A stretch of 64,000 bases of DNA from Alphaproteobacteria bacterium (GTDB lineage Bacteria; Pseudomonadota; Alphaproteobacteria; GCA-2731375): the NCBI GenBank assembly GCA_965232515.1, contig CBDDPY010000002.1, forward strand, positions 1,888,001 to 1,952,000, written 5' to 3'. Below are positions 1-64,000 of this stretch, one piece after another. The number at the start of each line of letters is the position of its first letter. Within the stretch, counting starts at the first letter, position 1. The notes beneath the pieces are model-generated. The model was given only the letters and a program-made list of their open reading frames with translations. It was not told the origin of the DNA and searched no databases. A program made the translations under genes and the position numbers.

Positions 1-231
1 ACCATCGAGCAGCTGCGGTCCGCGACCCGGCGGTTTCAGGATGTGCTGGAAGAACACCGCCGCCGTGTGCAATCGGCGAAAACGGTGACGGAGCGGATGA
101 TACGGGCGATTACCGAGGACGTCGCCAGCCGCGACCGCATGGTCAAGGGCTACGACGGCAATGCCATGATGCGGCCGGTCATCGGCCGCGGCGAAAAAGC
201 CGTATCGCTGGCGCTGAACCGCGTGGTTTAG
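1..231 (+). CDS. C-terminal part of a probable FlgN-type flagellar export chaperone (5' truncated by window edge)
   Basis: Frame open from base 1 to TAG at 229-231. Helical sequence ending 'KGYDGNA...AVSLALNRVV' resembles alphaproteobacterial FlgN-like proteins, and the context is flagellar. Confidence 0.55.
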   Translation, partial: TIEQLRSATRRFQDVLEEHRRRVQSAKTVTERMIRAITEDVASRDRMVKGYDGNAMMRPVIGRGEKAVSLALNRVV

Positions 232-256
232 CGCGGAACGTCGGCGGACTTGCGCG

Positions 257-613
257 CTAGAGCAATTCGTCGACCGAGAGGCCGGCGATTTCACGCAAGC
301 GGCCCAGGCTGGCGCGCAGCTCCTCGGGCGGATATTCGCGGACGACCTCGCCGGTCGATGGATCCAGGCCGCGATAGACGAAGCGGTTCGTCTGTTCGTC
401 GAAATCAATCGACAAGCGAAGGTTGTCCCCGCCCTTGGCCTGCTCGAAAAGCCGCTGCAATTGATCGATCTTGGCGACCCGATCGTCGCGCGGTTTTTCC
501 TCCGGATTGGCGCCTTGAACCGACGCCGACGGCTGCTTTTCTTCTTCCGGCTTCTCAAGAAGCCGGGTCTGTACCGTCGGCGAAGGCGGTTGCGTGGTCG
601 ATACGTTCTGCAT
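257..613 (-). CDS. flaG: FlaG family flagellar protein
   Basis: C-terminal 'LRLSIDFDEQTNRFVYRGLDPSTGEVVREYPPEEL...GLSVDELL' matches the FlaG pattern. Lies downstream of a flagellin. Confidence 0.8.
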   Translation of the reverse strand: MQNVSTTQPPSPTVQTRLLEKPEEEKQPSASVQGANPEEKPRDDRVAKIDQLQRLFEQAKGGDNLRLSIDFDEQTNRFVYRGLDPSTGEVVREYPPEELRASLGRLREIAGLSVDELL

Positions 614-642
614 ATCGGTTCACCTCGTGCATGGGCTTGTCG

Positions 643-1065
643 CTAGACGACTCGCACCTCCTCCCCTGTTTTTTCCGTCGAACTCATTAAATCCGCCGCG
701 CCCTCCGGCGCATCGGCGGCGACCGAGGCCGCCAGTCCGGACATGATGTTCCGGTTCACCTCGATCAGCGGCTCCAACTCGCCCTTTTGGTTCAGGGCTT
801 GCCGCGAATGCCTGTCTACCCAAATGGCCAGCGAGATGATCCCGGCCCGGATCTTCTCCGGCAGGCGGTTGTCGTCGGACGCGCAATCCGCCTGCAGGGT
901 CAACCAGAGCCGCCGGTTCCAGTGGATGGCTCTGACTAGCTGGCCACGGTCGCCGGCCTCCTGCGCATCCAGCATGGCGCGGGTGACCTGCGCGAAGAGC
1001 CTGTATTCCGTTTGTCTCGCGTCTTCCGTTGCGACCTGCGTCGCCTGGTATTGCTCGAATGACAT
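643..1065 (-). CDS. flaF: Flagellar biosynthesis regulator FlaF (copy 1, with C-terminal extension)
   Basis: Motifs 'RQTEYRLF', 'WNRRLW', 'DNRLPEKIRAGIISLAIWV' and 'LIEVNRNIMSGL'. Confidence 0.92.
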   Translation of the reverse strand: MSFEQYQATQVATEDARQTEYRLFAQVTRAMLDAQEAGDRGQLVRAIHWNRRLWLTLQADCASDDNRLPEKIRAGIISLAIWVDRHSRQALNQKGELEPLIEVNRNIMSGLAASVAADAPEGAADLMSSTEKTGEEVRVV

Positions 1066-1120
1066 CGATGCTCCGTCCGATAGTGTTCAAAGGCCGTCGC
1101 ACACCGCCATGGCGGCCGGA

Positions 1121-1148
1121 GCGTGGAGCCGGAACGCCGGCTCCACGC
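1121..1148 (-). other. 12-bp GC-rich hairpin downstream of flagellin 1 (mRNA stabiliser or weak terminator)
   Basis: gcgtggagccgg-aacg-ccggctccacgc is a perfect inverted repeat, with no U-tract on the minus strand. Confidence 0.5.
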
Positions 1149-1159
1149 CCCTGTTTCGC

Positions 1160-1975
1160 CTAACCGAACAGCGCGAGGATGGTCTGCGGTCCGGAGTTTG
1201 CGATGGCGAGCGACTGCACGCCGAGCTGCTGCTGGATCTGCAGCGACTGCAGCTTGGCGCTTTCGGCCGCCAGGTCGGCGTCGACCAGGTTGCCGACACC
1301 GGCCTTGAAGATGTCCTGCAGCTTGGTCGTGAACTCGGACTGCACTTCGATGCGCTTGGCCACCGAGCCGAGCGCCGCCAGCTTGTCCGACACCTTGGTG
1401 ATGGCGGTGTCGATGGCGGTGAGCGCGGTGGCGGCGTTGGCGCTGGAGGTCAGGTCCGAGGACGCGATGCCGAGCGTGCTGGAGTCCATCTTCTGGGCGC
1501 TGACGGCGATGGTCGAGCCGTCGACCGTGCTGAGCACCGAGGTCGCCGAGGCGCTGGTGTTGATCAGATTGGTGCCGTTGAAGTCGGCGGTGGCGACGAC
1601 GGTGGCGATCTGATCGCGCAGCGCGACGAAGTCGTTGTGCAGGGACGAGCGCGAGGCGCTGTCCAGGCCGGCCTGGTTGGCCTGCACGACCTTGGCCTTC
1701 ATTTCGGTCAGCAGGTCGCTGATCGACTGGCCGGCGGTGATGGCGACGTCGAGGGTGGCCTCGCCGTTGGCGAGCGCGGTCTTGACGGCGGTCATACCGG
1801 CGATGTCACCGCGCAGGTTCTGGGCGATGGCGTATGTCGCGGCGTCGTCTTTCGGGCCGCTGACCTTGAGGCCGGTGGTGATGGCGAGCTGGGTCTTCTC
1901 CAGCATCCGGTTGGTGCTGTTCAGGTTCTGCAGGGCGGCCATCGCGCCCCGGTTGGTGTTAATGGACAAAGTCAT
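1160..1975 (-). CDS. fliC: Flagellin (271 aa, short Caulobacter-type)
   Basis: N-terminal 'SINTNRGAMAALQNL...ITTGLKV...DDAA' and C-terminal 'GNLVDADLAAESAKLQSLQIQQQLGVQSLAIANSGPQTILALF'. Confidence 0.97.
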   Translation of the reverse strand: MTLSINTNRGAMAALQNLNSTNRMLEKTQLAITTGLKVSGPKDDAATYAIAQNLRGDIAGMTAVKTALANGEATLDVAITAGQSISDLLTEMKAKVVQANQAGLDSASRSSLHNDFVALRDQIATVVATADFNGTNLINTSASATSVLSTVDGSTIAVSAQKMDSSTLGIASSDLTSSANAATALTAIDTAITKVSDKLAALGSVAKRIEVQSEFTTKLQDIFKAGVGNLVDADLAAESAKLQSLQIQQQLGVQSLAIANSGPQTILALFG

Positions 1976-2052
1976 GGAACGAGCTCCTCATTCTGAAGCC
2001 ACAATCTCGCGTTTTGCGCGAGTCGACGCACATTGCGCCATGGCTTAGAGGA

Positions 2053-2067
2053 GCAACGACCGTACCA
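2053..2067 (-). promoter_or_regulatory. Sigma-54 promoter of flagellin 1
   Basis: Minus strand TGGTAC-GGTCG-TTGC, a -24/-12 consensus with one mismatch, about 80 nt upstream of the ATG. Confidence 0.8.
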
Positions 2068-2164
2068 GAACTATGGCAAAGTTAGCCGATTGTTAAGACC
2101 GACTAACGCGCGGCAATACCTCTATATTCTTTATGAAGAATTCTTAGGCATTACACGGTGTAAA

Positions 2165-2217
2165 CGGCAATTATTGCCGGGTAGGCAAATAATACCCATT
2201 TTCAGGCAAGATTTGCC
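2165..2217. promoter_or_regulatory. ftr-like enhancer dyads (putative FlbD-type activator sites) for flagellin 1
   Basis: CGGCAATTATTGCCG (2165-2179) and GGCAAGATTTGCC (2205-2217), 100-150 nt upstream of the sigma-54 promoter and separated from it by an AT-rich tract. Confidence 0.6.
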
Positions 2218-2281
2218 GGCCACCGGCGCGAGGATCGCGAGCGGCGGGATTCTGGCCGGCGAGATAACGACGCGCCGGCGG

Positions 2282-2334
2282 AAAAAAACGGCCGGGGAAG
2301 AGGCCGCCGAAGCGGCCTCCGACCCCCAGACCGG
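2282..2334 (-). terminator. Rho-independent terminator of flagellin 2
   Basis: Minus strand GAGGCCGC-TTCG-GCGGCCTC hairpin with an imperfect extended stem, followed by TTTTTTT. Confidence 0.7.
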
Positions 2335-3150
2335 TTAGTTGAACAGGCCCAGAATCGTCTGCGGGCTCGAGTTAGCGATCGCAAGCGACTGGACACCAAG
2401 CTGCTGTTGGATCTGAAGCGACTGAAGCTTTGAGCTTTCGACCGCGAGATCGGCATCCACGAGGTTGCCGACACCCGCCTTCAGGATGTCCTGCAGCTTG
2501 ACGGTGAAATCGGACTGTATCTCAACTCGCTTGGCCACCGAGCCCAGCGCCGCCAGCTTGTCCGACACCTTGGTGATGGCGGTGTCGATGGCTGTGAGTG
2601 CGGTCGCCGCGTTGGCGCTCGAGGTCAAGTCGGACGAGGCGATACCCAGCGTGCTGGAGTCCATCTTCTGGGCGCTCACGGCAATGGAGCTCCCGTCGAC
2701 AGTGCTCAAGACACTGGTGCTCGTCGCGCTAGTGCCGATCAGGTTGGTGCCGTTGAATTCGGCCGTCGCCGCAATTGTCGCAATCTGGCTGCGCAATGCG
2801 TCGAAGTCGTTGTGCAGGGCGGTCCGCGAGGCGGAATCGAGCCCCGCCTGGTTGGCCTGCACGACCTTGGCCTTCATCTCCGTCAACAGGTCGCTGATCG
2901 ACTGGCCCGCGGTGATCGCCACATCAAGTGTGGCTTCGCCGTTCGCCAGTGCCGTCCTCACCGCCGTCATACCGGCGATGTCGCCACGCATGTTCTGCGC
3001 GATGGCATAGGTCGACGCGTCATCCTTCGGTCCGTTTACCTTCAGACCGGTAGTGATATTGAGCTGAGTCCTCTCCAGCATCTTGTTGGTGCTGTTGAGG
3101 TTTTGCAGGGCCGCCATGGCGCCCCTGTTGGTATTGATTGACAGTCCCAT
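2335..3150 (-). CDS. fliC: Flagellin (271 aa)
   Basis: Flagellin N- and C-terminal motifs; a close paralog of 1160-1975. Confidence 0.97.
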   Translation of the reverse strand: MGLSINTNRGAMAALQNLNSTNKMLERTQLNITTGLKVNGPKDDASTYAIAQNMRGDIAGMTAVRTALANGEATLDVAITAGQSISDLLTEMKAKVVQANQAGLDSASRTALHNDFDALRSQIATIAATAEFNGTNLIGTSATSTSVLSTVDGSSIAVSAQKMDSSTLGIASSDLTSSANAATALTAIDTAITKVSDKLAALGSVAKRVEIQSDFTVKLQDILKAGVGNLVDADLAVESSKLQSLQIQQQLGVQSLAIANSSPQTILGLFN

Positions 3151-3223
3151 TTTCTACTCTCTCCTCTTTCTGAGATCTGAAGTGTTTGACAACGGCCGCG
3201 TTTTGCGTCCTGCCATGCAAACC

Positions 3224-3238
3224 GCAACAACCGTGCCA
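3224..3238 (-). promoter_or_regulatory. Sigma-54 promoter of flagellin 2
   Basis: Minus strand TGGCAC-GGTTG-TTGC, a perfect -24/-12 consensus. Confidence 0.88.
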
Positions 3239-3260
3239 AGCGGCCTCAGGAAAGAGCCTC

Positions 3261-3273
3261 TAATCGTTTGATT
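3261..3273 (-). promoter_or_regulatory. IHF binding site
   Basis: Minus strand AATCAA-ACGA-TTA matches WATCAA-N4-TTR. It lies between the sigma-54 promoter and an ftr-like dyad GGCAAGAACTGCC (3327-3339). Confidence 0.65.
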
Positions 3274-3400
3274 TTATTGGATAAATTTTACCAGATCCCG
3301 ATCGACGGCGAGACCGGACGATGGCTGGCAAGAACTGCCGGGCAGACAGGTCGTTCTTGCCGAACTGCGCAACCCCAAGGGCCGGAATGCCGGGTGTCGG

Positions 3401-4885
3401 TCAGGCCGCCAGCAGGGCCTGATCGGCCAGATCTTTCAGCGCCGCTGTCAACGCGGCGGCGGGATCGGCTTGATCGGCCATGACGGCCAGCAGTTCGCCG
3501 CGCTCGCGCTGACCGTCGAGCAACGGCAACAGCCGCAACGCCGGTCCGTCTTCCAGCGTGGCGACGTCATGGCGCAGGTTGGTAACGACGAAACCCAGCT
3601 GTTCCTGCAGAGCGGCGAGCCGGCTGGCCAGCGGCCGCCGCGACGCGCCGTCGCCCAGTTTCGGCGGGCAAAGCGAGAGCTCGATCAGGTTTCGCGTGCA
3701 GGCCCGCAGCAACGTGTTCTGCAGTTGGATCCGATCGGCCTCGCCCGGACTGGCGCCCAGCCGCGCGGCGGATGTGTTCAGCAAGGTTTGGAACGACGAC
3801 GCCCGGGGCCAGATCTCGGCCAGGTAATCGAATGCGGCCGCGACCATCGGCGTTTCGGCGTCGATCGCGTGGCCGTTGTCGCCGCGGAACCGGACGCCGT
3901 CGGCCGCCCCGTCCGGAGGCGTCGCCCGCAGCCGGCCGGCGATGTGAAATCCCGCAATACGGTCGGCCGTCAGGCGCCGGTCGATGGCAAGATCCTGATG
4001 GCAGAGCAGCGTCTGCCGAAAGGTCCGGTTGCTGACGAAATCGAGATATTGCTCCGCCCAGATCACGTCGCCGCTGGCGGCGGCCAACTGCGCCGTCTCC
4101 GGCGGATAGTTGTCGAGGATCGTCGCGCCCAAATTGGCCTCGCTCAAGTACTGCAGGCCATGCTCGGCCGCACGGGCGGCGAAATCGCTGAAATAGAGCG
4201 GCGCGTTGTGCGTCTCGAACATCTCGTGCGCGGCATAGAAATCAGGCAGTTCCTCGAGCAATTTCACTTCCTGATTCAGGAGCTGCCCATAGCTTTGGCG
4301 TGGATCCAGGTTCTCGTTCGCAAGCGTTCGCAGAAATGCGATGCCCTGGCGGACCCGCTCGCGCCGGTCGGCGATGTGTCGCACGTGAAACAACATCGCT
4401 TCCCGTGCCACCTGACGTTGCCGCCAGCCGGGAAAGGTGTTGTAGCTGATATAGGCGATGCCGTTGCCGTTCAGGTGGCGACGGCAGATGTCGAGAATTC
4501 GGTCCTGCACGGACGCCGGCACCCACGAGAACACGCCGTGTACGACGACATAGTCGAAGGTGCCGATCTCGTCGCCCAGATCCATCACGTCACGAGCCTG
4601 GAAGGCGATGTTGCCCAGCCCGAGCTCACCGGCCATGGTCTGGCCGGCGTTGATCTGGACGGCCGACAAGTCGATGCCGACGAACTGGCTGTCGGGCAGC
4701 CCCAGCGCCATGGGAATAAGATTGCCGCCGGTGCCGCAGCCAATCTCCAGCAGCCGGCAGTCGTCGGGCCTGGCCGGACTTTGGCCGAACAGGCTGGCAA
4801 GCGAAGCGATATGGTCGGGATGGGTGTGCCGCCAGGGCAGCGAAATCATCGGCAGGTCGTCATAGGCCGCGCCGATATCCTCCAT
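3401..4885 (-). CDS. Class I SAM methyltransferase with methyltransferase-regulatory domain; similar to Rickettsia PKMT protein-lysine methyltransferases
   Basis: Motifs 'YDDLP...THPDHI', 'LLEIGCGTGGNLIP', 'FVGIDLS', 'FDYVVVHGVFSWVP', 'GIAYISYNTFPGW' and 'EQYLDFVSNRTFRQTLLC'. The start is ambiguous (4885, 4909 or 4921). Confidence 0.85.
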   Translation of the reverse strand: MEDIGAAYDDLPMISLPWRHTHPDHIASLASLFGQSPARPDDCRLLEIGCGTGGNLIPMALGLPDSQFVGIDLSAVQINAGQTMAGELGLGNIAFQARDVMDLGDEIGTFDYVVVHGVFSWVPASVQDRILDICRRHLNGNGIAYISYNTFPGWRQRQVAREAMLFHVRHIADRRERVRQGIAFLRTLANENLDPRQSYGQLLNQEVKLLEELPDFYAAHEMFETHNAPLYFSDFAARAAEHGLQYLSEANLGATILDNYPPETAQLAAASGDVIWAEQYLDFVSNRTFRQTLLCHQDLAIDRRLTADRIAGFHIAGRLRATPPDGAADGVRFRGDNGHAIDAETPMVAAAFDYLAEIWPRASSFQTLLNTSAARLGASPGEADRIQLQNTLLRACTRNLIELSLCPPKLGDGASRRPLASRLAALQEQLGFVVTNLRHDVATLEDGPALRLLPLLDGQRERGELLAVMADQADPAAALTAALKDLADQALLAA

Positions 4886-4913
4886 CTCGCCGTCCGTCCG
4901 GGGCTGCATGTGC

Positions 4914-4928
4914 TTAATCAATATTTAA
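4914..4928. promoter_or_regulatory. CtrA box upstream of the methyltransferase
   Basis: TTAA-TCAATAT-TTAA is a perfect TTAA-N7-TTAA in a very GC-rich background. Confidence 0.7.
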
Positions 4929-5051
4929 ACGAATGGGTACGCGCCCGCCCGAAACTGGCATTTGGGGCCGCGCCGCCTCCGTGGAACCGGCGCGGCCCCG
5001 TCACATCGGGAGATGTGAACCGCCATGGGAGAGCGATGGTAGGCGCCGGAC

Positions 5052-5390
5052 CTAGGCCGCGAGACCTTCCATGATCGAACGATTGACGTCGATCAGAGGG
5101 GCGATTTCCGCTTTGCCCTGAAGCACCATGCGCGAATGCTTGTCGACCCAAATGGCCAGCGAGATGATGCCGGCGCGCACTTCGTCGGGAAGCTGATTGT
5201 CATCGTTGGCGCAATCGGCCTGCAGCGTCAGCCACAGCCGACGGTTCCAGTGCACGGCTTTCTGCAGCGACAGGCTCTCGCCGTCTTGGGCATCCATCAG
5301 GGACTTCGTCACCTGCGCGAACAACCGGTATTCGGTCTTGCGCGGATCTTCAGTCGTGTTCAGAGCTGTCTGATAGCTATGGAGCGACAT
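5052..5390 (-). CDS. flaF: Flagellar biosynthesis regulator FlaF (copy 2)
   Basis: Motifs 'EDPRKTEYRLF', 'WNRRLW', 'NQLPDEVRAGIISLAIWV' and 'LIDVNRSIMEGL'. Overlaps flbT. Confidence 0.93.
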   Translation of the reverse strand: MSLHSYQTALNTTEDPRKTEYRLFAQVTKSLMDAQDGESLSLQKAVHWNRRLWLTLQADCANDDNQLPDEVRAGIISLAIWVDKHSRMVLQGKAEIAPLIDVNRSIMEGLAA

Positions 5391-5775
5391 AATTCAACCT
5401 CACGTCCTCGAATTGAAATAGCTTCCGGCAACCAAGGAGAGCCTTGTAGTAATCCTTGCCGTGCACTAATTCGATGATATTCACGCATTGCGCTAACGCT
5501 TCGGCGTTGCTGATGGCGTTCATGAACTCGCCCATGCGCTGCACGAACTCGTCGTACAGCTGCTTGTCGGCCTTTTCGTCCATGTACATCATCATCACGG
5601 CGAAATAGATCCGACGCATCGGCGTGTTCGCCTGGTCGGGCAGCATGATGTCCTTCTCGCGAAGCAGCGCGGCCTTGTTCTGGATGACCAGCGTGGTCCG
5701 CCGGTCGCCGTTCTGCACGACAGCGCCGTTGATCAGGAACTTCTCGCCGGGTTTCAGCGTCAGCTTCAATGCCAT
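5377..5775 (-). CDS. flbT: Flagellin translational regulator FlbT
   Basis: 'MALKLTLKPGEKFLINGAVVQNGDR', 'LLREKDIM...ANTPMRRIYF' and 'YYKAL'. Confidence 0.95.
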   Translation of the reverse strand: MALKLTLKPGEKFLINGAVVQNGDRRTTLVIQNKAALLREKDIMLPDQANTPMRRIYFAVMMMYMDEKADKQLYDEFVQRMGEFMNAISNAEALAQCVNIIELVHGKDYYKALLGCRKLFQFEDVRLNYVAP

Positions 5776-5822
5776 TGGTTTCTATGCGGCCGCCGCGGCG
5801 GCCCCATCTCCTATCCTGGACC

Positions 5823-6635
5823 CTACTGGAACAACGCCAGGATATTCTGAGGCGCGGCGTTGGCAATCGACAACGCCTGGATGCCCAGCTGCTGCTTGGC
5901 CTGCAACGCCGTCAGATTGGCGCTTTCCTTGGCCATGTCGGCATCCACCAGGTTGCCGACGCCGGCTTTCAGGATATCCATCAGCTTGACCGTGAAGTCG
6001 CCCTGAATCTCCAGGCGCTTGCCGGCCGAGCCGAGGGCCGCCAGGCGTTCGTTCACCTTCACCAGAGCCGAGTCGATGGTGGTCAGGGCGGTCGCCGCCG
6101 TCGCGCTGGAGGTCAGCGACAACGTCGCGATACCCAACGTGCTGATGTCCATCTTCTGGGCGCTGACGGCGATGTTGCTGCCGTCAACGGTGCTCAGCAC
6201 CGACATGTTGACCGCGCTTTCGCCAATCAGGTTGGTGCCGTTGAACTCGGCCGTGGCCGCGATCGTGGCGATCTGATCGCGCAACGCGACAAAGTCGTTG
6301 TGCAACGCGGTCCGCGACACCGAGTCGAGACCGGCCTGGTTGGCCTGCACGACCTTGGCCTTCATCTCGATCAGCAGGTCGGAAATCGCCTTACCAGCGT
6401 CGATCGCGACGTTGACCGTCGATTCGCCGGCGGCGATCGCGGTCTTCACCGCCTTCATGCCGGCAATGTCACCACGCATGTTCTGCGCGATGGCGTAGGT
6501 CGAGGCATCGTCCTTCGGACCGTTGACCATCAGGCCCGTGGTGATGTTCAGCTGCGTACGTTCCAACGACTTGTTGGTCGTATTCAACTGTTGGAGCGCG
6601 ATCATCGCTCCGAGGTTGGTGTTAATAGACAGCAT
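5823..6635 (-). CDS. fliC: Flagellin (270 aa, more divergent paralog)
   Basis: Flagellin terminal motifs 'SINTNLGAMIALQQL' and 'GNLVDADMAKESANLTALQAKQQLGIQALSIAN'. Confidence 0.97.
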   Translation of the reverse strand: MLSINTNLGAMIALQQLNTTNKSLERTQLNITTGLMVNGPKDDASTYAIAQNMRGDIAGMKAVKTAIAAGESTVNVAIDAGKAISDLLIEMKAKVVQANQAGLDSVSRTALHNDFVALRDQIATIAATAEFNGTNLIGESAVNMSVLSTVDGSNIAVSAQKMDISTLGIATLSLTSSATAATALTTIDSALVKVNERLAALGSAGKRLEIQGDFTVKLMDILKAGVGNLVDADMAKESANLTALQAKQQLGIQALSIANAAPQNILALFQ

Positions 6636-6709
6636 TTTTCACTCTCCATCTCCCGAAATGGGTGTGACCGCCAGGTAGGTCGTTGGCTTTGTCACCGACA
6701 AGCACAATC

Positions 6710-6724
6710 GCAACCCATATGCCA
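6710..6724 (-). promoter_or_regulatory. Sigma-54 promoter of flagellin 3-flbT-flaF
   Basis: Minus strand TGGCAT-ATGGG-TTGC, with an AT-rich tract and TTGCC half-sites upstream. Confidence 0.82.
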
Positions 6725-6896
6725 GTTTCGGCGGGGATCTGAAAAATCGCCATAAGCCTCTGTTTTATCTATATTATTCCCCCTCAACGGCGGTGGCTTC
6801 GAGGTCCGCGGCGAACGCTGTCGGGCATGGTTAACGGGAAATTCTTGCCACCTCGCTGCAATCTTTGCCGGTCCGCGGGACCGTGTTGCCGACGGG

Positions 6897-6912
6897 TTAA
6901 ACAGGTCTTAAC
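6897..6912 (+). promoter_or_regulatory. CtrA box upstream of the TPR glycosyltransferase
   Basis: TTAA-ACAGGTC-TTAAC is a perfect consensus ending about 24 nt before the ATG at 6936. Confidence 0.75.
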
Positions 6913-6935
6913 TCGCTTCGGCGATAAGCGACCGC

Positions 6936-9683
6936 ATGGAGATCGCTGCGGATTCCTTTCGCGAGGCGCTGAAGGCGCACCGATCCGGCGACGTCGCGGC
7001 GGCGATGGCGCTTTACCGCCGCAGCGTCGTCGACGATCCGGACAACATCGATGCCTTGTTCAACCTCGCCGTCCTGACCGCGACGGTCGGGCGCATCGAT
7101 GAGGCCAAGGTCCTCTATGAACAGGTCTTGAGCCTGCGCCCGGACGAGCCGGACACCCTGGTCAATCTCGGCAACCTGATGCAGGCCGTGGGCCGGTCGG
7201 ACGAGGCCGAGGCCTACTATCGCCGCGCGTTGCTGGTGAAACCGACGCTGGCCGCGGCCAACGTCAACCTCGGCAGCCTGCTGCTCGCTCGCGGCGACTA
7301 CGAAGCGGCCATCCAGTCGTTTCAGCAGGCGCTGGCGATCGACCCCTGCCTGCCGCTCGCCATGAACGGGATGGCGGCCGCCTTGGTACGGCTCGACCGG
7401 CATGCCGAGGCCGTTCAACCTCTGGAAACCGCCATCGCGATCGATCCAACGCTTCTCGAGCCATGGCGCAATCTCGGGCTGGTCCTGAATCACCTCGGTC
7501 GCCCCGAACAGGCGCTCGACAAACTGAGCCAAGCCGAGCAGTGCAACCCGCAGGATGGCATGACCCAGGCGTTGATCGGTGACGCCCACTATCGGCTTAG
7601 CGATCTCAAAGCCGCCATCATCCATTTCCGCCGCGCCGTCGAGCTGGCCCCGCAGACGCCTCAGTTTCTGAACAATCTCGGCATGGCGCTTAACGACAAA
7701 GGCGATCATGACGAAGCGGCCGACGTGCTGCGTCAGGCATTGCGGATCGACCGGCGACAACCGGAGGCCTGGACCAATCTCGGTAACTGCCTGGTTCAGC
7801 TTGACCGGCCCGACGAAGCCATCGACAGCTACCGGGAAGCCCTGGCGCTGGCGCCCCAGCTCGGCGTTGCCGGCTGCAATCTCGGCAACACGCTTCGCAA
7901 TACGGGCCGCCTGGCGGAAGCCGCGGTGGCGTTTGAGCAGGCGATTGAGCATTCGCCCGGTCTCGCCATGGCCTATAACGGATTGGCGCTGGTCCGGCAG
8001 CAGGAAAACCAGAACGAACAGGCGGTCGAACTGCTGCGCAAGGCGGTGGAGATCAGGCCCGACTATCCCGAAGCGCTGAACAATCTCGCGATCTCCCTCG
8101 GCCACCTCAACCGCTTGCCCGAGGCCGTCGACGTGTACCAGCGTCTGTTGGACGTCAAACCGGACCTGCCGGAGGCGCTGTTCAATCTGGCCTCGCTGCT
8201 GCAGTCTTTGGGCCGGCACGACGAGGCGATCATGGCGTTGCGGCATTGCCTCGCCCTGCGGCCGGACTACCGGGTGATCTACCCATATCTCGCGCACAGC
8301 CTGATGCAGCAGTGCAGCTGGACCAATCTGGACGGCATCATCGGCAAGATCCGCCACAATATGGAGGCCGAGCTGGCCGAGGGGGTCGGCCTGTCGATCC
8401 CCGCGTTCGCCCTGCAGAGCCTGCCTGGGGAATTCCCCATGGAACTACGGCAGCGGGCGGCCGAACATATCGCCGGCCGGGCCGAGGCCGAGGTGGCCGA
8501 GACCTGTCGCCAGTTGCGTCTGGATCATCGGCGTCCGCCGGGCAGGCGCAAGTTGACGATCGGCTATGTCTCTCCGGACTTCCGGTTTCACAGCGTCGCC
8601 CTGGCGTTCCGGGGCATTCTGGAGAACCATGACCGGGACGCGTTCAATCTCATCGGCTATTCGCTGTTCAACGGCGCCGAGGACGACCTGACGCGGGAGT
8701 TCGAGCAGACTTTCGACGGCTTTCGGCGGATCACCGACACGCCCTACCGCGAAACGGCCGAGCTGATCGACCGCGACCGGGTCGACATCCTGATCGATCT
8801 TGCCGGCCACACCCTTGGCTCGCGACTGCCGATTTTCGCACTCCGCGCGGCCCCGCTGCAGGCACACTATCTCGGCTACTCCGCGACCGTCGGCGCCAAA
8901 TTCCTCGACTACCTCATTACCGATCATGCGCAAGTGCCGCCGGAAAACCGGCAATACTTCACCGAGCAGTTGGTCTATCTGCCGGACACGTTCATGGCGA
9001 CGCAGCGGGCGCCGGTCGCCGTCCACCGGCCAAGCCGGCACGATTGCGGCCTGCCCGAGGACGGCATCGTGTTCGCCAACTTCAATTCTCACTACAAGTT
9101 CGACCCGCACCTGTTCGCGATCTGGATGCGCCTGCTGCGACAGTCGCCCGGCAGCGTTCTTTGGCTACTGGCGGGAACGCCGGGCTGCGTCGCCAACCTG
9201 CAGCGCGAAGCCGCCGCGCGGAACGTCGATCCGGCACGGCTGGTGTTCGCGCCGAAGATCACCCATCCGGAGCACCTGGCCCGGCTGCCGTTGGCCGACC
9301 TGGCGCTCGACAATCTCTATCACGGCGGCGGCGTAACCACCGTCGATGCGCTGTGGACCGGCGTGCCGGTGCTGACAATCGCCTCGCAGACGCCACAGTC
9401 GCGCAACGGCGCCACCCTGATCACCGCCATTGGGCTCGCGGACCTGATCGTCCACAGCGTTGACGACTATGAACGCCTTGCCCTGAAAATCGCCGGCGAC
9501 CCGGCTCTGCGCCAATCGCTGCGGGACCGGCTGGTCGCCAATCGGGACAGCTATCCGCTGTTCCGGCCCAAACGTCTGACACGGCATCTGGAGCAGGGCT
9601 ATCGGCTGATGTGGCGCAATCATGTCGACGGCCGGCCGCCGGCCATGATCGACGTCCCGGCGCTGCCGGAAGAACCGACCTGA
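6936..9683 (+). CDS. TPR-repeat O-GlcNAc-transferase/SPINDLY-like (GT41) protein glycosyltransferase
   Basis: About 13 TPR repeats ('ALFNLA', 'NLGN', 'NNLG') followed by 'GYVSPDFRFHSVA', 'DILIDLAGHT', 'YLGYSAT', 'NFNSHYKFDP' and 'TTVDALWTGVPVLT'. Confidence 0.9.
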   Translation: MEIAADSFREALKAHRSGDVAAAMALYRRSVVDDPDNIDALFNLAVLTATVGRIDEAKVLYEQVLSLRPDEPDTLVNLGNLMQAVGRSDEAEAYYRRALLVKPTLAAANVNLGSLLLARGDYEAAIQSFQQALAIDPCLPLAMNGMAAALVRLDRHAEAVQPLETAIAIDPTLLEPWRNLGLVLNHLGRPEQALDKLSQAEQCNPQDGMTQALIGDAHYRLSDLKAAIIHFRRAVELAPQTPQFLNNLGMALNDKGDHDEAADVLRQALRIDRRQPEAWTNLGNCLVQLDRPDEAIDSYREALALAPQLGVAGCNLGNTLRNTGRLAEAAVAFEQAIEHSPGLAMAYNGLALVRQQENQNEQAVELLRKAVEIRPDYPEALNNLAISLGHLNRLPEAVDVYQRLLDVKPDLPEALFNLASLLQSLGRHDEAIMALRHCLALRPDYRVIYPYLAHSLMQQCSWTNLDGIIGKIRHNMEAELAEGVGLSIPAFALQSLPGEFPMELRQRAAEHIAGRAEAEVAETCRQLRLDHRRPPGRRKLTIGYVSPDFRFHSVALAFRGILENHDRDAFNLIGYSLFNGAEDDLTREFEQTFDGFRRITDTPYRETAELIDRDRVDILIDLAGHTLGSRLPIFALRAAPLQAHYLGYSATVGAKFLDYLITDHAQVPPENRQYFTEQLVYLPDTFMATQRAPVAVHRPSRHDCGLPEDGIVFANFNSHYKFDPHLFAIWMRLLRQSPGSVLWLLAGTPGCVANLQREAAARNVDPARLVFAPKITHPEHLARLPLADLALDNLYHGGGVTTVDALWTGVPVLTIASQTPQSRNGATLITAIGLADLIVHSVDDYERLALKIAGDPALRQSLRDRLVANRDSYPLFRPKRLTRHLEQGYRLMWRNHVDGRPPAMIDVPALPEEPT

Positions 9684-9702
9684 AGGGTTCCCTTCGGTCC
9701 GC

Positions 9703-10557
9703 CTAACGCAGGACCGCGGCGATATCCCGAATGACGTCGTCGAAGGCCGGCTGGCCGATCCCGAAACGCTCGACTTCAACCGACATGTCCAGCGTGGTGT
9801 TCGGCGACAGTGCCGTCGGATCAAGGCCGGACCGGCAGGGCGCGATGAAATCGGGGTCGGCCGACAAATGTCGCGCCAGACACGTCGCCAGGTCGACATA
9901 GCTGTGATCGGCCGCGCCCGAGCATTGATAGATCCCGACGGCGCGAGCCCGCAGCAGATGTGTGATCAAGGTGCAGACCAGATCGAGTGAAATCGGCGCC
10001 AGATACATGTCCGTGAACGGCGCGACCTGCGTTCCGGCGCGCAACGCCGTGGCCCAGTCGTTCAGCAGCGGCAGGGACGGCGCCAGCACCTTGCTCAGCC
10101 GCAGCACCCCGACGTCGCCGGCCAGGGCCAGAATGCCGGCCTCCGCCGCCACCTTCTGTTCGCCATATCGGGTCAGCGGACAGACCGGCTCATCCCGCCG
10201 GCGCTGGGAAATCTGTCCGTCGAAGACCTTGTCGCTCGACAGATGCAGCACATAGGCTCCCTGCCCGACCAGCGCCGCGGCGATGCCGACGATGCCGTCG
10301 ACATTCACGCGCCGCGAACCGGCCGGGTCCCGGTCGCAGTCCGCCAGCCGCGCAACCCCGGCGCACAGAACCGCGGCGTCGACCCGGGGCAGCGCCGGCA
10401 GCGAGTCGGCCGCCGCCGCGACATCCAGGAACAGCGGGCCGTCGCGCCGACGCGTGGTCGCCACGACCTCGACCCCCAAGGCCGTCAAATGCCGCGTCAG
10501 TCCGGCGCCGACCAGGCCGTCGCCGCCGACCACCAATATGCGGCCGGTTGGCGTCAC
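9703..10557 (-). CDS. RmlD-like NDP-4-keto-sugar reductase (extended SDR)
   Basis: 'ILVVGGDGLVG', 'LSSDKVFDG' and 'YGEQK' (YxxxK). The GTG start at 10557 overlaps the upstream TGA. Confidence 0.82.
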   Translation of the reverse strand: MTPTGRILVVGGDGLVGAGLTRHLTALGVEVVATTRRRDGPLFLDVAAAADSLPALPRVDAAVLCAGVARLADCDRDPAGSRRVNVDGIVGIAAALVGQGAYVLHLSSDKVFDGQISQRRRDEPVCPLTRYGEQKVAAEAGILALAGDVGVLRLSKVLAPSLPLLNDWATALRAGTQVAPFTDMYLAPISLDLVCTLITHLLRARAVGIYQCSGAADHSYVDLATCLARHLSADPDFIAPCRSGLDPTALSPNTTLDMSVEVERFGIGQPAFDDVIRDIAAVLR

Positions 10558-11234
10558 GGCATCCGTTTGCCGCAACAGAGCGCCAGGTAATAGTGCGCCA
10601 TCGGCCAGTAGCCGGTATGCACGACCTCGTCGTTCATCGAGAAGATGAAGACGTGGTGAAAGAATTCCCGCATCAGCGCCTTCAGGTCGGGTGCGTGCTT
10701 GCAATTGACGTGGCCGGCCTTGCTCTGCGGCGAGGCATAGGCCTGGCTGTTGAGCGACGGCATGCCGACGATCAGTTCGCCCTCGTGTGTGAGCGATTGG
10801 ACGATATTGCCGACGAACCGCCGTTCGTCCTCGGCCGCGATATGCTCCAGCACGTCCAGGCTGTAGGCCGCATCGAAGGTCCCGGAATAGGGTCCCGTCA
10901 GCATGTCGTGCACATCGGCCGTCAGCGGCCAGTCCGGCGCCATGCGCGCCTTGATGTCGTCCACGAAAATCGGATCGATGTCCAGCACGGTCAGGTCGCC
11001 GACGTCCTGCTTGACGATGCGGCTGCCGAAAGCGTCGCCGCAACCGACTTCCAGCGCCCGCCCACGTCCGGCGAACATCTTGGCCACGAATTTGTAGCGC
11101 GCCAGCAGAAACGCGAGACGTTTCGGGTCGTCGTGCCAGACCTGATTGGTCATCAGGCCGAGCTGAGCGACGCCGCTACGTTCGGCCACCGCCAGACAAT
11201 CCTCGTACTGCGCTTCCTTCGTGCGTGCGCTCAT
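10554..11234 (-). CDS. Class I SAM-dependent methyltransferase
   Basis: 'ALEVGCGDAFG', 'FDAAYSLDVLEHI' and 'GELIVGMP'. ATG at 11234 with a GGAGAGG RBS. Confidence 0.88.
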   Translation of the reverse strand: MSARTKEAQYEDCLAVAERSGVAQLGLMTNQVWHDDPKRLAFLLARYKFVAKMFAGRGRALEVGCGDAFGSRIVKQDVGDLTVLDIDPIFVDDIKARMAPDWPLTADVHDMLTGPYSGTFDAAYSLDVLEHIAAEDERRFVGNIVQSLTHEGELIVGMPSLNSQAYASPQSKAGHVNCKHAPDLKALMREFFHHVFIFSMNDEVVHTGYWPMAHYYLALCCGKRMP

Positions 11235-11257
11235 ATGACCTCTCCGCGGACTTGGCC

Positions 11258-11920
11258 TTACTCGAAATAGATGCAGCCGTAGTCGCCGTCGTAACCGGCC
11301 TGGGCGAAGGCGAACTCCCACTCCGCCGGCATCAGGAAGGCGCGACAGGTGAGCTGCCAGTACAGCAGGTTCGCCTTCTCGCGCTCGTCGCGGTAGGACT
11401 CGATCGTGACATGTTTCGGCCCACGGCCGACCCGTTGAATTTCGCTGAGCGCCGCGTGCAGATCGAAGTTGCGCAAGTTGTGCAGCGTGTTGATCGAATA
11501 GACGAAGTCGAAGCTGTCGTCGGCCCAGGGCAAGCGATTGGCGTCACCCACGGCGAGGCAATGCCGGACCTCCGCCTTGGCATTGGCGATCGCATAGCCC
11601 GAAACATCGATACCGGCCACCGCGACCCCCGGCAGGACCTGCGTGAACTCATAGAGCAGAAAACCCTTGCCGCAACCGACATCCAGGATCCGCGAGTCAG
11701 GGGTCAGGCCGTAGTGCTCGACCATCGCCTCGGCCACCGGCCGCCAGCGGCCGTCGTAGCGGTAGCCACCGAAGCCGTATTTGCGGTCGCCGTCCCAGTA
11801 ATCGGCGTCGAATCTGACAGCGACCTCGGCACACGCGGCCTTGTCGTGCTCGATGACCCGTTGCACGTAGTCGCGTTTGGTGGCCGTGTGCACGGCCCCG
11901 ATGAAATCGATATAGCTCAT
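11258..11920 (-). CDS. Class I SAM-dependent methyltransferase
   Basis: 'YWDGDRKYGFGGYRYDGRW', 'ILDVGCGKGFL' and 'FDFVYSINTLHNL'. Confidence 0.9.
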   Translation of the reverse strand: MSYIDFIGAVHTATKRDYVQRVIEHDKAACAEVAVRFDADYWDGDRKYGFGGYRYDGRWRPVAEAMVEHYGLTPDSRILDVGCGKGFLLYEFTQVLPGVAVAGIDVSGYAIANAKAEVRHCLAVGDANRLPWADDSFDFVYSINTLHNLRNFDLHAALSEIQRVGRGPKHVTIESYRDEREKANLLYWQLTCRAFLMPAEWEFAFAQAGYDGDYGCIYFE

Positions 11921-11923
11921 GGC

Positions 11924-12328
11924 TCAACCCGGCACGGACGAGGTGGCGGCAAAGCGGTCGACCATGAAGACGTCTTCCAACCGGGCGACGTCCTCAAGCG
12001 AGCGCACCGACAGATTCTCGAGCGCGCCGTGCAGTTCGGCGCCGGCCGCAAGCACCCGCTCGTAGACGCCGCGGCGGGGTTCCGGCCGCTGCGGCAGCAT
12101 GAACAGGCTGAAGCAGATCACGCCCTCGATCGACTCGATCTCGTCCAGCACCGTCTGCAGGTTCATGTAGCAGCCCGCCATGGCGTATTCGGTGGCGCTC
12201 AACAGGTAATGCAGGCCGTTGCGCTGGGCGTAGTCGCGGACCACCAGGTTCTGCACGTGCTGCGGCCATGTCTGGCCGCGCACGGGACGGCTGGCGATAT
12301 AGCCGCGATAGCCGACGCGGTTACTCAT
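11924..12328 (-). CDS. 'Sporadic carbohydrate cluster' protein, LIC12192-like family
   Basis: 'GYRGYIASRP...PQHVQNLVVRDYA...LLSATEYAM' recalled as this family. Adjacent to its usual 2OG-Fe(II) partner. Confidence 0.78.
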   Translation of the reverse strand: MSNRVGYRGYIASRPVRGQTWPQHVQNLVVRDYAQRNGLHYLLSATEYAMAGCYMNLQTVLDEIESIEGVICFSLFMLPQRPEPRRGVYERVLAAGAELHGALENLSVRSLEDVARLEDVFMVDRFAATSSVPG

Positions 12329-13148
12329 CGAAGGACTCCGGCATTCGGTAGGACATGCCGATCCGCGTCGCCGCGCGAACCGTGATCGGCTCGAAGAACT
12401 CGCCCAGGCGCTTCTGTGCGTAAGGCGAGAACAGGCTCTTGAAGCGGCAGTTCATCGACCAGCGCGTTTCGTACTCGCGATTGATCCGGTTGCCGTGCAT
12501 CAGATTCTGGCTGAACAGCAGGACCGAGCCGTAGGGCACGTCGAGCCACTCGAGATCGGGCTCGATGGCGGCAAACAGGTCGTCCGTGCTCTTGCCGTCG
12601 AAGTCGCGCCAGCGCGCCTCGTGCGCGTGTTGCTTGTCGGGCGGCAGGATGAACATGCTCTTGGTGCCATGGCAGTCGACCAGCGGCAGCCAGACCACGA
12701 CCTCGAACGGCGAGTCGCCGTCCCAGACATCGGCATGCACGGCCAGCAGCGAGCTGTCGTCGCCCGGCATCTGGATCGACAGGTTCAGCCGCCGCTGCAT
12801 GGCCAGCTCGTTGCCGACCAGACGCTCCAGGCCCGACCGCGCCAGGCTGTAATAGGCTTCCCGCGCCCAGGGCAGATCGTTGACGCCGTTGATCACCCGC
12901 AGGCGCAGGGCGTTCAGGGCGGCGGCGTCGACCTGGCCGTGGATGCCGTTCATGAAGCTGCCGGCCGACTTTGGAACCGGCTGATCCAGATGCTCGGCCG
13001 CGATCGCCGCCATGGCGTCACGCAACCGGCCGAGCGCGACCTGATCGTCGACCGGCCGGATCACATAGCCCTGTTCGATGAACGCGCGGCCGAGGTTGGC
13101 CGTATCGTCGTCGAGGAAGCCCTGGGTCTGTTCCTGTACCGCGATCAC
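12321..13148 (-). CDS. 'Sporadic carbohydrate cluster' 2OG-Fe(II) oxygenase
   Basis: 'GNELAMQRRLNLSIQMP', HxD ('HAD'), distal His ('LMHGN') and 'RWSMNCRFK'. Confidence 0.82.
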   Translation of the reverse strand: MIAVQEQTQGFLDDDTANLGRAFIEQGYVIRPVDDQVALGRLRDAMAAIAAEHLDQPVPKSAGSFMNGIHGQVDAAALNALRLRVINGVNDLPWAREAYYSLARSGLERLVGNELAMQRRLNLSIQMPGDDSSLLAVHADVWDGDSPFEVVVWLPLVDCHGTKSMFILPPDKQHAHEARWRDFDGKSTDDLFAAIEPDLEWLDVPYGSVLLFSQNLMHGNRINREYETRWSMNCRFKSLFSPYAQKRLGEFFEPITVRAATRIGMSYRMPESFDE

Positions 13149-14089
13149 GCCGCCCTCTTCGCCCTATCGGCCACGAATACACCCACCCGCTCGGCGATCT
13201 GCGCCGGCTGCAGGCCGTAGTACTCCAGCAGGTCGTCCTGGCTGCCGTACTTGTCGGGAAAACGGTCGGGGATACCGAGGCGGAGCATGGCCGGCGTCCG
13301 GCCCGGCATGCGCTCCAGCAGCAAGTCCGCGATGGCGCTGCCGAGGCCCCCGACGACGGTGTGTTCCTCAATCGTCACCACGGCGTCCGCCGGCTCGGCG
13401 GCGGCCAGCACCGCGGCCTCGTCCAGCGGCTTCACCGTATGCAGATGGATCAGACCGCAATCGATGCCTTGTCCGGCCAGCAGCTCGGCCGCGTGCAGCG
13501 CGCGGGTGGTCGTTACGCCGGTGCCGATCAGCAGCACCCGGCCGCCGGGCCGCATGGTGATCGCCTTGCCGATCGCGGTCTCGGCGTCATCGCTCGACAC
13601 GATCTCGTCGCCCCCCTTGGCAAGGCGGATGTAGCACGGCCCTTGCAAATCCGCCGTCTGCGGCACCAGGCGCCGCATCTCGTCGGCGTCGCACGGCGCC
13701 AGCACGGTCATGCGCGGCAACGCCCGCATGATAGCGATATCCTCGATCGCGAGATGCGTCGGCCCCAGCGGCGCGTAGACCGTGCCGCCGCCATTGGCGA
13801 TCAACCGCACCGGCAGGTCGTGCATGCACAGGTCGACCGCGACCTGCTCGTAGCAGCGGCGGGTAATGAAGGTGGCGATCGTGTTGACGTAGGGAATGTA
13901 GCCATCCATCGCCAGGCCGGCCGCCATGCCGATGATGTTCTGCTCCGACACGCCCTCCATAAAGAAGCGTTCGGGCATCTCCTCGCGGAACTGGTCCAGC
14001 GTGCCGACGCCCAGGTCGGAGCCGATGAAGACCACGCGCGGATTGTGCTTGGCCAGTTCGTACACCATGTCCAGACAGGTCTTGCGCAT
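13145..14089 (-). CDS. Transketolase-like enzyme, C-terminal (pyrimidine-binding) subunit
   Basis: 'GSDLG', 'FFMEGVSEQNIIGMAAGLA', 'GPTHLAIED' and 'EEHTVVGGLGS'. Confidence 0.92.
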   Translation of the reverse strand: MRKTCLDMVYELAKHNPRVVFIGSDLGVGTLDQFREEMPERFFMEGVSEQNIIGMAAGLAMDGYIPYVNTIATFITRRCYEQVAVDLCMHDLPVRLIANGGGTVYAPLGPTHLAIEDIAIMRALPRMTVLAPCDADEMRRLVPQTADLQGPCYIRLAKGGDEIVSSDDAETAIGKAITMRPGGRVLLIGTGVTTTRALHAAELLAGQGIDCGLIHLHTVKPLDEAAVLAAAEPADAVVTIEEHTVVGGLGSAIADLLLERMPGRTPAMLRLGIPDRFPDKYGSQDDLLEYYGLQPAQIAERVGVFVADRAKRAA

Positions 14090-14092
14090 GGA

Positions 14093-14953
14093 TCAGGCCT
14101 CGATCGCGTCGAGCATCTGCTCGATATCGCCGTCGCTGATTTTCGATTTGTGGTGATAGGCCATGTTGTTCTCGGCGTAGCCCACGCCCCTGCCCTTGAT
14201 CGTGTGGCAGATCACGGCGTTCGGTTTGTCCGGCACGAAGGGCAGATCGACGAAGGCGCGTCGCAGACCGTCGACGCTGTGACCGTCGACGTCGCGGACG
14301 GTAAAGCCGAAACTTGTCCACTTGTCGCGCAGCGGTTCCAGGTCCTGCACCGTGGCGGTGCTGGCGTAGGACTGATGCTTGTTGTAGTCGACGATCACCG
14401 TGTAGTTGCCGAGGCCGTGCTTGCCGGCCGCCATGGCCGCTTCCCAGACCGAGCCCTCGTTGATCTCGCCGTCGCCGGTGATCACGAACACCCGGCTGTT
14501 GCGGCCGGCGAGCCGCGCCGCCAGCGCGAGGCCGACCCCGATCGACGGCCCATGGCCGAGCGCGCCGGTCGAGGCCTCGACGCCCGGGATCTTGCCGGCC
14601 TCGGGATGCCCGCCCAGGATGCCGTCGAAACGGCAGAAGCGATCCAGCTCGTCAGCCGGGAAGAAGCCCTTGTCGGCAAGCACGGCGTAGAGCGCGAGGC
14701 AGCCATGCCCCTTCGACAGGATGCAGCGATCCCGGTCCGGCCAGTCGGGCCGTGCCGGATCGATATGCAGGATGTCGTCATAAAGCACCCGCAGGATCTC
14801 GATCGCCGAGAGCGCCGAGCCCAGATGGCCGCGGCCGCCGCCGGCAAGGCCGCGCACAACCAATCGTCGCAGGTCGCGACTTCGGCGGTCGAGAACGGCC
14901 GGCTCGTAGACCCGATGCGCGCTCTGCGTCAGCTTCGCGAGATTAAGCGTCAT
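14093..14953 (-). CDS. Transketolase-like enzyme, N-terminal (TPP-binding) subunit
   Basis: 'GHLGSALS', 'DRCILSKGH', 'STGALGHG' and the TPP motif 'GDGEINEGSVWEA...DYN'. Confidence 0.92.
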   Translation of the reverse strand: MTLNLAKLTQSAHRVYEPAVLDRRSRDLRRLVVRGLAGGGRGHLGSALSAIEILRVLYDDILHIDPARPDWPDRDRCILSKGHGCLALYAVLADKGFFPADELDRFCRFDGILGGHPEAGKIPGVEASTGALGHGPSIGVGLALAARLAGRNSRVFVITGDGEINEGSVWEAAMAAGKHGLGNYTVIVDYNKHQSYASTATVQDLEPLRDKWTSFGFTVRDVDGHSVDGLRRAFVDLPFVPDKPNAVICHTIKGRGVGYAENNMAYHHKSKISDGDIEQMLDAIEA

Positions 14954-15962
14954 TCGGTAGACCCCCGTTCTTCCGCCGTGCCAGCGACAGCATCGCTTCT
15001 GCCTTGGCTAACTGCCGGTCGAGCGCCGCCGCGTGGCCGGCCTTACCGGCGAACGCGCGCCGGGCCCAACGCTCCGGCAGAAACTCGTTCAATAGGATCA
15101 GGCACCAGCGCAGGGCGAACAGTGGATAGACCTGGCGCAGCCGTTGCTCGAAGGCCGGATCGCCGGCGAAGATCTCGGCTGCGCCGCGGTGGAAGCGGCG
15201 TTTCAGCTCATCGCTCAATGCCATGCCAGGATGCAGCAGGAAGTCGGACACCAGCTTCGCCGGATCGTCCCAGCCGAAATACTCGAAGTCGAGAAACACC
15301 AACCGGCCGTCCGCGGTGCGCAGCGCGTTGTGCAGCCCGAAATCCGACGGCGACAGCGTTCGCTGCGTCTGAGCCAGCTCGGCCTCGATATCGACATCGT
15401 CCGGCGTTGCCTCGGCCAAGGCGGCATCGAAGCCGTCGGCCAGGAAGCTTTGCACGCGCGTATCCTCCACGGCCGCCAGACGCCGCCGCCGTCGGGCGAT
15501 CTGCCGCAGGCAGTCGCCGATGGAGAGGCACGCCTCGGAGGCAAGCGGCAGGCGATCGGCGCCCGGCACCGTCGCCAGCGCTTTCAGCCGCGCCATGAAG
15601 TCGAGCGCGGCGTCGACGTCGGCGACGCCGGGCGTCGACACCGGTTGACCGTCGACCCATTCGTAAAGCGCGACGCTGCGATCGCGGTCGACCGCCACGC
15701 GCCGCGGCACGTCGCGAACGCCTTGCAGCCACAGGAAACGCAGGCCACCGAACTCCGCGCCCAGACGGTCACGCTCGTCGATCCGGTCGTTCAGGTATTC
15801 CTTCAGGGCGTAGCGGCGGCCGCCCAGGTCCTCGACCTGGTAGATACGGTTGTTGCCGCCGCCGCCGACACGCTCGACGGCGTAGACGGCGTCGTCGAGC
15901 AGGCGAGCCGCAATGTCGCGCAGATCATCGGTGTCTGCGTCAGTGGACGGAGCCAAGGACAT
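14943..15962 (-). CDS. Aminoglycoside-phosphotransferase/choline-kinase-fold kinase
   Basis: 'GGGGNNRIY', 'YALKEY', 'SPSDFGLHN' and 'FLDFEYFGWDDP'. Confidence 0.82.
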   Translation of the reverse strand: MSLAPSTDADTDDLRDIAARLLDDAVYAVERVGGGGNNRIYQVEDLGGRRYALKEYLNDRIDERDRLGAEFGGLRFLWLQGVRDVPRRVAVDRDRSVALYEWVDGQPVSTPGVADVDAALDFMARLKALATVPGADRLPLASEACLSIGDCLRQIARRRRRLAAVEDTRVQSFLADGFDAALAEATPDDVDIEAELAQTQRTLSPSDFGLHNALRTADGRLVFLDFEYFGWDDPAKLVSDFLLHPGMALSDELKRRFHRGAAEIFAGDPAFEQRLRQVYPLFALRWCLILLNEFLPERWARRAFAGKAGHAAALDRQLAKAEAMLSLARRKNGGLPNDA

Positions 15963-16557
15963 GATCGGTTATCTCGTTCCAATTGCTGAAGCGCGTCAGG
16001 CCGCATTCGGCCGACTGCGCGTGTGGGTCGAACAGAAGCCGCGCGACCTCGGCAGGAAAGCCGGGGTCGGCGAAGACTTCCCTAAGGTCGTCGATGAAGT
16101 GCGTGCAGCCGAGGCCGCCGATCCGGGCGATCTTCTCGGCCCGGCAGTCCTCGAAAAAGACCTGGGTCTCGTTCAGGCCCAGACCGTCGATGTCGAAGAA
16201 ACGGTGCGCGTCCATCCAGGCAAGCGCGGCTTCCCGCAGATCGACATTTCCGTCGTCCAGGCTGGCGAAACGGGTCTTGTGGCTGACGATGTAAACATCG
16301 ATGCCGTCGGCGCGGCAGCGGCGGAAGAACGCGTCGGCGCCGTCGAACATCTCGGCCTCGGCCATGTGCGGGCCATAGGCCAACGCCTGTAGGCGCTGCC
16401 AGTCCAGATCGCCGTCGGGGCGTTGGCGCAACCGATCGCGCACCGCCCGCTTGCCGCCGGCCGGAACGGCGTCCAGATAGCCGCATGCCACCGCCAACCG
16501 GCCGAAAACCCGGTCATAGCCCGCGATTGTGTTGTCGAAATCCACGCCCAGGCGCAT
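15940..16557 (-). CDS. HAD-superfamily hydrolase/phosphatase
   Basis: Motif I 'GVDFDNT', motif II 'IVSHK' and motif IV 'FIDDL'. Confidence 0.82.
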   Translation of the reverse strand: MRLGVDFDNTIAGYDRVFGRLAVACGYLDAVPAGGKRAVRDRLRQRPDGDLDWQRLQALAYGPHMAEAEMFDGADAFFRRCRADGIDVYIVSHKTRFASLDDGNVDLREAALAWMDAHRFFDIDGLGLNETQVFFEDCRAEKIARIGGLGCTHFIDDLREVFADPGFPAEVARLLFDPHAQSAECGLTRFSNWNEITDHVLGSVH

Positions 16558-16614
16558 GGCGGCGATGCTCTGCTTCCAACGTCGTTTACCCGATAGAAAC
16601 TACGCCCAACGCCA

Positions 16615-16629
16615 TTAACAAATTGTTAT
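16615..16629. promoter_or_regulatory. Imperfect CtrA box in the internal gap of the sugar cluster
   Basis: TTAA-CAAATTG-TTAT (one mismatch) plus another TTAA at 16632, in an AT-rich patch upstream of the HAD gene. Confidence 0.45.
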
Positions 16630-16693
16630 CATTAAGAAATTCTTGCCGCGTCGGGACTGATTCCCGGCCGCCGAAACGCCTCCCGCTCGCGCC

Positions 16694-17698
16694 CTAGTGC
16701 AGGTCGAGCGACTGCATGCGTTTGACGTTGTAGTAGACCTCGCCCGTCATCGGGTCGGGCACGCGGCCGGCCGCGAAGGCATCACGCAGGCTCTGCACCG
16801 CGTCCGCGATGCTATGCCGCGGCACGAATCCGAGCTCATCGGCAATCTTCTGCGAGTTCACGCGGTACGAACGGTGATCGTCGGTCGGCGTTGTCACGAT
16901 CTCGACCGCCTGGCCAACGTTGTCGCGCACCATCTCGGCCAGCTCCATCACGGCGTGGTTCTCGTAGCCGGCGTTGAAGACCTTGCCGTCGATCGCGGCG
17001 TCCGGATACTGCAGGCACTGGACATAGAGGTCGGTCATGTCCTCGACATTGATGTTCGGCCGCTGCTGCCCGCCGCCGAACACTGTGATCCGGCCGTTGT
17101 TGATGGCGTGGTTGGTCAGGATGTTGACCGTCAGGTCCAGCCGCAGCCGCGGCGCGTAGCCGCAGACCGTCGCCGGCCGCAGCGTCAGGGCGGTGAAGCC
17201 GGGCTCGCGTTCGGCCTCCAGCACCTCCTCGCACATCGCCTTGAACTTGGAATAGTCGGTCAACGGCTCCAGCGACAATTCCTCGGTGACGTCGGCCTCG
17301 TCCTTGATGCCGTAAACGCTGGACGACGACGCGTAGATGAAGCGTTTGACGCCCGCGTCCTTCGCCGCCTTCACCATGGGCCGGAAGGCCTCGAAGTTGA
17401 TTGACCGACCGAGGTCCGGATCGAGCTCGAAGCTCGGATCGTTGGAAATGCACGCGAGATGGATCACCGCGTCGCAGCCCGTGAGCGCGTTCCGTACGGC
17501 GGCGATGTCGCGGATGTCGCCCCGGACCTTGCGCAGTTTCGGATGCGCGTCGCAACCGTTGAACACGTCGGTGCCATAGATGAAGAGATCGAGCACCGTG
17601 ACCTCATGGCCGGCATCGAGCAGTTTCGGCACCAGGCAGCTGCCGACATAGCCGGCGCCGCCGGTCACCATCACGCGCCAGTGCTTGTGTTCGGACAT
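16694..17698 (-). CDS. NAD-dependent nucleotide-sugar epimerase/dehydratase
   Basis: 'VTGGAGYVG', 'IHLACISNDP', 'ASSSSVYG', 'YSKFK' and 'LRPATVCG'. The ATG at 17698 overlaps the gmhA stop. Confidence 0.9.
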   Translation of the reverse strand: MSEHKHWRVMVTGGAGYVGSCLVPKLLDAGHEVTVLDLFIYGTDVFNGCDAHPKLRKVRGDIRDIAAVRNALTGCDAVIHLACISNDPSFELDPDLGRSINFEAFRPMVKAAKDAGVKRFIYASSSSVYGIKDEADVTEELSLEPLTDYSKFKAMCEEVLEAEREPGFTALTLRPATVCGYAPRLRLDLTVNILTNHAINNGRITVFGGGQQRPNINVEDMTDLYVQCLQYPDAAIDGKVFNAGYENHAVMELAEMVRDNVGQAVEIVTTPTDDHRSYRVNSQKIADELGFVPRHSIADAVQSLRDAFAAGRVPDPMTGEVYYNVKRMQSLDLH

Positions 17699-18306
17699 CA
17701 CGCCGCGCCTTTCCTGCTCCACAATCCCGCGTCCGCCGTCCAGCCCATGGCGATATCAAGGATCGCGTGGCAGACGATCTGGTGCATCAGCTCGACAAAG
17801 CCGTATTCCTCGGACGGTACATAGAAGTTCAAATCGCCCAGCCGGCGCAGCTTGTTGTCCGGGCCGAAGCCGCTCAGGCCGATGACGGTGCAACCGGCCT
17901 CGCGCGCCGCGCTGACGCCGTTGACGATGTCGGCCGAGTTGCCCGAACTGGAGATCGCGAACAGCACATCGCCCGGACGGCCGTGCAGCTCGATCTGCTG
18001 GGCGAAAATCTGATCGAAGCCAAAGTCGTTGCCCAGGCAGGTCAACGCCGCGCCATCGTTGAAGACCAACGCCGGGATGCCGCCGTTCTTGGCAAAGTCA
18101 TTCGCCATATGGCTGGCGATCGCGGCGCTGCCGCCATTGCCGATGAACATCAGCTTGTGCCCCCGACCGGCCGCCTCCTGCGTCAGCTCGATGGCGGCGT
18201 CGATAAAGCCCGCCATCGGCAGCCGGTCGCCCTCGCGGTCGGTGCTGACGGAACGGTCCGGCAGCTCGGCCAGGATGCGGAAATAGCTCTCCACGTCACT
18301 CTGCAT
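17698..18306 (-). CDS. gmhA: SIS-domain phosphosugar isomerase, GmhA (phosphoheptose isomerase)-like
   Basis: 'FIGNGGSAAIASH', 'TCLGNDFGFDQIFAQQ', 'GDVLFAISSSGNS' and 'ELMHQIVCH'. Confidence 0.85.
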   Translation of the reverse strand: MQSDVESYFRILAELPDRSVSTDREGDRLPMAGFIDAAIELTQEAAGRGHKLMFIGNGGSAAIASHMANDFAKNGGIPALVFNDGAALTCLGNDFGFDQIFAQQIELHGRPGDVLFAISSSGNSADIVNGVSAAREAGCTVIGLSGFGPDNKLRRLGDLNFYVPSEEYGFVELMHQIVCHAILDIAMGWTADAGLWSRKGAA

Positions 18307-18314
18307 CTACGGCA

Positions 18315-19895
18315 TCACTTCAGCAGCGCGGTCAGGAACTTCATCAGCGGCACCTTCGCCACCGACTCGCGATGGCCGACGATGCCGACCTTCATGGCGC
18401 CGACGGCGTTGCCGATCAGTCCCGCGACCGGCATGTCGGTGCCGTTGGCGACCAGCGGCGCGGTGACGCTCAGGAAGGCATCGCCGGCGCCGACGGTGTC
18501 GACCACCTGCCGCGTGAACGCCGGCACCTTGTGCAAACCGGTCTCCAGGTCGAAGGTCAGGCAGCCGTTCTGGCCATGGGTGACGACGATGCGGTCGCAG
18601 TCGATCTGCTCGCGTAGCGGCCCTTGGACCAGACGGCCGAGATCGGTGAAACGGTCGCGCACCGCCAGCCGCGCCTCGGGCGCGTCGATACAGACATAGT
18701 CGGCGCGGCGATAGCGCGTCACCGGGTTATAGCCCAGGTTGGCGCTGTTGCTCTGCGCGTTGACGGCCAGGAACGGCGCCGCGTCGACGACCACGTCGAC
18801 CGCCCGCGGCGTCATCATGCCGTGGCCGAAATCGTTCACGATGGTCAGATCGAATTCGTGCGCCAGGTCGCCGATCTGCTGGCATAGCGTGTCTTCCTGG
18901 GCGCCCGACAGCGGCGTGTCGTCGAAGTGGTAGACCTCGAACAGCTTGCGCATATGGCCGGGATCGACGAACCGGCATTTCCGGATCGTCGGCACACCCG
19001 GCAGGCGCAGGAAATGCAACTGCACGTTGTCGCGCACCGAATCCCGGATGAGGTCCTCGTGGCTGTCGTCATCGCCGATGCAGGTGACGACGTCGACCTG
19101 CTCGACGAAGTCGGCGATATGGTTGGCCGAGGCGATCACGCCGCCGGCGAACATCTCCCGCCCCTCGTACCGGGTGGCGATGATGTTCTCCTTGGCCGAT
19201 TTGCCCATCGGCGCGGTGTACTGGTATTCGTCGACGATGGCCTCGCCGACCATCAGCACCCGCTTGTCGGCCAGCGCCTCGATCGCCGCCAGCGCCTTCG
19301 CCTGACCGCCGCTGTCGCGCATGCGGGCGAGGTACTCGGCGACTTCCGAGTCGTAGACGTTCAGATGCCGGTTGATCAGCGCCGAGGACGAAAAGGTGAT
19401 GTCGTCGGTAAAGACGATGCGGCCGCCCAACCCCTCGACCAGCTCACGCTCGCGGCGGATGTTGCCGGTGACGTCCTCGGTCTCGTCGGCGTAGTCCTGG
19501 CCCTTGATATAGACATCCGGCGCGACCATGCGCAGGACACCCTCGGCCGTGGGCCAGTTGCTGACGCCGACCCAGTCGACATATTCCAGCGCCGCCAACA
19601 TCTCCGCCCGCATGTCCTGGGCGAATACCGGCCGGCCCGGCCCCTTGTTCACGTAACGGTCCGCCGTCAGCGTGACGAACAGCAGATCGCCCTCCGCACG
19701 CGCGGCTTCCAAATGGCGGACATGGCCCATATGCAACAAATCGAAAACACCGTGGGCCAGGACAACGGTCTGGCCGCGCTGCCGGGAGTGCTTGGCAATC
19801 GCGGCCATCTCCTCGATCGTTCTGACTTTGTCCCGCGCGCGCACGGGCAACGGATCGAGCGATGCGAGGTTGGCCTGAACTCCTGATTGCACCAT
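18315..19895 (-). CDS. Bifunctional nucleotidyltransferase + PfkB kinase (HldE/RfaE-like, reversed domain order)
   Basis: N-terminal 'HGVFDLLHMGH' (HxGH), 'KGPGRP' and 'YIKGQDY'; C-terminal PfkB motif 'DTVGAGDAF'. Confidence 0.88.
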   Translation of the reverse strand: MVQSGVQANLASLDPLPVRARDKVRTIEEMAAIAKHSRQRGQTVVLAHGVFDLLHMGHVRHLEAARAEGDLLFVTLTADRYVNKGPGRPVFAQDMRAEMLAALEYVDWVGVSNWPTAEGVLRMVAPDVYIKGQDYADETEDVTGNIRRERELVEGLGGRIVFTDDITFSSSALINRHLNVYDSEVAEYLARMRDSGGQAKALAAIEALADKRVLMVGEAIVDEYQYTAPMGKSAKENIIATRYEGREMFAGGVIASANHIADFVEQVDVVTCIGDDDSHEDLIRDSVRDNVQLHFLRLPGVPTIRKCRFVDPGHMRKLFEVYHFDDTPLSGAQEDTLCQQIGDLAHEFDLTIVNDFGHGMMTPRAVDVVVDAAPFLAVNAQSNSANLGYNPVTRYRRADYVCIDAPEARLAVRDRFTDLGRLVQGPLREQIDCDRIVVTHGQNGCLTFDLETGLHKVPAFTRQVVDTVGAGDAFLSVTAPLVANGTDMPVAGLIGNAVGAMKVGIVGHRESVAKVPLMKFLTALLK

Positions 19896-20104
19896 GTCCC
19901 ACTCTCCCTGACGCGCGACGGCGCCGGCGTTGGGCACGACTGTGGCGGGACGGGTCTTAATAACGGGTAAAATGCCGCTAAATCCCACGCCAATTTTTCA
20001 ATCCGCGTTAACCATGTCCTTGCACCGGACGTTAACGGCGTGCCGCCAGGATGGGCCACCGAAAAGGCCAACCGCGGCAAGGAACAGATTGGATTTCCGG
20101 GGTC

Positions 20105-22864
20105 ATGAACGGCATCAACGGCACCAACGGCGGGTTAACCATCGCCTTCTTCGACACGTCCGTGCTGGCCGACTATTACGCGGCCGGCGCGAACCTGAGC
20201 GAAGTGACGCTGCGCAAGACCTTCGAGGCCCAGGGTCTGAACAGCAGCATCAACAGGGGCGACGCCGCCGTCATCCCGCCATGGGAAGCGCCGCCGCAGG
20301 AAGCGCCCGAAGATCCGCTCGAGAGCATCTTCTCGTCCGGTCCGCTGATCGATCTCGACGACCCGCTGGTCGCCAACGCCGGCGACGACGAGAACTTCAA
20401 GAACCTGTTCGCGCTCTACCGCGGCCTGTCGCGCGTCACCGAGCTCACCGAGTTCGCCCGGACCGATCCCCGGGCCGAGACCATGCGGACGCTGCTGGAC
20501 CGCAAGCTGCAGGACTACATCACCGAGATCGAAAGCTTCGTTGCCAAGCTCGATCTGGACGACGTCACCGTGGTTCAGGGGCTGAAGGAGAGCGACCTCA
20601 CCTCGACGCTGTTCCTGGCGAAGGAAGTCGCGAAGACCTCGCCCGTACATTTCGGCGCCGTCGTCTCGGAGGTCCGCGACGACGCCATCCCGGGCCTCAC
20701 CGGCACCGAGAAGTTCACCATCACCGCCACCACGTCGGGCGGTACCAAGAATGTGAGCATTGATCTCAGCGCGGTCAGCGGCACACTCAACGTCGACAAC
20801 ATCTCCAGCTACATCAACAGCCAGCTCGCCGCCAACAGCGTCACCTCGACGGTCAATGTCGAGCGCACCAACGAATTCGCCTACGGCTTCCGGGTCAACA
20901 TGTCGACCACGGAGACGCTGACGTTCAGCGCCGACGCGGCCAGCGAGTCGCCGGCCGTCTATCTCGCCGGCACCAGCGGCTTCGGCGACAATTCGAACGG
21001 TTATCTGCTCAAGCTGGACGATCTCGGCGCCGCCAGCCCGAACCAGGTCTTCCGCACCAACATCGATACCACGGCGGCCGACTCGGCCAACGCCGTCGCC
21101 GTCGACAGCAAGGGCTTCGCCTACACCGTCGGCAGCACCGGTGGCGACATCGGCACCCAGACCAACAACGCCAGCGAAGACGTCTATCTGCGCAAGTACG
21201 ACGCCGCCGGCGTGCTGATCTGGTCGCGCCTGCTGGGCGCCACCGACCAGGCCAACGGCTTCTCTGTCGCGGTCGACGCCAACGACAACATCATCGTCGG
21301 CGGCCAGACCAACGCGCCGCTCAGCGACACGGCGATCGGCGGCGGCTACGACACCTTCGTGACCAAATACAACAGCAACGGCGACGAGCAGTTCACCCGT
21401 CAGTTCGCGCCGATATCCGATGACGCCGCGCTCAGCGTCACCGCCAATGCCGCCGGCGAGATCTTCATCGCCGGTTACGCGAAAGGCACGGTCGGGACCG
21501 GCACCACCCACAACGGCGGCGCCGACGCCTATGTCACCAAGCTCGATGCCAGCGGCAACCTGCTCTACAACAAGCAGTTCGGCGGCAGCGGCGACGACCG
21601 CGCCACCGGCATCGCCATCGACGCGTCGGGCAACATCTTCGTCGCCGCGGAAAGCGACGGCAACGCGGTCTTGCGCAAATACGCCGACAGCGACGCCAGC
21701 CAGACGCCGATCTGGGAAGCGAACCTCGGCGCCATCGGCAGCGACGGCACGGTCGCCGGCCTCGCCATCGGCAGCAACGGCAATGTCTATGTCACCGGCA
21801 GCACCAGCAACGGATCGCTGAACGGCAGCGTCGCGCAGGCTCATTCCGGCGGCGTCGACTCCTTCGTCAGCCAGATCACCGACAACGGCACCAGCGCGAC
21901 GCTCGGCTTCGTCTCTTATGTCGGCAGCAGCGGCACGGATCGGGCCGGCGGCATCGCCGTGCGCCCGAACGCGGGCGCCGACGAGATCTATATCACCGGC
22001 AACACCGACGGATCGGTCGCCGGCCAGGCCTCGGTCGGCGAGACCGACGCTTTCGCCGTCAAGGTCAACAGCAGCGGCACGACGGTATGGGGCCACCAGT
22101 TCGGCGGCGGCTTCAACCACAGCGGCAACGCCATCGCCTTCGACGAAAACGGCACGTCAGTGCTGTCGCGGCTCGGCCTTCCGGGCGGCACGCTGCCGTT
22201 GTCGCCGCCCGAGGAGGTCATCAACCTCACCTCCGCGCGGCCGGGTCAGTATTTCGAGATTTCGGTCGACGGCGCGTCGTCGCGGCGCGTCACCATCGAG
22301 AACGACGACAGCCTCGGATTCCTCGCCTTCAAGATCAACCGCATCCTGGGCGACGCCGGCCGGGCGACAATCGAAAACGAGATCGACGGCCGGGTGATCA
22401 AAATCGAGGCCAAGAACGAAAAACGCATCGACATTATCGCCGGCGCCGACGGCTTCAACGCGCTGGCTCCGCTCGGCCTGCGCGAGGTTACGCTGTTCGG
22501 CGAGCCACTGGTCGAAGACGAGGATGAAGAGCTCTTCGATCTGGGCGACCGCGTCGACAGCGACGACGACACGGAGGAGAGCGGCAACGCCTCCGTGTTC
22601 GCGCTGGGCATCATCGACGGCCTTAACGTCAAGACCAAGCAGGCCGCGGAAGATGCCGGCGTGATCTTCGACGAGGCCCTGCGCAATGTCCGCGAAGCCT
22701 ATAAGTTCATTACCGATACCGGCGAGACAACAAACAACTTCCTGGCCGGCGCGCAGCAGATCAGCGCCGCCGACCAGGCCAAGATCAATGAGCTGAACTT
22801 CGCGCTCGAACGCCTGCAGTCGGCCAGCCTGAACAGCAGTAGCGCGATCTCGCTGTTGACCTGA
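20105..22864 (+). CDS. flaEY: FlaEY/FlaY-like flagellar protein with central beta-propeller (SBBP-type) repeats
   Basis: The N-terminal 'PPWE...FKNLFALYRGLS...LDDVTVVQG' recalls Caulobacter FlaEY. Repeats such as 'AVAVDSKGFAYTVGST', 'DAYVTKLDASGNLLY' and 'GIAIDASGNIFV' follow. Confidence 0.7.
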   Translation: MNGINGTNGGLTIAFFDTSVLADYYAAGANLSEVTLRKTFEAQGLNSSINRGDAAVIPPWEAPPQEAPEDPLESIFSSGPLIDLDDPLVANAGDDENFKNLFALYRGLSRVTELTEFARTDPRAETMRTLLDRKLQDYITEIESFVAKLDLDDVTVVQGLKESDLTSTLFLAKEVAKTSPVHFGAVVSEVRDDAIPGLTGTEKFTITATTSGGTKNVSIDLSAVSGTLNVDNISSYINSQLAANSVTSTVNVERTNEFAYGFRVNMSTTETLTFSADAASESPAVYLAGTSGFGDNSNGYLLKLDDLGAASPNQVFRTNIDTTAADSANAVAVDSKGFAYTVGSTGGDIGTQTNNASEDVYLRKYDAAGVLIWSRLLGATDQANGFSVAVDANDNIIVGGQTNAPLSDTAIGGGYDTFVTKYNSNGDEQFTRQFAPISDDAALSVTANAAGEIFIAGYAKGTVGTGTTHNGGADAYVTKLDASGNLLYNKQFGGSGDDRATGIAIDASGNIFVAAESDGNAVLRKYADSDASQTPIWEANLGAIGSDGTVAGLAIGSNGNVYVTGSTSNGSLNGSVAQAHSGGVDSFVSQITDNGTSATLGFVSYVGSSGTDRAGGIAVRPNAGADEIYITGNTDGSVAGQASVGETDAFAVKVNSSGTTVWGHQFGGGFNHSGNAIAFDENGTSVLSRLGLPGGTLPLSPPEEVINLTSARPGQYFEISVDGASSRRVTIENDDSLGFLAFKINRILGDAGRATIENEIDGRVIKIEAKNEKRIDIIAGADGFNALAPLGLREVTLFGEPLVEDEDEELFDLGDRVDSDDDTEESGNASVFALGIIDGLNVKTKQAAEDAGVIFDEALRNVREAYKFITDTGETTNNFLAGAQQISAADQAKINELNFALERLQSASLNSSSAISLLT

Positions 22865-22933
22865 CCGCCGGCCGGCTTGACCGGCCGAAACGCCGCCTCC
22901 TAAGCTGCCGTCCGAAACCCGGACGGCGCATTC

Positions 22934-23959
22934 ATGACATCCACCGAAATCGACGACACGCGCGCCCTGGATGAGGTGCGCGCGGCCCTTGAGCACCTTG
23001 GCTTGGTCCCGCCGGGATCTGAGCCCGTGTTCGAGCGGTTGACCGGCGGGGTGTCGTCCGACATTTGGAAGGTCGAGGCGCCCCAAGGAACGATCTGCGT
23101 CAAGCGCGCCCTGCCCCAGCTCCGCGTCGCCCAGGTCTGGCGCGCGCCGGTCGGCCGCAACGCGGCCGAATACGACTGGATGGAGACCGCCGGGCGCATC
23201 GTGCCGGACGCCGTGCCACGGCTGCTGGGTCACGATCCCGACGCCGGCCTGTTCGCCATGGCTTATCTCGCGCCCGACGACCATCCGGTTTGGAAACAGC
23301 GTCTGCACGATGGCGTTGCCGAGCCCGAAACCGCGCGCGCGGTTGCCGAACGGCTTGTCGCCATCCACGCCGGCACCGCGAACGACGGCGAGGTCGCCAC
23401 GCGTTTCGCGCACGACGACACCTTCCACGCCATCCGGCTCGAACCCTATCTCGAGGCGACGGCACGCGCGCATCCGGACCTGGCCGAGCCGCTGCTGGCG
23501 CTCGTCGCCACCACGGCGGCGACCCGGCGCGCGTTGATCCACGGCGACGTCAGCCCGAAGAACATCCTGATCGGCCCGAACGGCCCGGTCTTCCTCGACG
23601 CGGAATGCGCCTGCTACGGCGACCCCGCCTTCGATCTCGCCTTCTGCCTCAACCACCTGCTGCTGAAGTGCCTCTGGACGCCATCGGCCAGCCCGGGCTT
23701 CCACGCCTGCTTCACGGCCATGGCGTCGGCCTATCTCGACCGCGTGACATGGGAGCCGGCGGCCGAGGTCGAGGCCCGGACGGCGCATCTGCTGCCGGGC
23801 CTGCTGCTGGCCCGTGTCGACGGCAAATCGCCGGTCGAATACCTGACCGACGAGGCCGATAAGGATCGGGTGCGCCGGGTCGCGCGCCGCCTGCTGCTGT
23901 CGCCGGTCCAGCGTCTGAACGACATCGATGCCGCCTGGGCGGCGGAGCTTGAGACATGA
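22934..23959 (+). CDS. APH-fold small-molecule kinase (methylthioribose-kinase-like)
   Basis: 'LTGGVSSDIW', 'CVKRALPQLRV', 'HGDVSPKNIL' and 'FLDAECACYGDPAFD'. Confidence 0.85.
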   Translation: MTSTEIDDTRALDEVRAALEHLGLVPPGSEPVFERLTGGVSSDIWKVEAPQGTICVKRALPQLRVAQVWRAPVGRNAAEYDWMETAGRIVPDAVPRLLGHDPDAGLFAMAYLAPDDHPVWKQRLHDGVAEPETARAVAERLVAIHAGTANDGEVATRFAHDDTFHAIRLEPYLEATARAHPDLAEPLLALVATTAATRRALIHGDVSPKNILIGPNGPVFLDAECACYGDPAFDLAFCLNHLLLKCLWTPSASPGFHACFTAMASAYLDRVTWEPAAEVEARTAHLLPGLLLARVDGKSPVEYLTDEADKDRVRRVARRLLLSPVQRLNDIDAAWAAELET

Positions 23960-25245
23960 GCGAGACCACCATCGTTGGCCTCATCGGCCGCCGAGTCTGG
24001 GATTCCCGCGGCCGTCCCACCGTCGAGACCGAGGTCAAGCTCGCCGGTGGCGCCGTCGGCCGCGCCATCGCCCCGGCCGGCGCCTCGACCGGCTCGGGCG
24101 AGGCCGTCGATCTGCGCGAGGGCGGCGACCGATTCGGCGGCTACGACGTCCGCAATGCCGTCGCCAATGTCGGCAACCGGATTGCGCCGGCGCTGACCGG
24201 CCTCGACGCCGCCGACCAGGCCGCTATCGACCGCGCGCTCTGCGAACTCGACGGTACGGCCAATAAGTCCCGCCTCGGCGGCAACGCCATGATCGCCGTG
24301 TCGATGGCCGTGCTGCACGCCACGGCGACCGCCGCGAACCGGCCACTCTGGCGTTACCTCTGCGGCGACGCCGCCGTCCGCCTGCCCCTGCCCGAGATCC
24401 AGATCTTCGGCGGCGGCGCGCACGCGGCCCGTCGGGTCGACGTGCAGGACTTCATGATCGTCTGCCCCGGCGCCGACAGTTTCACGCAGGCGCTCGACTG
24501 GACGGCGGAAGTCTATCTCGCCGCCGGACGCCTGATGGCCGACGCCGGCCTGCTGCAGGGCGTCGCCGACGAGGGCGGCTACTGGCCCGCCTTCGACACC
24601 AACGAAGCCGCCCTCGACGCCCTGCTGCGGGCGATCGAGACGGCCGGCTTCACGCCGGGCGCCGACGTCGCGATCTCGCTCGACATCGCCGCCTCCGAGT
24701 TCGGCGACGCCAACGGCTACCGTCTCGGCCTCGAGGGCCGCAGCCTCGACAGCGACGGCCTCTGCGGCCTGATCGGCGACTGGCTCGACCGCTATCCGAT
24801 CCTCTCGGTCGAGGACCCGCTGGCGGAAGACGACGACGCCGGCATGCGGCGCTTCACCGCGGCCTATGGCGAACGGGTGCAGATTATCGGCGACGACTAT
24901 CTTGTCACCAACGCCGCCCGCGTGCGCGACGCGGCCGCCGCCGGCGCCTGCAACGCGGTATTGGTGAAACCGAACCAGGCCGGCACCGTTACCGAAACCA
25001 AGGCCGCGCTCGATGCCGCCCGCGCCGCCGGCTGGGGCGCCGTGGTCTCGGCCCGCTCCGGCGAAACGGAAGACGTCACCATCGCCCACCTCGCCGTCGG
25101 TTGGGACGCCGGCCAGCTCAAGGTCGGTTCCTTCAGCCGATCCGAACGCATGGCCAAATGGAACGAGGTGCTCAGGATCGAGGAGGCGCTGGGATCGGCG
25201 GCGGTGTTTGCCGGGGGCGGCATTCTGCCGGATTGGCAGGGTTAG
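23956..25245 (+). CDS. eno: Enolase (divergent paralog)
   Basis: 'DSRGRPTVE', 'PAGASTG', 'DEGG', 'EDP', 'IIGDD', 'LVKPNQAGT' and 'RSGETED'. ATGA overlap with the kinase. Confidence 0.88.
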   Translation: MSETTIVGLIGRRVWDSRGRPTVETEVKLAGGAVGRAIAPAGASTGSGEAVDLREGGDRFGGYDVRNAVANVGNRIAPALTGLDAADQAAIDRALCELDGTANKSRLGGNAMIAVSMAVLHATATAANRPLWRYLCGDAAVRLPLPEIQIFGGGAHAARRVDVQDFMIVCPGADSFTQALDWTAEVYLAAGRLMADAGLLQGVADEGGYWPAFDTNEAALDALLRAIETAGFTPGADVAISLDIAASEFGDANGYRLGLEGRSLDSDGLCGLIGDWLDRYPILSVEDPLAEDDDAGMRRFTAAYGERVQIIGDDYLVTNAARVRDAAAAGACNAVLVKPNQAGTVTETKAALDAARAAGWGAVVSARSGETEDVTIAHLAVGWDAGQLKVGSFSRSERMAKWNEVLRIEEALGSAAVFAGGGILPDWQG

Positions 25246-25252
25246 AGACAGG

Positions 25253-26218
25253 CTACTGCTGCTGTTGTTGCTGTTGCTGCTGCAGGAATTCGTCCTCCTG
25301 CGCCCTTGCCGCCGCGGCCGGCATCGGCCGGATCACCAGCAGCTGCTCGTCGTCCTGCGGCACCGGCTCCGACGGCGAGACCTTGACCGAGACCGCGAGC
25401 TCGCTCTCTGCCGCGCCGCGATAGACACCGCGCGACGGCGGCACGTCAGCATAGTCCCGGCCGATGGCGACACGGATGTGACGACCGCCCGCGAGCATGT
25501 TGTTGGTCGGATCGAAGCCGATCCAGCCGAGGTCCGGCAGCAACGCCTCGATCCAGGCATGCGAGGCGCCGTCCACCGACCGATCTTCGGTCTCGTCGCT
25601 TTGCGCCAGGTAGCCGCTGACATAACGGCACGGTATGCCCAGCCCCCGCACCGCGGCGATCATGATATGGGCGAAATCCTGACAGACGCCCTTGCGCGAT
25701 TCCAGCGCATGGTCGATCTCGGAATCGACCGACGTGTGCCGCTGCACATAGTCGAAGGCATCGTAGATCACCTGGTTGATGCGCTTCAGCGTCGAGAGCG
25801 GATCGCCGTTGCGTACCAGCGCGTGCTCGCGGCAGAAGTCGGCCAGCAGCTCGGTCGGCGTCGCAAACGCGCTGGGCTGCAGCATGTCCCAATGCTCGCC
25901 CGACTCGGCCGTCCGGTCGACCGCCTGCCAGGAATCGCCGTTCAGCCGCTCGGGCAGCTCCGGCTGCGCGCCGACATCGACGCGGGCCGAGGCCACCAGC
26001 ACCAGTTCCTGGTGCCGGCCCGGCACGTCGAAGTGATAGACCGCGTTCCCGCGGTGATCGAGATAGGCGAAGATCTGCGAATGCGGCCGGGTCAGCAGCC
26101 GGAAGTCCCGGCACTGCTGGGGCGCGTCGCTGCGCGGCTGCATGCGAACTTCCATCAGGCTCTCGGTGATCGGATCGCTGTAGCGGAAGCGTGTGATATG
26201 TCGGATCGCGTAGTGCAT
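25253..26218 (-). CDS. Transglutaminase-like protein (bacterial N-terminal domain + core) with C-terminal poly-Q
   Basis: 'IRHITRFRY'; catalytic triad in 'GVCQDFAH', 'SHAW' and 'GFDPTN'; 'GRDYADVPP'. Confidence 0.92.
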   Translation of the reverse strand: MHYAIRHITRFRYSDPITESLMEVRMQPRSDAPQQCRDFRLLTRPHSQIFAYLDHRGNAVYHFDVPGRHQELVLVASARVDVGAQPELPERLNGDSWQAVDRTAESGEHWDMLQPSAFATPTELLADFCREHALVRNGDPLSTLKRINQVIYDAFDYVQRHTSVDSEIDHALESRKGVCQDFAHIMIAAVRGLGIPCRYVSGYLAQSDETEDRSVDGASHAWIEALLPDLGWIGFDPTNNMLAGGRHIRVAIGRDYADVPPSRGVYRGAAESELAVSVKVSPSEPVPQDDEQLLVIRPMPAAAARAQEDEFLQQQQQQQQQ

Positions 26219-26219
26219 G

Positions 26220-27173
26220 TCAGGACGCCAGGGCTGAATCGACGGTATAGGCGATGTAGGTCTCGTACATGGCCGCGTGAATACGCTCGCATTGCTGCAT
26301 CACGTCGCCCAGATAGTTGTGCAGGCTGTCGGCCATGATCTCGTCCACATGGCCAAAGTCGAGGGTCGCGCGCAACCGGCCCGCCAGGCGTTCGGCCCGG
26401 CCGGCCTTGCGGGCGCCGACATCGCGCGCGATCTCCTCCAGCGCCGCCTGCACGCTGTCGACGGCGAAGCGCACCGAGCGCGGGAACTCCTCGTTCAGCA
26501 GCAGGAACTCGGCGATATAGCGCGGCTGGAAGTCGGCCGTGTAGACCTTGCAGTACGCCTCGAACGCCGTGCAGGACTTCAGCAGGCCGACCTGCTCGAT
26601 ATACTCGACCGCGCCCAGCGCCGCGCCGTCGGCCATGTAGCTCGCGAAATAAACGTCCAGCAGCCGCGACGTCGCCATCGCCCGTTCGAGATAGCGACCG
26701 ATCTGGATGAACTGCCAGCCTTCGCCATGATTCAGCGTCGCATCGGTCAGGCCCTGAAACAGATGCGCGCCCTCGATCACCTCGCGGCAGAAGTTGCCGT
26801 GCTCGTCCGGGTTCAGCTTGCTGGCGCCGCGCAGGCGTAGATAGAGCCGGTTCAGGTCCTGCCACATCTCGGTGCTGACCTGCTCGCGCACCTGCCGCGC
26901 GTTCTCGCGCGCCGCGTTCACGCAGGCGCGCACTGACACCGGCCGGCTCGCGTCATACAACAGCACCGCCAGCATGGAATCGAGCTCGGCCGCCTCCTCC
27001 GGCGCCAGCCCCACATTCATCGCCGCCAGCGGCCTGGCCCAGCGGTCCGACTGAAACGCCGTCGCCAGCTCCAGCGACAGGTCGAGATTGACGCCGATCA
27101 GGCGCGCGTTGTGCTCGGCTCGCTCGAGATAGCGGCTCATCCAGTAGAGGCTGTCGGAAACCCGTGAAAGCAA
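26220..27173 (-). CDS. Alpha-E domain protein
   Basis: '[19 protein letters not shown]', '[10 protein letters not shown]', 'IGRYLERA' and 'FPRSVRF'. Confidence 0.92.
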
Positions 27174-27186
27174 CTGACGGCCCGCC

Positions 27187-28680
27187 CTAGTCGTTCAGGA
27201 CCCAGGTGTCCTTCGAGCCGCCGCCCTGGCTCGAGTTCACCACCAGCGATCCGCGTTTGAGCGCCACGCGCGTCAGTCCGCCAGGCACGATCTTGACCTC
27301 TTCGCCGGCGAGGATGAACGGCCGCAGATCCACGTGTCGCGCCTCGATCCGGTCGTCGACGAAACACGGCGCGCGCGACAGTGCCAGCGTCGGCTGGGCG
27401 ATATAGTTGCGCGGATTGGCGATGATCGCCTCGCGGAACTCGGCCCGTTCCTCGGCCGTGCTGTGCGGGCCGATCAGCATGCCGTAGCCGCCGGACTCGC
27501 CGACCGCCTTCACCACCAGCTTGTCCAGGTTGTCGAGCACGTATTTCCGGTCGTCGTCGTAAGCCAGGATGTAGGTCTCGACGTTCGGCAGGATCGGCTC
27601 CTCGTCGAGATAGTATTTGATGATCTTCGGCAGGAAGGCGTAGACCGCCTTGTCGTCGGCGACGCCGGTGCCGATGGCGTTCGCCATGCCGACATTGCCG
27701 GCGCGGAAGGCGTTGAACAGCCCCGGCACGCCCAGGATCGAATCCCGGCGGAACGCCAGCGGATCGACGAAATCGTCATCGATGCGGCGATAGATCACGT
27801 CGACCCGCTCCAGGCCCGCCGTCGTCCGCATATAGACGACGTTGTCGTGCACCAGCAGGTCGCGGCCCTCGACCAGCTCGATGCCCATCTGCCGGGCCAG
27901 ATACGTGTGCTCGAAATAGGCCGAGTTGAACACCCCCGGCGTCAGCAGCACGACGGTCGGGTTCGGCCGGTGCGGCGGCGACAGCGAGCGCAGCGTCGAC
28001 AGCAGGGCCTGGCAGTAATTGTCGACCGGCCGCACACCGTGCAGCAGGAACATCTGCGGGAACAGCCGCTTCATCACCTCGCGGTTCGCCAGCATGTAGG
28101 AGACGCCGCTCGGCACCCTGAGATTGTCCTCCAGCACCGCGAAACGGCCGTCGTCGAGGCGCACCAGATCCGAGCCCGAGATCGCCACATAGACGTCCCG
28201 CGGCGGATTGATGCCCCGCATCTCTGGCCGGTAATGCCGGCAGCTATAGATCATGTCGCGCGGCACCACGCCGTCGTCGAAGATGCGGCCGGCGTGATAG
28301 ATGTCCTTCAGGAACAGGTTCAGCGCATTGATCCGCTGGGTCAGACCGTCGTTGATCACCCGCCATTCGTCGGCCGTGATGATGCGCGGCAGCAGGTCGG
28401 TCGGAAACACCCGCTCGGTGCCTTCCTCGTGACCGTAGACCGTGAAGGTGATGCCCTGATTCAGGAAAAACAGATCGGCGGCCTGCTGGCGTTGATGGAA
28501 CTCTTCGGGCGCCAGCTTCAGGATGCGCTGATAGAGCTTCTCATAGGCAGCCCGCGGCACCCGTTCGCGGGTCAGCATCTCGTCATAGGCGGCGTCGAGC
28601 TGGTAGTCGCAGAACAGCGCCGGCAATGCCGCCGCTTCGTCCCCCGTCTCCCTGTTGGCCTGCGTTTTTTTGACAGCCAT
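27187..28680 (-). CDS. Circularly permuted type 2 ATP-grasp protein
   Basis: 'GITFTVY', '[14 protein letters not shown]', '[11 protein letters not shown]', 'GESGGYGM' and '[15 protein letters not shown]'. Confidence 0.94.
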
Positions 28681-28752
28681 GTTGGCTGAAAGCCTGACGG
28701 CACGCCCGCGCGGCTGTCAAGGCGATACTGCGCCTGCGAAATGGAATTCTTG

Positions 28753-29676
<924 letters not shown>

Positions 29677-29706
29677 ATCGCTCCGAATGGATGCCTTCGT
29701 GGAACC

Positions 29707-30432
29707 TCAACGCGCCAATTCGCCGGCCAGCACCGGCTGCGGTTCGGGCGAGCGGCGCAGGTGCGGCGACAGGCGATATTCCAGATATCGCACACCGCGC
29801 GTGACGACAAAGTTAATCGTCAGATAAATCGCGCCGGCGACGATGAAGATCTCCACTGGCAGGAAGGTTTGCGAGATGATCTTGCGGGCGATGCCGGTGA
29901 TCTCCAGGATCGTGATCGTGCTGGCGAGCGAGGTCGACTTCACCATCAGGATGATCTCGTTGCCGTAGGCCGGCAGCGCCTGGCGGATGGCGACGGGGAA
30001 GATGATGCGCCGGAACAGGAGCGGCCCCGACATGCCGCAGGCCCGCGCCGCCTCGACCTGCCCCCAGGGCACCGACTGGATGCCGCCGCGGATGATCTCC
30101 GAGGTGTAAGCGCCGGTGTTCATGGTCAGCGCCAGGATCGCGCACCAATAGGGCTCGCGGAAGAACGGCCAGAGGAAGCTCTCCCGCACCGCCTCGAACT
30201 GGCCCAGGCCGTAATAGATCAGGAAGATCTGCACCAGCAGCGGCGTACCGCGAAACACGAAGACGTAGGAATACGCGACCGCGGAGATGGCGCGGAAAGA
30301 CGACAGCCGCAGCAGGGCGATACCGACGGCGACGAAGAAGCCCAGCGCCAGCGACGCGAACACCAGCTGGAAGGTCATGCCGGCGCCCTCGAGCAGCTTC
30401 GGCAGGCTTTCCCACATCAGCGCGAAGTCCAT
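29707..30432 (-). CDS. Polar amino-acid ABC transporter permease (HisM-like)
   Basis: 'FRGTPLLVQ', EAA loop 'GQVEAARACGMS' and 'KSTSLAS'. Confidence 0.92.
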   Translation of the reverse strand: MDFALMWESLPKLLEGAGMTFQLVFASLALGFFVAVGIALLRLSSFRAISAVAYSYVFVFRGTPLLVQIFLIYYGLGQFEAVRESFLWPFFREPYWCAILALTMNTGAYTSEIIRGGIQSVPWGQVEAARACGMSGPLLFRRIIFPVAIRQALPAYGNEIILMVKSTSLASTITILEITGIARKIISQTFLPVEIFIVAGAIYLTINFVVTRGVRYLEYRLSPHLRRSPEPQPVLAGELAR

Positions 30433-30433
30433 G

Positions 30434-31135
30434 TCAGGCCCGCCTGACGCCGCGGTTGGCCCAGCGCTCCGAGCGCTGGAAGCCCATGTTCGAGAAGGTC
30501 GTCAACACCAGATAGGCGACAGCCGCCAGCAGGTAAAAGACGAACGGCTGGCGCGTCGAGCCCGAGGCGATCGAGGCCTGCCGCATGATCTCGACCAGGC
30601 CGGTGACCGAGATCAGCGCCGTGTCTTTCAGGGTCAATTGCCAGACGTTGCCGAGGCCCGGCAACGCGAAACGCAGCACCTGCGGGGCCATGATGCGCCG
30701 GAACATCAGCCAGTCGCTCATGCCGCAGGCGCGCGCCGCCTCGATCTGGCCGCGCGGAATCGCCAGCACCGCGCCGCGCAGCACCTCGGTCGAATACGCG
30801 CCCGATACCACGCCGATCGCGATCGTGCCGATGGTGAAGGCGTTCAGCTCGATATAGCCGTCATAGCCGAAGATGCGGGCGACGAACATCACCGCCCCAT
30901 TGCCGCCAAAGAACAAGAGGTAAAGGATCAACAGCTCCGGCACGCCGCGCACCACGGTGGTGTAGGCATCGCCGATGGCCCGGTTGACCATCCAGTCCGA
31001 CAGCTTCAGGGCCGCGCCGCCAGCGCCGATCACCAGTCCCAGGAAGAACGACGACACGCTGACCGCGATCGTCATCAAGGTGGCGACCGCCATCTCGTCG
31101 CCCCACCCGCCATCGCCGAAACTTAGGAGGTCCAA
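30434..31135 (-). CDS. Polar amino-acid ABC transporter permease (HisQ-like)
   Basis: 'YTTVVRGVPEL', 'GQIEAARACGMS' and 'LKDTALIS'. Confidence 0.92.
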   Translation of the reverse strand: MDLLSFGDGGWGDEMAVATLMTIAVSVSSFFLGLVIGAGGAALKLSDWMVNRAIGDAYTTVVRGVPELLILYLLFFGGNGAVMFVARIFGYDGYIELNAFTIGTIAIGVVSGAYSTEVLRGAVLAIPRGQIEAARACGMSDWLMFRRIMAPQVLRFALPGLGNVWQLTLKDTALISVTGLVEIMRQASIASGSTRQPFVFYLLAAVAYLVLTTFSNMGFQRSERWANRGVRRA

Positions 31136-31184
31136 AGACTGGTGACCCTAATGACCGGTCTGGATGATTGTTGCGCGTACGGCT

Positions 31185-31310
31185 GCCCTCACCCCAACCC
31201 TCTCCCGCAGGCGGGAGAGGGGGCCGCGACCGCTGCGGCATTCAACCCCTCTCCCGCCTGCGGGAGAGGGAGGGACCCGCGCGACGGCAGTCGCGTGGGA
31301 GGGTGAGGGC
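31185..31310. repeat. Alphaproteobacterial palindromic intergenic repeat (RIME/REP-like)
   Basis: Terminal inverted repeats GCCCTCACCC...GGGTGAGGGC. Inside are two inverted copies of the CCTCTCCCGC-NN-GCGGGAGAGG hairpin. Confidence 0.8.
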
Positions 31311-31344
31311 TGCCGCATCGCCGTGATTACAGCGCGTCGATCAA

Positions 31345-32181
31345 CTACTCCGTAAACCCGAACCACTGCAGCGCCAGGCGGTCGACGGTGCCGTCGGCAC
31401 GGGCTTCGCCGATCGCCTTGCTGAACATCGCGGCGAGCTCGGTATCCTTCTGGCGGATGCCGGCGCCGACGCCGGCGCCGAACGGACCGCCGTTCATGGT
31501 CGGCCCGACGGCGGCGAAGCCCTTGCCCTTGTCGGAATCCAAGAGCGGCTTCCAATAGCTCATCGAGGCCAGCGCCGCGTCCACCCGGCCGGCGGCGAGG
31601 TCGAGATCCAGGTTCTCCTGCGTGTCATAAGTGCGGATGTCGACATCGTCGGCCAGCACCGCGTTCAGAAAGTTCTCGTGCGTGGTCGCGACCTGGACGC
31701 CGATGGTCTTGCCTTTGAACGTGCCCTTGATCTTGTCGATCGCCGCCTGCTCGCCGGCATCGACATCGTCGAGCGACAACTTCGTGGCGTCAGTGTTGAA
31801 GCCGGCGAGGTCGCTGGTCTTCAGCACCACGAACGAGGCCGGCGTGCCGAAATAGGAGGCCGAGAAGCTGATCACCTTCTTGCGCTTCTCGGTGATCGAC
31901 ATGCCAGCCATGATGACGTCGTACTTGCCGGCCTGCAGCGCCGGGATGATGCCGTCCCAGGCCTGGGCGACGATCTCGCACTCGACGTTCATGCGCCGGC
32001 AGAGGTCGCGCGCCAGATCGAGTTCGAAGCCGATCAGCTTGCCCGAGGAATCGGTGAAGTTCCACGGCGCGTAGGCCCCCTCGGTGGCGATCCGCACCTT
32101 CTTCCAGTCCTTGGCCAGCGCCGAACCGGCGCCCACGGCCAACGCGGCCGCCACGGCGATCGCTGTCATCAGCTTTTTCAT
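31345..32181 (-). CDS. Polar amino-acid ABC transporter substrate-binding protein (Arg/Lys/Orn/His/opine-like)
   Basis: Signal peptide; 'IATEGAYAPWN', 'WDGIIPAL' and 'MSITEKR'; AAGGAG RBS. Confidence 0.92.
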   Translation of the reverse strand: MKKLMTAIAVAAALAVGAGSALAKDWKKVRIATEGAYAPWNFTDSSGKLIGFELDLARDLCRRMNVECEIVAQAWDGIIPALQAGKYDVIMAGMSITEKRKKVISFSASYFGTPASFVVLKTSDLAGFNTDATKLSLDDVDAGEQAAIDKIKGTFKGKTIGVQVATTHENFLNAVLADDVDIRTYDTQENLDLDLAAGRVDAALASMSYWKPLLDSDKGKGFAAVGPTMNGGPFGAGVGAGIRQKDTELAAMFSKAIGEARADGTVDRLALQWFGFTE

Positions 32182-32252
32182 TTTAGAACTCCTTGCTCTT
32201 GGAATTGACGTCATTGACGTGGTTTCGCGTGTCGGCTCCCCCCTTGGGCCGG

Positions 32253-33041
32253 CTACAGCATGCTCGCCAGGAACTGGCGGCAGCGTGGGGATATGGGATT
32301 GTCAAAGACCTGCGACGGCGGTCCATGCTCCTCGACGATGCCCTGTTCCAGGAACAGCACCTCATTCGAGACCTCGCGCGCGAAGCCCATCTCGTGGGTG
32401 ACCACGATCATGGTGCGGCCCTCCAGCGCCAGGTCGCGCATCACCTTCAGCACCTCGCCGACCAGTTCCGGGTCCAGCGCCGAGGTCGGCTCGTCGAACA
32501 GCAGCACATCGGGCTCCATCGCCAGCGCCCTGGCGATCGCCGCCCGCTGTTGCTGGCCGCCCGACAGGTGCGCCGGATAGTAGTGCTGGCGGTCGGACAT
32601 GCCGACCTTGTGCAGGATGGCTTCCGCCTTCTCGACCGCTTCCTTCTTCGGCACCCGCTTCACATGCACCGGCGCCTCGATGACATTCTCCAGCACGGTC
32701 ATGTGCGACCACAGATTGAAGCTCTGGAACACCATGCCGAGGCGCGCCCGGATGCGATCGACCTGCCGCTTGTCGGCCGGCGCCGCCATGCCGCCCGAGA
32801 GCTGCTTCATCCGGATCAGCTCGCCCTTGACCTCGATGCGGCCGGCGTTCGGGATCTCCAGCAGGTTGATGCAGCGCAGGAACGTGCTCTTGCCCGAGCC
32901 GCTGGAACCGATCAGCGAGATCACGTCGCCATCGCGCGCTGTCAGCGAGACGCCCTTCAGGACTTCAAGACTGCCGAAGCTCTTGTGCAGATCGTCGACA
33001 ACCAGGGCGGCGCCGCCATTGGCGGCGGAACCATCGGCCAT
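32253..33041 (-). CDS. Polar amino-acid ABC transporter ATPase (HisP-like)
   Basis: 'GSSGSGKST', 'LSGGQQQR' and 'LLFDEPTSALDPE'. Confidence 0.95.
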   Translation of the reverse strand: MADGSAANGGAALVVDDLHKSFGSLEVLKGVSLTARDGDVISLIGSSGSGKSTFLRCINLLEIPNAGRIEVKGELIRMKQLSGGMAAPADKRQVDRIRARLGMVFQSFNLWSHMTVLENVIEAPVHVKRVPKKEAVEKAEAILHKVGMSDRQHYYPAHLSGGQQQRAAIARALAMEPDVLLFDEPTSALDPELVGEVLKVMRDLALEGRTMIVVTHEMGFAREVSNEVLFLEQGIVEEHGPPSQVFDNPISPRCRQFLASML

Positions 33042-33212
33042 CTATGTACTTCCCTGTCGTATCAGCCGTTTTGCTTATCTTTGGCTTGGACGTTAGACAC
33101 GTTTTCACCGCGGTGCAACAATAGTGGCGTTAACCTTGATGATTCCGGGCGCGCGGCTTAGGTTGCCGGTCGCATTTCTTCCGCAACTCCAAAGAATGGT
33201 GTTAAGTCCGTA

Positions 33213-34061
33213 ATGAAATTCTCCGGTACCGACACGTATGTGGCGACCGAGGACCTGATGGTCGCGGTCAACGCGGCCATCACGCTCGAGCGCCCGCTGC
33301 TGGTCAAGGGCGAGCCCGGCACGGGCAAGACCATCCTGGCGCACGAGGTCGCGAAGGCGCTCGACAAGCCGCTGATCCAGTGGCACATCAAGTCGACCAC
33401 CAAGGCGCAGCAGGGCCTCTACGAATATGACGCTGTCTCGCGCCTGCGCGATTCACAGCTCGGCGACGAGCGCGTGCACGACATCGCCAACTACATCGTC
33501 CGCGGCAAGCTCTGGGACGCCTTCGAGGCCGACGAAGCGCCGGTGCTGCTGATCGACGAGGTCGACAAGGCCGACATCGAGTTCCCGAACGACCTGCTGC
33601 TCGAGCTCGATCGCATGGAGTTCTACGTCTACGAGACCCAGCAGGAGGTGAAGGCGCAGAACCGGCCGATCGTCATCATCACGTCGAACAACGAGAAGGA
33701 GCTGCCGGACGCCTTCCTGCGCCGCTGCTTCTTCCACTACATCCGCTTCCCCGACCGCGAGACCATGCTCGACATCGTCGACGTGCATTTCCCCGACGTG
33801 CAGCAGAGCCTGGTCCGCGAAGCGCTCAACATCTTCTACGAGACCCGCGAGGTGCCCGGCCTGAAGAAGAAGCCGTCGACGTCGGAGCTGCTCGACTGGC
33901 TGAAGCTGCTGATGGCCGAGGACATCCCGGCCGAGACGCTGCGCACGCGCGATCCGAAAAAGTTGATCCCGCCGCTGCACGGCGCCCTTCTGAAGAACGA
34001 GCAGGACGTGCACCTGTTCGAACGCCTCGCCTTCCTCGCCCGCCGCGAGCAGGGCAACTAA
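33213..34061 (+). CDS. MoxR/CoxD-type AAA+ ATPase
   Basis: 'GEPGTGKT', 'LLIDEVDKAD' and 'ELPDAFLRRC'. Confidence 0.93.
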   Translation: MKFSGTDTYVATEDLMVAVNAAITLERPLLVKGEPGTGKTILAHEVAKALDKPLIQWHIKSTTKAQQGLYEYDAVSRLRDSQLGDERVHDIANYIVRGKLWDAFEADEAPVLLIDEVDKADIEFPNDLLLELDRMEFYVYETQQEVKAQNRPIVIITSNNEKELPDAFLRRCFFHYIRFPDRETMLDIVDVHFPDVQQSLVREALNIFYETREVPGLKKKPSTSELLDWLKLLMAEDIPAETLRTRDPKKLIPPLHGALLKNEQDVHLFERLAFLARREQGN

Positions 34062-34080
34062 ACGCCCGGGAGGCCGCCCC

Positions 34081-35259
34081 ATGTTCGTCAACTTCTTCCT
34101 CGAGCTGAAGCAAGCCAAGGTGCCGGTCAGCCTGCGCGAGTACCTGACGCTGATGGAGGCAATGGAGGCGGGCGTCGCCAACTACAAGGTCGAGAACTTC
34201 TACTACCTCTCGCGTTCGACGCTGGTGAAGGACGAGCGCAATCTCGACAAGTTCGACCGCGTCTTCGCCCACGTCTTCAAGGGCCTGGAGCCGGCCGAGG
34301 ACGAGGTCGCGGCCGAGATCCCGGAGGAATGGCTGCGCAAGCTGACCGAGCTGTACCTCACTGACGAGGAAAAGGCGAAGATCGAGTCGCTCGGCGGCTG
34401 GGAAAAGCTGATGGAGACGCTGAAGGAGCGTCTGGAAGAGCAGAAGAAGCGCCACCAGGGCGGCAACAAATGGATCGGCACGGCCGGCACCTCGCCGTTC
34501 GGCGCCGAGGGCTATAACCCCGAGGGCATCCGCATCGGCCAGGACCGTTCGCGCCACCGCCGCGCGGTCAAGGTCTGGGATAAGCGCGAATACCGCAACC
34601 TCGACGACTCGGTCGTGCTCGGCACCCGGAACATCAAGGTGGCGCTACGCCGCCTGCGCAAGTTCGCCCGCGAGGGCGCGCCGGACGAGCTCGATCTCGA
34701 CGGCACCATCAAGTCCACGGCCAAGAACGGCGGCTATATCGACATTCGCATGCAGCCCGAACGCCGCAACACGGTGAAAGTGCTGCTGCTGCTCGACGTC
34801 GGCGGCTCGATGGACGACCACATCCGCACCTGCGAGGAGCTGTTCTCGGCCGCCCGCGGCGAGTTCAAGCATCTGGAATACTATTACTTCCACAACTGCC
34901 TCTACGAGAAGGTTTGGAAGGACAACCGCCGCCGCCACACCGAGCACATCCCGACGACCCAGCTCATCAACACCTACGGGCCGGACTGGAAGCTGTTCCT
35001 GGTCGGCGACGCCAGCATGAGCCCCTACGAGATCGCCTATCCCGGCGGCAGCGTCGAGCACTGGAACGAGGAACCGGGCCAGGTCTGGATGACCCGCCTG
35101 CTCGACCATTACAAGCACGCGGTCTGGCTGAATCCGGTGCCGGAGCGGCATTGGGAATACACGCCGTCGGTGCAGATGCTGCAGCAGCTCATGGGCGACC
35201 GCATGTACGGCCTGACGCTCGACGGCCTCGATCAGGCCATGCGCGAGCTCAATCGCTAA
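34081..35259 (+). CDS. vWA-domain protein (CoxE-like partner of MoxR)
   Basis: MIDAS-like 'LLDVGGSM', plus 'YFHNC', 'VGDASM' and 'WLNP'. Confidence 0.9.
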   Translation: MFVNFFLELKQAKVPVSLREYLTLMEAMEAGVANYKVENFYYLSRSTLVKDERNLDKFDRVFAHVFKGLEPAEDEVAAEIPEEWLRKLTELYLTDEEKAKIESLGGWEKLMETLKERLEEQKKRHQGGNKWIGTAGTSPFGAEGYNPEGIRIGQDRSRHRRAVKVWDKREYRNLDDSVVLGTRNIKVALRRLRKFAREGAPDELDLDGTIKSTAKNGGYIDIRMQPERRNTVKVLLLLDVGGSMDDHIRTCEELFSAARGEFKHLEYYYFHNCLYEKVWKDNRRRHTEHIPTTQLINTYGPDWKLFLVGDASMSPYEIAYPGGSVEHWNEEPGQVWMTRLLDHYKHAVWLNPVPERHWEYTPSVQMLQQLMGDRMYGLTLDGLDQAMRELNR

Positions 35260-35416
35260 CCGGCATTTACCGCCGGTTAACCTCCACGTTCGTTAAGGCT
35301 GTGCCCGCCGTCGGCGTGGCATAACCGTGGCAGCAGCCCACGGTCGTGGCATTTCTGTGGCCAATCGCCGATTCACCGTGTCAACGCCCCGATTCCCGGA
35401 CGTCGGCCCGGCCGCG

Positions 35417-35431
35417 TTAACTGTTTTTTAA
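35417..35431 (+). promoter_or_regulatory. CtrA box upstream of the riboswitch leader
   Basis: TTAA-CTGTTTT-TTAA is a perfect TTAA-N7-TTAA, about 50 nt before the aptamer. Confidence 0.68.
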
Positions 35432-35479
35432 GACCTGTTTACGAAACTAGAGGATGAAACGGGAACGGGCGTTATCTCG

Positions 35480-35570
35480 TCCTCGAAACGGCATACCACC
35501 GGCAACGGTGGGACGCAAAGCTTCCGGTCCACGAAACTTCATTGCGTGGATAGCGGGGCCGCCGAAAGGA
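35480..35570 (+). ncRNA. c-di-GMP-I (GEMM) riboswitch
   Basis: GGCATACC-ACCG-GCAA-CGGTGG-GACGCAAAGC-TTCCGGTCCACG...CGTGGATAGCGGGGCCGCCG. P2 is capped by a GNRA loop, the GGGACGCAAAGC core is conserved, P3 is present, and P1 pairs TCCTCG with CG(AA)AGGA. Confidence 0.9.
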
Positions 35571-35577
35571 AACGTGA

Positions 35578-36288
35578 ATGCTGATGTCCGTCATCTCATC
35601 GACCGGCAGCCGGGGGGCAGCACAACGCAAAACCCTGTCGACGCTGCTGGCTGGCGGCAGGGGCCTGATCCGGCCACTACGCCAGACACAAAAGACTCTT
35701 CTCGCCAAATCCGCCGCTTTTGTCGTCACCGGACTGCTGGCCCTTAGCGCCGGCGCCGCCGCCGCGCAGTCGAGCGACGAGGCCGCACGCTTCGTGCAAT
35801 CCGTCTGCGATCGGGCGACGCACATCCTGCAGGCAACCAATGCAAACGAAGATCGCAAGCGCGGCGAATTGCGGGGCCTGCTGGAAGAGGTCATGGACCT
35901 GCCGCGGATCGGCCGTTTCACGCTGGGCGGACATTGGGAGAACGTCTCGCTGAAGCAACAGAACGACTTCCAGTCGCTGTTCGCCGACTTCGTGCTGAAC
36001 ACCTATGCCAGCCTGCTGCTGTCGGAGACCGACAGCCGCTTCATCGTGGTCAAGACCGAAGCCCTGACCGACGACAAGGCCATCGTGCACACGCGGGTCG
36101 AACGCGCGTCAGGCGATGGCGTCGACACGGTCTGGCAGATCGGCAAGGCCGCGGACGGCAAATACCGCGTCCTCGACATCTCCGCCGACGGCGTCAGCCT
36201 CGCCGAAACCTATCGCGCGACGTTCAGCGCGTTGATGGCGAATGGCGGCATGCCGGTCCTGCTCGCGGCGCTGAAGAAACGCACCTGA
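35578..36288 (+). CDS. mlaC: MlaC/Ttg2D-family periplasmic (lipid-)binding protein
   Basis: Signal-like segment 'GLLALSAGAAAAQ'; motifs 'DLPRIGRFTLGGHW' and 'YRVLDISADGVSLAETYRATF'. The start is uncertain. Confidence 0.8.
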   Translation: MLMSVISSTGSRGAAQRKTLSTLLAGGRGLIRPLRQTQKTLLAKSAAFVVTGLLALSAGAAAAQSSDEAARFVQSVCDRATHILQATNANEDRKRGELRGLLEEVMDLPRIGRFTLGGHWENVSLKQQNDFQSLFADFVLNTYASLLLSETDSRFIVVKTEALTDDKAIVHTRVERASGDGVDTVWQIGKAADGKYRVLDISADGVSLAETYRATFSALMANGGMPVLLAALKKRT

Positions 36289-36485
36289 TCCAACGCCGGC
36301 ACGCGCCGGCGCCGATATCAGCGGCGCGCCCCACGGTGGGCGCTTGACGCTGTCCGTTTGCCGCCGGGCCATCGCGCCCGGTTTTACTTTGCCTGTGATC
36401 GACCCTCTTCCGATGGTTTTTGCCGGCCTCCACCCGATGGCCTAGGATCCGCCGAAGCTAGGTAACACGCTCGCGGAGACAGGCC

Positions 36486-37460
36486 ATGCGCACCAGACAG
36501 CTCGGATCCCTTTGGCCGGTCAGTGAACTGACGCTCGGCGGCGGCGGCCTCGGCCAGCTCTGGGGCACGACGTCACGCGACGAGGCCATCGCCACCGCCC
36601 GGGCCGCGGTCGACGCCGGCATCACGCTCTTCGACATGGCCCCGCGTTATGGCGAGGGCGAGGCCGAGGTCGTGATCGGCGCCGCCTTCGAGGGCCGCCT
36701 GCCACCCGGCGTGCGCGTGACCAGCAAGTGCCTCCTGGGCGAAACCCCGCCGGACCGCATCGAAGCGCATCTGCGGCAATCGATTGGCGACAGCCTGGCC
36801 CGGCTCAATCTCGAGCGGCTCGACATCTTCTTCCTGCATTCAAACGTCGTGCCGGACGACCATCCCATGCGCCAGCACCCGGACGCCGCGGTGCGCATGA
36901 CCCCGGTCTCGGTGTTCCGCGAGGTCGTCCGGCCGGTGTTCGAGAAACTCAAGGCCGAGGGCCTGATCGGCGCCTGGGGCCTGACCGGCATCGGCTATCC
37001 CGACACCATCATCGAACTTCTGGGCGAGTCACCGAAGCCCGGCGCCGTCCAGTGCATCGCCAATCTGTTGGACTCACCAGGCGGCCTGAAATTCTTCGAC
37101 GGCCCGGCCAAGCCCCGCGACGTCATCGCCGCGGCCGCCGCGAACAATGTGGGCGTCATGGGCATCCGCGCCGTCCAGGCCGGCGCGCTCACCGACCGCA
37201 TCGACCGCCCCCTGCCCGACGACCATCCGGAAATGGCCGACTATCGCCGTGCCGCCGGTTTCCGCCAACTCGCCGCCGAACTCGGCGAACCCACCGCCGC
37301 CCTCGCCCACCGCTACGCCCTGTCGCTGCCGGGTATCGACACCCTCGTCCTCGGCGTCAAGAACCAGGCCGAGCTCGACGACTGCATCGCCGCCGCGGAA
37401 GCCGGTCCCTTGTCGGCCGACCTGATCGCCCGCATCGACGCCGCTGTCGCCACAGGTTAG
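36486..37460 (+). CDS. Aldo/keto reductase
   Basis: 'LTLGGGGLG', 'GITLFDMAPRYG', 'VTSK' and 'SLARLNLERLDIFFLH'. Confidence 0.9.
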   Translation: MRTRQLGSLWPVSELTLGGGGLGQLWGTTSRDEAIATARAAVDAGITLFDMAPRYGEGEAEVVIGAAFEGRLPPGVRVTSKCLLGETPPDRIEAHLRQSIGDSLARLNLERLDIFFLHSNVVPDDHPMRQHPDAAVRMTPVSVFREVVRPVFEKLKAEGLIGAWGLTGIGYPDTIIELLGESPKPGAVQCIANLLDSPGGLKFFDGPAKPRDVIAAAAANNVGVMGIRAVQAGALTDRIDRPLPDDHPEMADYRRAAGFRQLAAELGEPTAALAHRYALSLPGIDTLVLGVKNQAELDDCIAAAEAGPLSADLIARIDAAVATG

Positions 37461-37481
37461 TCGTTCCGGAATCACCCGCCG

Positions 37482-38768
37482 TTACTCCGCCGCCGCGGCG
37501 TCGTTGCGCCGGCCCAGCAGATACCAGGTCCGCATCCGGCCCTTGCCCTTGACCTCGATATTGCCGCGGGCGGCAAAGTCGTAGGCGTGCGCCAGGCGAT
37601 CGCGCACCGCATCGCTGACCTGGATGCTACCGGCCTCGCCGGCCGCCTCCATGCGGCTCGCCGTGTTCACCGTGTCGCCCCAGAGGTCGTAGAGAAACCG
37701 GGTCTCGCCGATCACGCCGGCGATCAGCGGACCGGTATGGATACCGATGCGAACGCCCAGCAGGCTGCCGTCCGGCGCCGTCATGCCGGCGACCACGTCG
37801 CGCATGTCGAGCGCCAGATCGGCGATCGCCGTATCGTGGCAGTCATGCGCCTGAGCCACGCCGCCCGCCACCATGTAGGCGTCGCCGATGGTCTTGATCT
37901 TTTCCAGCCCATGCCGCTCGACGAGCCGGTCGAAGGCCGCGAACACCCGGTCGAGCAGACCCAGGACCTCTTCGGGCGGATGCGCCGCCGCGATCTGGGT
38001 AAAGCCGACGATATCGGCGAACAGCACGGTCGAGTCGGCGACGTCGTCCACCACCCGCTCGCCCCGCTGCAATCGGTCGGCAACGCTTGCCGGCAGAATG
38101 CTGATCAGCAGCTCGCGGTAGCGCCGCCGTTCGCTCTCGATGATCTCGTCGCTGGCGAAATCGCGGCGCTGAAACAGCTCGCGCCGGTACAGCATGATGA
38201 CGCCGATGACGTTGGCGCTGATCAGCTGCAGCGTCAGCGACAGCAGCTCCACGTCGTTCAGCGTACCGCCCCACCAGACCGAGGCCAGATAGAACACCGT
38301 CGCCAGTTCGGCGCAGACCGCGCCATACATGAAGATCAACGGGATCAGAACGTAGACCCCCATCAGCAGCAGAATAAATCCGCCGATGACCAGCGGCGGG
38401 CCAACGCCGATCACGTTGATCGCAGCATAGAATTCCGTGAAACCCAGCACCAGCGCCACCATCAGCAGCGGCCAGCGCGTGCGGAAATACGGCAGATAGG
38501 TCAGCACCAGCAGCAGGGCCGTATAGGCCGTCATGCCGACGCCCTGCGCGATCATGATCTCGATCTGATAGGCCTGAAAGACGAACGGGCCCATCGCCGC
38601 GAACGGCAGGTTAATCAGCATCGCCACCACCAGCGCCAGCCGCGCCTGCCGCAGGTTTAGTTCGCGCGTCGCCGCTCGGTAGCGGGCCTCTTTCGCGGGG
38701 TCGCGAAAACGCAGCGTCAGCCGCTTGATTTCGTCTTCCGCGATCAGGGGCTGAGTCGATTCAGACAT
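37482..38768 (-). CDS. Membrane-anchored class III adenylate cyclase
   Basis: About 6 N-terminal hydrophobic helices, then 'ILPASVA', 'FADIVGFT', 'EKIKTIGDAYM' and 'YDLWGDTVNTASRME'. Confidence 0.92.
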   Translation of the reverse strand: MSESTQPLIAEDEIKRLTLRFRDPAKEARYRAATRELNLRQARLALVVAMLINLPFAAMGPFVFQAYQIEIMIAQGVGMTAYTALLLVLTYLPYFRTRWPLLMVALVLGFTEFYAAINVIGVGPPLVIGGFILLLMGVYVLIPLIFMYGAVCAELATVFYLASVWWGGTLNDVELLSLTLQLISANVIGVIMLYRRELFQRRDFASDEIIESERRRYRELLISILPASVADRLQRGERVVDDVADSTVLFADIVGFTQIAAAHPPEEVLGLLDRVFAAFDRLVERHGLEKIKTIGDAYMVAGGVAQAHDCHDTAIADLALDMRDVVAGMTAPDGSLLGVRIGIHTGPLIAGVIGETRFLYDLWGDTVNTASRMEAAGEAGSIQVSDAVRDRLAHAYDFAARGNIEVKGKGRMRTWYLLGRRNDAAAAE

Positions 38769-38824
38769 GACGCCAGGATAGCCGATTTGCCCGCATCAGA
38801 CGCCGAAAGCGGAGGTAATGGCGA

Positions 38825-39556
38825 TCATGATGCCACCCCCGTAGCCACGGCAGCCCGCGCCCCGTCGTTCGGACCATCCTCGACGATACGGCCATCGACC
38901 AGGTGGATACGCCGGTCGGTGCCGCCGGCGAAGTCGAGGTCGTGGGTGACGGCGACGATCGTCGCGCCCTGCTTGTGCACCAGATCGGCGAAGATCTCGA
39001 ACACGTTGGCCGAGCTGTGACTGTCGAGATTGCCGGTCGGCTCGTCGCAGAGAATGATGCGCGGCTGGTTGGCGAGCGCCCGGGCGATGGCGACGCGCTG
39101 ACGCTGGCCGCCCGAGACCTGATCGGGACGCTTCTTCATCTGGTCGGCGAGGTCGAAATCGGCCAGCAGGCTCTCGGCGCGCTCGCGCATGGCCTTCTCG
39201 GACAGCTGCCCCAGCCGCCGCATCGGCACCATGACATTGCCGAGTACGGTGAATTCCGGCAGCAGGAAATGGAACTGGAAGACGAAACCGATCTTCCTGA
39301 GCCGGGTGTCCGCCAGTCCCTTCTCGTCCAGTGCCGTGGTGTCCTCGCCGTCGAGCAGGATCTGACCCGAGGTCGGGTGGTCGAGCAGGCCGAGCAGATA
39401 CAGAAGCGACGACTTGCCCGAGCCCGACGGCCCGGTGACCGCCACGAACTCGGCCTCGCGCACGGTCATCTCGATGTCCTGCACCAGCGTCACCGGCACC
39501 GGCCCCGGCAGCACCCGGCTGACGTCGCGGGCCTCGATGACAACAGCGCCCGTCAT
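38825..39556 (-). CDS. ABC transporter ATPase (LolD/MacB-like)
   Basis: 'GPSGSGKS', 'GFVFQFHFLL', 'SGGQRQR' and 'DEPTGNLD'. Confidence 0.93.
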   Translation of the reverse strand: MTGAVVIEARDVSRVLPGPVPVTLVQDIEMTVREAEFVAVTGPSGSGKSSLLYLLGLLDHPTSGQILLDGEDTTALDEKGLADTRLRKIGFVFQFHFLLPEFTVLGNVMVPMRRLGQLSEKAMRERAESLLADFDLADQMKKRPDQVSGGQRQRVAIARALANQPRIILCDEPTGNLDSHSSANVFEIFADLVHKQGATIVAVTHDLDFAGGTDRRIHLVDGRIVEDGPNDGARAAVATGVAS

Positions 39557-40797
39557 GCGGCGCCGCGCAGGATGTCGACCGGCTTGAGCGCCGATGCGCG
39601 CCGCGCCGGCAGATAGGCCGCAAGCGTCGCCGACAGCAGCGCGAAGCCGCCGGCGACCAGATACTGGTCGATGCCTTCATAGAGCGGAAAGCCCTGCTCC
39701 TCGGTGAAGCCGGGCGGCTTGAACTGGATCGTCGCCAGCCCGGCCAGCATGCCGTAGCCGATGATCCAGCCCAGCACGCTGCCGCTGATGCCGACCAGCA
39801 CGCCTTCGATCAGGAAAATGCGCCGGATGTCGCCCGCGTTGAAGCCCATGGACTTCAGGATCGCGATGTCGCGCGTCTTCTCCAGCACCACGGTCGAGAT
39901 GATGTTGAAGATGCCGAAGCTCGCCACCACCAGGATGGCGCCGACGATCGAGTACATGATGGCGTTTCGGATCACCAGCACGCTCAGAACGTCCTCGTTC
40001 GCCTCCTGCCAGGATTCGGCGAGATAGCCGACGCGGGTCTCGATGTCGGCCGCGACCTGCAGCGCCCGGTTCGGTTCCTCCAGACGCAGCCGCAGCCGGT
40101 TCGCCGTTTGCGGCCGGTCGAGCAGCACTTGCGCCTTCTTGATCAGCGAATAAATCGTGCCCTCGTCGATGGCGACGACGCCGGTGCTGAACAGGCCGAC
40201 GACCTTCATCTTGCGCACGACGCCCGCGGTCGAGATCACCGAGATATTGTCGCCGACCCCGGCCTTCAGCTTGTCGGCCATGGCCCGGCCGATGATGATG
40301 CCGTTCGCCGTGGTCTCCAGATCGTCGAGCGTGCCGACGATCATGTCGTCGACCAGCTGCGTCACCAGGCGCTCCCGCGCCGGCTCGATCCCGTTCAAGG
40401 TGGCCGACATGTCCTTGGCGCCGTAGCGCAGGATCACCTGGCCGAACAAGGCCGGCGCCACGGCGACGCCATCGAGCCGGCTCAACAGGTCCAGCTTGGC
40501 CTTGTAGTTGCGGATGCCGCGCACCTCGTCGCGCGGCTTCAGGCTGCGCAGCGATACGGCGCCGGCCGCATACAGCCGCTCCACGGGCTGCAGCGGCGGC
40601 TCGCGGTATTCGTCCTTCACCGTGATGTGCGGCGCCGAGTCGACTAGCTTCTCGATGAAGTCCCGCTCCGAGCCGCGCATCAGCGACGACACCGCAACGA
40701 AGAACCCGACCCCCAGCGCCACGCCCATCACCGATACCGCAGTCTGCCGCCGCCGGTTCTGCAGGTGCGTGAGCGCGATGGAAAAGTCGATCGCCAT
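39553..40797 (-). CDS. ABC transporter permease (LolC/E-FtsX/MacB family)
   Basis: One TM helix, a periplasmic domain and three more TM helices; 'EKTRDIAILKSMG' and 'PARRASALKPVDILR'. Confidence 0.9.
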   Translation of the reverse strand: MAIDFSIALTHLQNRRRQTAVSVMGVALGVGFFVAVSSLMRGSERDFIEKLVDSAPHITVKDEYREPPLQPVERLYAAGAVSLRSLKPRDEVRGIRNYKAKLDLLSRLDGVAVAPALFGQVILRYGAKDMSATLNGIEPARERLVTQLVDDMIVGTLDDLETTANGIIIGRAMADKLKAGVGDNISVISTAGVVRKMKVVGLFSTGVVAIDEGTIYSLIKKAQVLLDRPQTANRLRLRLEEPNRALQVAADIETRVGYLAESWQEANEDVLSVLVIRNAIMYSIVGAILVVASFGIFNIISTVVLEKTRDIAILKSMGFNAGDIRRIFLIEGVLVGISGSVLGWIIGYGMLAGLATIQFKPPGFTEEQGFPLYEGIDQYLVAGGFALLSATLAAYLPARRASALKPVDILRGAA

Positions 40798-40818
40798 GGC
40801 GCTAGCAATCCACGCCCG

Positions 40819-41832
40819 TCACTCCGTCACCGCCATGCGGGTGCGCACGCGGGCGCCGTCGGTCAGGCGTTCCGGTGGGTTCAACAGCACCAGCGCATCG
40901 TCCGTCAGCCCGTCCGCGATCTCGGCCGTGTCCGCGCCGACAATGCCGATGCGCACGGCGCGACGGATCAGGCGCTCGTCTTCGACGATCCAGACATGCT
41001 TGCCGTCGAGCGCGTCAATCGGCACCAGCAGTGCGTTGTCATGCTGGGCGACGACGATATTCACCTCCGACGTCATGCCGATCATCAGTGGCGAGTCCGC
41101 CGGCAGGCCGATACGCACCCGGTAGTTGCGCGCGATCGGATCGCCCTTCGGCGTGATCTCGTCGACCTGGCCCTCGAACACCCGTTCCGGCCAGGCGTCC
41201 GACCGGATCAACGCCGTCTGGCCCAGCGCCACCATCGGGATGTCCTCCTCGTCGACCTCGGCTTCGATCCTGAGCGGCGCGCAGCAGCCGACCCAGATCA
41301 GCACGTCGCCCTTGTCCACGACCTCGCCCAGTTCGCCGTCCTTGCGGATCACCTCGCCGTCGAACGGCGCCTTGAGCAAATGATCGCGCAGCTTCTCGCG
41401 CGCCACCGCCAGCGCGCCTTGCGCCGCATCAAATTCGCTCTCGGCCAGGTCCCGGGTATTGGCGCTGACATGGCCCCGCGCGAACAGGTTGCGGGCGCGC
41501 TCGAGGTCGGACCTGAGGTATCGGGTCTTCGCTTCCAGCTCATTGACACGCGCCTGCGCCTCGCGCTCGTCCAGCCGCAGCAGCACGTCGCCGGCCTTCA
41601 CGCCGTCGCCTTCCTCGACCAGGATCTCGACGATGCGGCCAGTGAGCTTCGGGCCGATCCCGGCCATTTTCTTGGCCTCGACCGTGCCGGTGGCGTAGAC
41701 CGCCAGCACCGCTGGCCCGCGCGTCGGCGTGGTCACGATCACCGTGCGGGCGCCAAGCAGGAAGTACCAGGCGCCGCCCGCCACGACGGCGGCGACGATC
41801 AGAAAAACGACCCCAACCTTCCAGTATCGCAC
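40819..41832 (-). CDS. Periplasmic adaptor/membrane fusion protein
   Basis: N-terminal anchor; lipoyl half-motifs 'VEEGDGVKAGDVLLRLD' and 'LKAPFDGEV'. Confidence 0.9.
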   Translation of the reverse strand: MRYWKVGVVFLIVAAVVAGGAWYFLLGARTVIVTTPTRGPAVLAVYATGTVEAKKMAGIGPKLTGRIVEILVEEGDGVKAGDVLLRLDEREAQARVNELEAKTRYLRSDLERARNLFARGHVSANTRDLAESEFDAAQGALAVAREKLRDHLLKAPFDGEVIRKDGELGEVVDKGDVLIWVGCCAPLRIEAEVDEEDIPMVALGQTALIRSDAWPERVFEGQVDEITPKGDPIARNYRVRIGLPADSPLMIGMTSEVNIVVAQHDNALLVPIDALDGKHVWIVEDERLIRRAVRIGIVGADTAEIADGLTDDALVLLNPPERLTDGARVRTRMAVTE

Positions 41833-41972
41833 GAGCCCTACCGGTGCTTTCGCTGCCTGTCGCCGAACCCTAACAGAGGGCGCTTTATAGATAATTTCGG
41901 ACGATGACGAACGCCAGTATCACCGATAGGGACGATCGGCCGCAGTCGGAGATTCAGTCGGCAATTCCGGGT

Positions 41973-43013
41973 TCAAGCCCCGTCCATCGCCCGCACCATG
42001 ACGCCGCCGCGGGGACCGGTGTTCAGGCGATCGGCGAATTCGGGCGCCAGCGCACGGCCATGATCGAGATTGAGCCAAAGCCGCAGCAAACGCCGCTTGC
42101 GCGCGGGCTCGGGCCAGTCCTCGAAATCGGTCCGGCTGTGCAGCACCATGTGATTGTTCAGCAGCTGGATGTCGCCGGGCCGGAAATCCATGTCGAACCG
42201 GATACCCGGCCGCATGGCCAGCTCGCGGACGAACTCGACCGCGGCCAGGTCGTCGCCCGACAGCGCCTCACCGGCCTTGGCCATACCGTCGATGATGGTC
42301 TTGCCGTTATAGCGGCAGCTCAGCCGACCCTCGAAATAGCTGAACACCGGCACCCGGTTGAACGTTACTTCATCGGGATCGTCGGTGACGCCTTCGCCGC
42401 GCAGATCGAAGTGATAGCCGCGGCACAGCGGCTCGATGAATTTCGGCCGCTCGGCCAGTATCGTGTTGTAGATCGTCGCGGCACTGGCGACACAACTGGC
42501 ACCGCCCGTCTTGGACGGATGCACGCACAGCAGACCGACAACATCGCTGGCATCGCAGTGCGGCCGCAGCGCCGCCCGTGTGGTGTAGCCGCGCACGTTC
42601 TTGGCCTGATAGTCCCGCCCGCTGTCCGTCACCTGCCCGATCAGATCGCCTTTGGCGTTCTGCGAAATCGGCGTGCCCAGATGCACCGCCAAGCCCCAAT
42701 AGAGCGTGTAGAGCGCGTCCATATCGTAACGCTCGGGCGCCAGCCCGCGCAGCAGCACGACGCCGCGTCCGTGCTCTAGCTCGTGGGCAATGTCTTGCAG
42801 TCGCGCGCCAAGCGTCGGCAACGTGAAATCGTCACGGCCGAATTCGTAAGTGGCGAGGCCCTTCGACCGCACGGCGGCCACCGCCGCGTCGATTTCCTCG
42901 AGCTCAGCCGGCCTGAACGTCTGCAGCCACGACCGATCCGCCGCCAGTTCCTCGGCCGTCCAGGCCGAGGCCTCGGTCACGGGATCTCGAAGCATGCTGA
43001 TCTCTTCGGTCAT
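41973..43013 (-). CDS. TauD/TfdA family 2OG-Fe(II) dioxygenase
   Basis: 'GRGVVLLRG', HxD in 'PHCD', 'NNHMVLHSR' and 'RRLLRLWL'. Confidence 0.9.
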   Translation of the reverse strand: MTEEISMLRDPVTEASAWTAEELAADRSWLQTFRPAELEEIDAAVAAVRSKGLATYEFGRDDFTLPTLGARLQDIAHELEHGRGVVLLRGLAPERYDMDALYTLYWGLAVHLGTPISQNAKGDLIGQVTDSGRDYQAKNVRGYTTRAALRPHCDASDVVGLLCVHPSKTGGASCVASAATIYNTILAERPKFIEPLCRGYHFDLRGEGVTDDPDEVTFNRVPVFSYFEGRLSCRYNGKTIIDGMAKAGEALSGDDLAAVEFVRELAMRPGIRFDMDFRPGDIQLLNNHMVLHSRTDFEDWPEPARKRRLLRLWLNLDHGRALAPEFADRLNTGPRGGVMVRAMDGA

Positions 43014-43028
43014 CGCCGGCCTTCACAC

Positions 43029-43805
43029 TCACGTTGCCGGCGGCCGGAACTTGGTCGTGCTCCAGCCGCCGTCCACCGCCAGCACCTGGCCGGTGATGAA
43101 GGCCGCGTCGTCGGAGCACAGAAACAACGCCGCCGCGGCGATGTCTTCCGGCTGGCCGATCCGGCCGAGCGGCGTGCCGCCGACCATGGCGTCGACGAAC
43201 CACTCGTTGCCGGCGATGCGTTCGGCGGTCAGCGGCGTCTCGATGAAGCCCGGCGCCAGCGCGTTCACGCGGATGCCGTCGGGCCCATAGTCCGCCGCCA
43301 TGTTCTGCGTCAGGCCAATGAGCGCCGCCTTGGTGGCCGAGTAGATCGAGCTGCCGGGAAAGCCGCGCAGGCCGAACACCGAGGCCATGTTGACGATGCT
43401 GCCGCCGCGCTCCCGCATCTCGCCCACCGCGGCCCGGGCGAAGCGGAACACGGCGCGCAGGTTGACCTCGGTGAAGCGGTCGAGATCCGCGTCGTCCGTC
43501 TCGTCCACCGGCTTGGCGCCGCCGATGCCGGCATTGTTGATCAGGATATCGAGCCGCTGAAAGGCGTCCTCGCAGGCCTTCATCACGTCGTCCGGGGCGG
43601 TCTCGTCGGTGACGTCGCAGGCGCACAGCTCGACGCGGCCCGGCGACGGCCGCGCCAGTTGCGCCGTCTCGGCGTTGCCCTCGGGGTCGCGGTCGACCGC
43701 CAGCACGTTCGCGCCCTCGGCCGCGAACCGGAGCGTGATCGCCCGGCCGATGCCAGAGCCCGCACCCGTCACCACGGCTATTCTGCCGTTCAACACGCCC
43801 GTCAT
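43029..43805 (-). CDS. Short-chain dehydrogenase/reductase
   Basis: 'TGAGSGIG', 'NNAG' and 'YSATK'. Confidence 0.92.
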
Positions 43806-43823
43806 TCGCCCCCTCCTCGCCCG

Positions 43824-44582
43824 TCAGCCAGCCGTCCAGCCACCATCCACCGGCAGCGCGGCGCCGGTCACGAACGCCGCCTCGTCGGATGCGAGAAACG
43901 CCGCGCAGGCCGCCATGTCGGCCGGCTCGCACATCCGGCCCAGCGGGATCGCCGCCTCCATCTGCCGCACCAGCGCCTCGTTACCCTCACCGACATAGTC
44001 ATAGAACAAGGGCGTCCGCGCCGCCACCGGCAGCAGCGCGTTGACCCGGATCTTGTCCGGCGCCAGCTCGACCGCCAGGGCCTTGGTGAAGGTGACGACG
44101 GCGGCCTTGCTTGCGGCATAGGCCGCATTGCCGGGCCGGGGCTTCAGCGCCGCGGTCGAGGCCGTGTTGATAATCACGCCGCCGCCGTTGTGGCGCATGA
44201 CCGGCGCGGCGAAATGCGCGAACAGATAGATGCTCTTGACGTTGACCGCGAACAGCCGGTCGTACATGTGCTCCTGCAAGTCGGTGACGTTTTCCTTGGG
44301 CGCGACGATGCCGGCATTGTTCATGACGATGTCCAGTCGGCCGTAGCGCTCGGTCGCCAACTCCACCGCCGACGCCACGTCGTCGCGGTCGGAGACGTCG
44401 GTCTGCACGAAGCTCGCCGTGCCGCCGGCTGCGCCGATGTCCTTGGCCACCCGGGCGCCGGCTTCCTCGCTGATATCGGCGATCAGCACCCGTGCGCCTT
44501 CGCCCGCGAAACGGTGCGCGAACGCCTCGCCGAAGCCCGAACCGCCGCCGGTCACGATCGCCACCCTGTCCTGTAACGCCAT
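43824..44582 (-). CDS. Short-chain dehydrogenase/reductase
   Basis: 'TGGGSGFG', 'NNAG' and 'YAASK'. Confidence 0.92.
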
Positions 44583-44668
44583 CTCATCTCCTCCCTTGCC
44601 GCATGGTCGAAACGGACATTTGTTCGTATTCTAGAGGCAATGGCGTCCAGCCGGCAGGGAGGAAATCA

Positions 44669-45748
44669 ATGCAGTTCGGCCAGTTCAATCTTATGGGCCA
44701 CCGCACGCGTGGCACCCCGGCGAAAAAGCTGTTCGACGAGGCCGTCGAGCAGGTGAAGCTGGCCGAGCAGGCGGGCTTCGACGCCGCCTGGTTCGCCGAG
44801 CACCACTTCTCCAACTACTGCGTCTGCCCCTCGCCGCTGATGATGGTCGCGCGCCTTGCCGGCGAGACCAGCCGCATCAAGCTGGCGCCGGCCATCGTCG
44901 TCATGCCGCTCTATCACCCCATGCGTCTGATCTCCGAGATCGGCATGGCCGACTCACTCTGCGACGGCCGCCTGATCCTCGGCATCGGCAGCGGCTATCA
45001 GCCGTTCGAGTTCTCACGCTTCGGCGCCGACCTCGCGGTCTCCAAGGAGGTCACGTGGGAAATGATGGATATGGTCGAGCTCGCCTTCAGCCAGGAGACT
45101 TTCACCTACGAAGGCACGCACTTCCAGATTCCTGAAACCCACATCAGCGTTCGCCCGGTCAACGGCATGCCCGAGGTCTGGATCGCCGGCGACTCGCCCG
45201 TCATTCACCGCGCCGCTGCCCGCCGCGGCTATGTGCCCATGTTCACCGGGCGGTTTTTCGCGGCCGACTATCAGGTCGAGATGCGGTCGAAGATCGAAGA
45301 CTCGTTCAAGGCCGAGGGCCGCGACCCGGAGACCATGCCGCTCGGCATCCAGCGTTTCATGTGCGTCACCGACAGCCGCGAGGAGAGCCTCGAATACTGC
45401 GAGAACGCGCGGCATCAGATGCGCCTTGCCAACAACCTGCGCCGCGGCGTCGAGATCATGGACGGCGGCATGGTGGTCGAGCAACCGGCCGACAACGAGC
45501 CAGACCTGGAGACCATCGCCGATAACCTGCTGGTCGGCGATTGCGAGACCATCGCCGAGAAGCTGACCGAAGAAATCAGCCGGGCCCGCCCCAGCCACAT
45601 GATGTTCCACTTCCAGGTCGGCGAGTCGAACTATCAAAAGGCGCTCAAGACCATCGAGCTGTTCGCCAGCGACATCCGCCCGATGATCGAAAAGACCCTA
45701 GGGCCGTTGGAGAACTTCGGCGCCCCGACAACGGCCGCGGCGGAGTAG
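44669..45748 (+). CDS. Luciferase-like (LLM) flavin-dependent monooxygenase
   Basis: 'AEQAGFDAAWFAEHHF' and 'GRLILGIGSGY'. GGAGG RBS before the ATG at 44669. Confidence 0.9.
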   Translation: MQFGQFNLMGHRTRGTPAKKLFDEAVEQVKLAEQAGFDAAWFAEHHFSNYCVCPSPLMMVARLAGETSRIKLAPAIVVMPLYHPMRLISEIGMADSLCDGRLILGIGSGYQPFEFSRFGADLAVSKEVTWEMMDMVELAFSQETFTYEGTHFQIPETHISVRPVNGMPEVWIAGDSPVIHRAAARRGYVPMFTGRFFAADYQVEMRSKIEDSFKAEGRDPETMPLGIQRFMCVTDSREESLEYCENARHQMRLANNLRRGVEIMDGGMVVEQPADNEPDLETIADNLLVGDCETIAEKLTEEISRARPSHMMFHFQVGESNYQKALKTIELFASDIRPMIEKTLGPLENFGAPTTAAAE

Positions 45749-45759
45749 AAAGGGATCTA

Positions 45760-45845
45760 ACCGCCAAGACGCTAAGACACCAAGGGCAGTCCGGCAACGC
45801 GCCAAAACGGGCGGCGTGACCTTGGTGCCTTAGCGTCTTGGCGGT
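45760..45845. repeat. Palindromic element with 26-bp arms built from 8-nt units
   Basis: ACCGCCAAGACGCTAAGACACCAAGG, a 34-nt spacer, then CCTTGGTGCCTTAGCGTCTTGGCGGT (one mismatch). Confidence 0.8.
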
Positions 45846-45877
45846 AAATTTTGGTTTCTACAAACCGGGAGATTGCC

Positions 45878-46615
45878 GTGACCGACGCCGTGGTGCTGTA
45901 TGAATCGATCGACGGCGTGGCCGTCGTCACCATCAACCGACCGGAAAAGCGCAACGCGCTCAGCACTGCCGTGCGCGACCAGATGGCGGCTGCCTGGCGG
46001 CGCTTCCAGACAGACGACGACCGGGTCGCCATCCTGACCGGCGCCGGCGAGCACTTCTCCGGCGGCGCCGACCTCGACGATGCGCCCGAGATGTGGGCCT
46101 TCTCGCCCGGCGTCGCCCAGCCGCTCGATAAACCGGTGATCGCCGCGGTCGACGGCTGGTGCGTCGGCGGCGGCGTCATCCTGGTCCAGCATTGCGATCT
46201 CTGTATCGCCTCGGATCGTGCCCGCTTCTCCTATCCCGAGGCCAAGGTTGGCTTCTCCGGCGGCATGATCAGCTCGATCGTCAGCCGCATACCGCACAAG
46301 GTGGCGATGGAATTCATTCTGCTGGGCGAGCCGATGACGGCTGAGCGCGCCTACGAGATCGGCTTCGTCAACAAGGTGGTGCCGCCAGCAGACCTGATGG
46401 ACGCGGCGATGGACTATGCCCGCCGCCTCGCCGAAAACGCGCCGTTGGTGCTCAGCCTGATCAAGCGCCATGTCGAGGAGGTGCTGCCCAAGGGCCCGTC
46501 CGAGCGCGCCGGCCGCGCCCGCGCCGAGGTCGCCACGACCTTCGACAGCGCGGACCTGCAGGAAGGCCTCGCCGCCTTCAAGGAAAAGCGCAAGCCCCGC
46601 TTCGACGGCCGCTAG
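45878..46615 (+). CDS. Enoyl-CoA hydratase/isomerase
   Basis: 'INRPEKRNAL', 'FSGGADL', 'KPVIAAVDGWCVGGG' and 'FSYPEAKVG'. Confidence 0.92.
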   Translation: MTDAVVLYESIDGVAVVTINRPEKRNALSTAVRDQMAAAWRRFQTDDDRVAILTGAGEHFSGGADLDDAPEMWAFSPGVAQPLDKPVIAAVDGWCVGGGVILVQHCDLCIASDRARFSYPEAKVGFSGGMISSIVSRIPHKVAMEFILLGEPMTAERAYEIGFVNKVVPPADLMDAAMDYARRLAENAPLVLSLIKRHVEEVLPKGPSERAGRARAEVATTFDSADLQEGLAAFKEKRKPRFDGR

Positions 46616-46623
46616 TCCGGTTG

Positions 46624-46688
46624 GTCACCCCGGCGAAGGCCGGGGTCCATGGCAACGGCAGATGGATGCCGGCCTGCGCCGGCATGAC
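46624..46688. repeat. Alphaproteobacterial REP-like double hairpin
   Basis: GTCACCCCGGCGAAGGCCGGGGTCCAT...ATGGATGCCGGCCTGCGCCGGCATGAC: two inverted palindromic units. Confidence 0.75.
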
Positions 46689-46717
46689 GTCTGACTCAAG
46701 TTCGATCGCTGTGCAAA

Positions 46718-46936
46718 CTAACGCAGCGGAATGACGTTGCCGCCGCCCACCGGCGTATAGGCGTCGCGTCTCGGCTCAACGCGCGGCTTGCGTCGGAACG
46801 GCACCACGTTGTCGTACGTGAGCCGATCAAGGCCCGTCAGGTCGTTGAGCCTGTAGCCGGGCGTCCGCGAAGCGTTGCGCCGCCGCCGCGCCCGCGCCAC
46901 CAGATAACCGTTGCACAACATCATTAGTCGGTTCAT
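46718..46936 (-). CDS. Small basic hypothetical protein
   Basis: Fills an intergenic gap, has a purine-rich RBS-like sequence upstream, and repeats the motif 'NVVPFRR'/'NVIPLR'. Confidence 0.45.
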   Translation of the reverse strand: MNRLMMLCNGYLVARARRRRNASRTPGYRLNDLTGLDRLTYDNVVPFRRKPRVEPRRDAYTPVGGGNVIPLR

Positions 46937-47019
46937 CGCCACCACCCTCTGCACGCCTACGCAAAAAGCCTAGTGACGATTTGGTAACCAAAATCCTAAC
47001 GACCGGGATCGCCGTCGCT

Positions 47020-48552
47020 TCAGAACGTCGTCGGCCAGGTCGAAAGGCGGTGCCGGCCGACGCCGTTCGTCGGCCCGCGCCGATGCACGGCCAGCATCTG
47101 CGACAGCCAGGCCCGGGTCTCGCGCGGGTCCAGCACGGCCTGGGCGCAGAACGAGGCCGCGAGGTCGTAGGCCGCGGTGTCCTGCGAGACCTTTTCGGCC
47201 AGCTCGCGGTACCGCGCCGGATCGTCTTCCTCGCGCACCCGGTAGACCACGTTCACGGCCGCGTTCGGGTCCATGAAGCTGACGTCGGCCGAGACCCAGG
47301 CGGCCATGGCGTCGGCCACGCCCGCGCCCATGTTGAGATGCGCCTGTCCATAGCTCTTGCGCATGATCACCGACAGCTTCGGCACATCAGCCAGATGCAG
47401 GGCCTGCATGTAGTTCATGATCTTGCCGGGCAGGCGCAGCCGCTCGCCGGCGACGCCGACCAGGAATCCCGGCGTGTCCGCCAGCGTCACGATCGGCAGG
47501 TTGAAGGAATCGCAGAGCACGATCAGGTTGATCGCCTTGTCGCAGGCGTCCGAGTCGAGCGCGCCACCCTTGAACATCGGGTTGGTCGCGATCACGCCGA
47601 CGCTGCGCCCGTCGATGCGGGCGAGCCCGGTGGTGAGGTTGCGGGCGAAGCGCTCCTTGATCGGGAAATAGCTGTCCTTGTCGACCAGCAGCCGGATCAC
47701 CTTGCGCACATCATAGACCTTGGCCCGGCTTTCCGGCACCAGGTCTAGCAGGCCGTCCTGCGGCTGCGCCTGCTCGGGCGTCACCGCGACATCCGGCGGC
47801 GCCTCGCCCGCATGCGCCGGCAGATAGCTCAAAAACTGCTTCACCGCGTCCAACGCCGCCTCGTCCGTGTCGACCGCCAGATCGGCCTGTCCCGTGACCG
47901 CCGTCTGCATCTCCCAGCCGCCCAGCGTCTGCGGGTCGGCATCCTCCGAGATCGCCACCGAGGTCACGTTGATGCTGGAAATCGCCATCACCGCGCCCTT
48001 GCGCATAACGGTGAAGTCGCTGGTCACGGCCCGCCAGGTCCCGCCGCCATAGCTCTGGCCCAGAACCGCGGCCGCCACCGGCGTCGTGCGGTCACGGGCC
48101 AGATTGAAGTATTCGCCCGTCTTGTGGATGCCGGTCGCGCCCATGACGTCCGGGATGCGCGCGCCCGAGCATTCGCAGAGCATGATCAGCGGCAGGCCGT
48201 TCTCCTCGGCCAACTTCTGGCTGTAGACCAGCTTGTGTCCGGCGATCTCGGCGCTCGACGCACCCATGGCGCTGAAGTCGGCGGCGTTGATCACGGCCAA
48301 CCGCCCGTCGATCCGCCCCACCCCGTCGATGCTGCCGTCGCATGGCGCCCGGTCGTGATCCTCCGACCGCGCCGGCAGCGCCAGCAGCCCATGCTCGACG
48401 AACGTGCCCGCGTCGAACAGGTAATCGAGGCGCTCGCGCACGTTCATCACCCCGGCGTCGCGGAACTCGGCCAGCCGCTTCTCCGATCCCATCGCCAGCG
48501 CCGCGGCCCGCCGCCGCTCCAGCTCCGCCAACTCCGCCTCAAACCCCATCAT
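47020..48552 (-). CDS. Acyl-CoA carboxylase/decarboxylase carboxyltransferase subunit
   Basis: 'RERLDYLFDAGTF', 'SGARI', 'LARIDGRSVGVIA', 'LADTPGFLVG' and 'RKSYG'. Confidence 0.9.
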   Translation of the reverse strand: MMGFEAELAELERRRAAALAMGSEKRLAEFRDAGVMNVRERLDYLFDAGTFVEHGLLALPARSEDHDRAPCDGSIDGVGRIDGRLAVINAADFSAMGASSAEIAGHKLVYSQKLAEENGLPLIMLCECSGARIPDVMGATGIHKTGEYFNLARDRTTPVAAAVLGQSYGGGTWRAVTSDFTVMRKGAVMAISSINVTSVAISEDADPQTLGGWEMQTAVTGQADLAVDTDEAALDAVKQFLSYLPAHAGEAPPDVAVTPEQAQPQDGLLDLVPESRAKVYDVRKVIRLLVDKDSYFPIKERFARNLTTGLARIDGRSVGVIATNPMFKGGALDSDACDKAINLIVLCDSFNLPIVTLADTPGFLVGVAGERLRLPGKIMNYMQALHLADVPKLSVIMRKSYGQAHLNMGAGVADAMAAWVSADVSFMDPNAAVNVVYRVREEDDPARYRELAEKVSQDTAAYDLAASFCAQAVLDPRETRAWLSQMLAVHRRGPTNGVGRHRLSTWPTTF

Positions 48553-48669
48553 CGCCTCCCCTGTTTACGATCGGCTCACGAACGAACGCCCGATTATCCA
48601 ACAAGACGCCGTCGAACGCGCCGATGATATAGTCGGGGGCGTAAGTCGCGAGCCTAGGGGGAGGTCGGC

Positions 48670-48984
48670 ATGGCGTTGGATCAGCATCATCGAACGCTCG
48701 GCGTGATCAGTTTCGGTTTGGCGCTGGGTTTGGTCTCGGCGATCTATGTCTTCATTCTCGGCCTTGTCGCCAGCCTGTTCGGCTGGGGCGTGCCGGTGGC
48801 GATGTCGCTCGCTTCGCTCTTCATCGGCTTCGGGCCCAGCTTCGTCGGCGCCATCGCCGGCGCTGTCTGGGCTTTCGTCAACGGCCTGATCGCTGGCGTG
48901 CTGATCGCCTGGTTCTACAACCGTTTCCTGCTGCGCCGCCGTGCGCACATCTCATCCGGCACGACCGGCCAGCACGTCGATTAG
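48670..48984 (+). CDS. Small 2-3 TM membrane protein (family often labelled 'bacteriophage holin')
   Basis: Hydrophobic, with 'GFGPSFVGAIAGAVWAFVNGLIAGVLIAWFYNRF' and a GGAGG RBS. Confidence 0.72.
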   Translation: MALDQHHRTLGVISFGLALGLVSAIYVFILGLVASLFGWGVPVAMSLASLFIGFGPSFVGAIAGAVWAFVNGLIAGVLIAWFYNRFLLRRRAHISSGTTGQHVD

Positions 48985-49425
48985 GGCGTCAACCAGTCCC
49001 GCCTGTCCCTTGTGCAACTTGGTCCGCGCGGTCTCCAGATCGACCCAGGCGGCGCGATCCACTTCCGGAAACGCCTGCCGGCGGCCCGAGCGCGGCGGCC
49101 ATTCAATCTCGAACGTGTTGCTGACGACGGCCTCGGCGTCCGCGTCGGCCTCGACCGCAAAGGCGTGCACGACCTTCCCGCCCGACGTTTTCAGCGGCGG
49201 CAAGACATGGAACGGACCGCCCGGAATGGCCAAGCCAGTCTCCTCCGCGAACTCGCGCTTGGCCGCGATCAGCGGCTCTTCGCCATCATCGAACTCGCCT
49301 TTCGGGATCGACCAAGCGTGCTGGTCCTTCTTCGTCCAAAACGGCCCGCCCGGATGCACGAGAAAGATCTCCCAGCCAACGTCCCGCCGCCGGTAGAGCA
49401 ACAGACCCGCGCTCTGCTTCGCCAT
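48952..49425 (-). CDS. NUDIX hydrolase
   Basis: 'SAGLLLYR', 'LVHPGGPFW', Nudix box 'PKGEFDDGEEPLIAAKREFAEETG' and 'FPEVDRAAW'. Confidence 0.92.
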   Translation of the reverse strand: MAKQSAGLLLYRRRDVGWEIFLVHPGGPFWTKKDQHAWSIPKGEFDDGEEPLIAAKREFAEETGLAIPGGPFHVLPPLKTSGGKVVHAFAVEADADAEAVVSNTFEIEWPPRSGRRQAFPEVDRAAWVDLETARTKLHKGQAGLVDALIDVLAGRAG

Positions 49426-49459
49426 CCTGACCATCCGTGATTTTCGTCTCAGATTATTC

Positions 49460-49550
49460 ACCACAGAGAACACAGAGGACACAGAGTTGGTTGCTTATAG
49501 GCGCGAAGCGTCCGAACACCCCTCTCTGTGCCCTCTGTGTTCTCTGTGGT
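49460..49550. repeat. Palindromic element with 27-bp arms built from 9-nt units
   Basis: ACCACAGAGAACACAGAGGACACAGAG, a 37-nt spacer, then CTCTGTGCCCTCTGTGTTCTCTGTGGT (one mismatch). Confidence 0.82.
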
Positions 49551-49568
49551 TCACCCCTTTTTTGTGAA

Positions 49569-49597
49569 TGTCCCGTCCGCCCGGCCGTCGTTCGTCA
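49569..49597 (+). promoter_or_regulatory. Putative ECF sigma promoter upstream of yciI-like/ECF genes
   Basis: TGTCCC-N14-CGTTCGTCA, with identical boxes and spacing at 51308-51336. Confidence 0.68.
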
Positions 49598-49636
49598 GTC
49601 TGATAGACTGGACGCCATCGCGACGGAAGGACCGCC

Positions 49637-49990
49637 ATGACCGACTACCTGTTGATCCTGCGCGATCACGAGCAGCGCTGGGAGACGTTTTCGCCCGACG
49701 AGTTCCAGCGCATCATCGGCGCGTTCGCGGCCTGGAACGAGAAGATGCAGGCCGAGGGGTCGTTCGTCGGCGCCGGCAAGCTGACCAGCGACCGCGGCGT
49801 CACCCTGCGCGGCCGCGGCGGCGAGCTGGTCGTGGACGGTCCCTATGCCGAAGCCAAGGAGGCCATCGCCGGCTATTACCGCATCCGCGCCGCTGATATC
49901 GAGCAGGCCGGCGAGATCGCCCGCGGCTGCCCGATCCTGACCTACGGCGGCTCGGTCGAGGTCCGCCCCATGGCCGGCGGCGGCCAGTAG
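49637..49990 (+). CDS. YciI/DGPF-family protein
   Basis: 'VVDGPYAEAKEAIAGYY' and 'GSVEVRP'. Confidence 0.9.
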   Translation: MTDYLLILRDHEQRWETFSPDEFQRIIGAFAAWNEKMQAEGSFVGAGKLTSDRGVTLRGRGGELVVDGPYAEAKEAIAGYYRIRAADIEQAGEIARGCPILTYGGSVEVRPMAGGGQ

Positions 49991-49998
49991 CGGCGGCG

Positions 49999-51276
49999 AT
50001 GACGCGCCGGTTCGCGTCGCCGGCCCGCGCCGCGGTCGACGCCTGCCTCGACGGCGTCTACCGCGAACACTGGCGCAACCTCACGCTGGTGCTGGCCCGC
50101 CGTTTCGGCGCGGCCAATCTGGACCTGATCGAAAGCGCGCTGCAGGCCGCCACCGTGAAGGCGATGGACGCCTGGCCGTTCCAGGGCCTGCCCGACAACC
50201 CCGCCGGCTGGCTGCTGCAGGTCGCCCGCAATCAGGTGATCGACGCGCTCCGTCGCCGCGCCATGCGGGCCGGCAAGGCCGCCGCCGTCGCCGAGCAGCT
50301 CTATGCCGACGCCGCGGTCGAGCCGGTCAGCCCCGATCCGCTCGACGACGACGCGCTGACCATGATGTTCGTCTGCTGCCACCCGGACCTGAAACCGCGC
50401 GAGAGCATCGCGCTGACGCTGCAGGTGATCTGCGGCCTGCGCACGCGCGAGATCGCCCGGGCCATGCTGACCGGCGAGGAAGCCCTACGCAAAACCATCA
50501 CCCGCACCAAGACCAAGATCCGCGACCGCGCCATCCCGTTCGAAACGCCGCCCCGGGCCGACCTCGCCGCCCGCCTCGACCGCGTCCTGCAGATCGTCTA
50601 CCTGCTGTTCAACGAAGGCTATACCGCCCATGTCGGCGACAACCTGGTGCGCCGCGACCTCTGCAACGAGGCCCTGCGCATCGCCTCCCTGATCCTGGCG
50701 AGCACCCTGCCGGACAAGGGCCGGGTCTATGCGCTCGCCGCGCTGATGGCCTTCCAGGCCGCGCGCCTGCCGGCCCGCATCGATGCCGACGGCCGCCTGC
50801 TGCGCCTGGCCGAGCAGGACCGCATGCTTTGGGACCGCGACCTGATCGCCCGCGGCATGACCTGCCTCGAACGCTCGATGACCGGCGATGAGCGTTCCGG
50901 CTATCACCTGCAAGCCGCCATCGCCGCGTGCCACGCCGCCGCACCCTCCTACGAGGCGACGGACTGGCCGCGCATCCGCGCCTTCTACGACGATCTCAGA
51001 TCGATGACGCCCTCGCCCATCGTCGAGCTCAACCGCGCGGTCGCCGTGGCGATGACCGACGGCCCGGCCGCCGGCCTCGCCATCCTGGACCGGCTGGAGG
51101 CCGGGGACGCGCTGCCGGGCGAGCACCTGTTGCCGTCTCTGCAGGCCGACTTTCACCGCCGCCTGGGCGACGCCGAGACCGCCGGCCGCTACTACCGCCG
51201 CGCCCTCGACCTGGTGCAAAACGTGCAGCAGCGCCGCTTTCTGCTACGGCAGATCGAGACCGCCGGCCACTGGTGA
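49999..51276 (+). CDS. ECF sigma factor with C-terminal TPR-like extension (ECF42-type)
   Basis: 'GLPDNPAGWLLQVARNQVID', 'MFVCCHPDL', 'YLLFNEGY', 'QDRMLWD' and 'LNRAVAVA'. Confidence 0.9.
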   Translation: MTRRFASPARAAVDACLDGVYREHWRNLTLVLARRFGAANLDLIESALQAATVKAMDAWPFQGLPDNPAGWLLQVARNQVIDALRRRAMRAGKAAAVAEQLYADAAVEPVSPDPLDDDALTMMFVCCHPDLKPRESIALTLQVICGLRTREIARAMLTGEEALRKTITRTKTKIRDRAIPFETPPRADLAARLDRVLQIVYLLFNEGYTAHVGDNLVRRDLCNEALRIASLILASTLPDKGRVYALAALMAFQAARLPARIDADGRLLRLAEQDRMLWDRDLIARGMTCLERSMTGDERSGYHLQAAIAACHAAAPSYEATDWPRIRAFYDDLRSMTPSPIVELNRAVAVAMTDGPAAGLAILDRLEAGDALPGEHLLPSLQADFHRRLGDAETAGRYYRRALDLVQNVQQRRFLLRQIETAGHW

Positions 51277-51307
51277 GAACGCAATAGGCGTTTCGACTCC
51301 CGGCGCC

Positions 51308-51336
51308 TGTCCCATCTCAGCCGCATCCGTTCGTCA
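51308..51336 (+). promoter_or_regulatory. Second copy of the putative ECF promoter, upstream of the VOC gene
   Basis: TGTCCC-N14-CGTTCGTCA. Confidence 0.68.
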
Positions 51337-51374
51337 TTGCCATGACAACACCGCAAACAACGAAGGGACACGTC

Positions 51375-51743
51375 ATGTCGGACAACAAGATCAACGTGAA
51401 CTGATTCGAGATTCCGGTGGCAAACCTCGACCGCGCCGCGAAGTTCTACAGCACCGTGCTCGGAACAACCCTGGTGCCGATGGAAATGCCCGGCATCCGC
51501 ATGCAGGCATTCCCCGGCCCTGAGAACATGACCGGCGCGCTGGTCGAGAGCGAGCACAACAAGCCGGCCGGCACCGGCACGCTCGTCTTCCTCGATGCGG
51601 CCGGCGACATCCCGGCCATTCTCGCCCGCGTCGGCGACGCCGGCGGCCAGGTCGTGCTGCCGAAGACGCCCATCGGCGAGTTCGGCCATGTCGGCCAGTT
51701 CATCGACACCGAGGGCAACCGCATCGCGCTGCACAGCCACTGA
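51375..51743 (+). pseudogene. VOC/glyoxalase-family gene with in-frame TGA at codon 10
   Basis: The ATG at 51375 gives MSDNKINVN*FEIPVANLDRAAKFY...FIDTEGNRIALH. The TGA at 51402-51404 replaces the Trp of the conserved 'WFEIP'. Confidence 0.75.
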
Positions 51744-51791
51744 CCGCGGCGGCCACGGGCGCAACCCAAGCGTCCGTGGCCCTTCGGCGGC

Positions 51792-52169
51792 TCAGAGCAG
51801 ACCGCGCTCGCCCAGCACGTCCTCGGCGATGCGGAAGCTGTCGATACAGGCCGGGATGCCGCAATAGGCGACGGTCTGGTACAGCACCTCCTGGATTTCC
51901 TCGACCGTGCAGCCGTTGTTGATGGCCGAGTTCACGTGCATGCGGATCTCGTGCGGCCGGTTCAGCGCCGTCAGCATGGCGAGGCACAGCATGCTGCGCA
52001 CCTTGCGTTCAAGGCCGGGTCGCGCCCAGATATCGCCGAAGGCGTTCTCCTCAGAAAAGCGCCGGATCGGCGCGTTGAAATCGTTGGTCGCCGCATCGCG
52101 CTTGGCCATGTAATCGGCGCCCAGCACCTCGGTCAGGATCTGCCGCCCGCGTTCCCGCTTCTCACTCAT
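51792..52169 (-). CDS. Carboxymuconolactone decarboxylase-family protein
   Basis: 'FGDIWARPGLERKVRSM', 'HVNSAINNG' and 'YCGIP'. Confidence 0.88.
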   Translation of the reverse strand: MSEKRERGRQILTEVLGADYMAKRDAATNDFNAPIRRFSEENAFGDIWARPGLERKVRSMLCLAMLTALNRPHEIRMHVNSAINNGCTVEEIQEVLYQTVAYCGIPACIDSFRIAEDVLGERGLL

Positions 52170-52188
52170 CGCCTGTCTCCCTCCAGAT

Positions 52189-52935
52189 TCAAAGCAATAC
52201 GAAACCACCGTCGGCGATCAGCGTTTCGCCGACCACGTAGGACGCGGCGTCGGAGGCCAAGAACACGGTCAGCTTCGCCATCTCCTCCGCGTTGCCAAGA
52301 CGACCGGCCGGGATCATCTTCAGGCTCGCCGCGTATTGCGCCGGGTCGTCCCGCAGGTACTGATTGATCGCCGTCAGCGTGCGGCCCGGCGCCAGCGCCA
52401 CCACGCGCACGCCGTGCGGCGCCCACTCGGCCGCCGCCGCGCGGGTGAACTGCGAGATGCCGGCCTTGGTCGCCGAATAGACCCCGCGCTCGGCCGAGCC
52501 CCAGAACGCGAGCTGCGAGGACGTGCTGACGATCACGCCGCGCCCGCGTTCCACCATGCCGCGGCCCACGGCGACGGCGAGCTGAACCGGCCCCGCGAAA
52601 TTGGTGGCGACTAGCGCCTGGATGTCCTCCGGCGTCTGATCGAGCAACGGCCCCAGACGGGCGATGCCGGCATTGTTGCAGAGCACGTCGACCGCGCCGG
52701 CCGCTTCGGCCAGCGCCAGCACCGACGTCAAATCCGACTGGTCATAGACATGCCACGTCGCACCAAGCGTCTCGGCGACCGCCTGCACGCCCGCCTCGTT
52801 GACATCGGCCAACAGCAGCTCTGCGCCATGGCCGGCGAAGGCTTCCGCCATCGCCTGTCCGAGCCCGCTCGCGGCGCCCGTCACCAGCACCCGCTTGCCG
52901 TTGAAATCGAAGTCCTTACTCTCCAGCATCGTCAT
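52189..52935 (-). CDS. Short-chain dehydrogenase/reductase
   Basis: 'TGAASGLG', 'NNAG' and 'YSATK'. The real start is near 52935, not the ORF-track 54048. Confidence 0.9.
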   Translation of the reverse strand: MTMLESKDFDFNGKRVLVTGAASGLGQAMAEAFAGHGAELLLADVNEAGVQAVAETLGATWHVYDQSDLTSVLALAEAAGAVDVLCNNAGIARLGPLLDQTPEDIQALVATNFAGPVQLAVAVGRGMVERGRGVIVSTSSQLAFWGSAERGVYSATKAGISQFTRAAAAEWAPHGVRVVALAPGRTLTAINQYLRDDPAQYAASLKMIPAGRLGNAEEMAKLTVFLASDAASYVVGETLIADGGFVLL

Positions 52936-53025
52936 CCCTCTCCGGTTCCGAATTCCGCCTGCCGACCGTAGCAGAATTCGTGCGACACTCGGCCGTCCGT
53001 TCCGTCCGTCGTACCGGGAGTAAGC

Positions 53026-54222
53026 ATGGCTGAGAGCTATCCGCTGGCCGGGATCCGGGTCATCGACCTGGGCCAGATCTATAACGGCCCGTATGCCACC
53101 TTCCTGATGGCGATGGCCGGCGCCGAGGTCATCAAGGTCGAGCCCAGGCACGGCGAGCCGCTCCGCCGGCGCAGCGTCGCCGATGCCGGCTCGCTGCCGC
53201 TGGCGCTGCTGAACGCCAACAAGCGCGGCATCACGCTCAACCTGAAGCACGAGCGCGGCCGCGAGCTGCTGGTCGCGCTCGCCGAGACCGCCGACGTGCT
53301 GTTGGAGAACTTCGCGCCCGGCGTGATGGCGAAGCTGGGTCTCGGGCACGAGACCCTGCAGGCCGCCAATCCACGGCTGATCTATGCCTCCGGCTCCGGC
53401 TACGGCCGCAGCGGTCCCAACAAGGACGACCTCGCCATGGACCTGACCGTGCAGGCGACTTCCGGCCTGATGAGCGTCACCGGCATGCCAGACGGCCCGC
53501 CGGTCAAAGCCGGCGGCGCGGTCTGCGATTTCCTGGGCGGCACCCACCTCTACGCCGCCGTCGTCACCGCGCTCTACGAACGCGAGCGCACCGGCCGCGG
53601 CCGGCTGGTCGAGGTCGCCATGCAGGAGGCGACGCTGCCGACGCTGGTCTCGAACCTCGGCATGATGCATTTGAACGACGGGGCCGTGCCGCCGCGCACC
53701 GGCAGCCGCCACGGCGGCATGGCGATCGCGCCCTACAACGTCTATCGCTGCCGCGACGGCTACGTCGCCATCATCACCGCCACCGACCAGCATTGGCTGA
53801 ACGTGCTCGACGCCATGGGCCGGCCCGACCTGAAGGACGACCCCCGCTTCGCCAACAACGAGAAACGCGCGGCGCATATGGACATCGTCGACAAGCTTGT
53901 CGAGGACTGGACCATGACGCTCGACCGCGATGACCTGCTGGCGGCGGCCCGCCGGCATCATATTGCCTGCGCCCCGGTGCGCGACCTGACGGAGGTGGCG
54001 GCAGATCCGCACATGCACGAACGCGGCATGCTGACACCTTTCGACCACCCCGATCTCGGCCCGGTCACGGCCATGACCAGTCCGCTGCGCTTCGACGGCC
54101 TGCCGCAGACGCCACTCACGCCCAGCCCACGCCTCGGCGCCGACAATGCCGGTGTCTATGGCGCGCTGCTCGGCCTGACGGCCGATGAGATTACCGAGTT
54201 GGAAAACGATGGCGTGATCTAA
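53026..54222 (+). CDS. Family III CoA-transferase (CaiB/BaiF)
   Basis: 'PLAGIRVIDL', 'GAEVIKVE', 'NANKRG', 'LENFAPG' and 'PRLGADN'. Confidence 0.93.
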   Translation: MAESYPLAGIRVIDLGQIYNGPYATFLMAMAGAEVIKVEPRHGEPLRRRSVADAGSLPLALLNANKRGITLNLKHERGRELLVALAETADVLLENFAPGVMAKLGLGHETLQAANPRLIYASGSGYGRSGPNKDDLAMDLTVQATSGLMSVTGMPDGPPVKAGGAVCDFLGGTHLYAAVVTALYERERTGRGRLVEVAMQEATLPTLVSNLGMMHLNDGAVPPRTGSRHGGMAIAPYNVYRCRDGYVAIITATDQHWLNVLDAMGRPDLKDDPRFANNEKRAAHMDIVDKLVEDWTMTLDRDDLLAAARRHHIACAPVRDLTEVAADPHMHERGMLTPFDHPDLGPVTAMTSPLRFDGLPQTPLTPSPRLGADNAGVYGALLGLTADEITELENDGVI

Positions 54223-54242
54223 CGCTCAGCGGAGACGACCCC

Positions 54243-55538
54243 ATGTCCCACGACCTGATCATCCGCAACGCCAGCCTGCCGGACGGCCGTCGCGGCCAGG
54301 ACATCGCCATCCGCGACGGCCGCATCGCCGATATCGGCCCGGCGCTCGACGGCGCGGCCGGCCGCGAGATCGACGCCGCCGGCCAGCTCGTCGCGCCGCC
54401 CTTCGTCGACGTGCACTTCCATATGGACGCCACCCTGTCGCTGGGCCAGCCGCGCTTCAACGAATCCGGCACTTTGCTGGAAGGCATCCAATTGTGGGGC
54501 GAGCTGAAGCCGCACCTCACCCAGGACGCCGTCGTCGAACGGGCCTTGCGCTACTGCGACCTCGCCGTCTCGCAGGGTCTGCTGGCGATCCGCAGCCATG
54601 TCGATATCTGCGACGACCGGCTGCTCGCCGTCGAGGCCCTGCTCGACGTCAAGGCGCGGGTGAAGCCCTATCTCGACCTGCAGCTCGTCGCCTTCCCGCA
54701 GGACGGCTATCTGCGGTCGGCCAACGCCGTCGCCAACCTGACGCGCGCGCTCGAGATGGGCGTCGATATCGTCGGCGGCATCCCGCATTTCGAACGCACC
54801 ATGGCCGACGGCGCCGCCTCGGTGCGGGCGCTTTGCGAGATCGCCGCCGACCGCGGCCTGATGGTCGACATGCATTGCGACGAAAGCGACGATCCGCTGT
54901 CGCGGCACATCGAGACGCTCGCGGCCGAAACCCAGCGCCTTGGCCTCGGCGGCCGGGTCACCGGCTCGCACCTGACGTCCATGCACTCGATGGACAACTA
55001 CTACGTATCCAAGCTGCTGCCGCTGATGGCCGAAGCCGGCGTCAATGCGGTCGCCAACCCGCTGATCAACATCACGCTGCAGGGCCGGCACGACAGCTAC
55101 CCCAAGCGCCGCGGCATGACCCGGGTGCCCGAACTGATGGCCGCCGGCGTGCCGGTGGCGCTGGGCCAGGACTGCGTCATGGATCCCTGGTACTCGCTCG
55201 GCACGGCCGACATGCTGGACGTGGCGTATATGGCCATTCACGTCGGCCAGATGACCGGTCGCGAGGCCATGCGGGCCTGCTTCGAGGCGGTGACGACGGC
55301 GCCGGCCGCGATCATGGGGCTCGACGGTTACGGCCTTGAACCGGGCTGCCACGCGGATCTCGTCATCCTGCAGGCGAGCGACCCGATCGAGGCGATCCGC
55401 CTGCGGCCGCCGCGCCTCTACGTAATTCGTCGGGGCGAGATCATCAGTGAAACCGCGCCGCGGCATACCGCGCTCAGCCTGGACCGGCGGCCCGCCGCGC
55501 TCGACCCCGCCGCCTATGCGCCGGGGTCGCCGGCCTGA
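54243..55538 (+). CDS. codA: Cytosine deaminase-like amidohydrolase
   Basis: 'FVDVHFHMD', 'VAFPQDG', 'GGIPHFE', 'MHCDESDD', 'SHLTSMHS' and 'GQDCVMDPWY'. Confidence 0.88.
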   Translation: MSHDLIIRNASLPDGRRGQDIAIRDGRIADIGPALDGAAGREIDAAGQLVAPPFVDVHFHMDATLSLGQPRFNESGTLLEGIQLWGELKPHLTQDAVVERALRYCDLAVSQGLLAIRSHVDICDDRLLAVEALLDVKARVKPYLDLQLVAFPQDGYLRSANAVANLTRALEMGVDIVGGIPHFERTMADGAASVRALCEIAADRGLMVDMHCDESDDPLSRHIETLAAETQRLGLGGRVTGSHLTSMHSMDNYYVSKLLPLMAEAGVNAVANPLINITLQGRHDSYPKRRGMTRVPELMAAGVPVALGQDCVMDPWYSLGTADMLDVAYMAIHVGQMTGREAMRACFEAVTTAPAAIMGLDGYGLEPGCHADLVILQASDPIEAIRLRPPRLYVIRRGEIISETAPRHTALSLDRRPAALDPAAYAPGSPA

Positions 55539-55556
55539 TCCGAAGCGGCGCGCACC

Positions 55557-56207
55557 TTACTCGTCGCTCTGGCCGCCGCCTTTCCAGCGCGGACGGCTGT
55601 GGTTCTCGGTGAAGTCGGTGAACATCAGATTGAAGCTGACGCTGATGCGCCGCTCGGCGCTCTGGTTCGACGGCACCGAGTGGGTCAGCCAGGCCGGAAA
55701 CAGCACGATCGTCCCGGGCTCCACCGTCAGGGTAGCGCTGCGCGAGTTCAACGCGTTCCGGGTCTCGACCCTGGGCAGGATCACCTTGTTCTGAAACCGC
55801 GGATCGTGGAACAGGATCTGGTCGCCGCCGGGCTGGACCTTGGCGTAGTAGACGCCGCTCAGATAATTGTTGGGGTGGGTGTGTTGTTGGTGGCCATGGA
55901 CGCCGGCCGCCTTCACATTCGCCCAGCAGCCGGTCACCACAAGCTCGCGCTCGACCGTGTTCATGGCGGCAAGCGCCTCGGCCGCCGCCGCCTCGGCATA
56001 GCGGTTGAGCGGCGCGAACTCCTCGAGCTCCTGCAAATTGTTCGGGCTCTGCCAGGACCCCTCGGCGTCGAATGCCGGATCGGCCGCCGCCAGGGCGTCG
56101 ATCTTCGGAATGATCGCCGCGTTCAGCGCCTCGCACTCCGCCGTCGCGAGCTTCGAGATCCATACCGGACTGGGGAACAGCCCGATCATATTTTTTGCTT
56201 CGAACAC
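55557..56207 (-). CDS. Putative 2OG-Fe(II) oxygenase (TIGR02466-like)
   Basis: 'LFPSPVW', 'WANV', 'HTHPNNYLSGVYY', 'LFPAWLTHSV' and 'RISVSFN'. Start is 56207 (GTG) or 56189. Confidence 0.85.
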   Translation of the reverse strand: MFEAKNMIGLFPSPVWISKLATAECEALNAAIIPKIDALAAADPAFDAEGSWQSPNNLQELEEFAPLNRYAEAAAAEALAAMNTVERELVVTGCWANVKAAGVHGHQQHTHPNNYLSGVYYAKVQPGGDQILFHDPRFQNKVILPRVETRNALNSRSATLTVEPGTIVLFPAWLTHSVPSNQSAERRISVSFNLMFTDFTENHSRPRWKGGGQSDE

Positions 56208-56366
56208 CTTCGTCGACCCTCCAGAAATGTCGGCGGCCGCGGAGGTCCGCTCACGACGGCCGCTTCGGCACGAGTACATCGCCGGCGGGTCGCGATCAAT
56301 AGGCGGCGGCTGGGCAGATTGCCGCATATCGTCGTCGGGGGCGGCACGCCGGTCACGCCTGCACGG

Positions 56367-56382
56367 GTAATGTCTTGTTAAC
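56367..56382 (+). promoter_or_regulatory. Near-consensus CtrA box upstream of the Cle-like receiver
   Basis: GTAA-TGTCTTG-TTAAC (one mismatch). Confidence 0.55.
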
Positions 56383-56445
56383 TACCCGCAAATACACTTC
56401 CCGATAGAGGCCCGCGTTTTTTCGCCAGCACCGTTGCGGCACACC

Positions 56446-57006
56446 ATGTCTGATTACAACCTCGATCGTTTTTCCGTTTTGGTTGTCGAAGACAACCGGT
56501 ATTTGCAGTCGCTGCTGGTGCAATCGCTGAAGGCGCTCGGAATCGGCACGATCATGACCGCCAGCGACGGCGGCGACGCGATCGACATGCTGCAGATGAT
56601 GGCGAAGGACCCGATGAAAGCCGGAGTCATGAACTACGATATCGTCATGGCCAACTGGCAGATGTCGCCGATCGACGGCCTCATGCTGCTGCGCTGGGTG
56701 CGCCGTTCCAAGGAATCGCCGCAGCGTTTCATCCCCTTCATCATGGTCACCGGCTATGCCGACAAGGATAAGGTCCAGGAAGCCCGCGACATGGGCGTGA
56801 CCGAGATCCTGGCCAAACCTTTTTCGGTGTCCACCATCGCGCAACGGCTGTTGCAGGTGATCGACCGGCCGCGGCAGTTCGTCCATACACCGAATTATTT
56901 CGGTCCCGACCGTCGTCGGCAGGACGTCGGCCGTCCCGACGGCCCGTGCCGCCGCAAGATCACGGAAGACGAAATCGACATTGTCTACGACTTCGGCACA
57001 AGCTAA
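56446..57006 (+). CDS. CheY-like receiver with Arg-rich C-terminal tail (Cle-type c-di-GMP effector-like)
   Basis: 'VLVVEDN', 'IVMANWQMSPIDG', 'IMVTG' and 'LAKPFS', followed by the tail 'PRQFVHTPNYFGPDRRR'. Confidence 0.82.
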   Translation: MSDYNLDRFSVLVVEDNRYLQSLLVQSLKALGIGTIMTASDGGDAIDMLQMMAKDPMKAGVMNYDIVMANWQMSPIDGLMLLRWVRRSKESPQRFIPFIMVTGYADKDKVQEARDMGVTEILAKPFSVSTIAQRLLQVIDRPRQFVHTPNYFGPDRRRQDVGRPDGPCRRKITEDEIDIVYDFGTS

Positions 57007-57535
57007 AGCCGACGGCGAGAAGACCGGCAAGCGCAAGGCGCCGGTTCGCTACTACCGCTTCACAAATCGCCTGAAAGAGAAGGCCGCGAACGGTGTCGGC
57101 CTGTCGTCTGGCGAGCAGGGCTCGATTGCGCTCGAGGCGTTGGAAGCGGCGGAAGCCGAATTCGACCGCATGTCCGAGGACTATCCGGACTGGGTCCAGG
57201 GTCATATCAAGCGCCTGAACGAGCATCTGGCGCAGTGCATCAGGTCGCCCGAGTCGCGGCACAACCAATTCAAGTCGCTGCAGGAAATCGCCCATGACAT
57301 GAAGGGTCAGGGCGGCACATTCGGCTACCCGCTGATCAGCCATTTTGGCGAATCGCTCTATGAGTTCAGCAAGCCCCGCGAGGCCTATTCCGACGACGAC
57401 GTGGAAATCGTCAAGGCCCATATCGACGCCATGAACGCCGTCATCAAAGGCCGGGTCAAAGGCAGCGGCGGTGAGATCGGCAAGGAGCTGTTGCTGTCCT
57501 TCAATGCCGCGATCAAAAAGCGCACCGAGGGATAG
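56981..57535 (+). CDS. Hpt-like histidine phosphotransfer domain protein
   Basis: 'IAHDMKGQGGTFGYPLIS' (HxxKG motif). The start is uncertain. Confidence 0.75.
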   Translation: MSTTSAQAKADGEKTGKRKAPVRYYRFTNRLKEKAANGVGLSSGEQGSIALEALEAAEAEFDRMSEDYPDWVQGHIKRLNEHLAQCIRSPESRHNQFKSLQEIAHDMKGQGGTFGYPLISHFGESLYEFSKPREAYSDDDVEIVKAHIDAMNAVIKGRVKGSGGEIGKELLLSFNAAIKKRTEG

Positions 57536-57612
57536 AACGAAACACGCCGCCACGAGCGACAAGCAAACGTTCCCGATACGGGGAACCGAGGAGCAAGACT
57601 AGGAAAGACGCA

Positions 57613-58434
57613 ATGAACGCCCTATCGAATTGCCGGATATCGGCAATGTTGCGTTCGACGCTGTTGGCCGGCGTCTCGGCCACGGCGATCATCCACCACG
57701 TTCCTGACGCCCATGCCGATATGCCGGTACAGATGAGTCTCGGCGGGCTGTTCAACGAAAACCTGCAAATGCTGCAGAACCCTGCGGCGGTACTGCCGGC
57801 GCCGGACGACGCCGATCGTATCGGCTATTTCACGCCCAGGGTGGCAGGACTTCGTCTCGGCGCCGCCTATGCCGCGGCGGCGGATCCGGGTTGCGGCGAA
57901 AACCGTTGCGGCGACGGCTTCGACGGCTTCGACCTGCCGCAATCGGCCGAGCGGCCGACGGACACCCTGAAACTCGGCGCCGACTACGCGAGCGCGGTCG
58001 CCGGCATTGATCTCAGTCTTCGTGCCGGCTACGGCGCGGCGATCGGTGCCGCCACGCCGCCCGAAGGCGACGAGAGTTGGGGCATGGGCGCCAGCCTGGG
58101 TTTTGCCGGCTTCACCGTGGGGGCCGCGCTTCTGCAGGACGGCGAGCGCTTCAATCCGACCGCGATCGGCGGTATCGACTACGTCATCGGCATGGTCTAC
58201 ACCGCGCCGACCTGGCGCGCGGCGCTGCAATACTCGGATACCGAACCGGTGTTGGAGACCGACGAGGCGCTGGCGCGCAACCGGACCATCGGGCTCGAGT
58301 TCTCCTACACGCCCAGCCCGCAAATGACCTTCTCCGGCGGCATCCAGTACGGCGATGTCGACGATGGCCGCGACCGGACCGTCGCCACGGACGACGACGT
58401 CTTCCTCCTGTTCGGCACCCGTATCGGATTCTAG
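57613..58434 (+). CDS. Porin-like outer-membrane beta-barrel protein
   Basis: Signal peptide ending 'AHA', 'IGYFTPRVAGLRLGAAY', amphipathic strands and a C-terminal Phe. Confidence 0.7.
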   Translation: MNALSNCRISAMLRSTLLAGVSATAIIHHVPDAHADMPVQMSLGGLFNENLQMLQNPAAVLPAPDDADRIGYFTPRVAGLRLGAAYAAAADPGCGENRCGDGFDGFDLPQSAERPTDTLKLGADYASAVAGIDLSLRAGYGAAIGAATPPEGDESWGMGASLGFAGFTVGAALLQDGERFNPTAIGGIDYVIGMVYTAPTWRAALQYSDTEPVLETDEALARNRTIGLEFSYTPSPQMTFSGGIQYGDVDDGRDRTVATDDDVFLLFGTRIGF

Positions 58435-58488
58435 CCCGCCCCTGCTATAACCAGTCTCGCGCCAACGGTTCGCGGGACAGGGTCATTC

Positions 58489-59313
58489 ATGGGCGGGATT
58501 ATCTGGCTGGCTTCCTATCCGAAGTCGGGGAACACCTGGATGCGGGCGTTCCTGCACAACCTGCTGCGCAATCCGGAACGGCCGGCCAACATCAACGAGC
58601 TCGATCAGTTCTGCCTGGGCGATTCCCAGGCCGGCTGGTACGAGCAGGTCTCAGGCCGCGACATCAAGAGCCTCAGTATCCGCGAGATCGCCGAATTGCG
58701 GCCGAAGGTGCACGAGGCTTTCACCCGTGCGCATCCCGACTCGGTCTTCGCCAAGACCCACAACATCCTCGGCAGCTTCGAAGGCGTGCCGCTGGTGAGC
58801 ATGCAGTACACCGTCGGTGCGGTCTACGTCGTGCGCAATCCGCTCGATGTCTCGATCTCGCTCGCCGACCATTACGGCATCTCCATCGACGAGGCGATCG
58901 AGATGCTCGGCAATCCGGACGCCGGCAGCGCCGGCGACGCCAACGTCTACGAGATCTACAACACCTGGTCGCGGCACGTCGAAAGCTGGACCCATCAGGA
59001 ATCGGATTCGCTGATCTGGCTGCGTTACGAGGACATGCTCGCCAAGCCGGTCAAGAGCTTCGGCCAGGTCGCCAGGTTCCTGCGCATCGATCCGCCGCGC
59101 CAGCGGCTCGACAAGGCGATCAAGTTTTCCTCGTTCAAGGTCCTGCGCCGGCAGGAGGAGCAGTCCGGCTTCCGCGAGCGCAGCTCCTTCTCCGAGCGCT
59201 TCTTCCGCGCCGGCCGCGCCGGCCAGTGGCGCAAGGCCCTGACGCCGGCCCAGGTCGACGCCGTCGTCGCCGCGCATCACGCACAGATGGAGCGCTTCGG
59301 CTACCTGCCCTGA
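58489..59313 (+). CDS. PAPS-dependent sulfotransferase
   Basis: 'LASYPKSGNTW', 'YVVRNPLDVSIS', 'LRYEDM' and 'FFRAGRAGQW'. Confidence 0.92.
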   Translation: MGGIIWLASYPKSGNTWMRAFLHNLLRNPERPANINELDQFCLGDSQAGWYEQVSGRDIKSLSIREIAELRPKVHEAFTRAHPDSVFAKTHNILGSFEGVPLVSMQYTVGAVYVVRNPLDVSISLADHYGISIDEAIEMLGNPDAGSAGDANVYEIYNTWSRHVESWTHQESDSLIWLRYEDMLAKPVKSFGQVARFLRIDPPRQRLDKAIKFSSFKVLRRQEEQSGFRERSSFSERFFRAGRAGQWRKALTPAQVDAVVAAHHAQMERFGYLP

Positions 59314-59334
59314 CCGCGGCAATGGAGTAGAGCC

Positions 59335-60225
59335 ATGAGCATCGAACGCATCGCCATCATCGGCGCCGGTGATATGGGTCACAAGGTCGGCCGGGCGCTG
59401 CACGACAGCGGCATCGAGGTGATCACCTGCCTCGCCGGCCGCAGCGCCCGTACGCGCGGCCTGGCCGAGGCCGCCGGCATGCGCGACGTGCCGGACCTCC
59501 CTGCACTGGTCGACACGGCCGACCTCGTGCTCTCCATCGTGCCGCCGGCGGTTGCCGTCGATGTCGGTGAGCGCGTCGCCGCGGCGCTGGGCGAAACCGA
59601 CGCCCGCCCGCCGTTCGCGGACTGCAACGCCGTCTCGCCGCGGACCGTGCAAACCATCGGCGCCACCGTCACCGCCACCGGCGCGCCCTTCATCGACGCC
59701 GGCATCGTCGGCTACGGCCCCGGCGGCGCCGCGCCGACCCGGTTCTACGTCAGCGGTCCGGACGTATCGCCGATGGACGTGCTCGACGGCAAGGGCATGC
59801 TGGTCAAGCAGTTGGGACCTGAGATCGGGCGGGCGTCGGCCATGAAGATGTGCTTCGCCGGTCTCAACAAGGGCCGGTTCTCGCTTTACACCGCCGTGAT
59901 GGTCGCGGCCGAGGCGCTCGGGCTCAGCGCCGAGCTTCGCGACGAGTTCGCCTCCAGCCAGCCGGATACGCTCGCGGCCATCGAGCGCCTGCTACCGCGC
60001 CTGCCGGCCGACGCCGAACGCTGGGCGCCGGAGATGGACGAGATCGCCGCCACCTTCGCTTCGGTTGGCGTGACGCCCGGCTTCCATGAAGGTGCGGCCG
60101 ACATCCTGCGCCTGCTGGCAACGACGCCGTTTGCGGCCGAGACCCGCGAGACCATCGACCCCAACCGCGGCCTCGAGGAATCGGTCCGGGTCTACGCGGC
60201 GCATCTACCGAAAAAGGAAGGATAG
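59335..60225 (+). CDS. NAD(P)-dependent beta-hydroxyacid dehydrogenase-like protein (DUF1932 C-terminus)
   Basis: 'IIGAGDMG', 'DCNAVSP', 'GRASAMKMC' and 'RWAPEMDEIA'. Confidence 0.85.
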   Translation: MSIERIAIIGAGDMGHKVGRALHDSGIEVITCLAGRSARTRGLAEAAGMRDVPDLPALVDTADLVLSIVPPAVAVDVGERVAAALGETDARPPFADCNAVSPRTVQTIGATVTATGAPFIDAGIVGYGPGGAAPTRFYVSGPDVSPMDVLDGKGMLVKQLGPEIGRASAMKMCFAGLNKGRFSLYTAVMVAAEALGLSAELRDEFASSQPDTLAAIERLLPRLPADAERWAPEMDEIAATFASVGVTPGFHEGAADILRLLATTPFAAETRETIDPNRGLEESVRVYAAHLPKKEG

Positions 60226-60230
60226 CCGCC

Positions 60231-61010
60231 ATGGATATCAGCGGCGGAGCCGCCATCGTCACCGGCGCCGGCACCGGCATGGGCGCGGCCACCGCGCGCC
60301 GGTTCGCCGAACTCGGCTGCAACGTCGTGGTCAACTGTCCCATCGGCGGCGAGGACGCGGCGGCGACCGTCGCGGCCTGCGAGGCGGCCGGCGTTTCGGC
60401 GGTGCTGGTCAAGGGCGACGTCACCTCGGACGCCGATTGCCGTGCGCTCGCGCAGACGGCGATGGATAGCTGGGGTCGCATCGATGCGCTGGTGAACTGC
60501 GCCGGCATCACCCGCTTCGTCGCCCACGACGATCTCGACGGACTCGACAAGCAGGACTTCCACGACATCTACGACGTCAACGTGGTCGGCGGCTTCCAGA
60601 CTATCCGCGCGGTCGCGCCGCACATGAAACAGGCCGGCCGCGGCGCCGTGGTCAACATCGCGTCAACCGCCGGCCTCGACGGCGCCGGCTCGTCGGTCGC
60701 CTACGCCGCCTCCAAGGGCGCGGTGATCACCATGACCAAGAGCCTCGCCCGCGCGCTGGCGCCGGAGGTCCGGGTGAACTGCATCTGCCCCGGCTTCGTC
60801 GCCACCGGCTGGGTCACCCGCGGCCTTGGCGCCGACGGCTTCGAACGCACCAAGGCCAGCTTCGACCAGATGCTGCCGTTGAAACGCAGCGGCACCGCCG
60901 ACGACATCGCCAACGCCGCCGTCTGGATCTGCACCTCGGCCGACTTCATGACCGGCGAAGCCATGCTCCTCGACGGCGGCCAACGCCTCGGCGTCAACGC
61001 GACGATCTGA
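60231..61010 (+). CDS. Short-chain dehydrogenase/reductase
   Basis: 'TGAGTGMG', 'VNCAG' and 'YAASK'. Confidence 0.92.
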   Translation: MDISGGAAIVTGAGTGMGAATARRFAELGCNVVVNCPIGGEDAAATVAACEAAGVSAVLVKGDVTSDADCRALAQTAMDSWGRIDALVNCAGITRFVAHDDLDGLDKQDFHDIYDVNVVGGFQTIRAVAPHMKQAGRGAVVNIASTAGLDGAGSSVAYAASKGAVITMTKSLARALAPEVRVNCICPGFVATGWVTRGLGADGFERTKASFDQMLPLKRSGTADDIANAAVWICTSADFMTGEAMLLDGGQRLGVNATI

Positions 61011-61053
61011 CGTCGGTTCGCCGTCGTCCAATTGTTGAAAGGAGGGCAGCAAC

Positions 61054-61491
61054 ATGGATGACTTCCACGTCGCCGTCGGCGAGGAGACCCGCTTCGCCAA
61101 GACCATCGGCGAGAGCGACATCTACGGCTTCGCCGGCATCACCGGCGACTTCGCCGCGCCGCACCTGAACGAGGAATACATGAAGGCCTCGCCCTTCGGC
61201 CATCGGGTCGCGCACGGGGCCATGCTGGTCGGCTTCATGTCGACGGCGTCCGCCATGATGGCGAACCGCGTCATGCACCCCGGCAGCACCGTGACGCCGA
61301 TGTCCGTCGGCTACGACCGGGTCCGGTTCACCGCGCCGGTCTATATCGGCGACACCGTGACCGTCACCTACCGCATCAGCGAAATCGATCCAGCCCGCAA
61401 CCGCAGCCGCGCGGCGCTCACCGCCGTCAACCAGAACGGCGAAACCGTCGGCGTGGCCGAGCACATCATGCAATGGGTGCCGAACGCCTGA
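61054..61491 (+). CDS. MaoC-like hotdog-fold dehydratase
   Basis: 'FAGITGDFAAPHLNEEY...FGHRVAHG' and 'FTAPVYIGDT'. Confidence 0.9.
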   Translation: MDDFHVAVGEETRFAKTIGESDIYGFAGITGDFAAPHLNEEYMKASPFGHRVAHGAMLVGFMSTASAMMANRVMHPGSTVTPMSVGYDRVRFTAPVYIGDTVTVTYRISEIDPARNRSRAALTAVNQNGETVGVAEHIMQWVPNA

Positions 61492-61506
61492 CCGGTTTGC
61501 CCCAGA

Positions 61507-61986
61507 CTAGATTGCCGCTTCCGCCACGCCGAACCGCGCCCGCCGGGCATCGCCCATCAGGCTTTCGAAGCGCTTGGATGTCACGTGCACCAAGCTGGCA
61601 TGATCGCCGCCCTCGAAATAGACATCCGGTTGTGACGTCAGACTGTCGTCAAAGATAACGTCGACACCGTACGCCGCGCCGATGGCCGGCACGGCGCCCA
61701 GGTCGCAGTCGTCGAACAGCTCCCCGATTTCCGCTTCCGTCGCCAGCGCCAGATCCTGCTGCAGCCAGTCTTCCAGGTCATGCAGTTGAATCCGATGCGA
61801 GGCCGGCAGCACCGCCAGCAGATACCCGTCATCGCCCTTCAGCAACACCGCCTTGGCGATGCGCTCGCTGGCGATATGGCTCACCGCTGCCGTCTCGATG
61901 GCGGATTCCGTGTGCCGGTGAGTGACGACGTCATAGTCGACATGCTGATTGTCGAGATACGCCTGCAATGTGATCGCGATTGCCAT
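61507..61986 (-). CDS. YbaK/ProX aminoacyl-tRNA deacylase-like protein
   Basis: 'IAKAVLL', 'LATEAEI', 'DCDLGAVPAIG' and 'YFEGGDH'. Confidence 0.88.
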   Translation of the reverse strand: MAIAITLQAYLDNQHVDYDVVTHRHTESAIETAAVSHIASERIAKAVLLKGDDGYLLAVLPASHRIQLHDLEDWLQQDLALATEAEIGELFDDCDLGAVPAIGAAYGVDVIFDDSLTSQPDVYFEGGDHASLVHVTSKRFESLMGDARRARFGVAEAAI

Positions 61987-62079
61987 GATCATCTCCCTCA
62001 CGATCCGTGCGCGCTGCCGCCGGCAGCATCCGCACGCAGGTCACCATCGCAACGGTGACGTGGCTGGCGTTGCATTGCG

Positions 62080-62093
62080 TTGACCTTCATCAA
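62080..62093. promoter_or_regulatory. FNR/FixK-type box
   Basis: TTGAC-CTTC-ATCAA compared with the consensus TTGAT-N4-ATCAA, in the divergent ybaK-like/GYD intergenic region. Confidence 0.6.
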
Positions 62094-62248
62094 AGCCCGC
62101 CGACGGAAGTCGGTCTAGGTTCGCAATGTCGCCGCGCCTTGCGGCGTCCCATCAAGCTTCAGTGTCGTGCCGTGCGTCTCGTGTTTTCGGGCAGCCGGCT
62201 GCTGGCGTTGCCGGCGGCCCGCAACCATCGAAACCGAAGGAGGAAAGC

Positions 62249-62581
62249 ATGGGACACTATGCCATGCTGTTCAATTACACCGAGAAGAGCGCCGCCGCCT
62301 TGGCGGCAAACCCGCAGGATCGCGCCGCCGAGGCCGCCAATCTGTTCGAGTCCGTGGGCGGCAAACTGCACCAGTACTATTTCGCCATCGGCGAATATGA
62401 CGGCCTGGTCATTGCCGAGGTGCCCGATACCGTGAGCTATGCCGCGTTGGCGCTCGCCGTCGCCGGGACGGGATCGATCACCAATCTGCGCGGCCTCCCG
62501 CTGCTGACCATGGACGACGCCATGCAGGCCATGCGCAAGGCCGGCGAACTGGTCCAGAGCTACCGTCCGCCCGCAGGCTGA
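62249..62581 (+). CDS. GYD-domain protein
   Basis: 'ESVGGKLHQYYFAIGEYDGLVIAEVPD', with a GGAGG RBS. Confidence 0.85.
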   Translation: MGHYAMLFNYTEKSAAALAANPQDRAAEAANLFESVGGKLHQYYFAIGEYDGLVIAEVPDTVSYAALALAVAGTGSITNLRGLPLLTMDDAMQAMRKAGELVQSYRPPAG

Positions 62582-62588
62582 CGCGCCG

Positions 62589-64000
62589 CTACTCCGCCGC
62601 GGCCTCCCCGCCGCGAAGGCGGCCGGTCGCGGCGGCATCGACGCTACCGTCGGCCGTAATCGCGACGCCATACATTGCCGCGGCCTGTTCGGGCGTGTAG
62701 TAGCCGCGGGCGACGTCGCGGGCGACGAGCGCCGGGTCGCGCTGCAACGGATCGCCGTAGCCGCCACCGCCCGGCGTCGATACCTCGATCACGTCGCCGG
62801 GACCGACCTGGATGTCCTGGTCCTTCGACAGGTGCGGCGGCACGTAGGTCTCGCCGTCGCGGTGGATCGCCACCCGGTTGACCCCGCCGTCGGCGCCGCC
62901 GAGCACGCCCTGCGGACCATAGCGGCCATGGTCCATGACCATCGAGGCCCGAGCCCAGCCGTCGCGGATGCGGATCGTGTAGTCGACACCGAAGCCACCG
63001 CGCTGCCGGCCTGGCCCGCCGGAGCCTTCGCTGAGGGCGAACCGCTCGAACAGCACGGGATAGCGCTGCTCCAGCACCTCGACAGGCTGCATGGTCGAGA
63101 TGCCGATGGTCGAGCAGCCGTTCGACAGTCCGTCGCCGTCCTTCGCGCCGCCATAGCCGCCGCCGGTGAAGAGATACATCACGTAGGGCTTGTCCTTGCC
63201 GGGATCGTGGCCGCCCAGCGCGAAGTTGCCGCTGGTGCCGGCCGGCGCCGCGAACAGGATGTCGGGGATCGCCTGCACCAGGGCCGCGAACACGGCCTCG
63301 GCGATACGTTGGCTGACCTCGGCCGCGCAGCCCGATACCGGCCGCGGATAACGCGCATAGAGGAACGTGCTGTCGGGGTCGGTAATGTGCAGCGGCTCGT
63401 AGGTGCCGGCGTTGATCGGCACTTCGGGAAAGATGTGCTTCATCGCCAGATAGATCGACGAGCGCGTCGAGGCGATGACGCTGTTCATCGGCCCCTTACA
63501 GGGCGGGCTCGAACCGGACAGATCGAAATAGAGCTCGGTGCCTTCTTTGCGGATCTTCATGTCGATCTTCAGCGGCTCGTCGACGACGCCGTCGGAATCG
63601 ACCCAGGCGACGCTCTCATAGCTGCCGTCCGGAATGGTCGCGATCTTGGCGCGCATCTGCTGCGCCGCCCGCGCCCGCATCTCGGTGATGCAGTCCTCGA
63701 CCATACCGGCGCCATAGCGGTCGAGCAGCGCCGTCAGCCGCTTCTCGCCCACCGACAGCGCCGCGACCTGCGCCTTGATGTCGCCGATGGTCTGATCGGC
63801 GATGCGGATGTTGGACATGATGATCGCCAGGATCTCCTCGTCCAGCACACCCGCCTTGTAGAGCTTGACCGGCGGCAGCCGCAGCCCCTCCTGCTCGACT
63901 TCGGTGGCGTTCGCCGAGAAGCCGCCCGGCACCGCGCCGCCGGTATCGCGCCAGTGGCCGGTATTCGACAGCCAGCAGAAGATCTCGCCGTCGTAATAGA
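62589..64000 (-). CDS. Hydantoinase B/5-oxoprolinase subunit (5' truncated by window edge)
   Basis: 'QEGLRLPPVKL', 'GGGYGG', 'PVEVLEQRYP', 'SGGPGRQRGG' and 'TPGGGGYGDP'. Confidence 0.92.
   Translation of the reverse strand, partial: YYDGEIFCWLSNTGHWRDTGGAVPGGFSANATEVEQEGLRLPPVKLYKAGVLDEEILAIIMSNIRIADQTIGDIKAQVAALSVGEKRLTALLDRYGAGMVEDCITEMRARAAQQMRAKIATIPDGSYESVAWVDSDGVVDEPLKIDMKIRKEGTELYFDLSGSSPPCKGPMNSVIASTRSSIYLAMKHIFPEVPINAGTYEPLHITDPDSTFLYARYPRPVSGCAAEVSQRIAEAVFAALVQAIPDILFAAPAGTSGNFALGGHDPGKDKPYVMYLFTGGGYGGAKDGDGLSNGCSTIGISTMQPVEVLEQRYPVLFERFALSEGSGGPGRQRGGFGVDYTIRIRDGWARASMVMDHGRYGPQGVLGGADGGVNRVAIHRDGETYVPPHLSKDQDIQVGPGDVIEVSTPGGGGYGDPLQRDPALVARDVARGYYTPEQAAAMYGVAITADGSVDAAATGRLRGGEAAAE

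What the first reader, a model, noticed from the sequence alone, without database searches (positions are those of the whole stretch)
6936..19895. Candidate new flagellin glycosylation system: OGT/SPINDLY-type transferase plus unusual higher-carbon sugar pathway
Seen: a TPR-GT41 gene divergent from flagellin 3 and convergent with 11 co-oriented genes. These encode a nucleotidyltransferase-kinase, GmhA, an epimerase/dehydratase, a HAD, an APH kinase, a split transketolase, a 2OG-Fe oxygenase with its LIC12192-like partner, two methyltransferases and an RmlD-like reductase. The block is bracketed by flagellar genes, and the window has no Wzx/Wzy/Wzm, other GT or Pse/Leg synthase. Established: known flagellin GTs are Maf, FlmG and GT2 types, and the product of the 'sporadic carbohydrate cluster' is, to my knowledge, undefined. 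In the GT, the OGT 'GHTT' motif reads 'GVTT' while the catalytic Lys ('HYK') is retained. Inference: a methylated, oxidised heptose-derived or C2-extended NDP-sugar is transferred to flagellin Ser/Thr.
Basis: partly seen in the sequence, partly recalled or inferred. Interest (0 to 1): 0.82.

Follow-up and report, generated by a model that had tools for sequence, protein, structure and literature searches.

The report
Flagellin sugar island with OGT-like transferase
Next to its flagellin genes this alphaproteobacterium carries an O-GlcNAc-transferase-like enzyme and a twelve-gene operon for an unknown heptose-type sugar, an arrangement kept in distant relatives that most likely sugar-coats the flagellar filament but has never been tested.

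Summary
A 915-aa TPR-GT41 gene (6936-9683, +) lies divergent from flagellin 3/FlbT/FlaF. It is convergent with 12 co-oriented genes (9703-19988, -). These encode an HldE-like nucleotidyltransferase-kinase with swapped domains, a GmhA-like isomerase, an SDR, a HAD-like and an APH-like protein, a split transketolase, the TIGR04324 oxygenase with its TIGR04323 partner, two methyltransferases and an RmlD-like reductase.

Not confirmed: the block is not bracketed by flagellar genes. The right flank is an SBBP propeller protein, a kinase and an enolase.

The flagellin link is well supported by synteny. In alphaproteobacterial MAGs with GT41 at 37-87% identity, flagellin lies on one side in 7 of 8 loci and the cassette on the other in 10 of 11. 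Catalytic residues are invariant. None of 27 flagellin-adjacent GT41s has the OGT histidine.

The cassette is modular: most of the other 24 loci examined lack GT41 or flagellin nearby.

The novelty needs qualifying. GT41 genes in enterobacterial flagellin islands were predicted in 2016, FlmG already has the TPR plus GT-B design, and this scan has met similar loci on other DNA. No paper found tests a GT41 on flagellin or assigns the cassette's product.

Verdict: a new variant of a known kind. Sugar and acceptor remain unproven.

The parts
643..1086 (-). FlaF (flagellin synthesis and secretion regulator)
   Evidence: PF07309, E 1.4e-34
1160..1975 (-). Flagellin 1 (271 aa). An identical copy lies elsewhere in the genome.
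   Evidence: Flagellin_N and Flagellin_C. 100% identical copy at C2:1183034-1183846.
2335..3150 (-). Flagellin 2 (271 aa)
   Evidence: Flagellin_N and Flagellin_C. A sigma54-type TGGCAC-N5-TTGC site lies at 3224-3238.
3401..4921 (-). PKMT-like methyltransferase set among the flagellin genes (side observation)
   Evidence: Methyltransf_12, MethyTransf_Reg and PKMT_2nd. Kept at the same place in L006 at 74% identity.
5052..5390 (-). Second FlaF paralogue
   Evidence: tblastn, 64% identity to FlaF
5377..5775 (-). FlbT (flagellin translational repressor)
   Evidence: PF07378, E 1.8e-45; NF001995 at 158.8 bits against a cut-off of 125
5823..6635 (-). Flagellin 3 (270 aa), divergent from the GT41 gene
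   Evidence: Flagellin_N and Flagellin_C. Perfect TGGCA-N6-TTGC site at 6710-6724 on the minus strand.
6936..9683 (+). TPR-GT41 glycosyltransferase. Residues 1 to ~470 are TPR repeats; ~480-915 is an OGT/SPINDLY-type catalytic domain.
   Evidence: PF13844, E 2.9e-72. Human OGT E 3e-65, XcOGT E 2e-56, SPINDLY E 1e-50. H552, S553, N717, K721 and T801 are invariant in 13 orthologues.
9703..10557 (-). RmlD-like NDP-sugar reductase (GTG start overlapping the stop of the methyltransferase gene)
   Evidence: RmlD_sub_bind, E 1.4e-25; TIGR01214 at 88.8 bits, below its cut-off of 224
10554..11321 (-). SAM methyltransferase 1. The true start is probably near 11237.
   Evidence: Methyltransf_11. Homologues align over about 228-258 of 255 residues.
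11258..11920 (-). SAM methyltransferase 2
   Evidence: Methyltransf_25 and Methyltransf_11. 55-79% identical in most cassette loci (43-47% in two).
11924..12328 (-). LIC12192-family small protein, overlapping the oxygenase gene by 8 nt
   Evidence: TIGR04323, E 8.4e-42. Model pLDDT 91 with an alpha/beta fold like serine-recombinase catalytic domains, E 2e-4.
12321..13148 (-). Fe(II)/2-oxoglutarate oxygenase of the 'sporadic carbohydrate cluster'
   Evidence: TIGR04324, E 1e-92. H138, D140 and H218 are invariant in 25 sequences. PhyH-like fold.
13145..14089 (-). Split transketolase, C-terminal half (pyrimidine-binding and C domains)
   Evidence: Pfam. Closest solved relative is chain 6yaj, E 8e-61. 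Cassette-specific Gly and Lys at two pocket positions.
14093..14953 (-). Split transketolase, N-terminal half (ThDP-binding)
   Evidence: Transketolase_N, E 1.1e-41
14943..15962 (-). APH/choline-kinase-like kinase (weak support)
   Evidence: No Pfam or NCBIfam hit. APH(4)-Ia at E 0.008. Motifs seen in the sequence. Kept in the cassette at 37-50% identity.
15940..16557 (-). HAD-like hydrolase (assigned by motif only)
   Evidence: N-terminal DFDNT. No family hit. Kept in the cassette.
16694..17722 (-). SDR epimerase/dehydratase
   Evidence: Epimerase, E 4.5e-39. GalE, LegB and HldD models all score below their cut-offs.
17698..18306 (-). GmhA-like sugar-phosphate isomerase
   Evidence: SIS_2. 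TIGR00441 at 104.5 bits, below its cut-off of 209.
18315..19988 (-). Nucleotidyltransferase + PfkB kinase fusion (HldE-like with the domain order reversed). An alternative ATG start lies at 19895.
   Evidence: CTP_transf_like at residues 78-204 and PfkB at 243-541. HldE model at 170.6 bits, below its cut-off of 521. Start codons read.

Best explanation
This is a flagellin O-glycosylation island.

Module A comprises the split transketolase, APH-like kinase, HAD-like phosphatase, GmhA-like isomerase, nucleotidyltransferase-PfkB kinase and SDR. It builds a nucleotide-activated seven-carbon (or two-carbon-extended) sugar from a ketose phosphate, following the logic of the ADP-heptose route.

Module B comprises the Fe/2OG oxygenase with its small LIC12192-family partner, two SAM methyltransferases and an RmlD-like reductase. 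It oxidises, methylates and reduces that sugar.

The soluble TPR-GT41 enzyme then transfers it in the cytoplasm to Ser/Thr of the ~270-aa flagellins before export. The TPR arm would select flagellin, as in FlmG and OGT.

Shown: gene content, conserved synteny and conserved catalytic residues.
Inferred: the acceptor, the order of the steps and the identity of the sugar.
For: Synteny around the GT41 gene (one search found 13 MAG loci, GT41 at 37-87% identity):
- Flagellin/FlbT/FlaF lie upstream in 7 of the 8 loci that have an upstream flank.
- Cassette genes lie downstream in 10 of the 11 loci that have a downstream flank.
- The exception in both counts is L012.

An independent approach from the oxygenase:
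- TIGR04324 scores over its cut-off in 25 of 401 sampled alphaproteobacterial genomes.
- Of the 24 loci in other genomes, 7 carry GT41 beside the cassette, and 6 of those also carry flagellin.

Co-occurrence, counted by hand from the tables:
- 16 of 25 cassette-positive genomes have a GT41 match at E <= 1e-60.
- 41 of 376 cassette-negative genomes have one.
- Relatives are not independent, so this overstates the link.

Other GT41 loci:
- 8 of 20 further GT41 loci lie beside flagellin/FlbT/FlaF, often as tandem GT41 arrays.
- The genome's second GT41 (887 aa) sits next to FlgK/FlgL, with FlgD, FliF and FliG a few kb further upstream.

Catalytic competence:
- PF13844 at 244 bits; human OGT at E 3e-65.
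- H552, S553, N717, K721 and T801 are invariant in 13 orthologues.
- Lys is kept in 47 of 47 GT41 domains.

The donor is probably not UDP-GlcNAc. The OGT His920 position holds V, I, A or L in 27 of 27 flagellin-adjacent GT41s. It holds His in only 4 of the 20 others.

The two modules belong together. All 5 genomes with only module B beside GT41 hold module A elsewhere, with NT-PfkB at 63-67% and TktN at 64-72% identity.

No Maf was found in this genome, which is 96% complete. No other GT and no glycan flippase or polymerase was found among the window ORFs scanned.

Precedent: a cyanobacterial TPR-GT41 is needed for pilin glycosylation (10.1101/2021.07.06.449578, passages).
Against: - No experimental datum on this or any orthologous locus was found.
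- The cassette occurs without GT41 or flagellin within about 10 kb in 14 of 24 loci, so the sugar may serve other acceptors.
- 12 of 20 further GT41 loci are not near flagellin.
- An earlier scan note ties a GT41 pair in another genome to a giant repeat protein, not to flagellin (unchecked).
- In one genome of the same family (G188) the cassette and the GT41-flagellin locus lie on different contigs.
- GmhA, HldE and RmlD models all score well below their equivalog cut-offs, so the heptose assignment rests on analogy.
- The sigma54-type sites lie upstream of the flagellins but not of GT41.
- The genome has three NeuB-family genes elsewhere, one near the other flagellar cluster, so flagellin could instead or also carry a nonulosonic acid.
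Confidence: 0.6

Rival explanations
1. The cassette makes a sugar for LPS, capsule or another glycan. The GT41 beside flagellin uses a common donor (UDP-GlcNAc, GDP-fucose or the like). The adjacency reflects an island of surface-modification genes, not one pathway.
For: - 14 of 24 cassette loci lack GT41 and flagellin nearby.
- The family was named after a gene of Leptospira, LIC12192 (NCBIfam description).
- In G188 the two parts lie on different contigs.
- GT41s beside flagellin often occur without the cassette: 16 of the 27 flagellin-adjacent genes.
Against: - No GT other than GT41 and no Wzx/Wzy/ABC exporter lie in or beside the cassette here.
- None appeared among the flanks of the 10 non-flagellar and flagellar loci that I scanned, apart from one GT2 in L058.
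- The convergent GT41-RmlD junction is kept from 87% down to 37% GT41 identity.
- The OGT His that goes with UDP-GlcNAc use is absent.
Confidence: 0.17
2. The GT41 glycosylates another protein or many cytoplasmic proteins. One candidate is the 937-aa SBBP propeller protein encoded divergently from the operon. Flagellin is then only a neighbour.
For: - An SBBP homologue (45% identity) lies beside the operon start in L054 as well.
- Bacterial GT41s with other targets exist: pilin in Synechococcus and multiple proteins in Yersinia (abstract in the listing).
- An earlier scan note ties GT41 pairs to a giant repeat protein (unchecked).
Against: - The flagellin/FlbT/FlaF neighbourhood is the feature that recurs: 7 of 8 loci and 8 of 20.
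- The SBBP gene was seen in only one other locus that had enough flank.
- The SBBP protein shows no signal peptide-like start and no flagellar family in its ends.
Confidence: 0.1
3. The GT41 protein is mainly a regulator or chaperone-like partner in flagellin synthesis (with FlbT/FlaF) and not an active transferase.
For: - It lies next to flbT/flaF.
- Earlier scan notes describe flagellum-linked OGT-like proteins that lack donor-binding residues and partner with Maf in other genomes (unchecked).
- Listeria GmaR is both a flagellin GT and an anti-repressor (title and abstract in the listing).
Against: - The catalytic Lys, the phosphate-binding Asn and Thr, and the His-Ser pair are invariant.
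- There is no Maf in this genome for it to partner with.
- A complete sugar pathway lies next door.
Confidence: 0.05

Closest known systems
FlmG, flagellin O-glycosyltransferase of Caulobacter crescentus and Brevundimonas subvibrioides (PMC7591256; 10.1101/2022.03.25.485807; 10.1101/2023.12.03.569772; passages read)
   Same: - A soluble cytoplasmic enzyme of an alphaproteobacterium.
- An N-terminal TPR domain (shown to bind flagellin in FlmG) followed by a C-terminal GT-B domain.
- It would act on ~270-aa flagellins; here the gene also lies beside flaF and flbT.
- The donor sugar is made by dedicated genes.
   Different: - FlmG has 596 aa, with the TPR domain within the first 313. That leaves about 283 aa, too few for the ~436-aa GT41 catalytic region found here.
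- FlmG transfers pseudaminic or legionaminic acid. No NeuB lies in this window.
- FlmG is described as confined to Caulobacterales.
- I could not obtain the FlmG sequence, so homology of the GT domains is untested.
- Earlier scan notes (unchecked) call FlmG relatives GT9-like.
- The Caulobacter control genome matches both PF13844 and PF01075, which settles nothing.
GT41 family: human OGT, Xanthomonas XcOGT, Arabidopsis SPINDLY (PDB 3pe3, 2jlb, 7y4i)
   Same: - TPR array plus a bilobed catalytic domain.
- E 3e-65, 2e-56 and 1e-50.
- The catalytic Lys is kept (OGT K842, SPY K665).
- The N-x3-K and T-T phosphate-binding elements are kept.
- The His before the acceptor site is kept (OGT H498, SPY H495).
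   Different: - His920 of OGT is Val here.
- The His-Ser pair resembles SPY H495-S496 more than the OGT His-Pro. This is a motif-level inference from PMC9715652 (passages); the SPY alignment was not printed.
- The presumed donor is a cassette-made sugar, not UDP-GlcNAc or GDP-fucose.
- The presumed acceptor is flagellin.
GT41/SPINDLY-domain genes in enterobacterial flagellin glycosylation islands (De Maayer and Cowan 2016, PMC4875605; passages read)
   Same: A GT41 (COG3914) gene inside a flagellin-linked sugar island, predicted to be the flagellin transferase, with methyltransferase activity associated.
   Different: - Those are gammaproteobacterial and mostly fused to a methyltransferase domain.
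- They sit with other sugar pathways.
- They were predicted to add GlcNAc derivatives.
- None was tested, and none is linked to the TIGR04323/TIGR04324 cassette in the passages I read.
Synechococcus elongatus Ogt (Synpcc7942_0051), a TPR-GT41 needed for pilin glycosylation (10.1101/2021.07.06.449578; passages read)
   Same: A bacterial TPR-GT41 with the conserved Lys that modifies the subunit of a surface filament.
   Different: The target is a type IV pilin, not flagellin. The passages I read mention no dedicated sugar operon.
ADP-heptose pathway (GmhA, HldE, GmhB, HldD) and NCBIfam's 'sporadic carbohydrate cluster' (TIGR04323/TIGR04324)
   Same: - An isomerase, a PfkB kinase, a nucleotidyltransferase and a HAD-like protein give the logic of the heptose route.
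- TIGR04323 and TIGR04324 are true members, scoring above their cut-offs.
   Different: - The heptose-pathway models all score below their cut-offs, and the HldE domain order is reversed.
- A dedicated split transketolase is part of the cassette. It has Gly and Lys where the solved split transketolase has Ser and Arg and where the housekeeping enzyme of this genome has Arg.
- A second, APH-like kinase is also part of the cassette.
- The product of the cassette is undefined: no paper was found.

Membership tests
GT41 (Pfam PF13844, OGT/SPINDLY family) | Match to the family model above its curated cut-off | tested here: met
   244.1 bits against a cut-off of 25, in two stretches
GT41 (Pfam PF13844, OGT/SPINDLY family) | Homology to solved GT41 catalytic domains, with the catalytic Lys | tested here: met
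   Human OGT at E 3e-65. NFNSHYKF aligns with NFNQLYKI. K721 is invariant in 13 orthologues and Lys is kept in 47 of 47 domains.
GT41 (Pfam PF13844, OGT/SPINDLY family) | N-terminal TPR array | tested here: met
   TPR_1 at E 8.5e-77, with repeats over residues ~10-460
O-GlcNAc transferase in the strict sense (UDP-GlcNAc donor) | His of the G-H-T-T element (human OGT His920) | tested here: not met
   Val in the window protein. V, I, A or L in 27 of 27 flagellin-adjacent GT41s. That this His marks UDP-GlcNAc use is recalled, not tested.
FlmG class of flagellin glycosyltransferases | TPR N-terminal domain plus GT-B C-terminal domain in a soluble protein of an alphaproteobacterium with flagellin, flaF and flbT genes | tested here: met
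   The FlmG architecture is taken from PMC7591256.
FlmG class of flagellin glycosylation | Sequence homology of the GT domain to FlmG | not testable with these tools
   No FlmG sequence could be fetched. The length argument (about 283 aa against about 436 aa) speaks against it. The Caulobacter control matches both PF13844 and PF01075.
FlmG class of flagellin glycosyltransferases | Pse or Leg donor pathway | tested here: not met
   No NeuB family in the window. NeuB genes lie elsewhere, at C2:4.07, 4.09 and 6.71 Mb.
FlmG class of flagellin glycosyltransferases | TPR domain binds flagellin | not testable with these tools
   Needs a two-hybrid or pull-down assay.
Sporadic carbohydrate cluster (TIGR04323 + TIGR04324) | Both family models above cut-off, with the genes adjacent | tested here: met
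   142 bits against 55 and 310.2 bits against 150. The two genes overlap by 8 nt.
Sporadic carbohydrate cluster (TIGR04323 + TIGR04324) | Fe(II)/2OG facial triad H-x-D...H | tested here: met
   H138, D140 and H218 are invariant in 25 sequences. PhyH-like fold.
ADP-heptose pathway (GmhA, HldE, GmhB) | Equivalog-level matches to GmhA and HldE | tested here: not met
   TIGR00441 at 104.5 bits against 209.45. NF008454 at 170.6 bits against 521. The domain order is reversed.
ADP-heptose pathway (GmhA, HldE, GmhB) | GmhB-type HAD phosphatase | tested here: inconclusive
   Only the DFDNT motif I at the N-terminus. No family or PDB match.
Maf-type flagellin glycosylation | MAF_flag10/MptE-like domain protein | tested here: not met
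   PF01973 gave no match in the own genome at E <= 0.001, at 96% completeness

The most novel reading that the evidence does not exclude
A GT41 (OGT-fold) enzyme is the flagellin glycosyltransferase of a broad set of alphaproteobacteria. Its donor is a new nucleotide sugar whose carbon skeleton is made by a dedicated, pocket-remodelled split transketolase, giving a two-carbon-extended or terminal-deoxy heptose/octose. That sugar is then hydroxylated by a two-component Fe/2OG oxygenase and methylated twice. This would give GT41 a third donor class after UDP-GlcNAc and GDP-fucose. It would also assign the first chemistry to the 'sporadic carbohydrate cluster'.
Probability: 0.25. Interest if true: 0.8.

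Novelty: new variant of a known kind. Interest (0 to 1): 0.62.

Why it matters
Flagellin glycosylation shapes motility, phage attack and immune recognition. So far only Maf, FlmG and GT2-type enzymes have been shown to carry it out.

If the TPR-GT41 here acts on flagellin, three things follow:
- The OGT/SPINDLY fold gains a bacterial filament substrate and a new donor sugar.
- A conserved cassette found from Leptospira to marine bacteria gets its first function. That range rests on NCBIfam naming and on unchecked earlier scan notes.
- The His-to-Val/Ile/Ala change becomes a testable marker of donor specificity in GT41.

The locus is compact (13 genes plus flagellin) and could be reconstituted in a heterologous host, as was done for FlmG.

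Tried and rejected
- Complex prediction of the GT41 TPR region (residues 1-480, alignment A1) with flagellin (alignment A2) returned 'no answer', score 0.00, and no controls were run. It counts neither for nor against binding.
- FlmG homology could not be resolved.
  - The FlmG papers give no family name.
  - Leclerc 1998, Hanuszkiewicz 2014 and Scott 2011 are not held.
  - A homologue search with a 616-aa FlmG-sized GT41 from L090 returned only unnamed or MAG proteins.
  - The 630-aa TPR protein near NeuB in this genome shares only TPR similarity with the window protein, and its C-terminal 330 aa match no Pfam family.
- Whether Burkholderia FlmQ is a GT41 could not be checked: the paper held gives no domain data.
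- Sequence search of solved structures found nothing for the LIC12192-family protein or the oxygenase, and nothing convincing for the HAD-like protein.
- The fold of the LIC12192-family protein resembles serine-recombinase catalytic domains (E 2e-4, TM 0.6-0.7). This gives no functional lead.
- RNA evidence is inconclusive.
  - Contigs of two RNA-seq libraries from a 95-99% identical relative cover all 30, or 28 of 30, bins of window 1-20000 at even low depth. DNA carry-over could explain this, and no silent control stretch could be laid.
  - Two poly-A and RT-PCR raw-read runs gave no reads.
  - Expression is therefore not shown.
- The ends of the SBBP protein match no flagellar family at E <= 5. 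The protein-atlas look-up failed and was not repeated.
- Sigma54-type sites support flagellin regulation only, not regulation of GT41. The pattern with one mismatch is common: 108 matches against an expected 71.
- The careful tree search did not finish. Only the quick tree is reported.

Full report
**1. Observation**

The window has about 65% GC. I picked likely genes by third-position GC and scanned them with Pfam and NCBIfam.

The left end holds a flagellin regulon:
- FlaF (643-1086).
- Three ~270-aa flagellins (1160-1975, 2335-3150, 5823-6635).
- A PKMT-like methyltransferase (3401-4921).
- A second FlaF (5052-5390).
- FlbT (5377-5775).

Perfect or near-perfect sigma54-type sites lie upstream of the three flagellins.

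Divergent from flagellin 3 lies a 915-aa TPR + GT41 gene (6936-9683; PF13844 at 244 bits against a cut-off of 25).

Convergent with it are 12 tightly packed minus-strand genes (9703-19988):
- An RmlD-like reductase.
- Two SAM methyltransferases.
- The TIGR04323 protein and the TIGR04324 oxygenase. Both score above cut-off, and the genes overlap by 8 nt.
- The two halves of a transketolase.
- Two proteins without any family hit.
- An SDR.
- A GmhA-like isomerase.
- A cytidylyltransferase-like + PfkB fusion.

- The first has a faint match to hygromycin-B kinase (E 0.008) and kinase-like motifs.
- The second starts with the HAD motif DFDNT.

The claim that flagellar genes bracket the block fails on the right side. 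An SBBP propeller protein, an MtnK-like kinase and an enolase follow, and nothing flagellar was found up to base 64000.

**2. Is the arrangement more than chance?**

A scan of one genome per species with the GT41 catalytic domain gave 13 loci. All are alphaproteobacterial MAGs, among them a Sneathiellales and a Rhodospirillaceae bin. I laid the window's proteins on them with tblastn.
- Flagellin/FlbT/FlaF lie upstream of GT41 in 7 of the 8 loci that have an upstream flank.
- Cassette genes lie downstream, convergent, in 10 of the 11 loci that have a downstream flank.
- L012 is the exception in both counts.
- L009 and L011 are too short to count.
- GT41 identity runs from 87% down to 37%.

I then started from the oxygenase family instead.
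- TIGR04324 scores above its cut-off in 25 of 401 sampled genomes of the class, and in 0 of 14 control genomes.
- Around the 24 hits in other genomes, 7 stretches carry GT41 beside the cassette, and 6 of those also carry flagellin.
- 14 stretches carry the cassette without either.
- The rest are cut by contig ends.
- Four of these stretches are the same genomes as loci, judged by equal contig lengths.

Counting by hand:
- 16 of 25 cassette-positive genomes have a GT41 match at E <= 1e-60.
- 41 of 376 cassette-negative genomes have one.
- Relatedness inflates such a contrast.

Among 20 further GT41 loci, 8 lie beside flagellin/FlbT/FlaF, often as arrays of two to four GT41 genes.

In this genome a second TPR-GT41 (887 aa, 33% identical) sits next to FlgK/FlgL, with FlgD, FliF and FliG a few kb further upstream. 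Other sugar genes, including a NeuB-family gene, lie downstream. A third TPR-GT41 is not flagellar.

**3. The transferase**

The catalytic region (residues ~480-915) matches human OGT (E 3e-65), XcOGT (E 2e-56), SPINDLY (E 1e-50) and a Thermobaculum OGT.

In 13 syntenic orthologues H552, S553, N717, K721 and T801 are invariant. The SPINDLY structure paper names N661, K665 and T748 as GDP-phosphate ligands and H495/S496 at the acceptor (PMC9715652, passages). The window protein has the same N-x3-K, T-T and H-S elements by motif position. This is an inference, because no SPY alignment was printed.

I collected 47 GT41 domains for a motif table. Five genes from four duplicate loci and two truncated genes had been dropped first.
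- Lys is kept in 47 of 47.
- The OGT His920 position holds His in only 4, and none of those 4 is near flagellin.
- All 27 genes within 6 kb of flagellin/FlbT/FlaF have V, I, A or L there.

A quick tree places the window protein in a 33-row group that holds 24 of the 27 flagellin-adjacent rows. Its SH-aLRT support is 92, and the careful search did not finish.

The enzyme therefore looks active, belongs to a flagellum-linked GT41 subgroup, and probably does not use UDP-GlcNAc.

**4. The sugar pathway**

Gene content splits into two modules.
- Module A: NT-PfkB, GmhA-like, SDR, HAD-like, APH-like, and both transketolase halves.
- Module B: oxygenase, LIC12192-family protein, methyltransferases, and the RmlD-like reductase.

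Five genomes have only module B beside GT41. All five hold module A elsewhere, either on another contig or 14-30 kb away, with NT-PfkB at 63-67% and TktN at 64-72% identity. The modules therefore travel together.

Module A has the logic of the ADP-heptose route: isomerase, kinase, phosphatase, nucleotidyltransferase. Every heptose-pathway model nevertheless scores far below its equivalog cut-off, and the HldE domains are in reverse order. These genomes also hold a canonical-order HldE-like gene.

The transketolase:
- It is closest to the solved split transketolase of Carboxydothermus (E 8e-61).
- Where that enzyme reads DLSKST and LGRSG, the cassette enzymes read DLG[AV]GT (Gly in 17 of 18) and RLAKGG (Lys in 19 of 20).
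- The housekeeping transketolase of this genome has Arg at the second place.
- From memory, these are phosphate-binding positions (Ser385 and Arg520 of E. coli TktA). I did not test this.
- A dedicated, altered transketolase beside a housekeeping one argues for a special ketose product and against a mere sedoheptulose-7-P supply. That does not prove it.

The oxygenase has an invariant H-x-D...H triad. Its fold is PhyH-like, near EctD, FtmOx1 and the sugar-modifying HygX and AviO1, with TM-scores of about 0.5.

Its small partner folds with high confidence (pLDDT 91) into an alpha/beta domain like serine-recombinase catalytic domains. This gives no functional clue.

The likely product is a nucleotide-activated seven-carbon or C2-extended sugar that is hydroxylated, methylated once or twice, and reduced at a keto group. 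Its identity cannot be computed.

**5. Comparison with what is known**

- FlmG shares the design of a TPR arm plus a GT-B domain in a soluble protein beside flaF/flbT/flagellin. It is 596 aa with the TPR domain in the first 313, uses Pse or Leg, and is said to be confined to Caulobacterales. I could not fetch its sequence. The length argument, and unchecked earlier notes of this scan, suggest that it is not a GT41.
- GT41/SPINDLY-domain genes were predicted in 14 of 42 enterobacterial flagellin-island types in 2016 but were not tested.
- FgtA of Pseudomonas aeruginosa is a GT2.
- A cyanobacterial TPR-GT41 is needed for pilin glycosylation.
- Literature searches:
  - 'sporadic carbohydrate cluster' found nothing.
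  - flagellin + heptose + glycosylation + transketolase found nothing.
  - flagellin + 'glycosyltransferase family 41' found nothing relevant.
  - The library lacks most subscription journals.
- This scan has met flagellum-linked TPR-GT41 genes and the transketolase cassette before on other DNA. Those notes served as leads, not as evidence.

**6. Verdict**

It is a new variant of a known kind: a flagellin glycosylation island with a TPR-guided cytoplasmic GT-B enzyme.

The open points are:
- the acceptor;
- the sugar;
- whether the cassette also serves other glycans;
- how FlmG relates to GT41.

The complex prediction gave no verdict, and the RNA libraries did not show expression (see Tried and rejected).

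Noticed in passing
window 3401-4921 (-): A 506-aa methyltransferase with MethyTransf_Reg and PKMT_2nd domains (the Rickettsia protein-lysine methyltransferase type) sits between flagellin 2 and FlaF/FlbT. It is kept at the same place in L006 at 74% identity. It is a candidate flagellin lysine methyltransferase unrelated to FliB.
   Followed up: partly
own genome C2:6680001-6720000 (L001, L002): A second TPR-GT41 (L001:13647-16310, 887 aa, GGGITT motif) lies next to FlgK/FlgL, with FlgD, FliF and FliG a few kb upstream. Downstream lie SDRs, a GLF mutase, a NeuB-family gene (L002:6015-6878), an aminotransferase, a WbuC cupin, a methyltransferase, and a 630-aa TPR protein whose C-terminal 330 aa match no Pfam family (FlmG-sized).
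   Followed up: partly
window 20051-22864 (+): A 937-aa SBBP beta-propeller protein without an obvious signal peptide is divergent from the sugar operon by 62 bp. A 45% identical homologue holds the same place in L054. Its function is unknown. It could be a second glycosylation target.
   Followed up: partly
window 22934-25245 (+): An MtnK-like APH-fold kinase (TIGR01767, E 8e-17, below cut-off) is followed by a second enolase copy that is 50% identical to the one at C2:1414079. The pair is not kept beside the cassette in the other loci.
   Followed up: no
own genome C2:1183034-1183846: An exact protein-level duplicate of flagellin 1 lies 0.7 Mb from the window. A fifth flagellin, 50% identical, lies at C2:4754421-4755230.
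   Followed up: no
L079, L080, L073, L081 (G381, G261, G188, G096): Arrays of two to four diverged TPR-GT41 genes stand directly beside runs of four to eight flagellin genes. This suggests several transferases per filament, or paralogue-specific pairing.
   Followed up: partly
L053:15375-17447, L055:12416-14524, L058:7322-9460: Proteins of 690-712 aa without any Pfam match at E <= 1e-10 recur beside the cassette in loci that lack GT41 (and in L058, which has it). They are possible alternative transferases for the same sugar.
   Followed up: no
window 26220-28716 (-) and 25253-26218 (-): A circularly permuted ATP-grasp gene, an Alpha-E domain gene and a transglutaminase-like gene form a conserved-looking triad just right of the enolase.
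   Followed up: no
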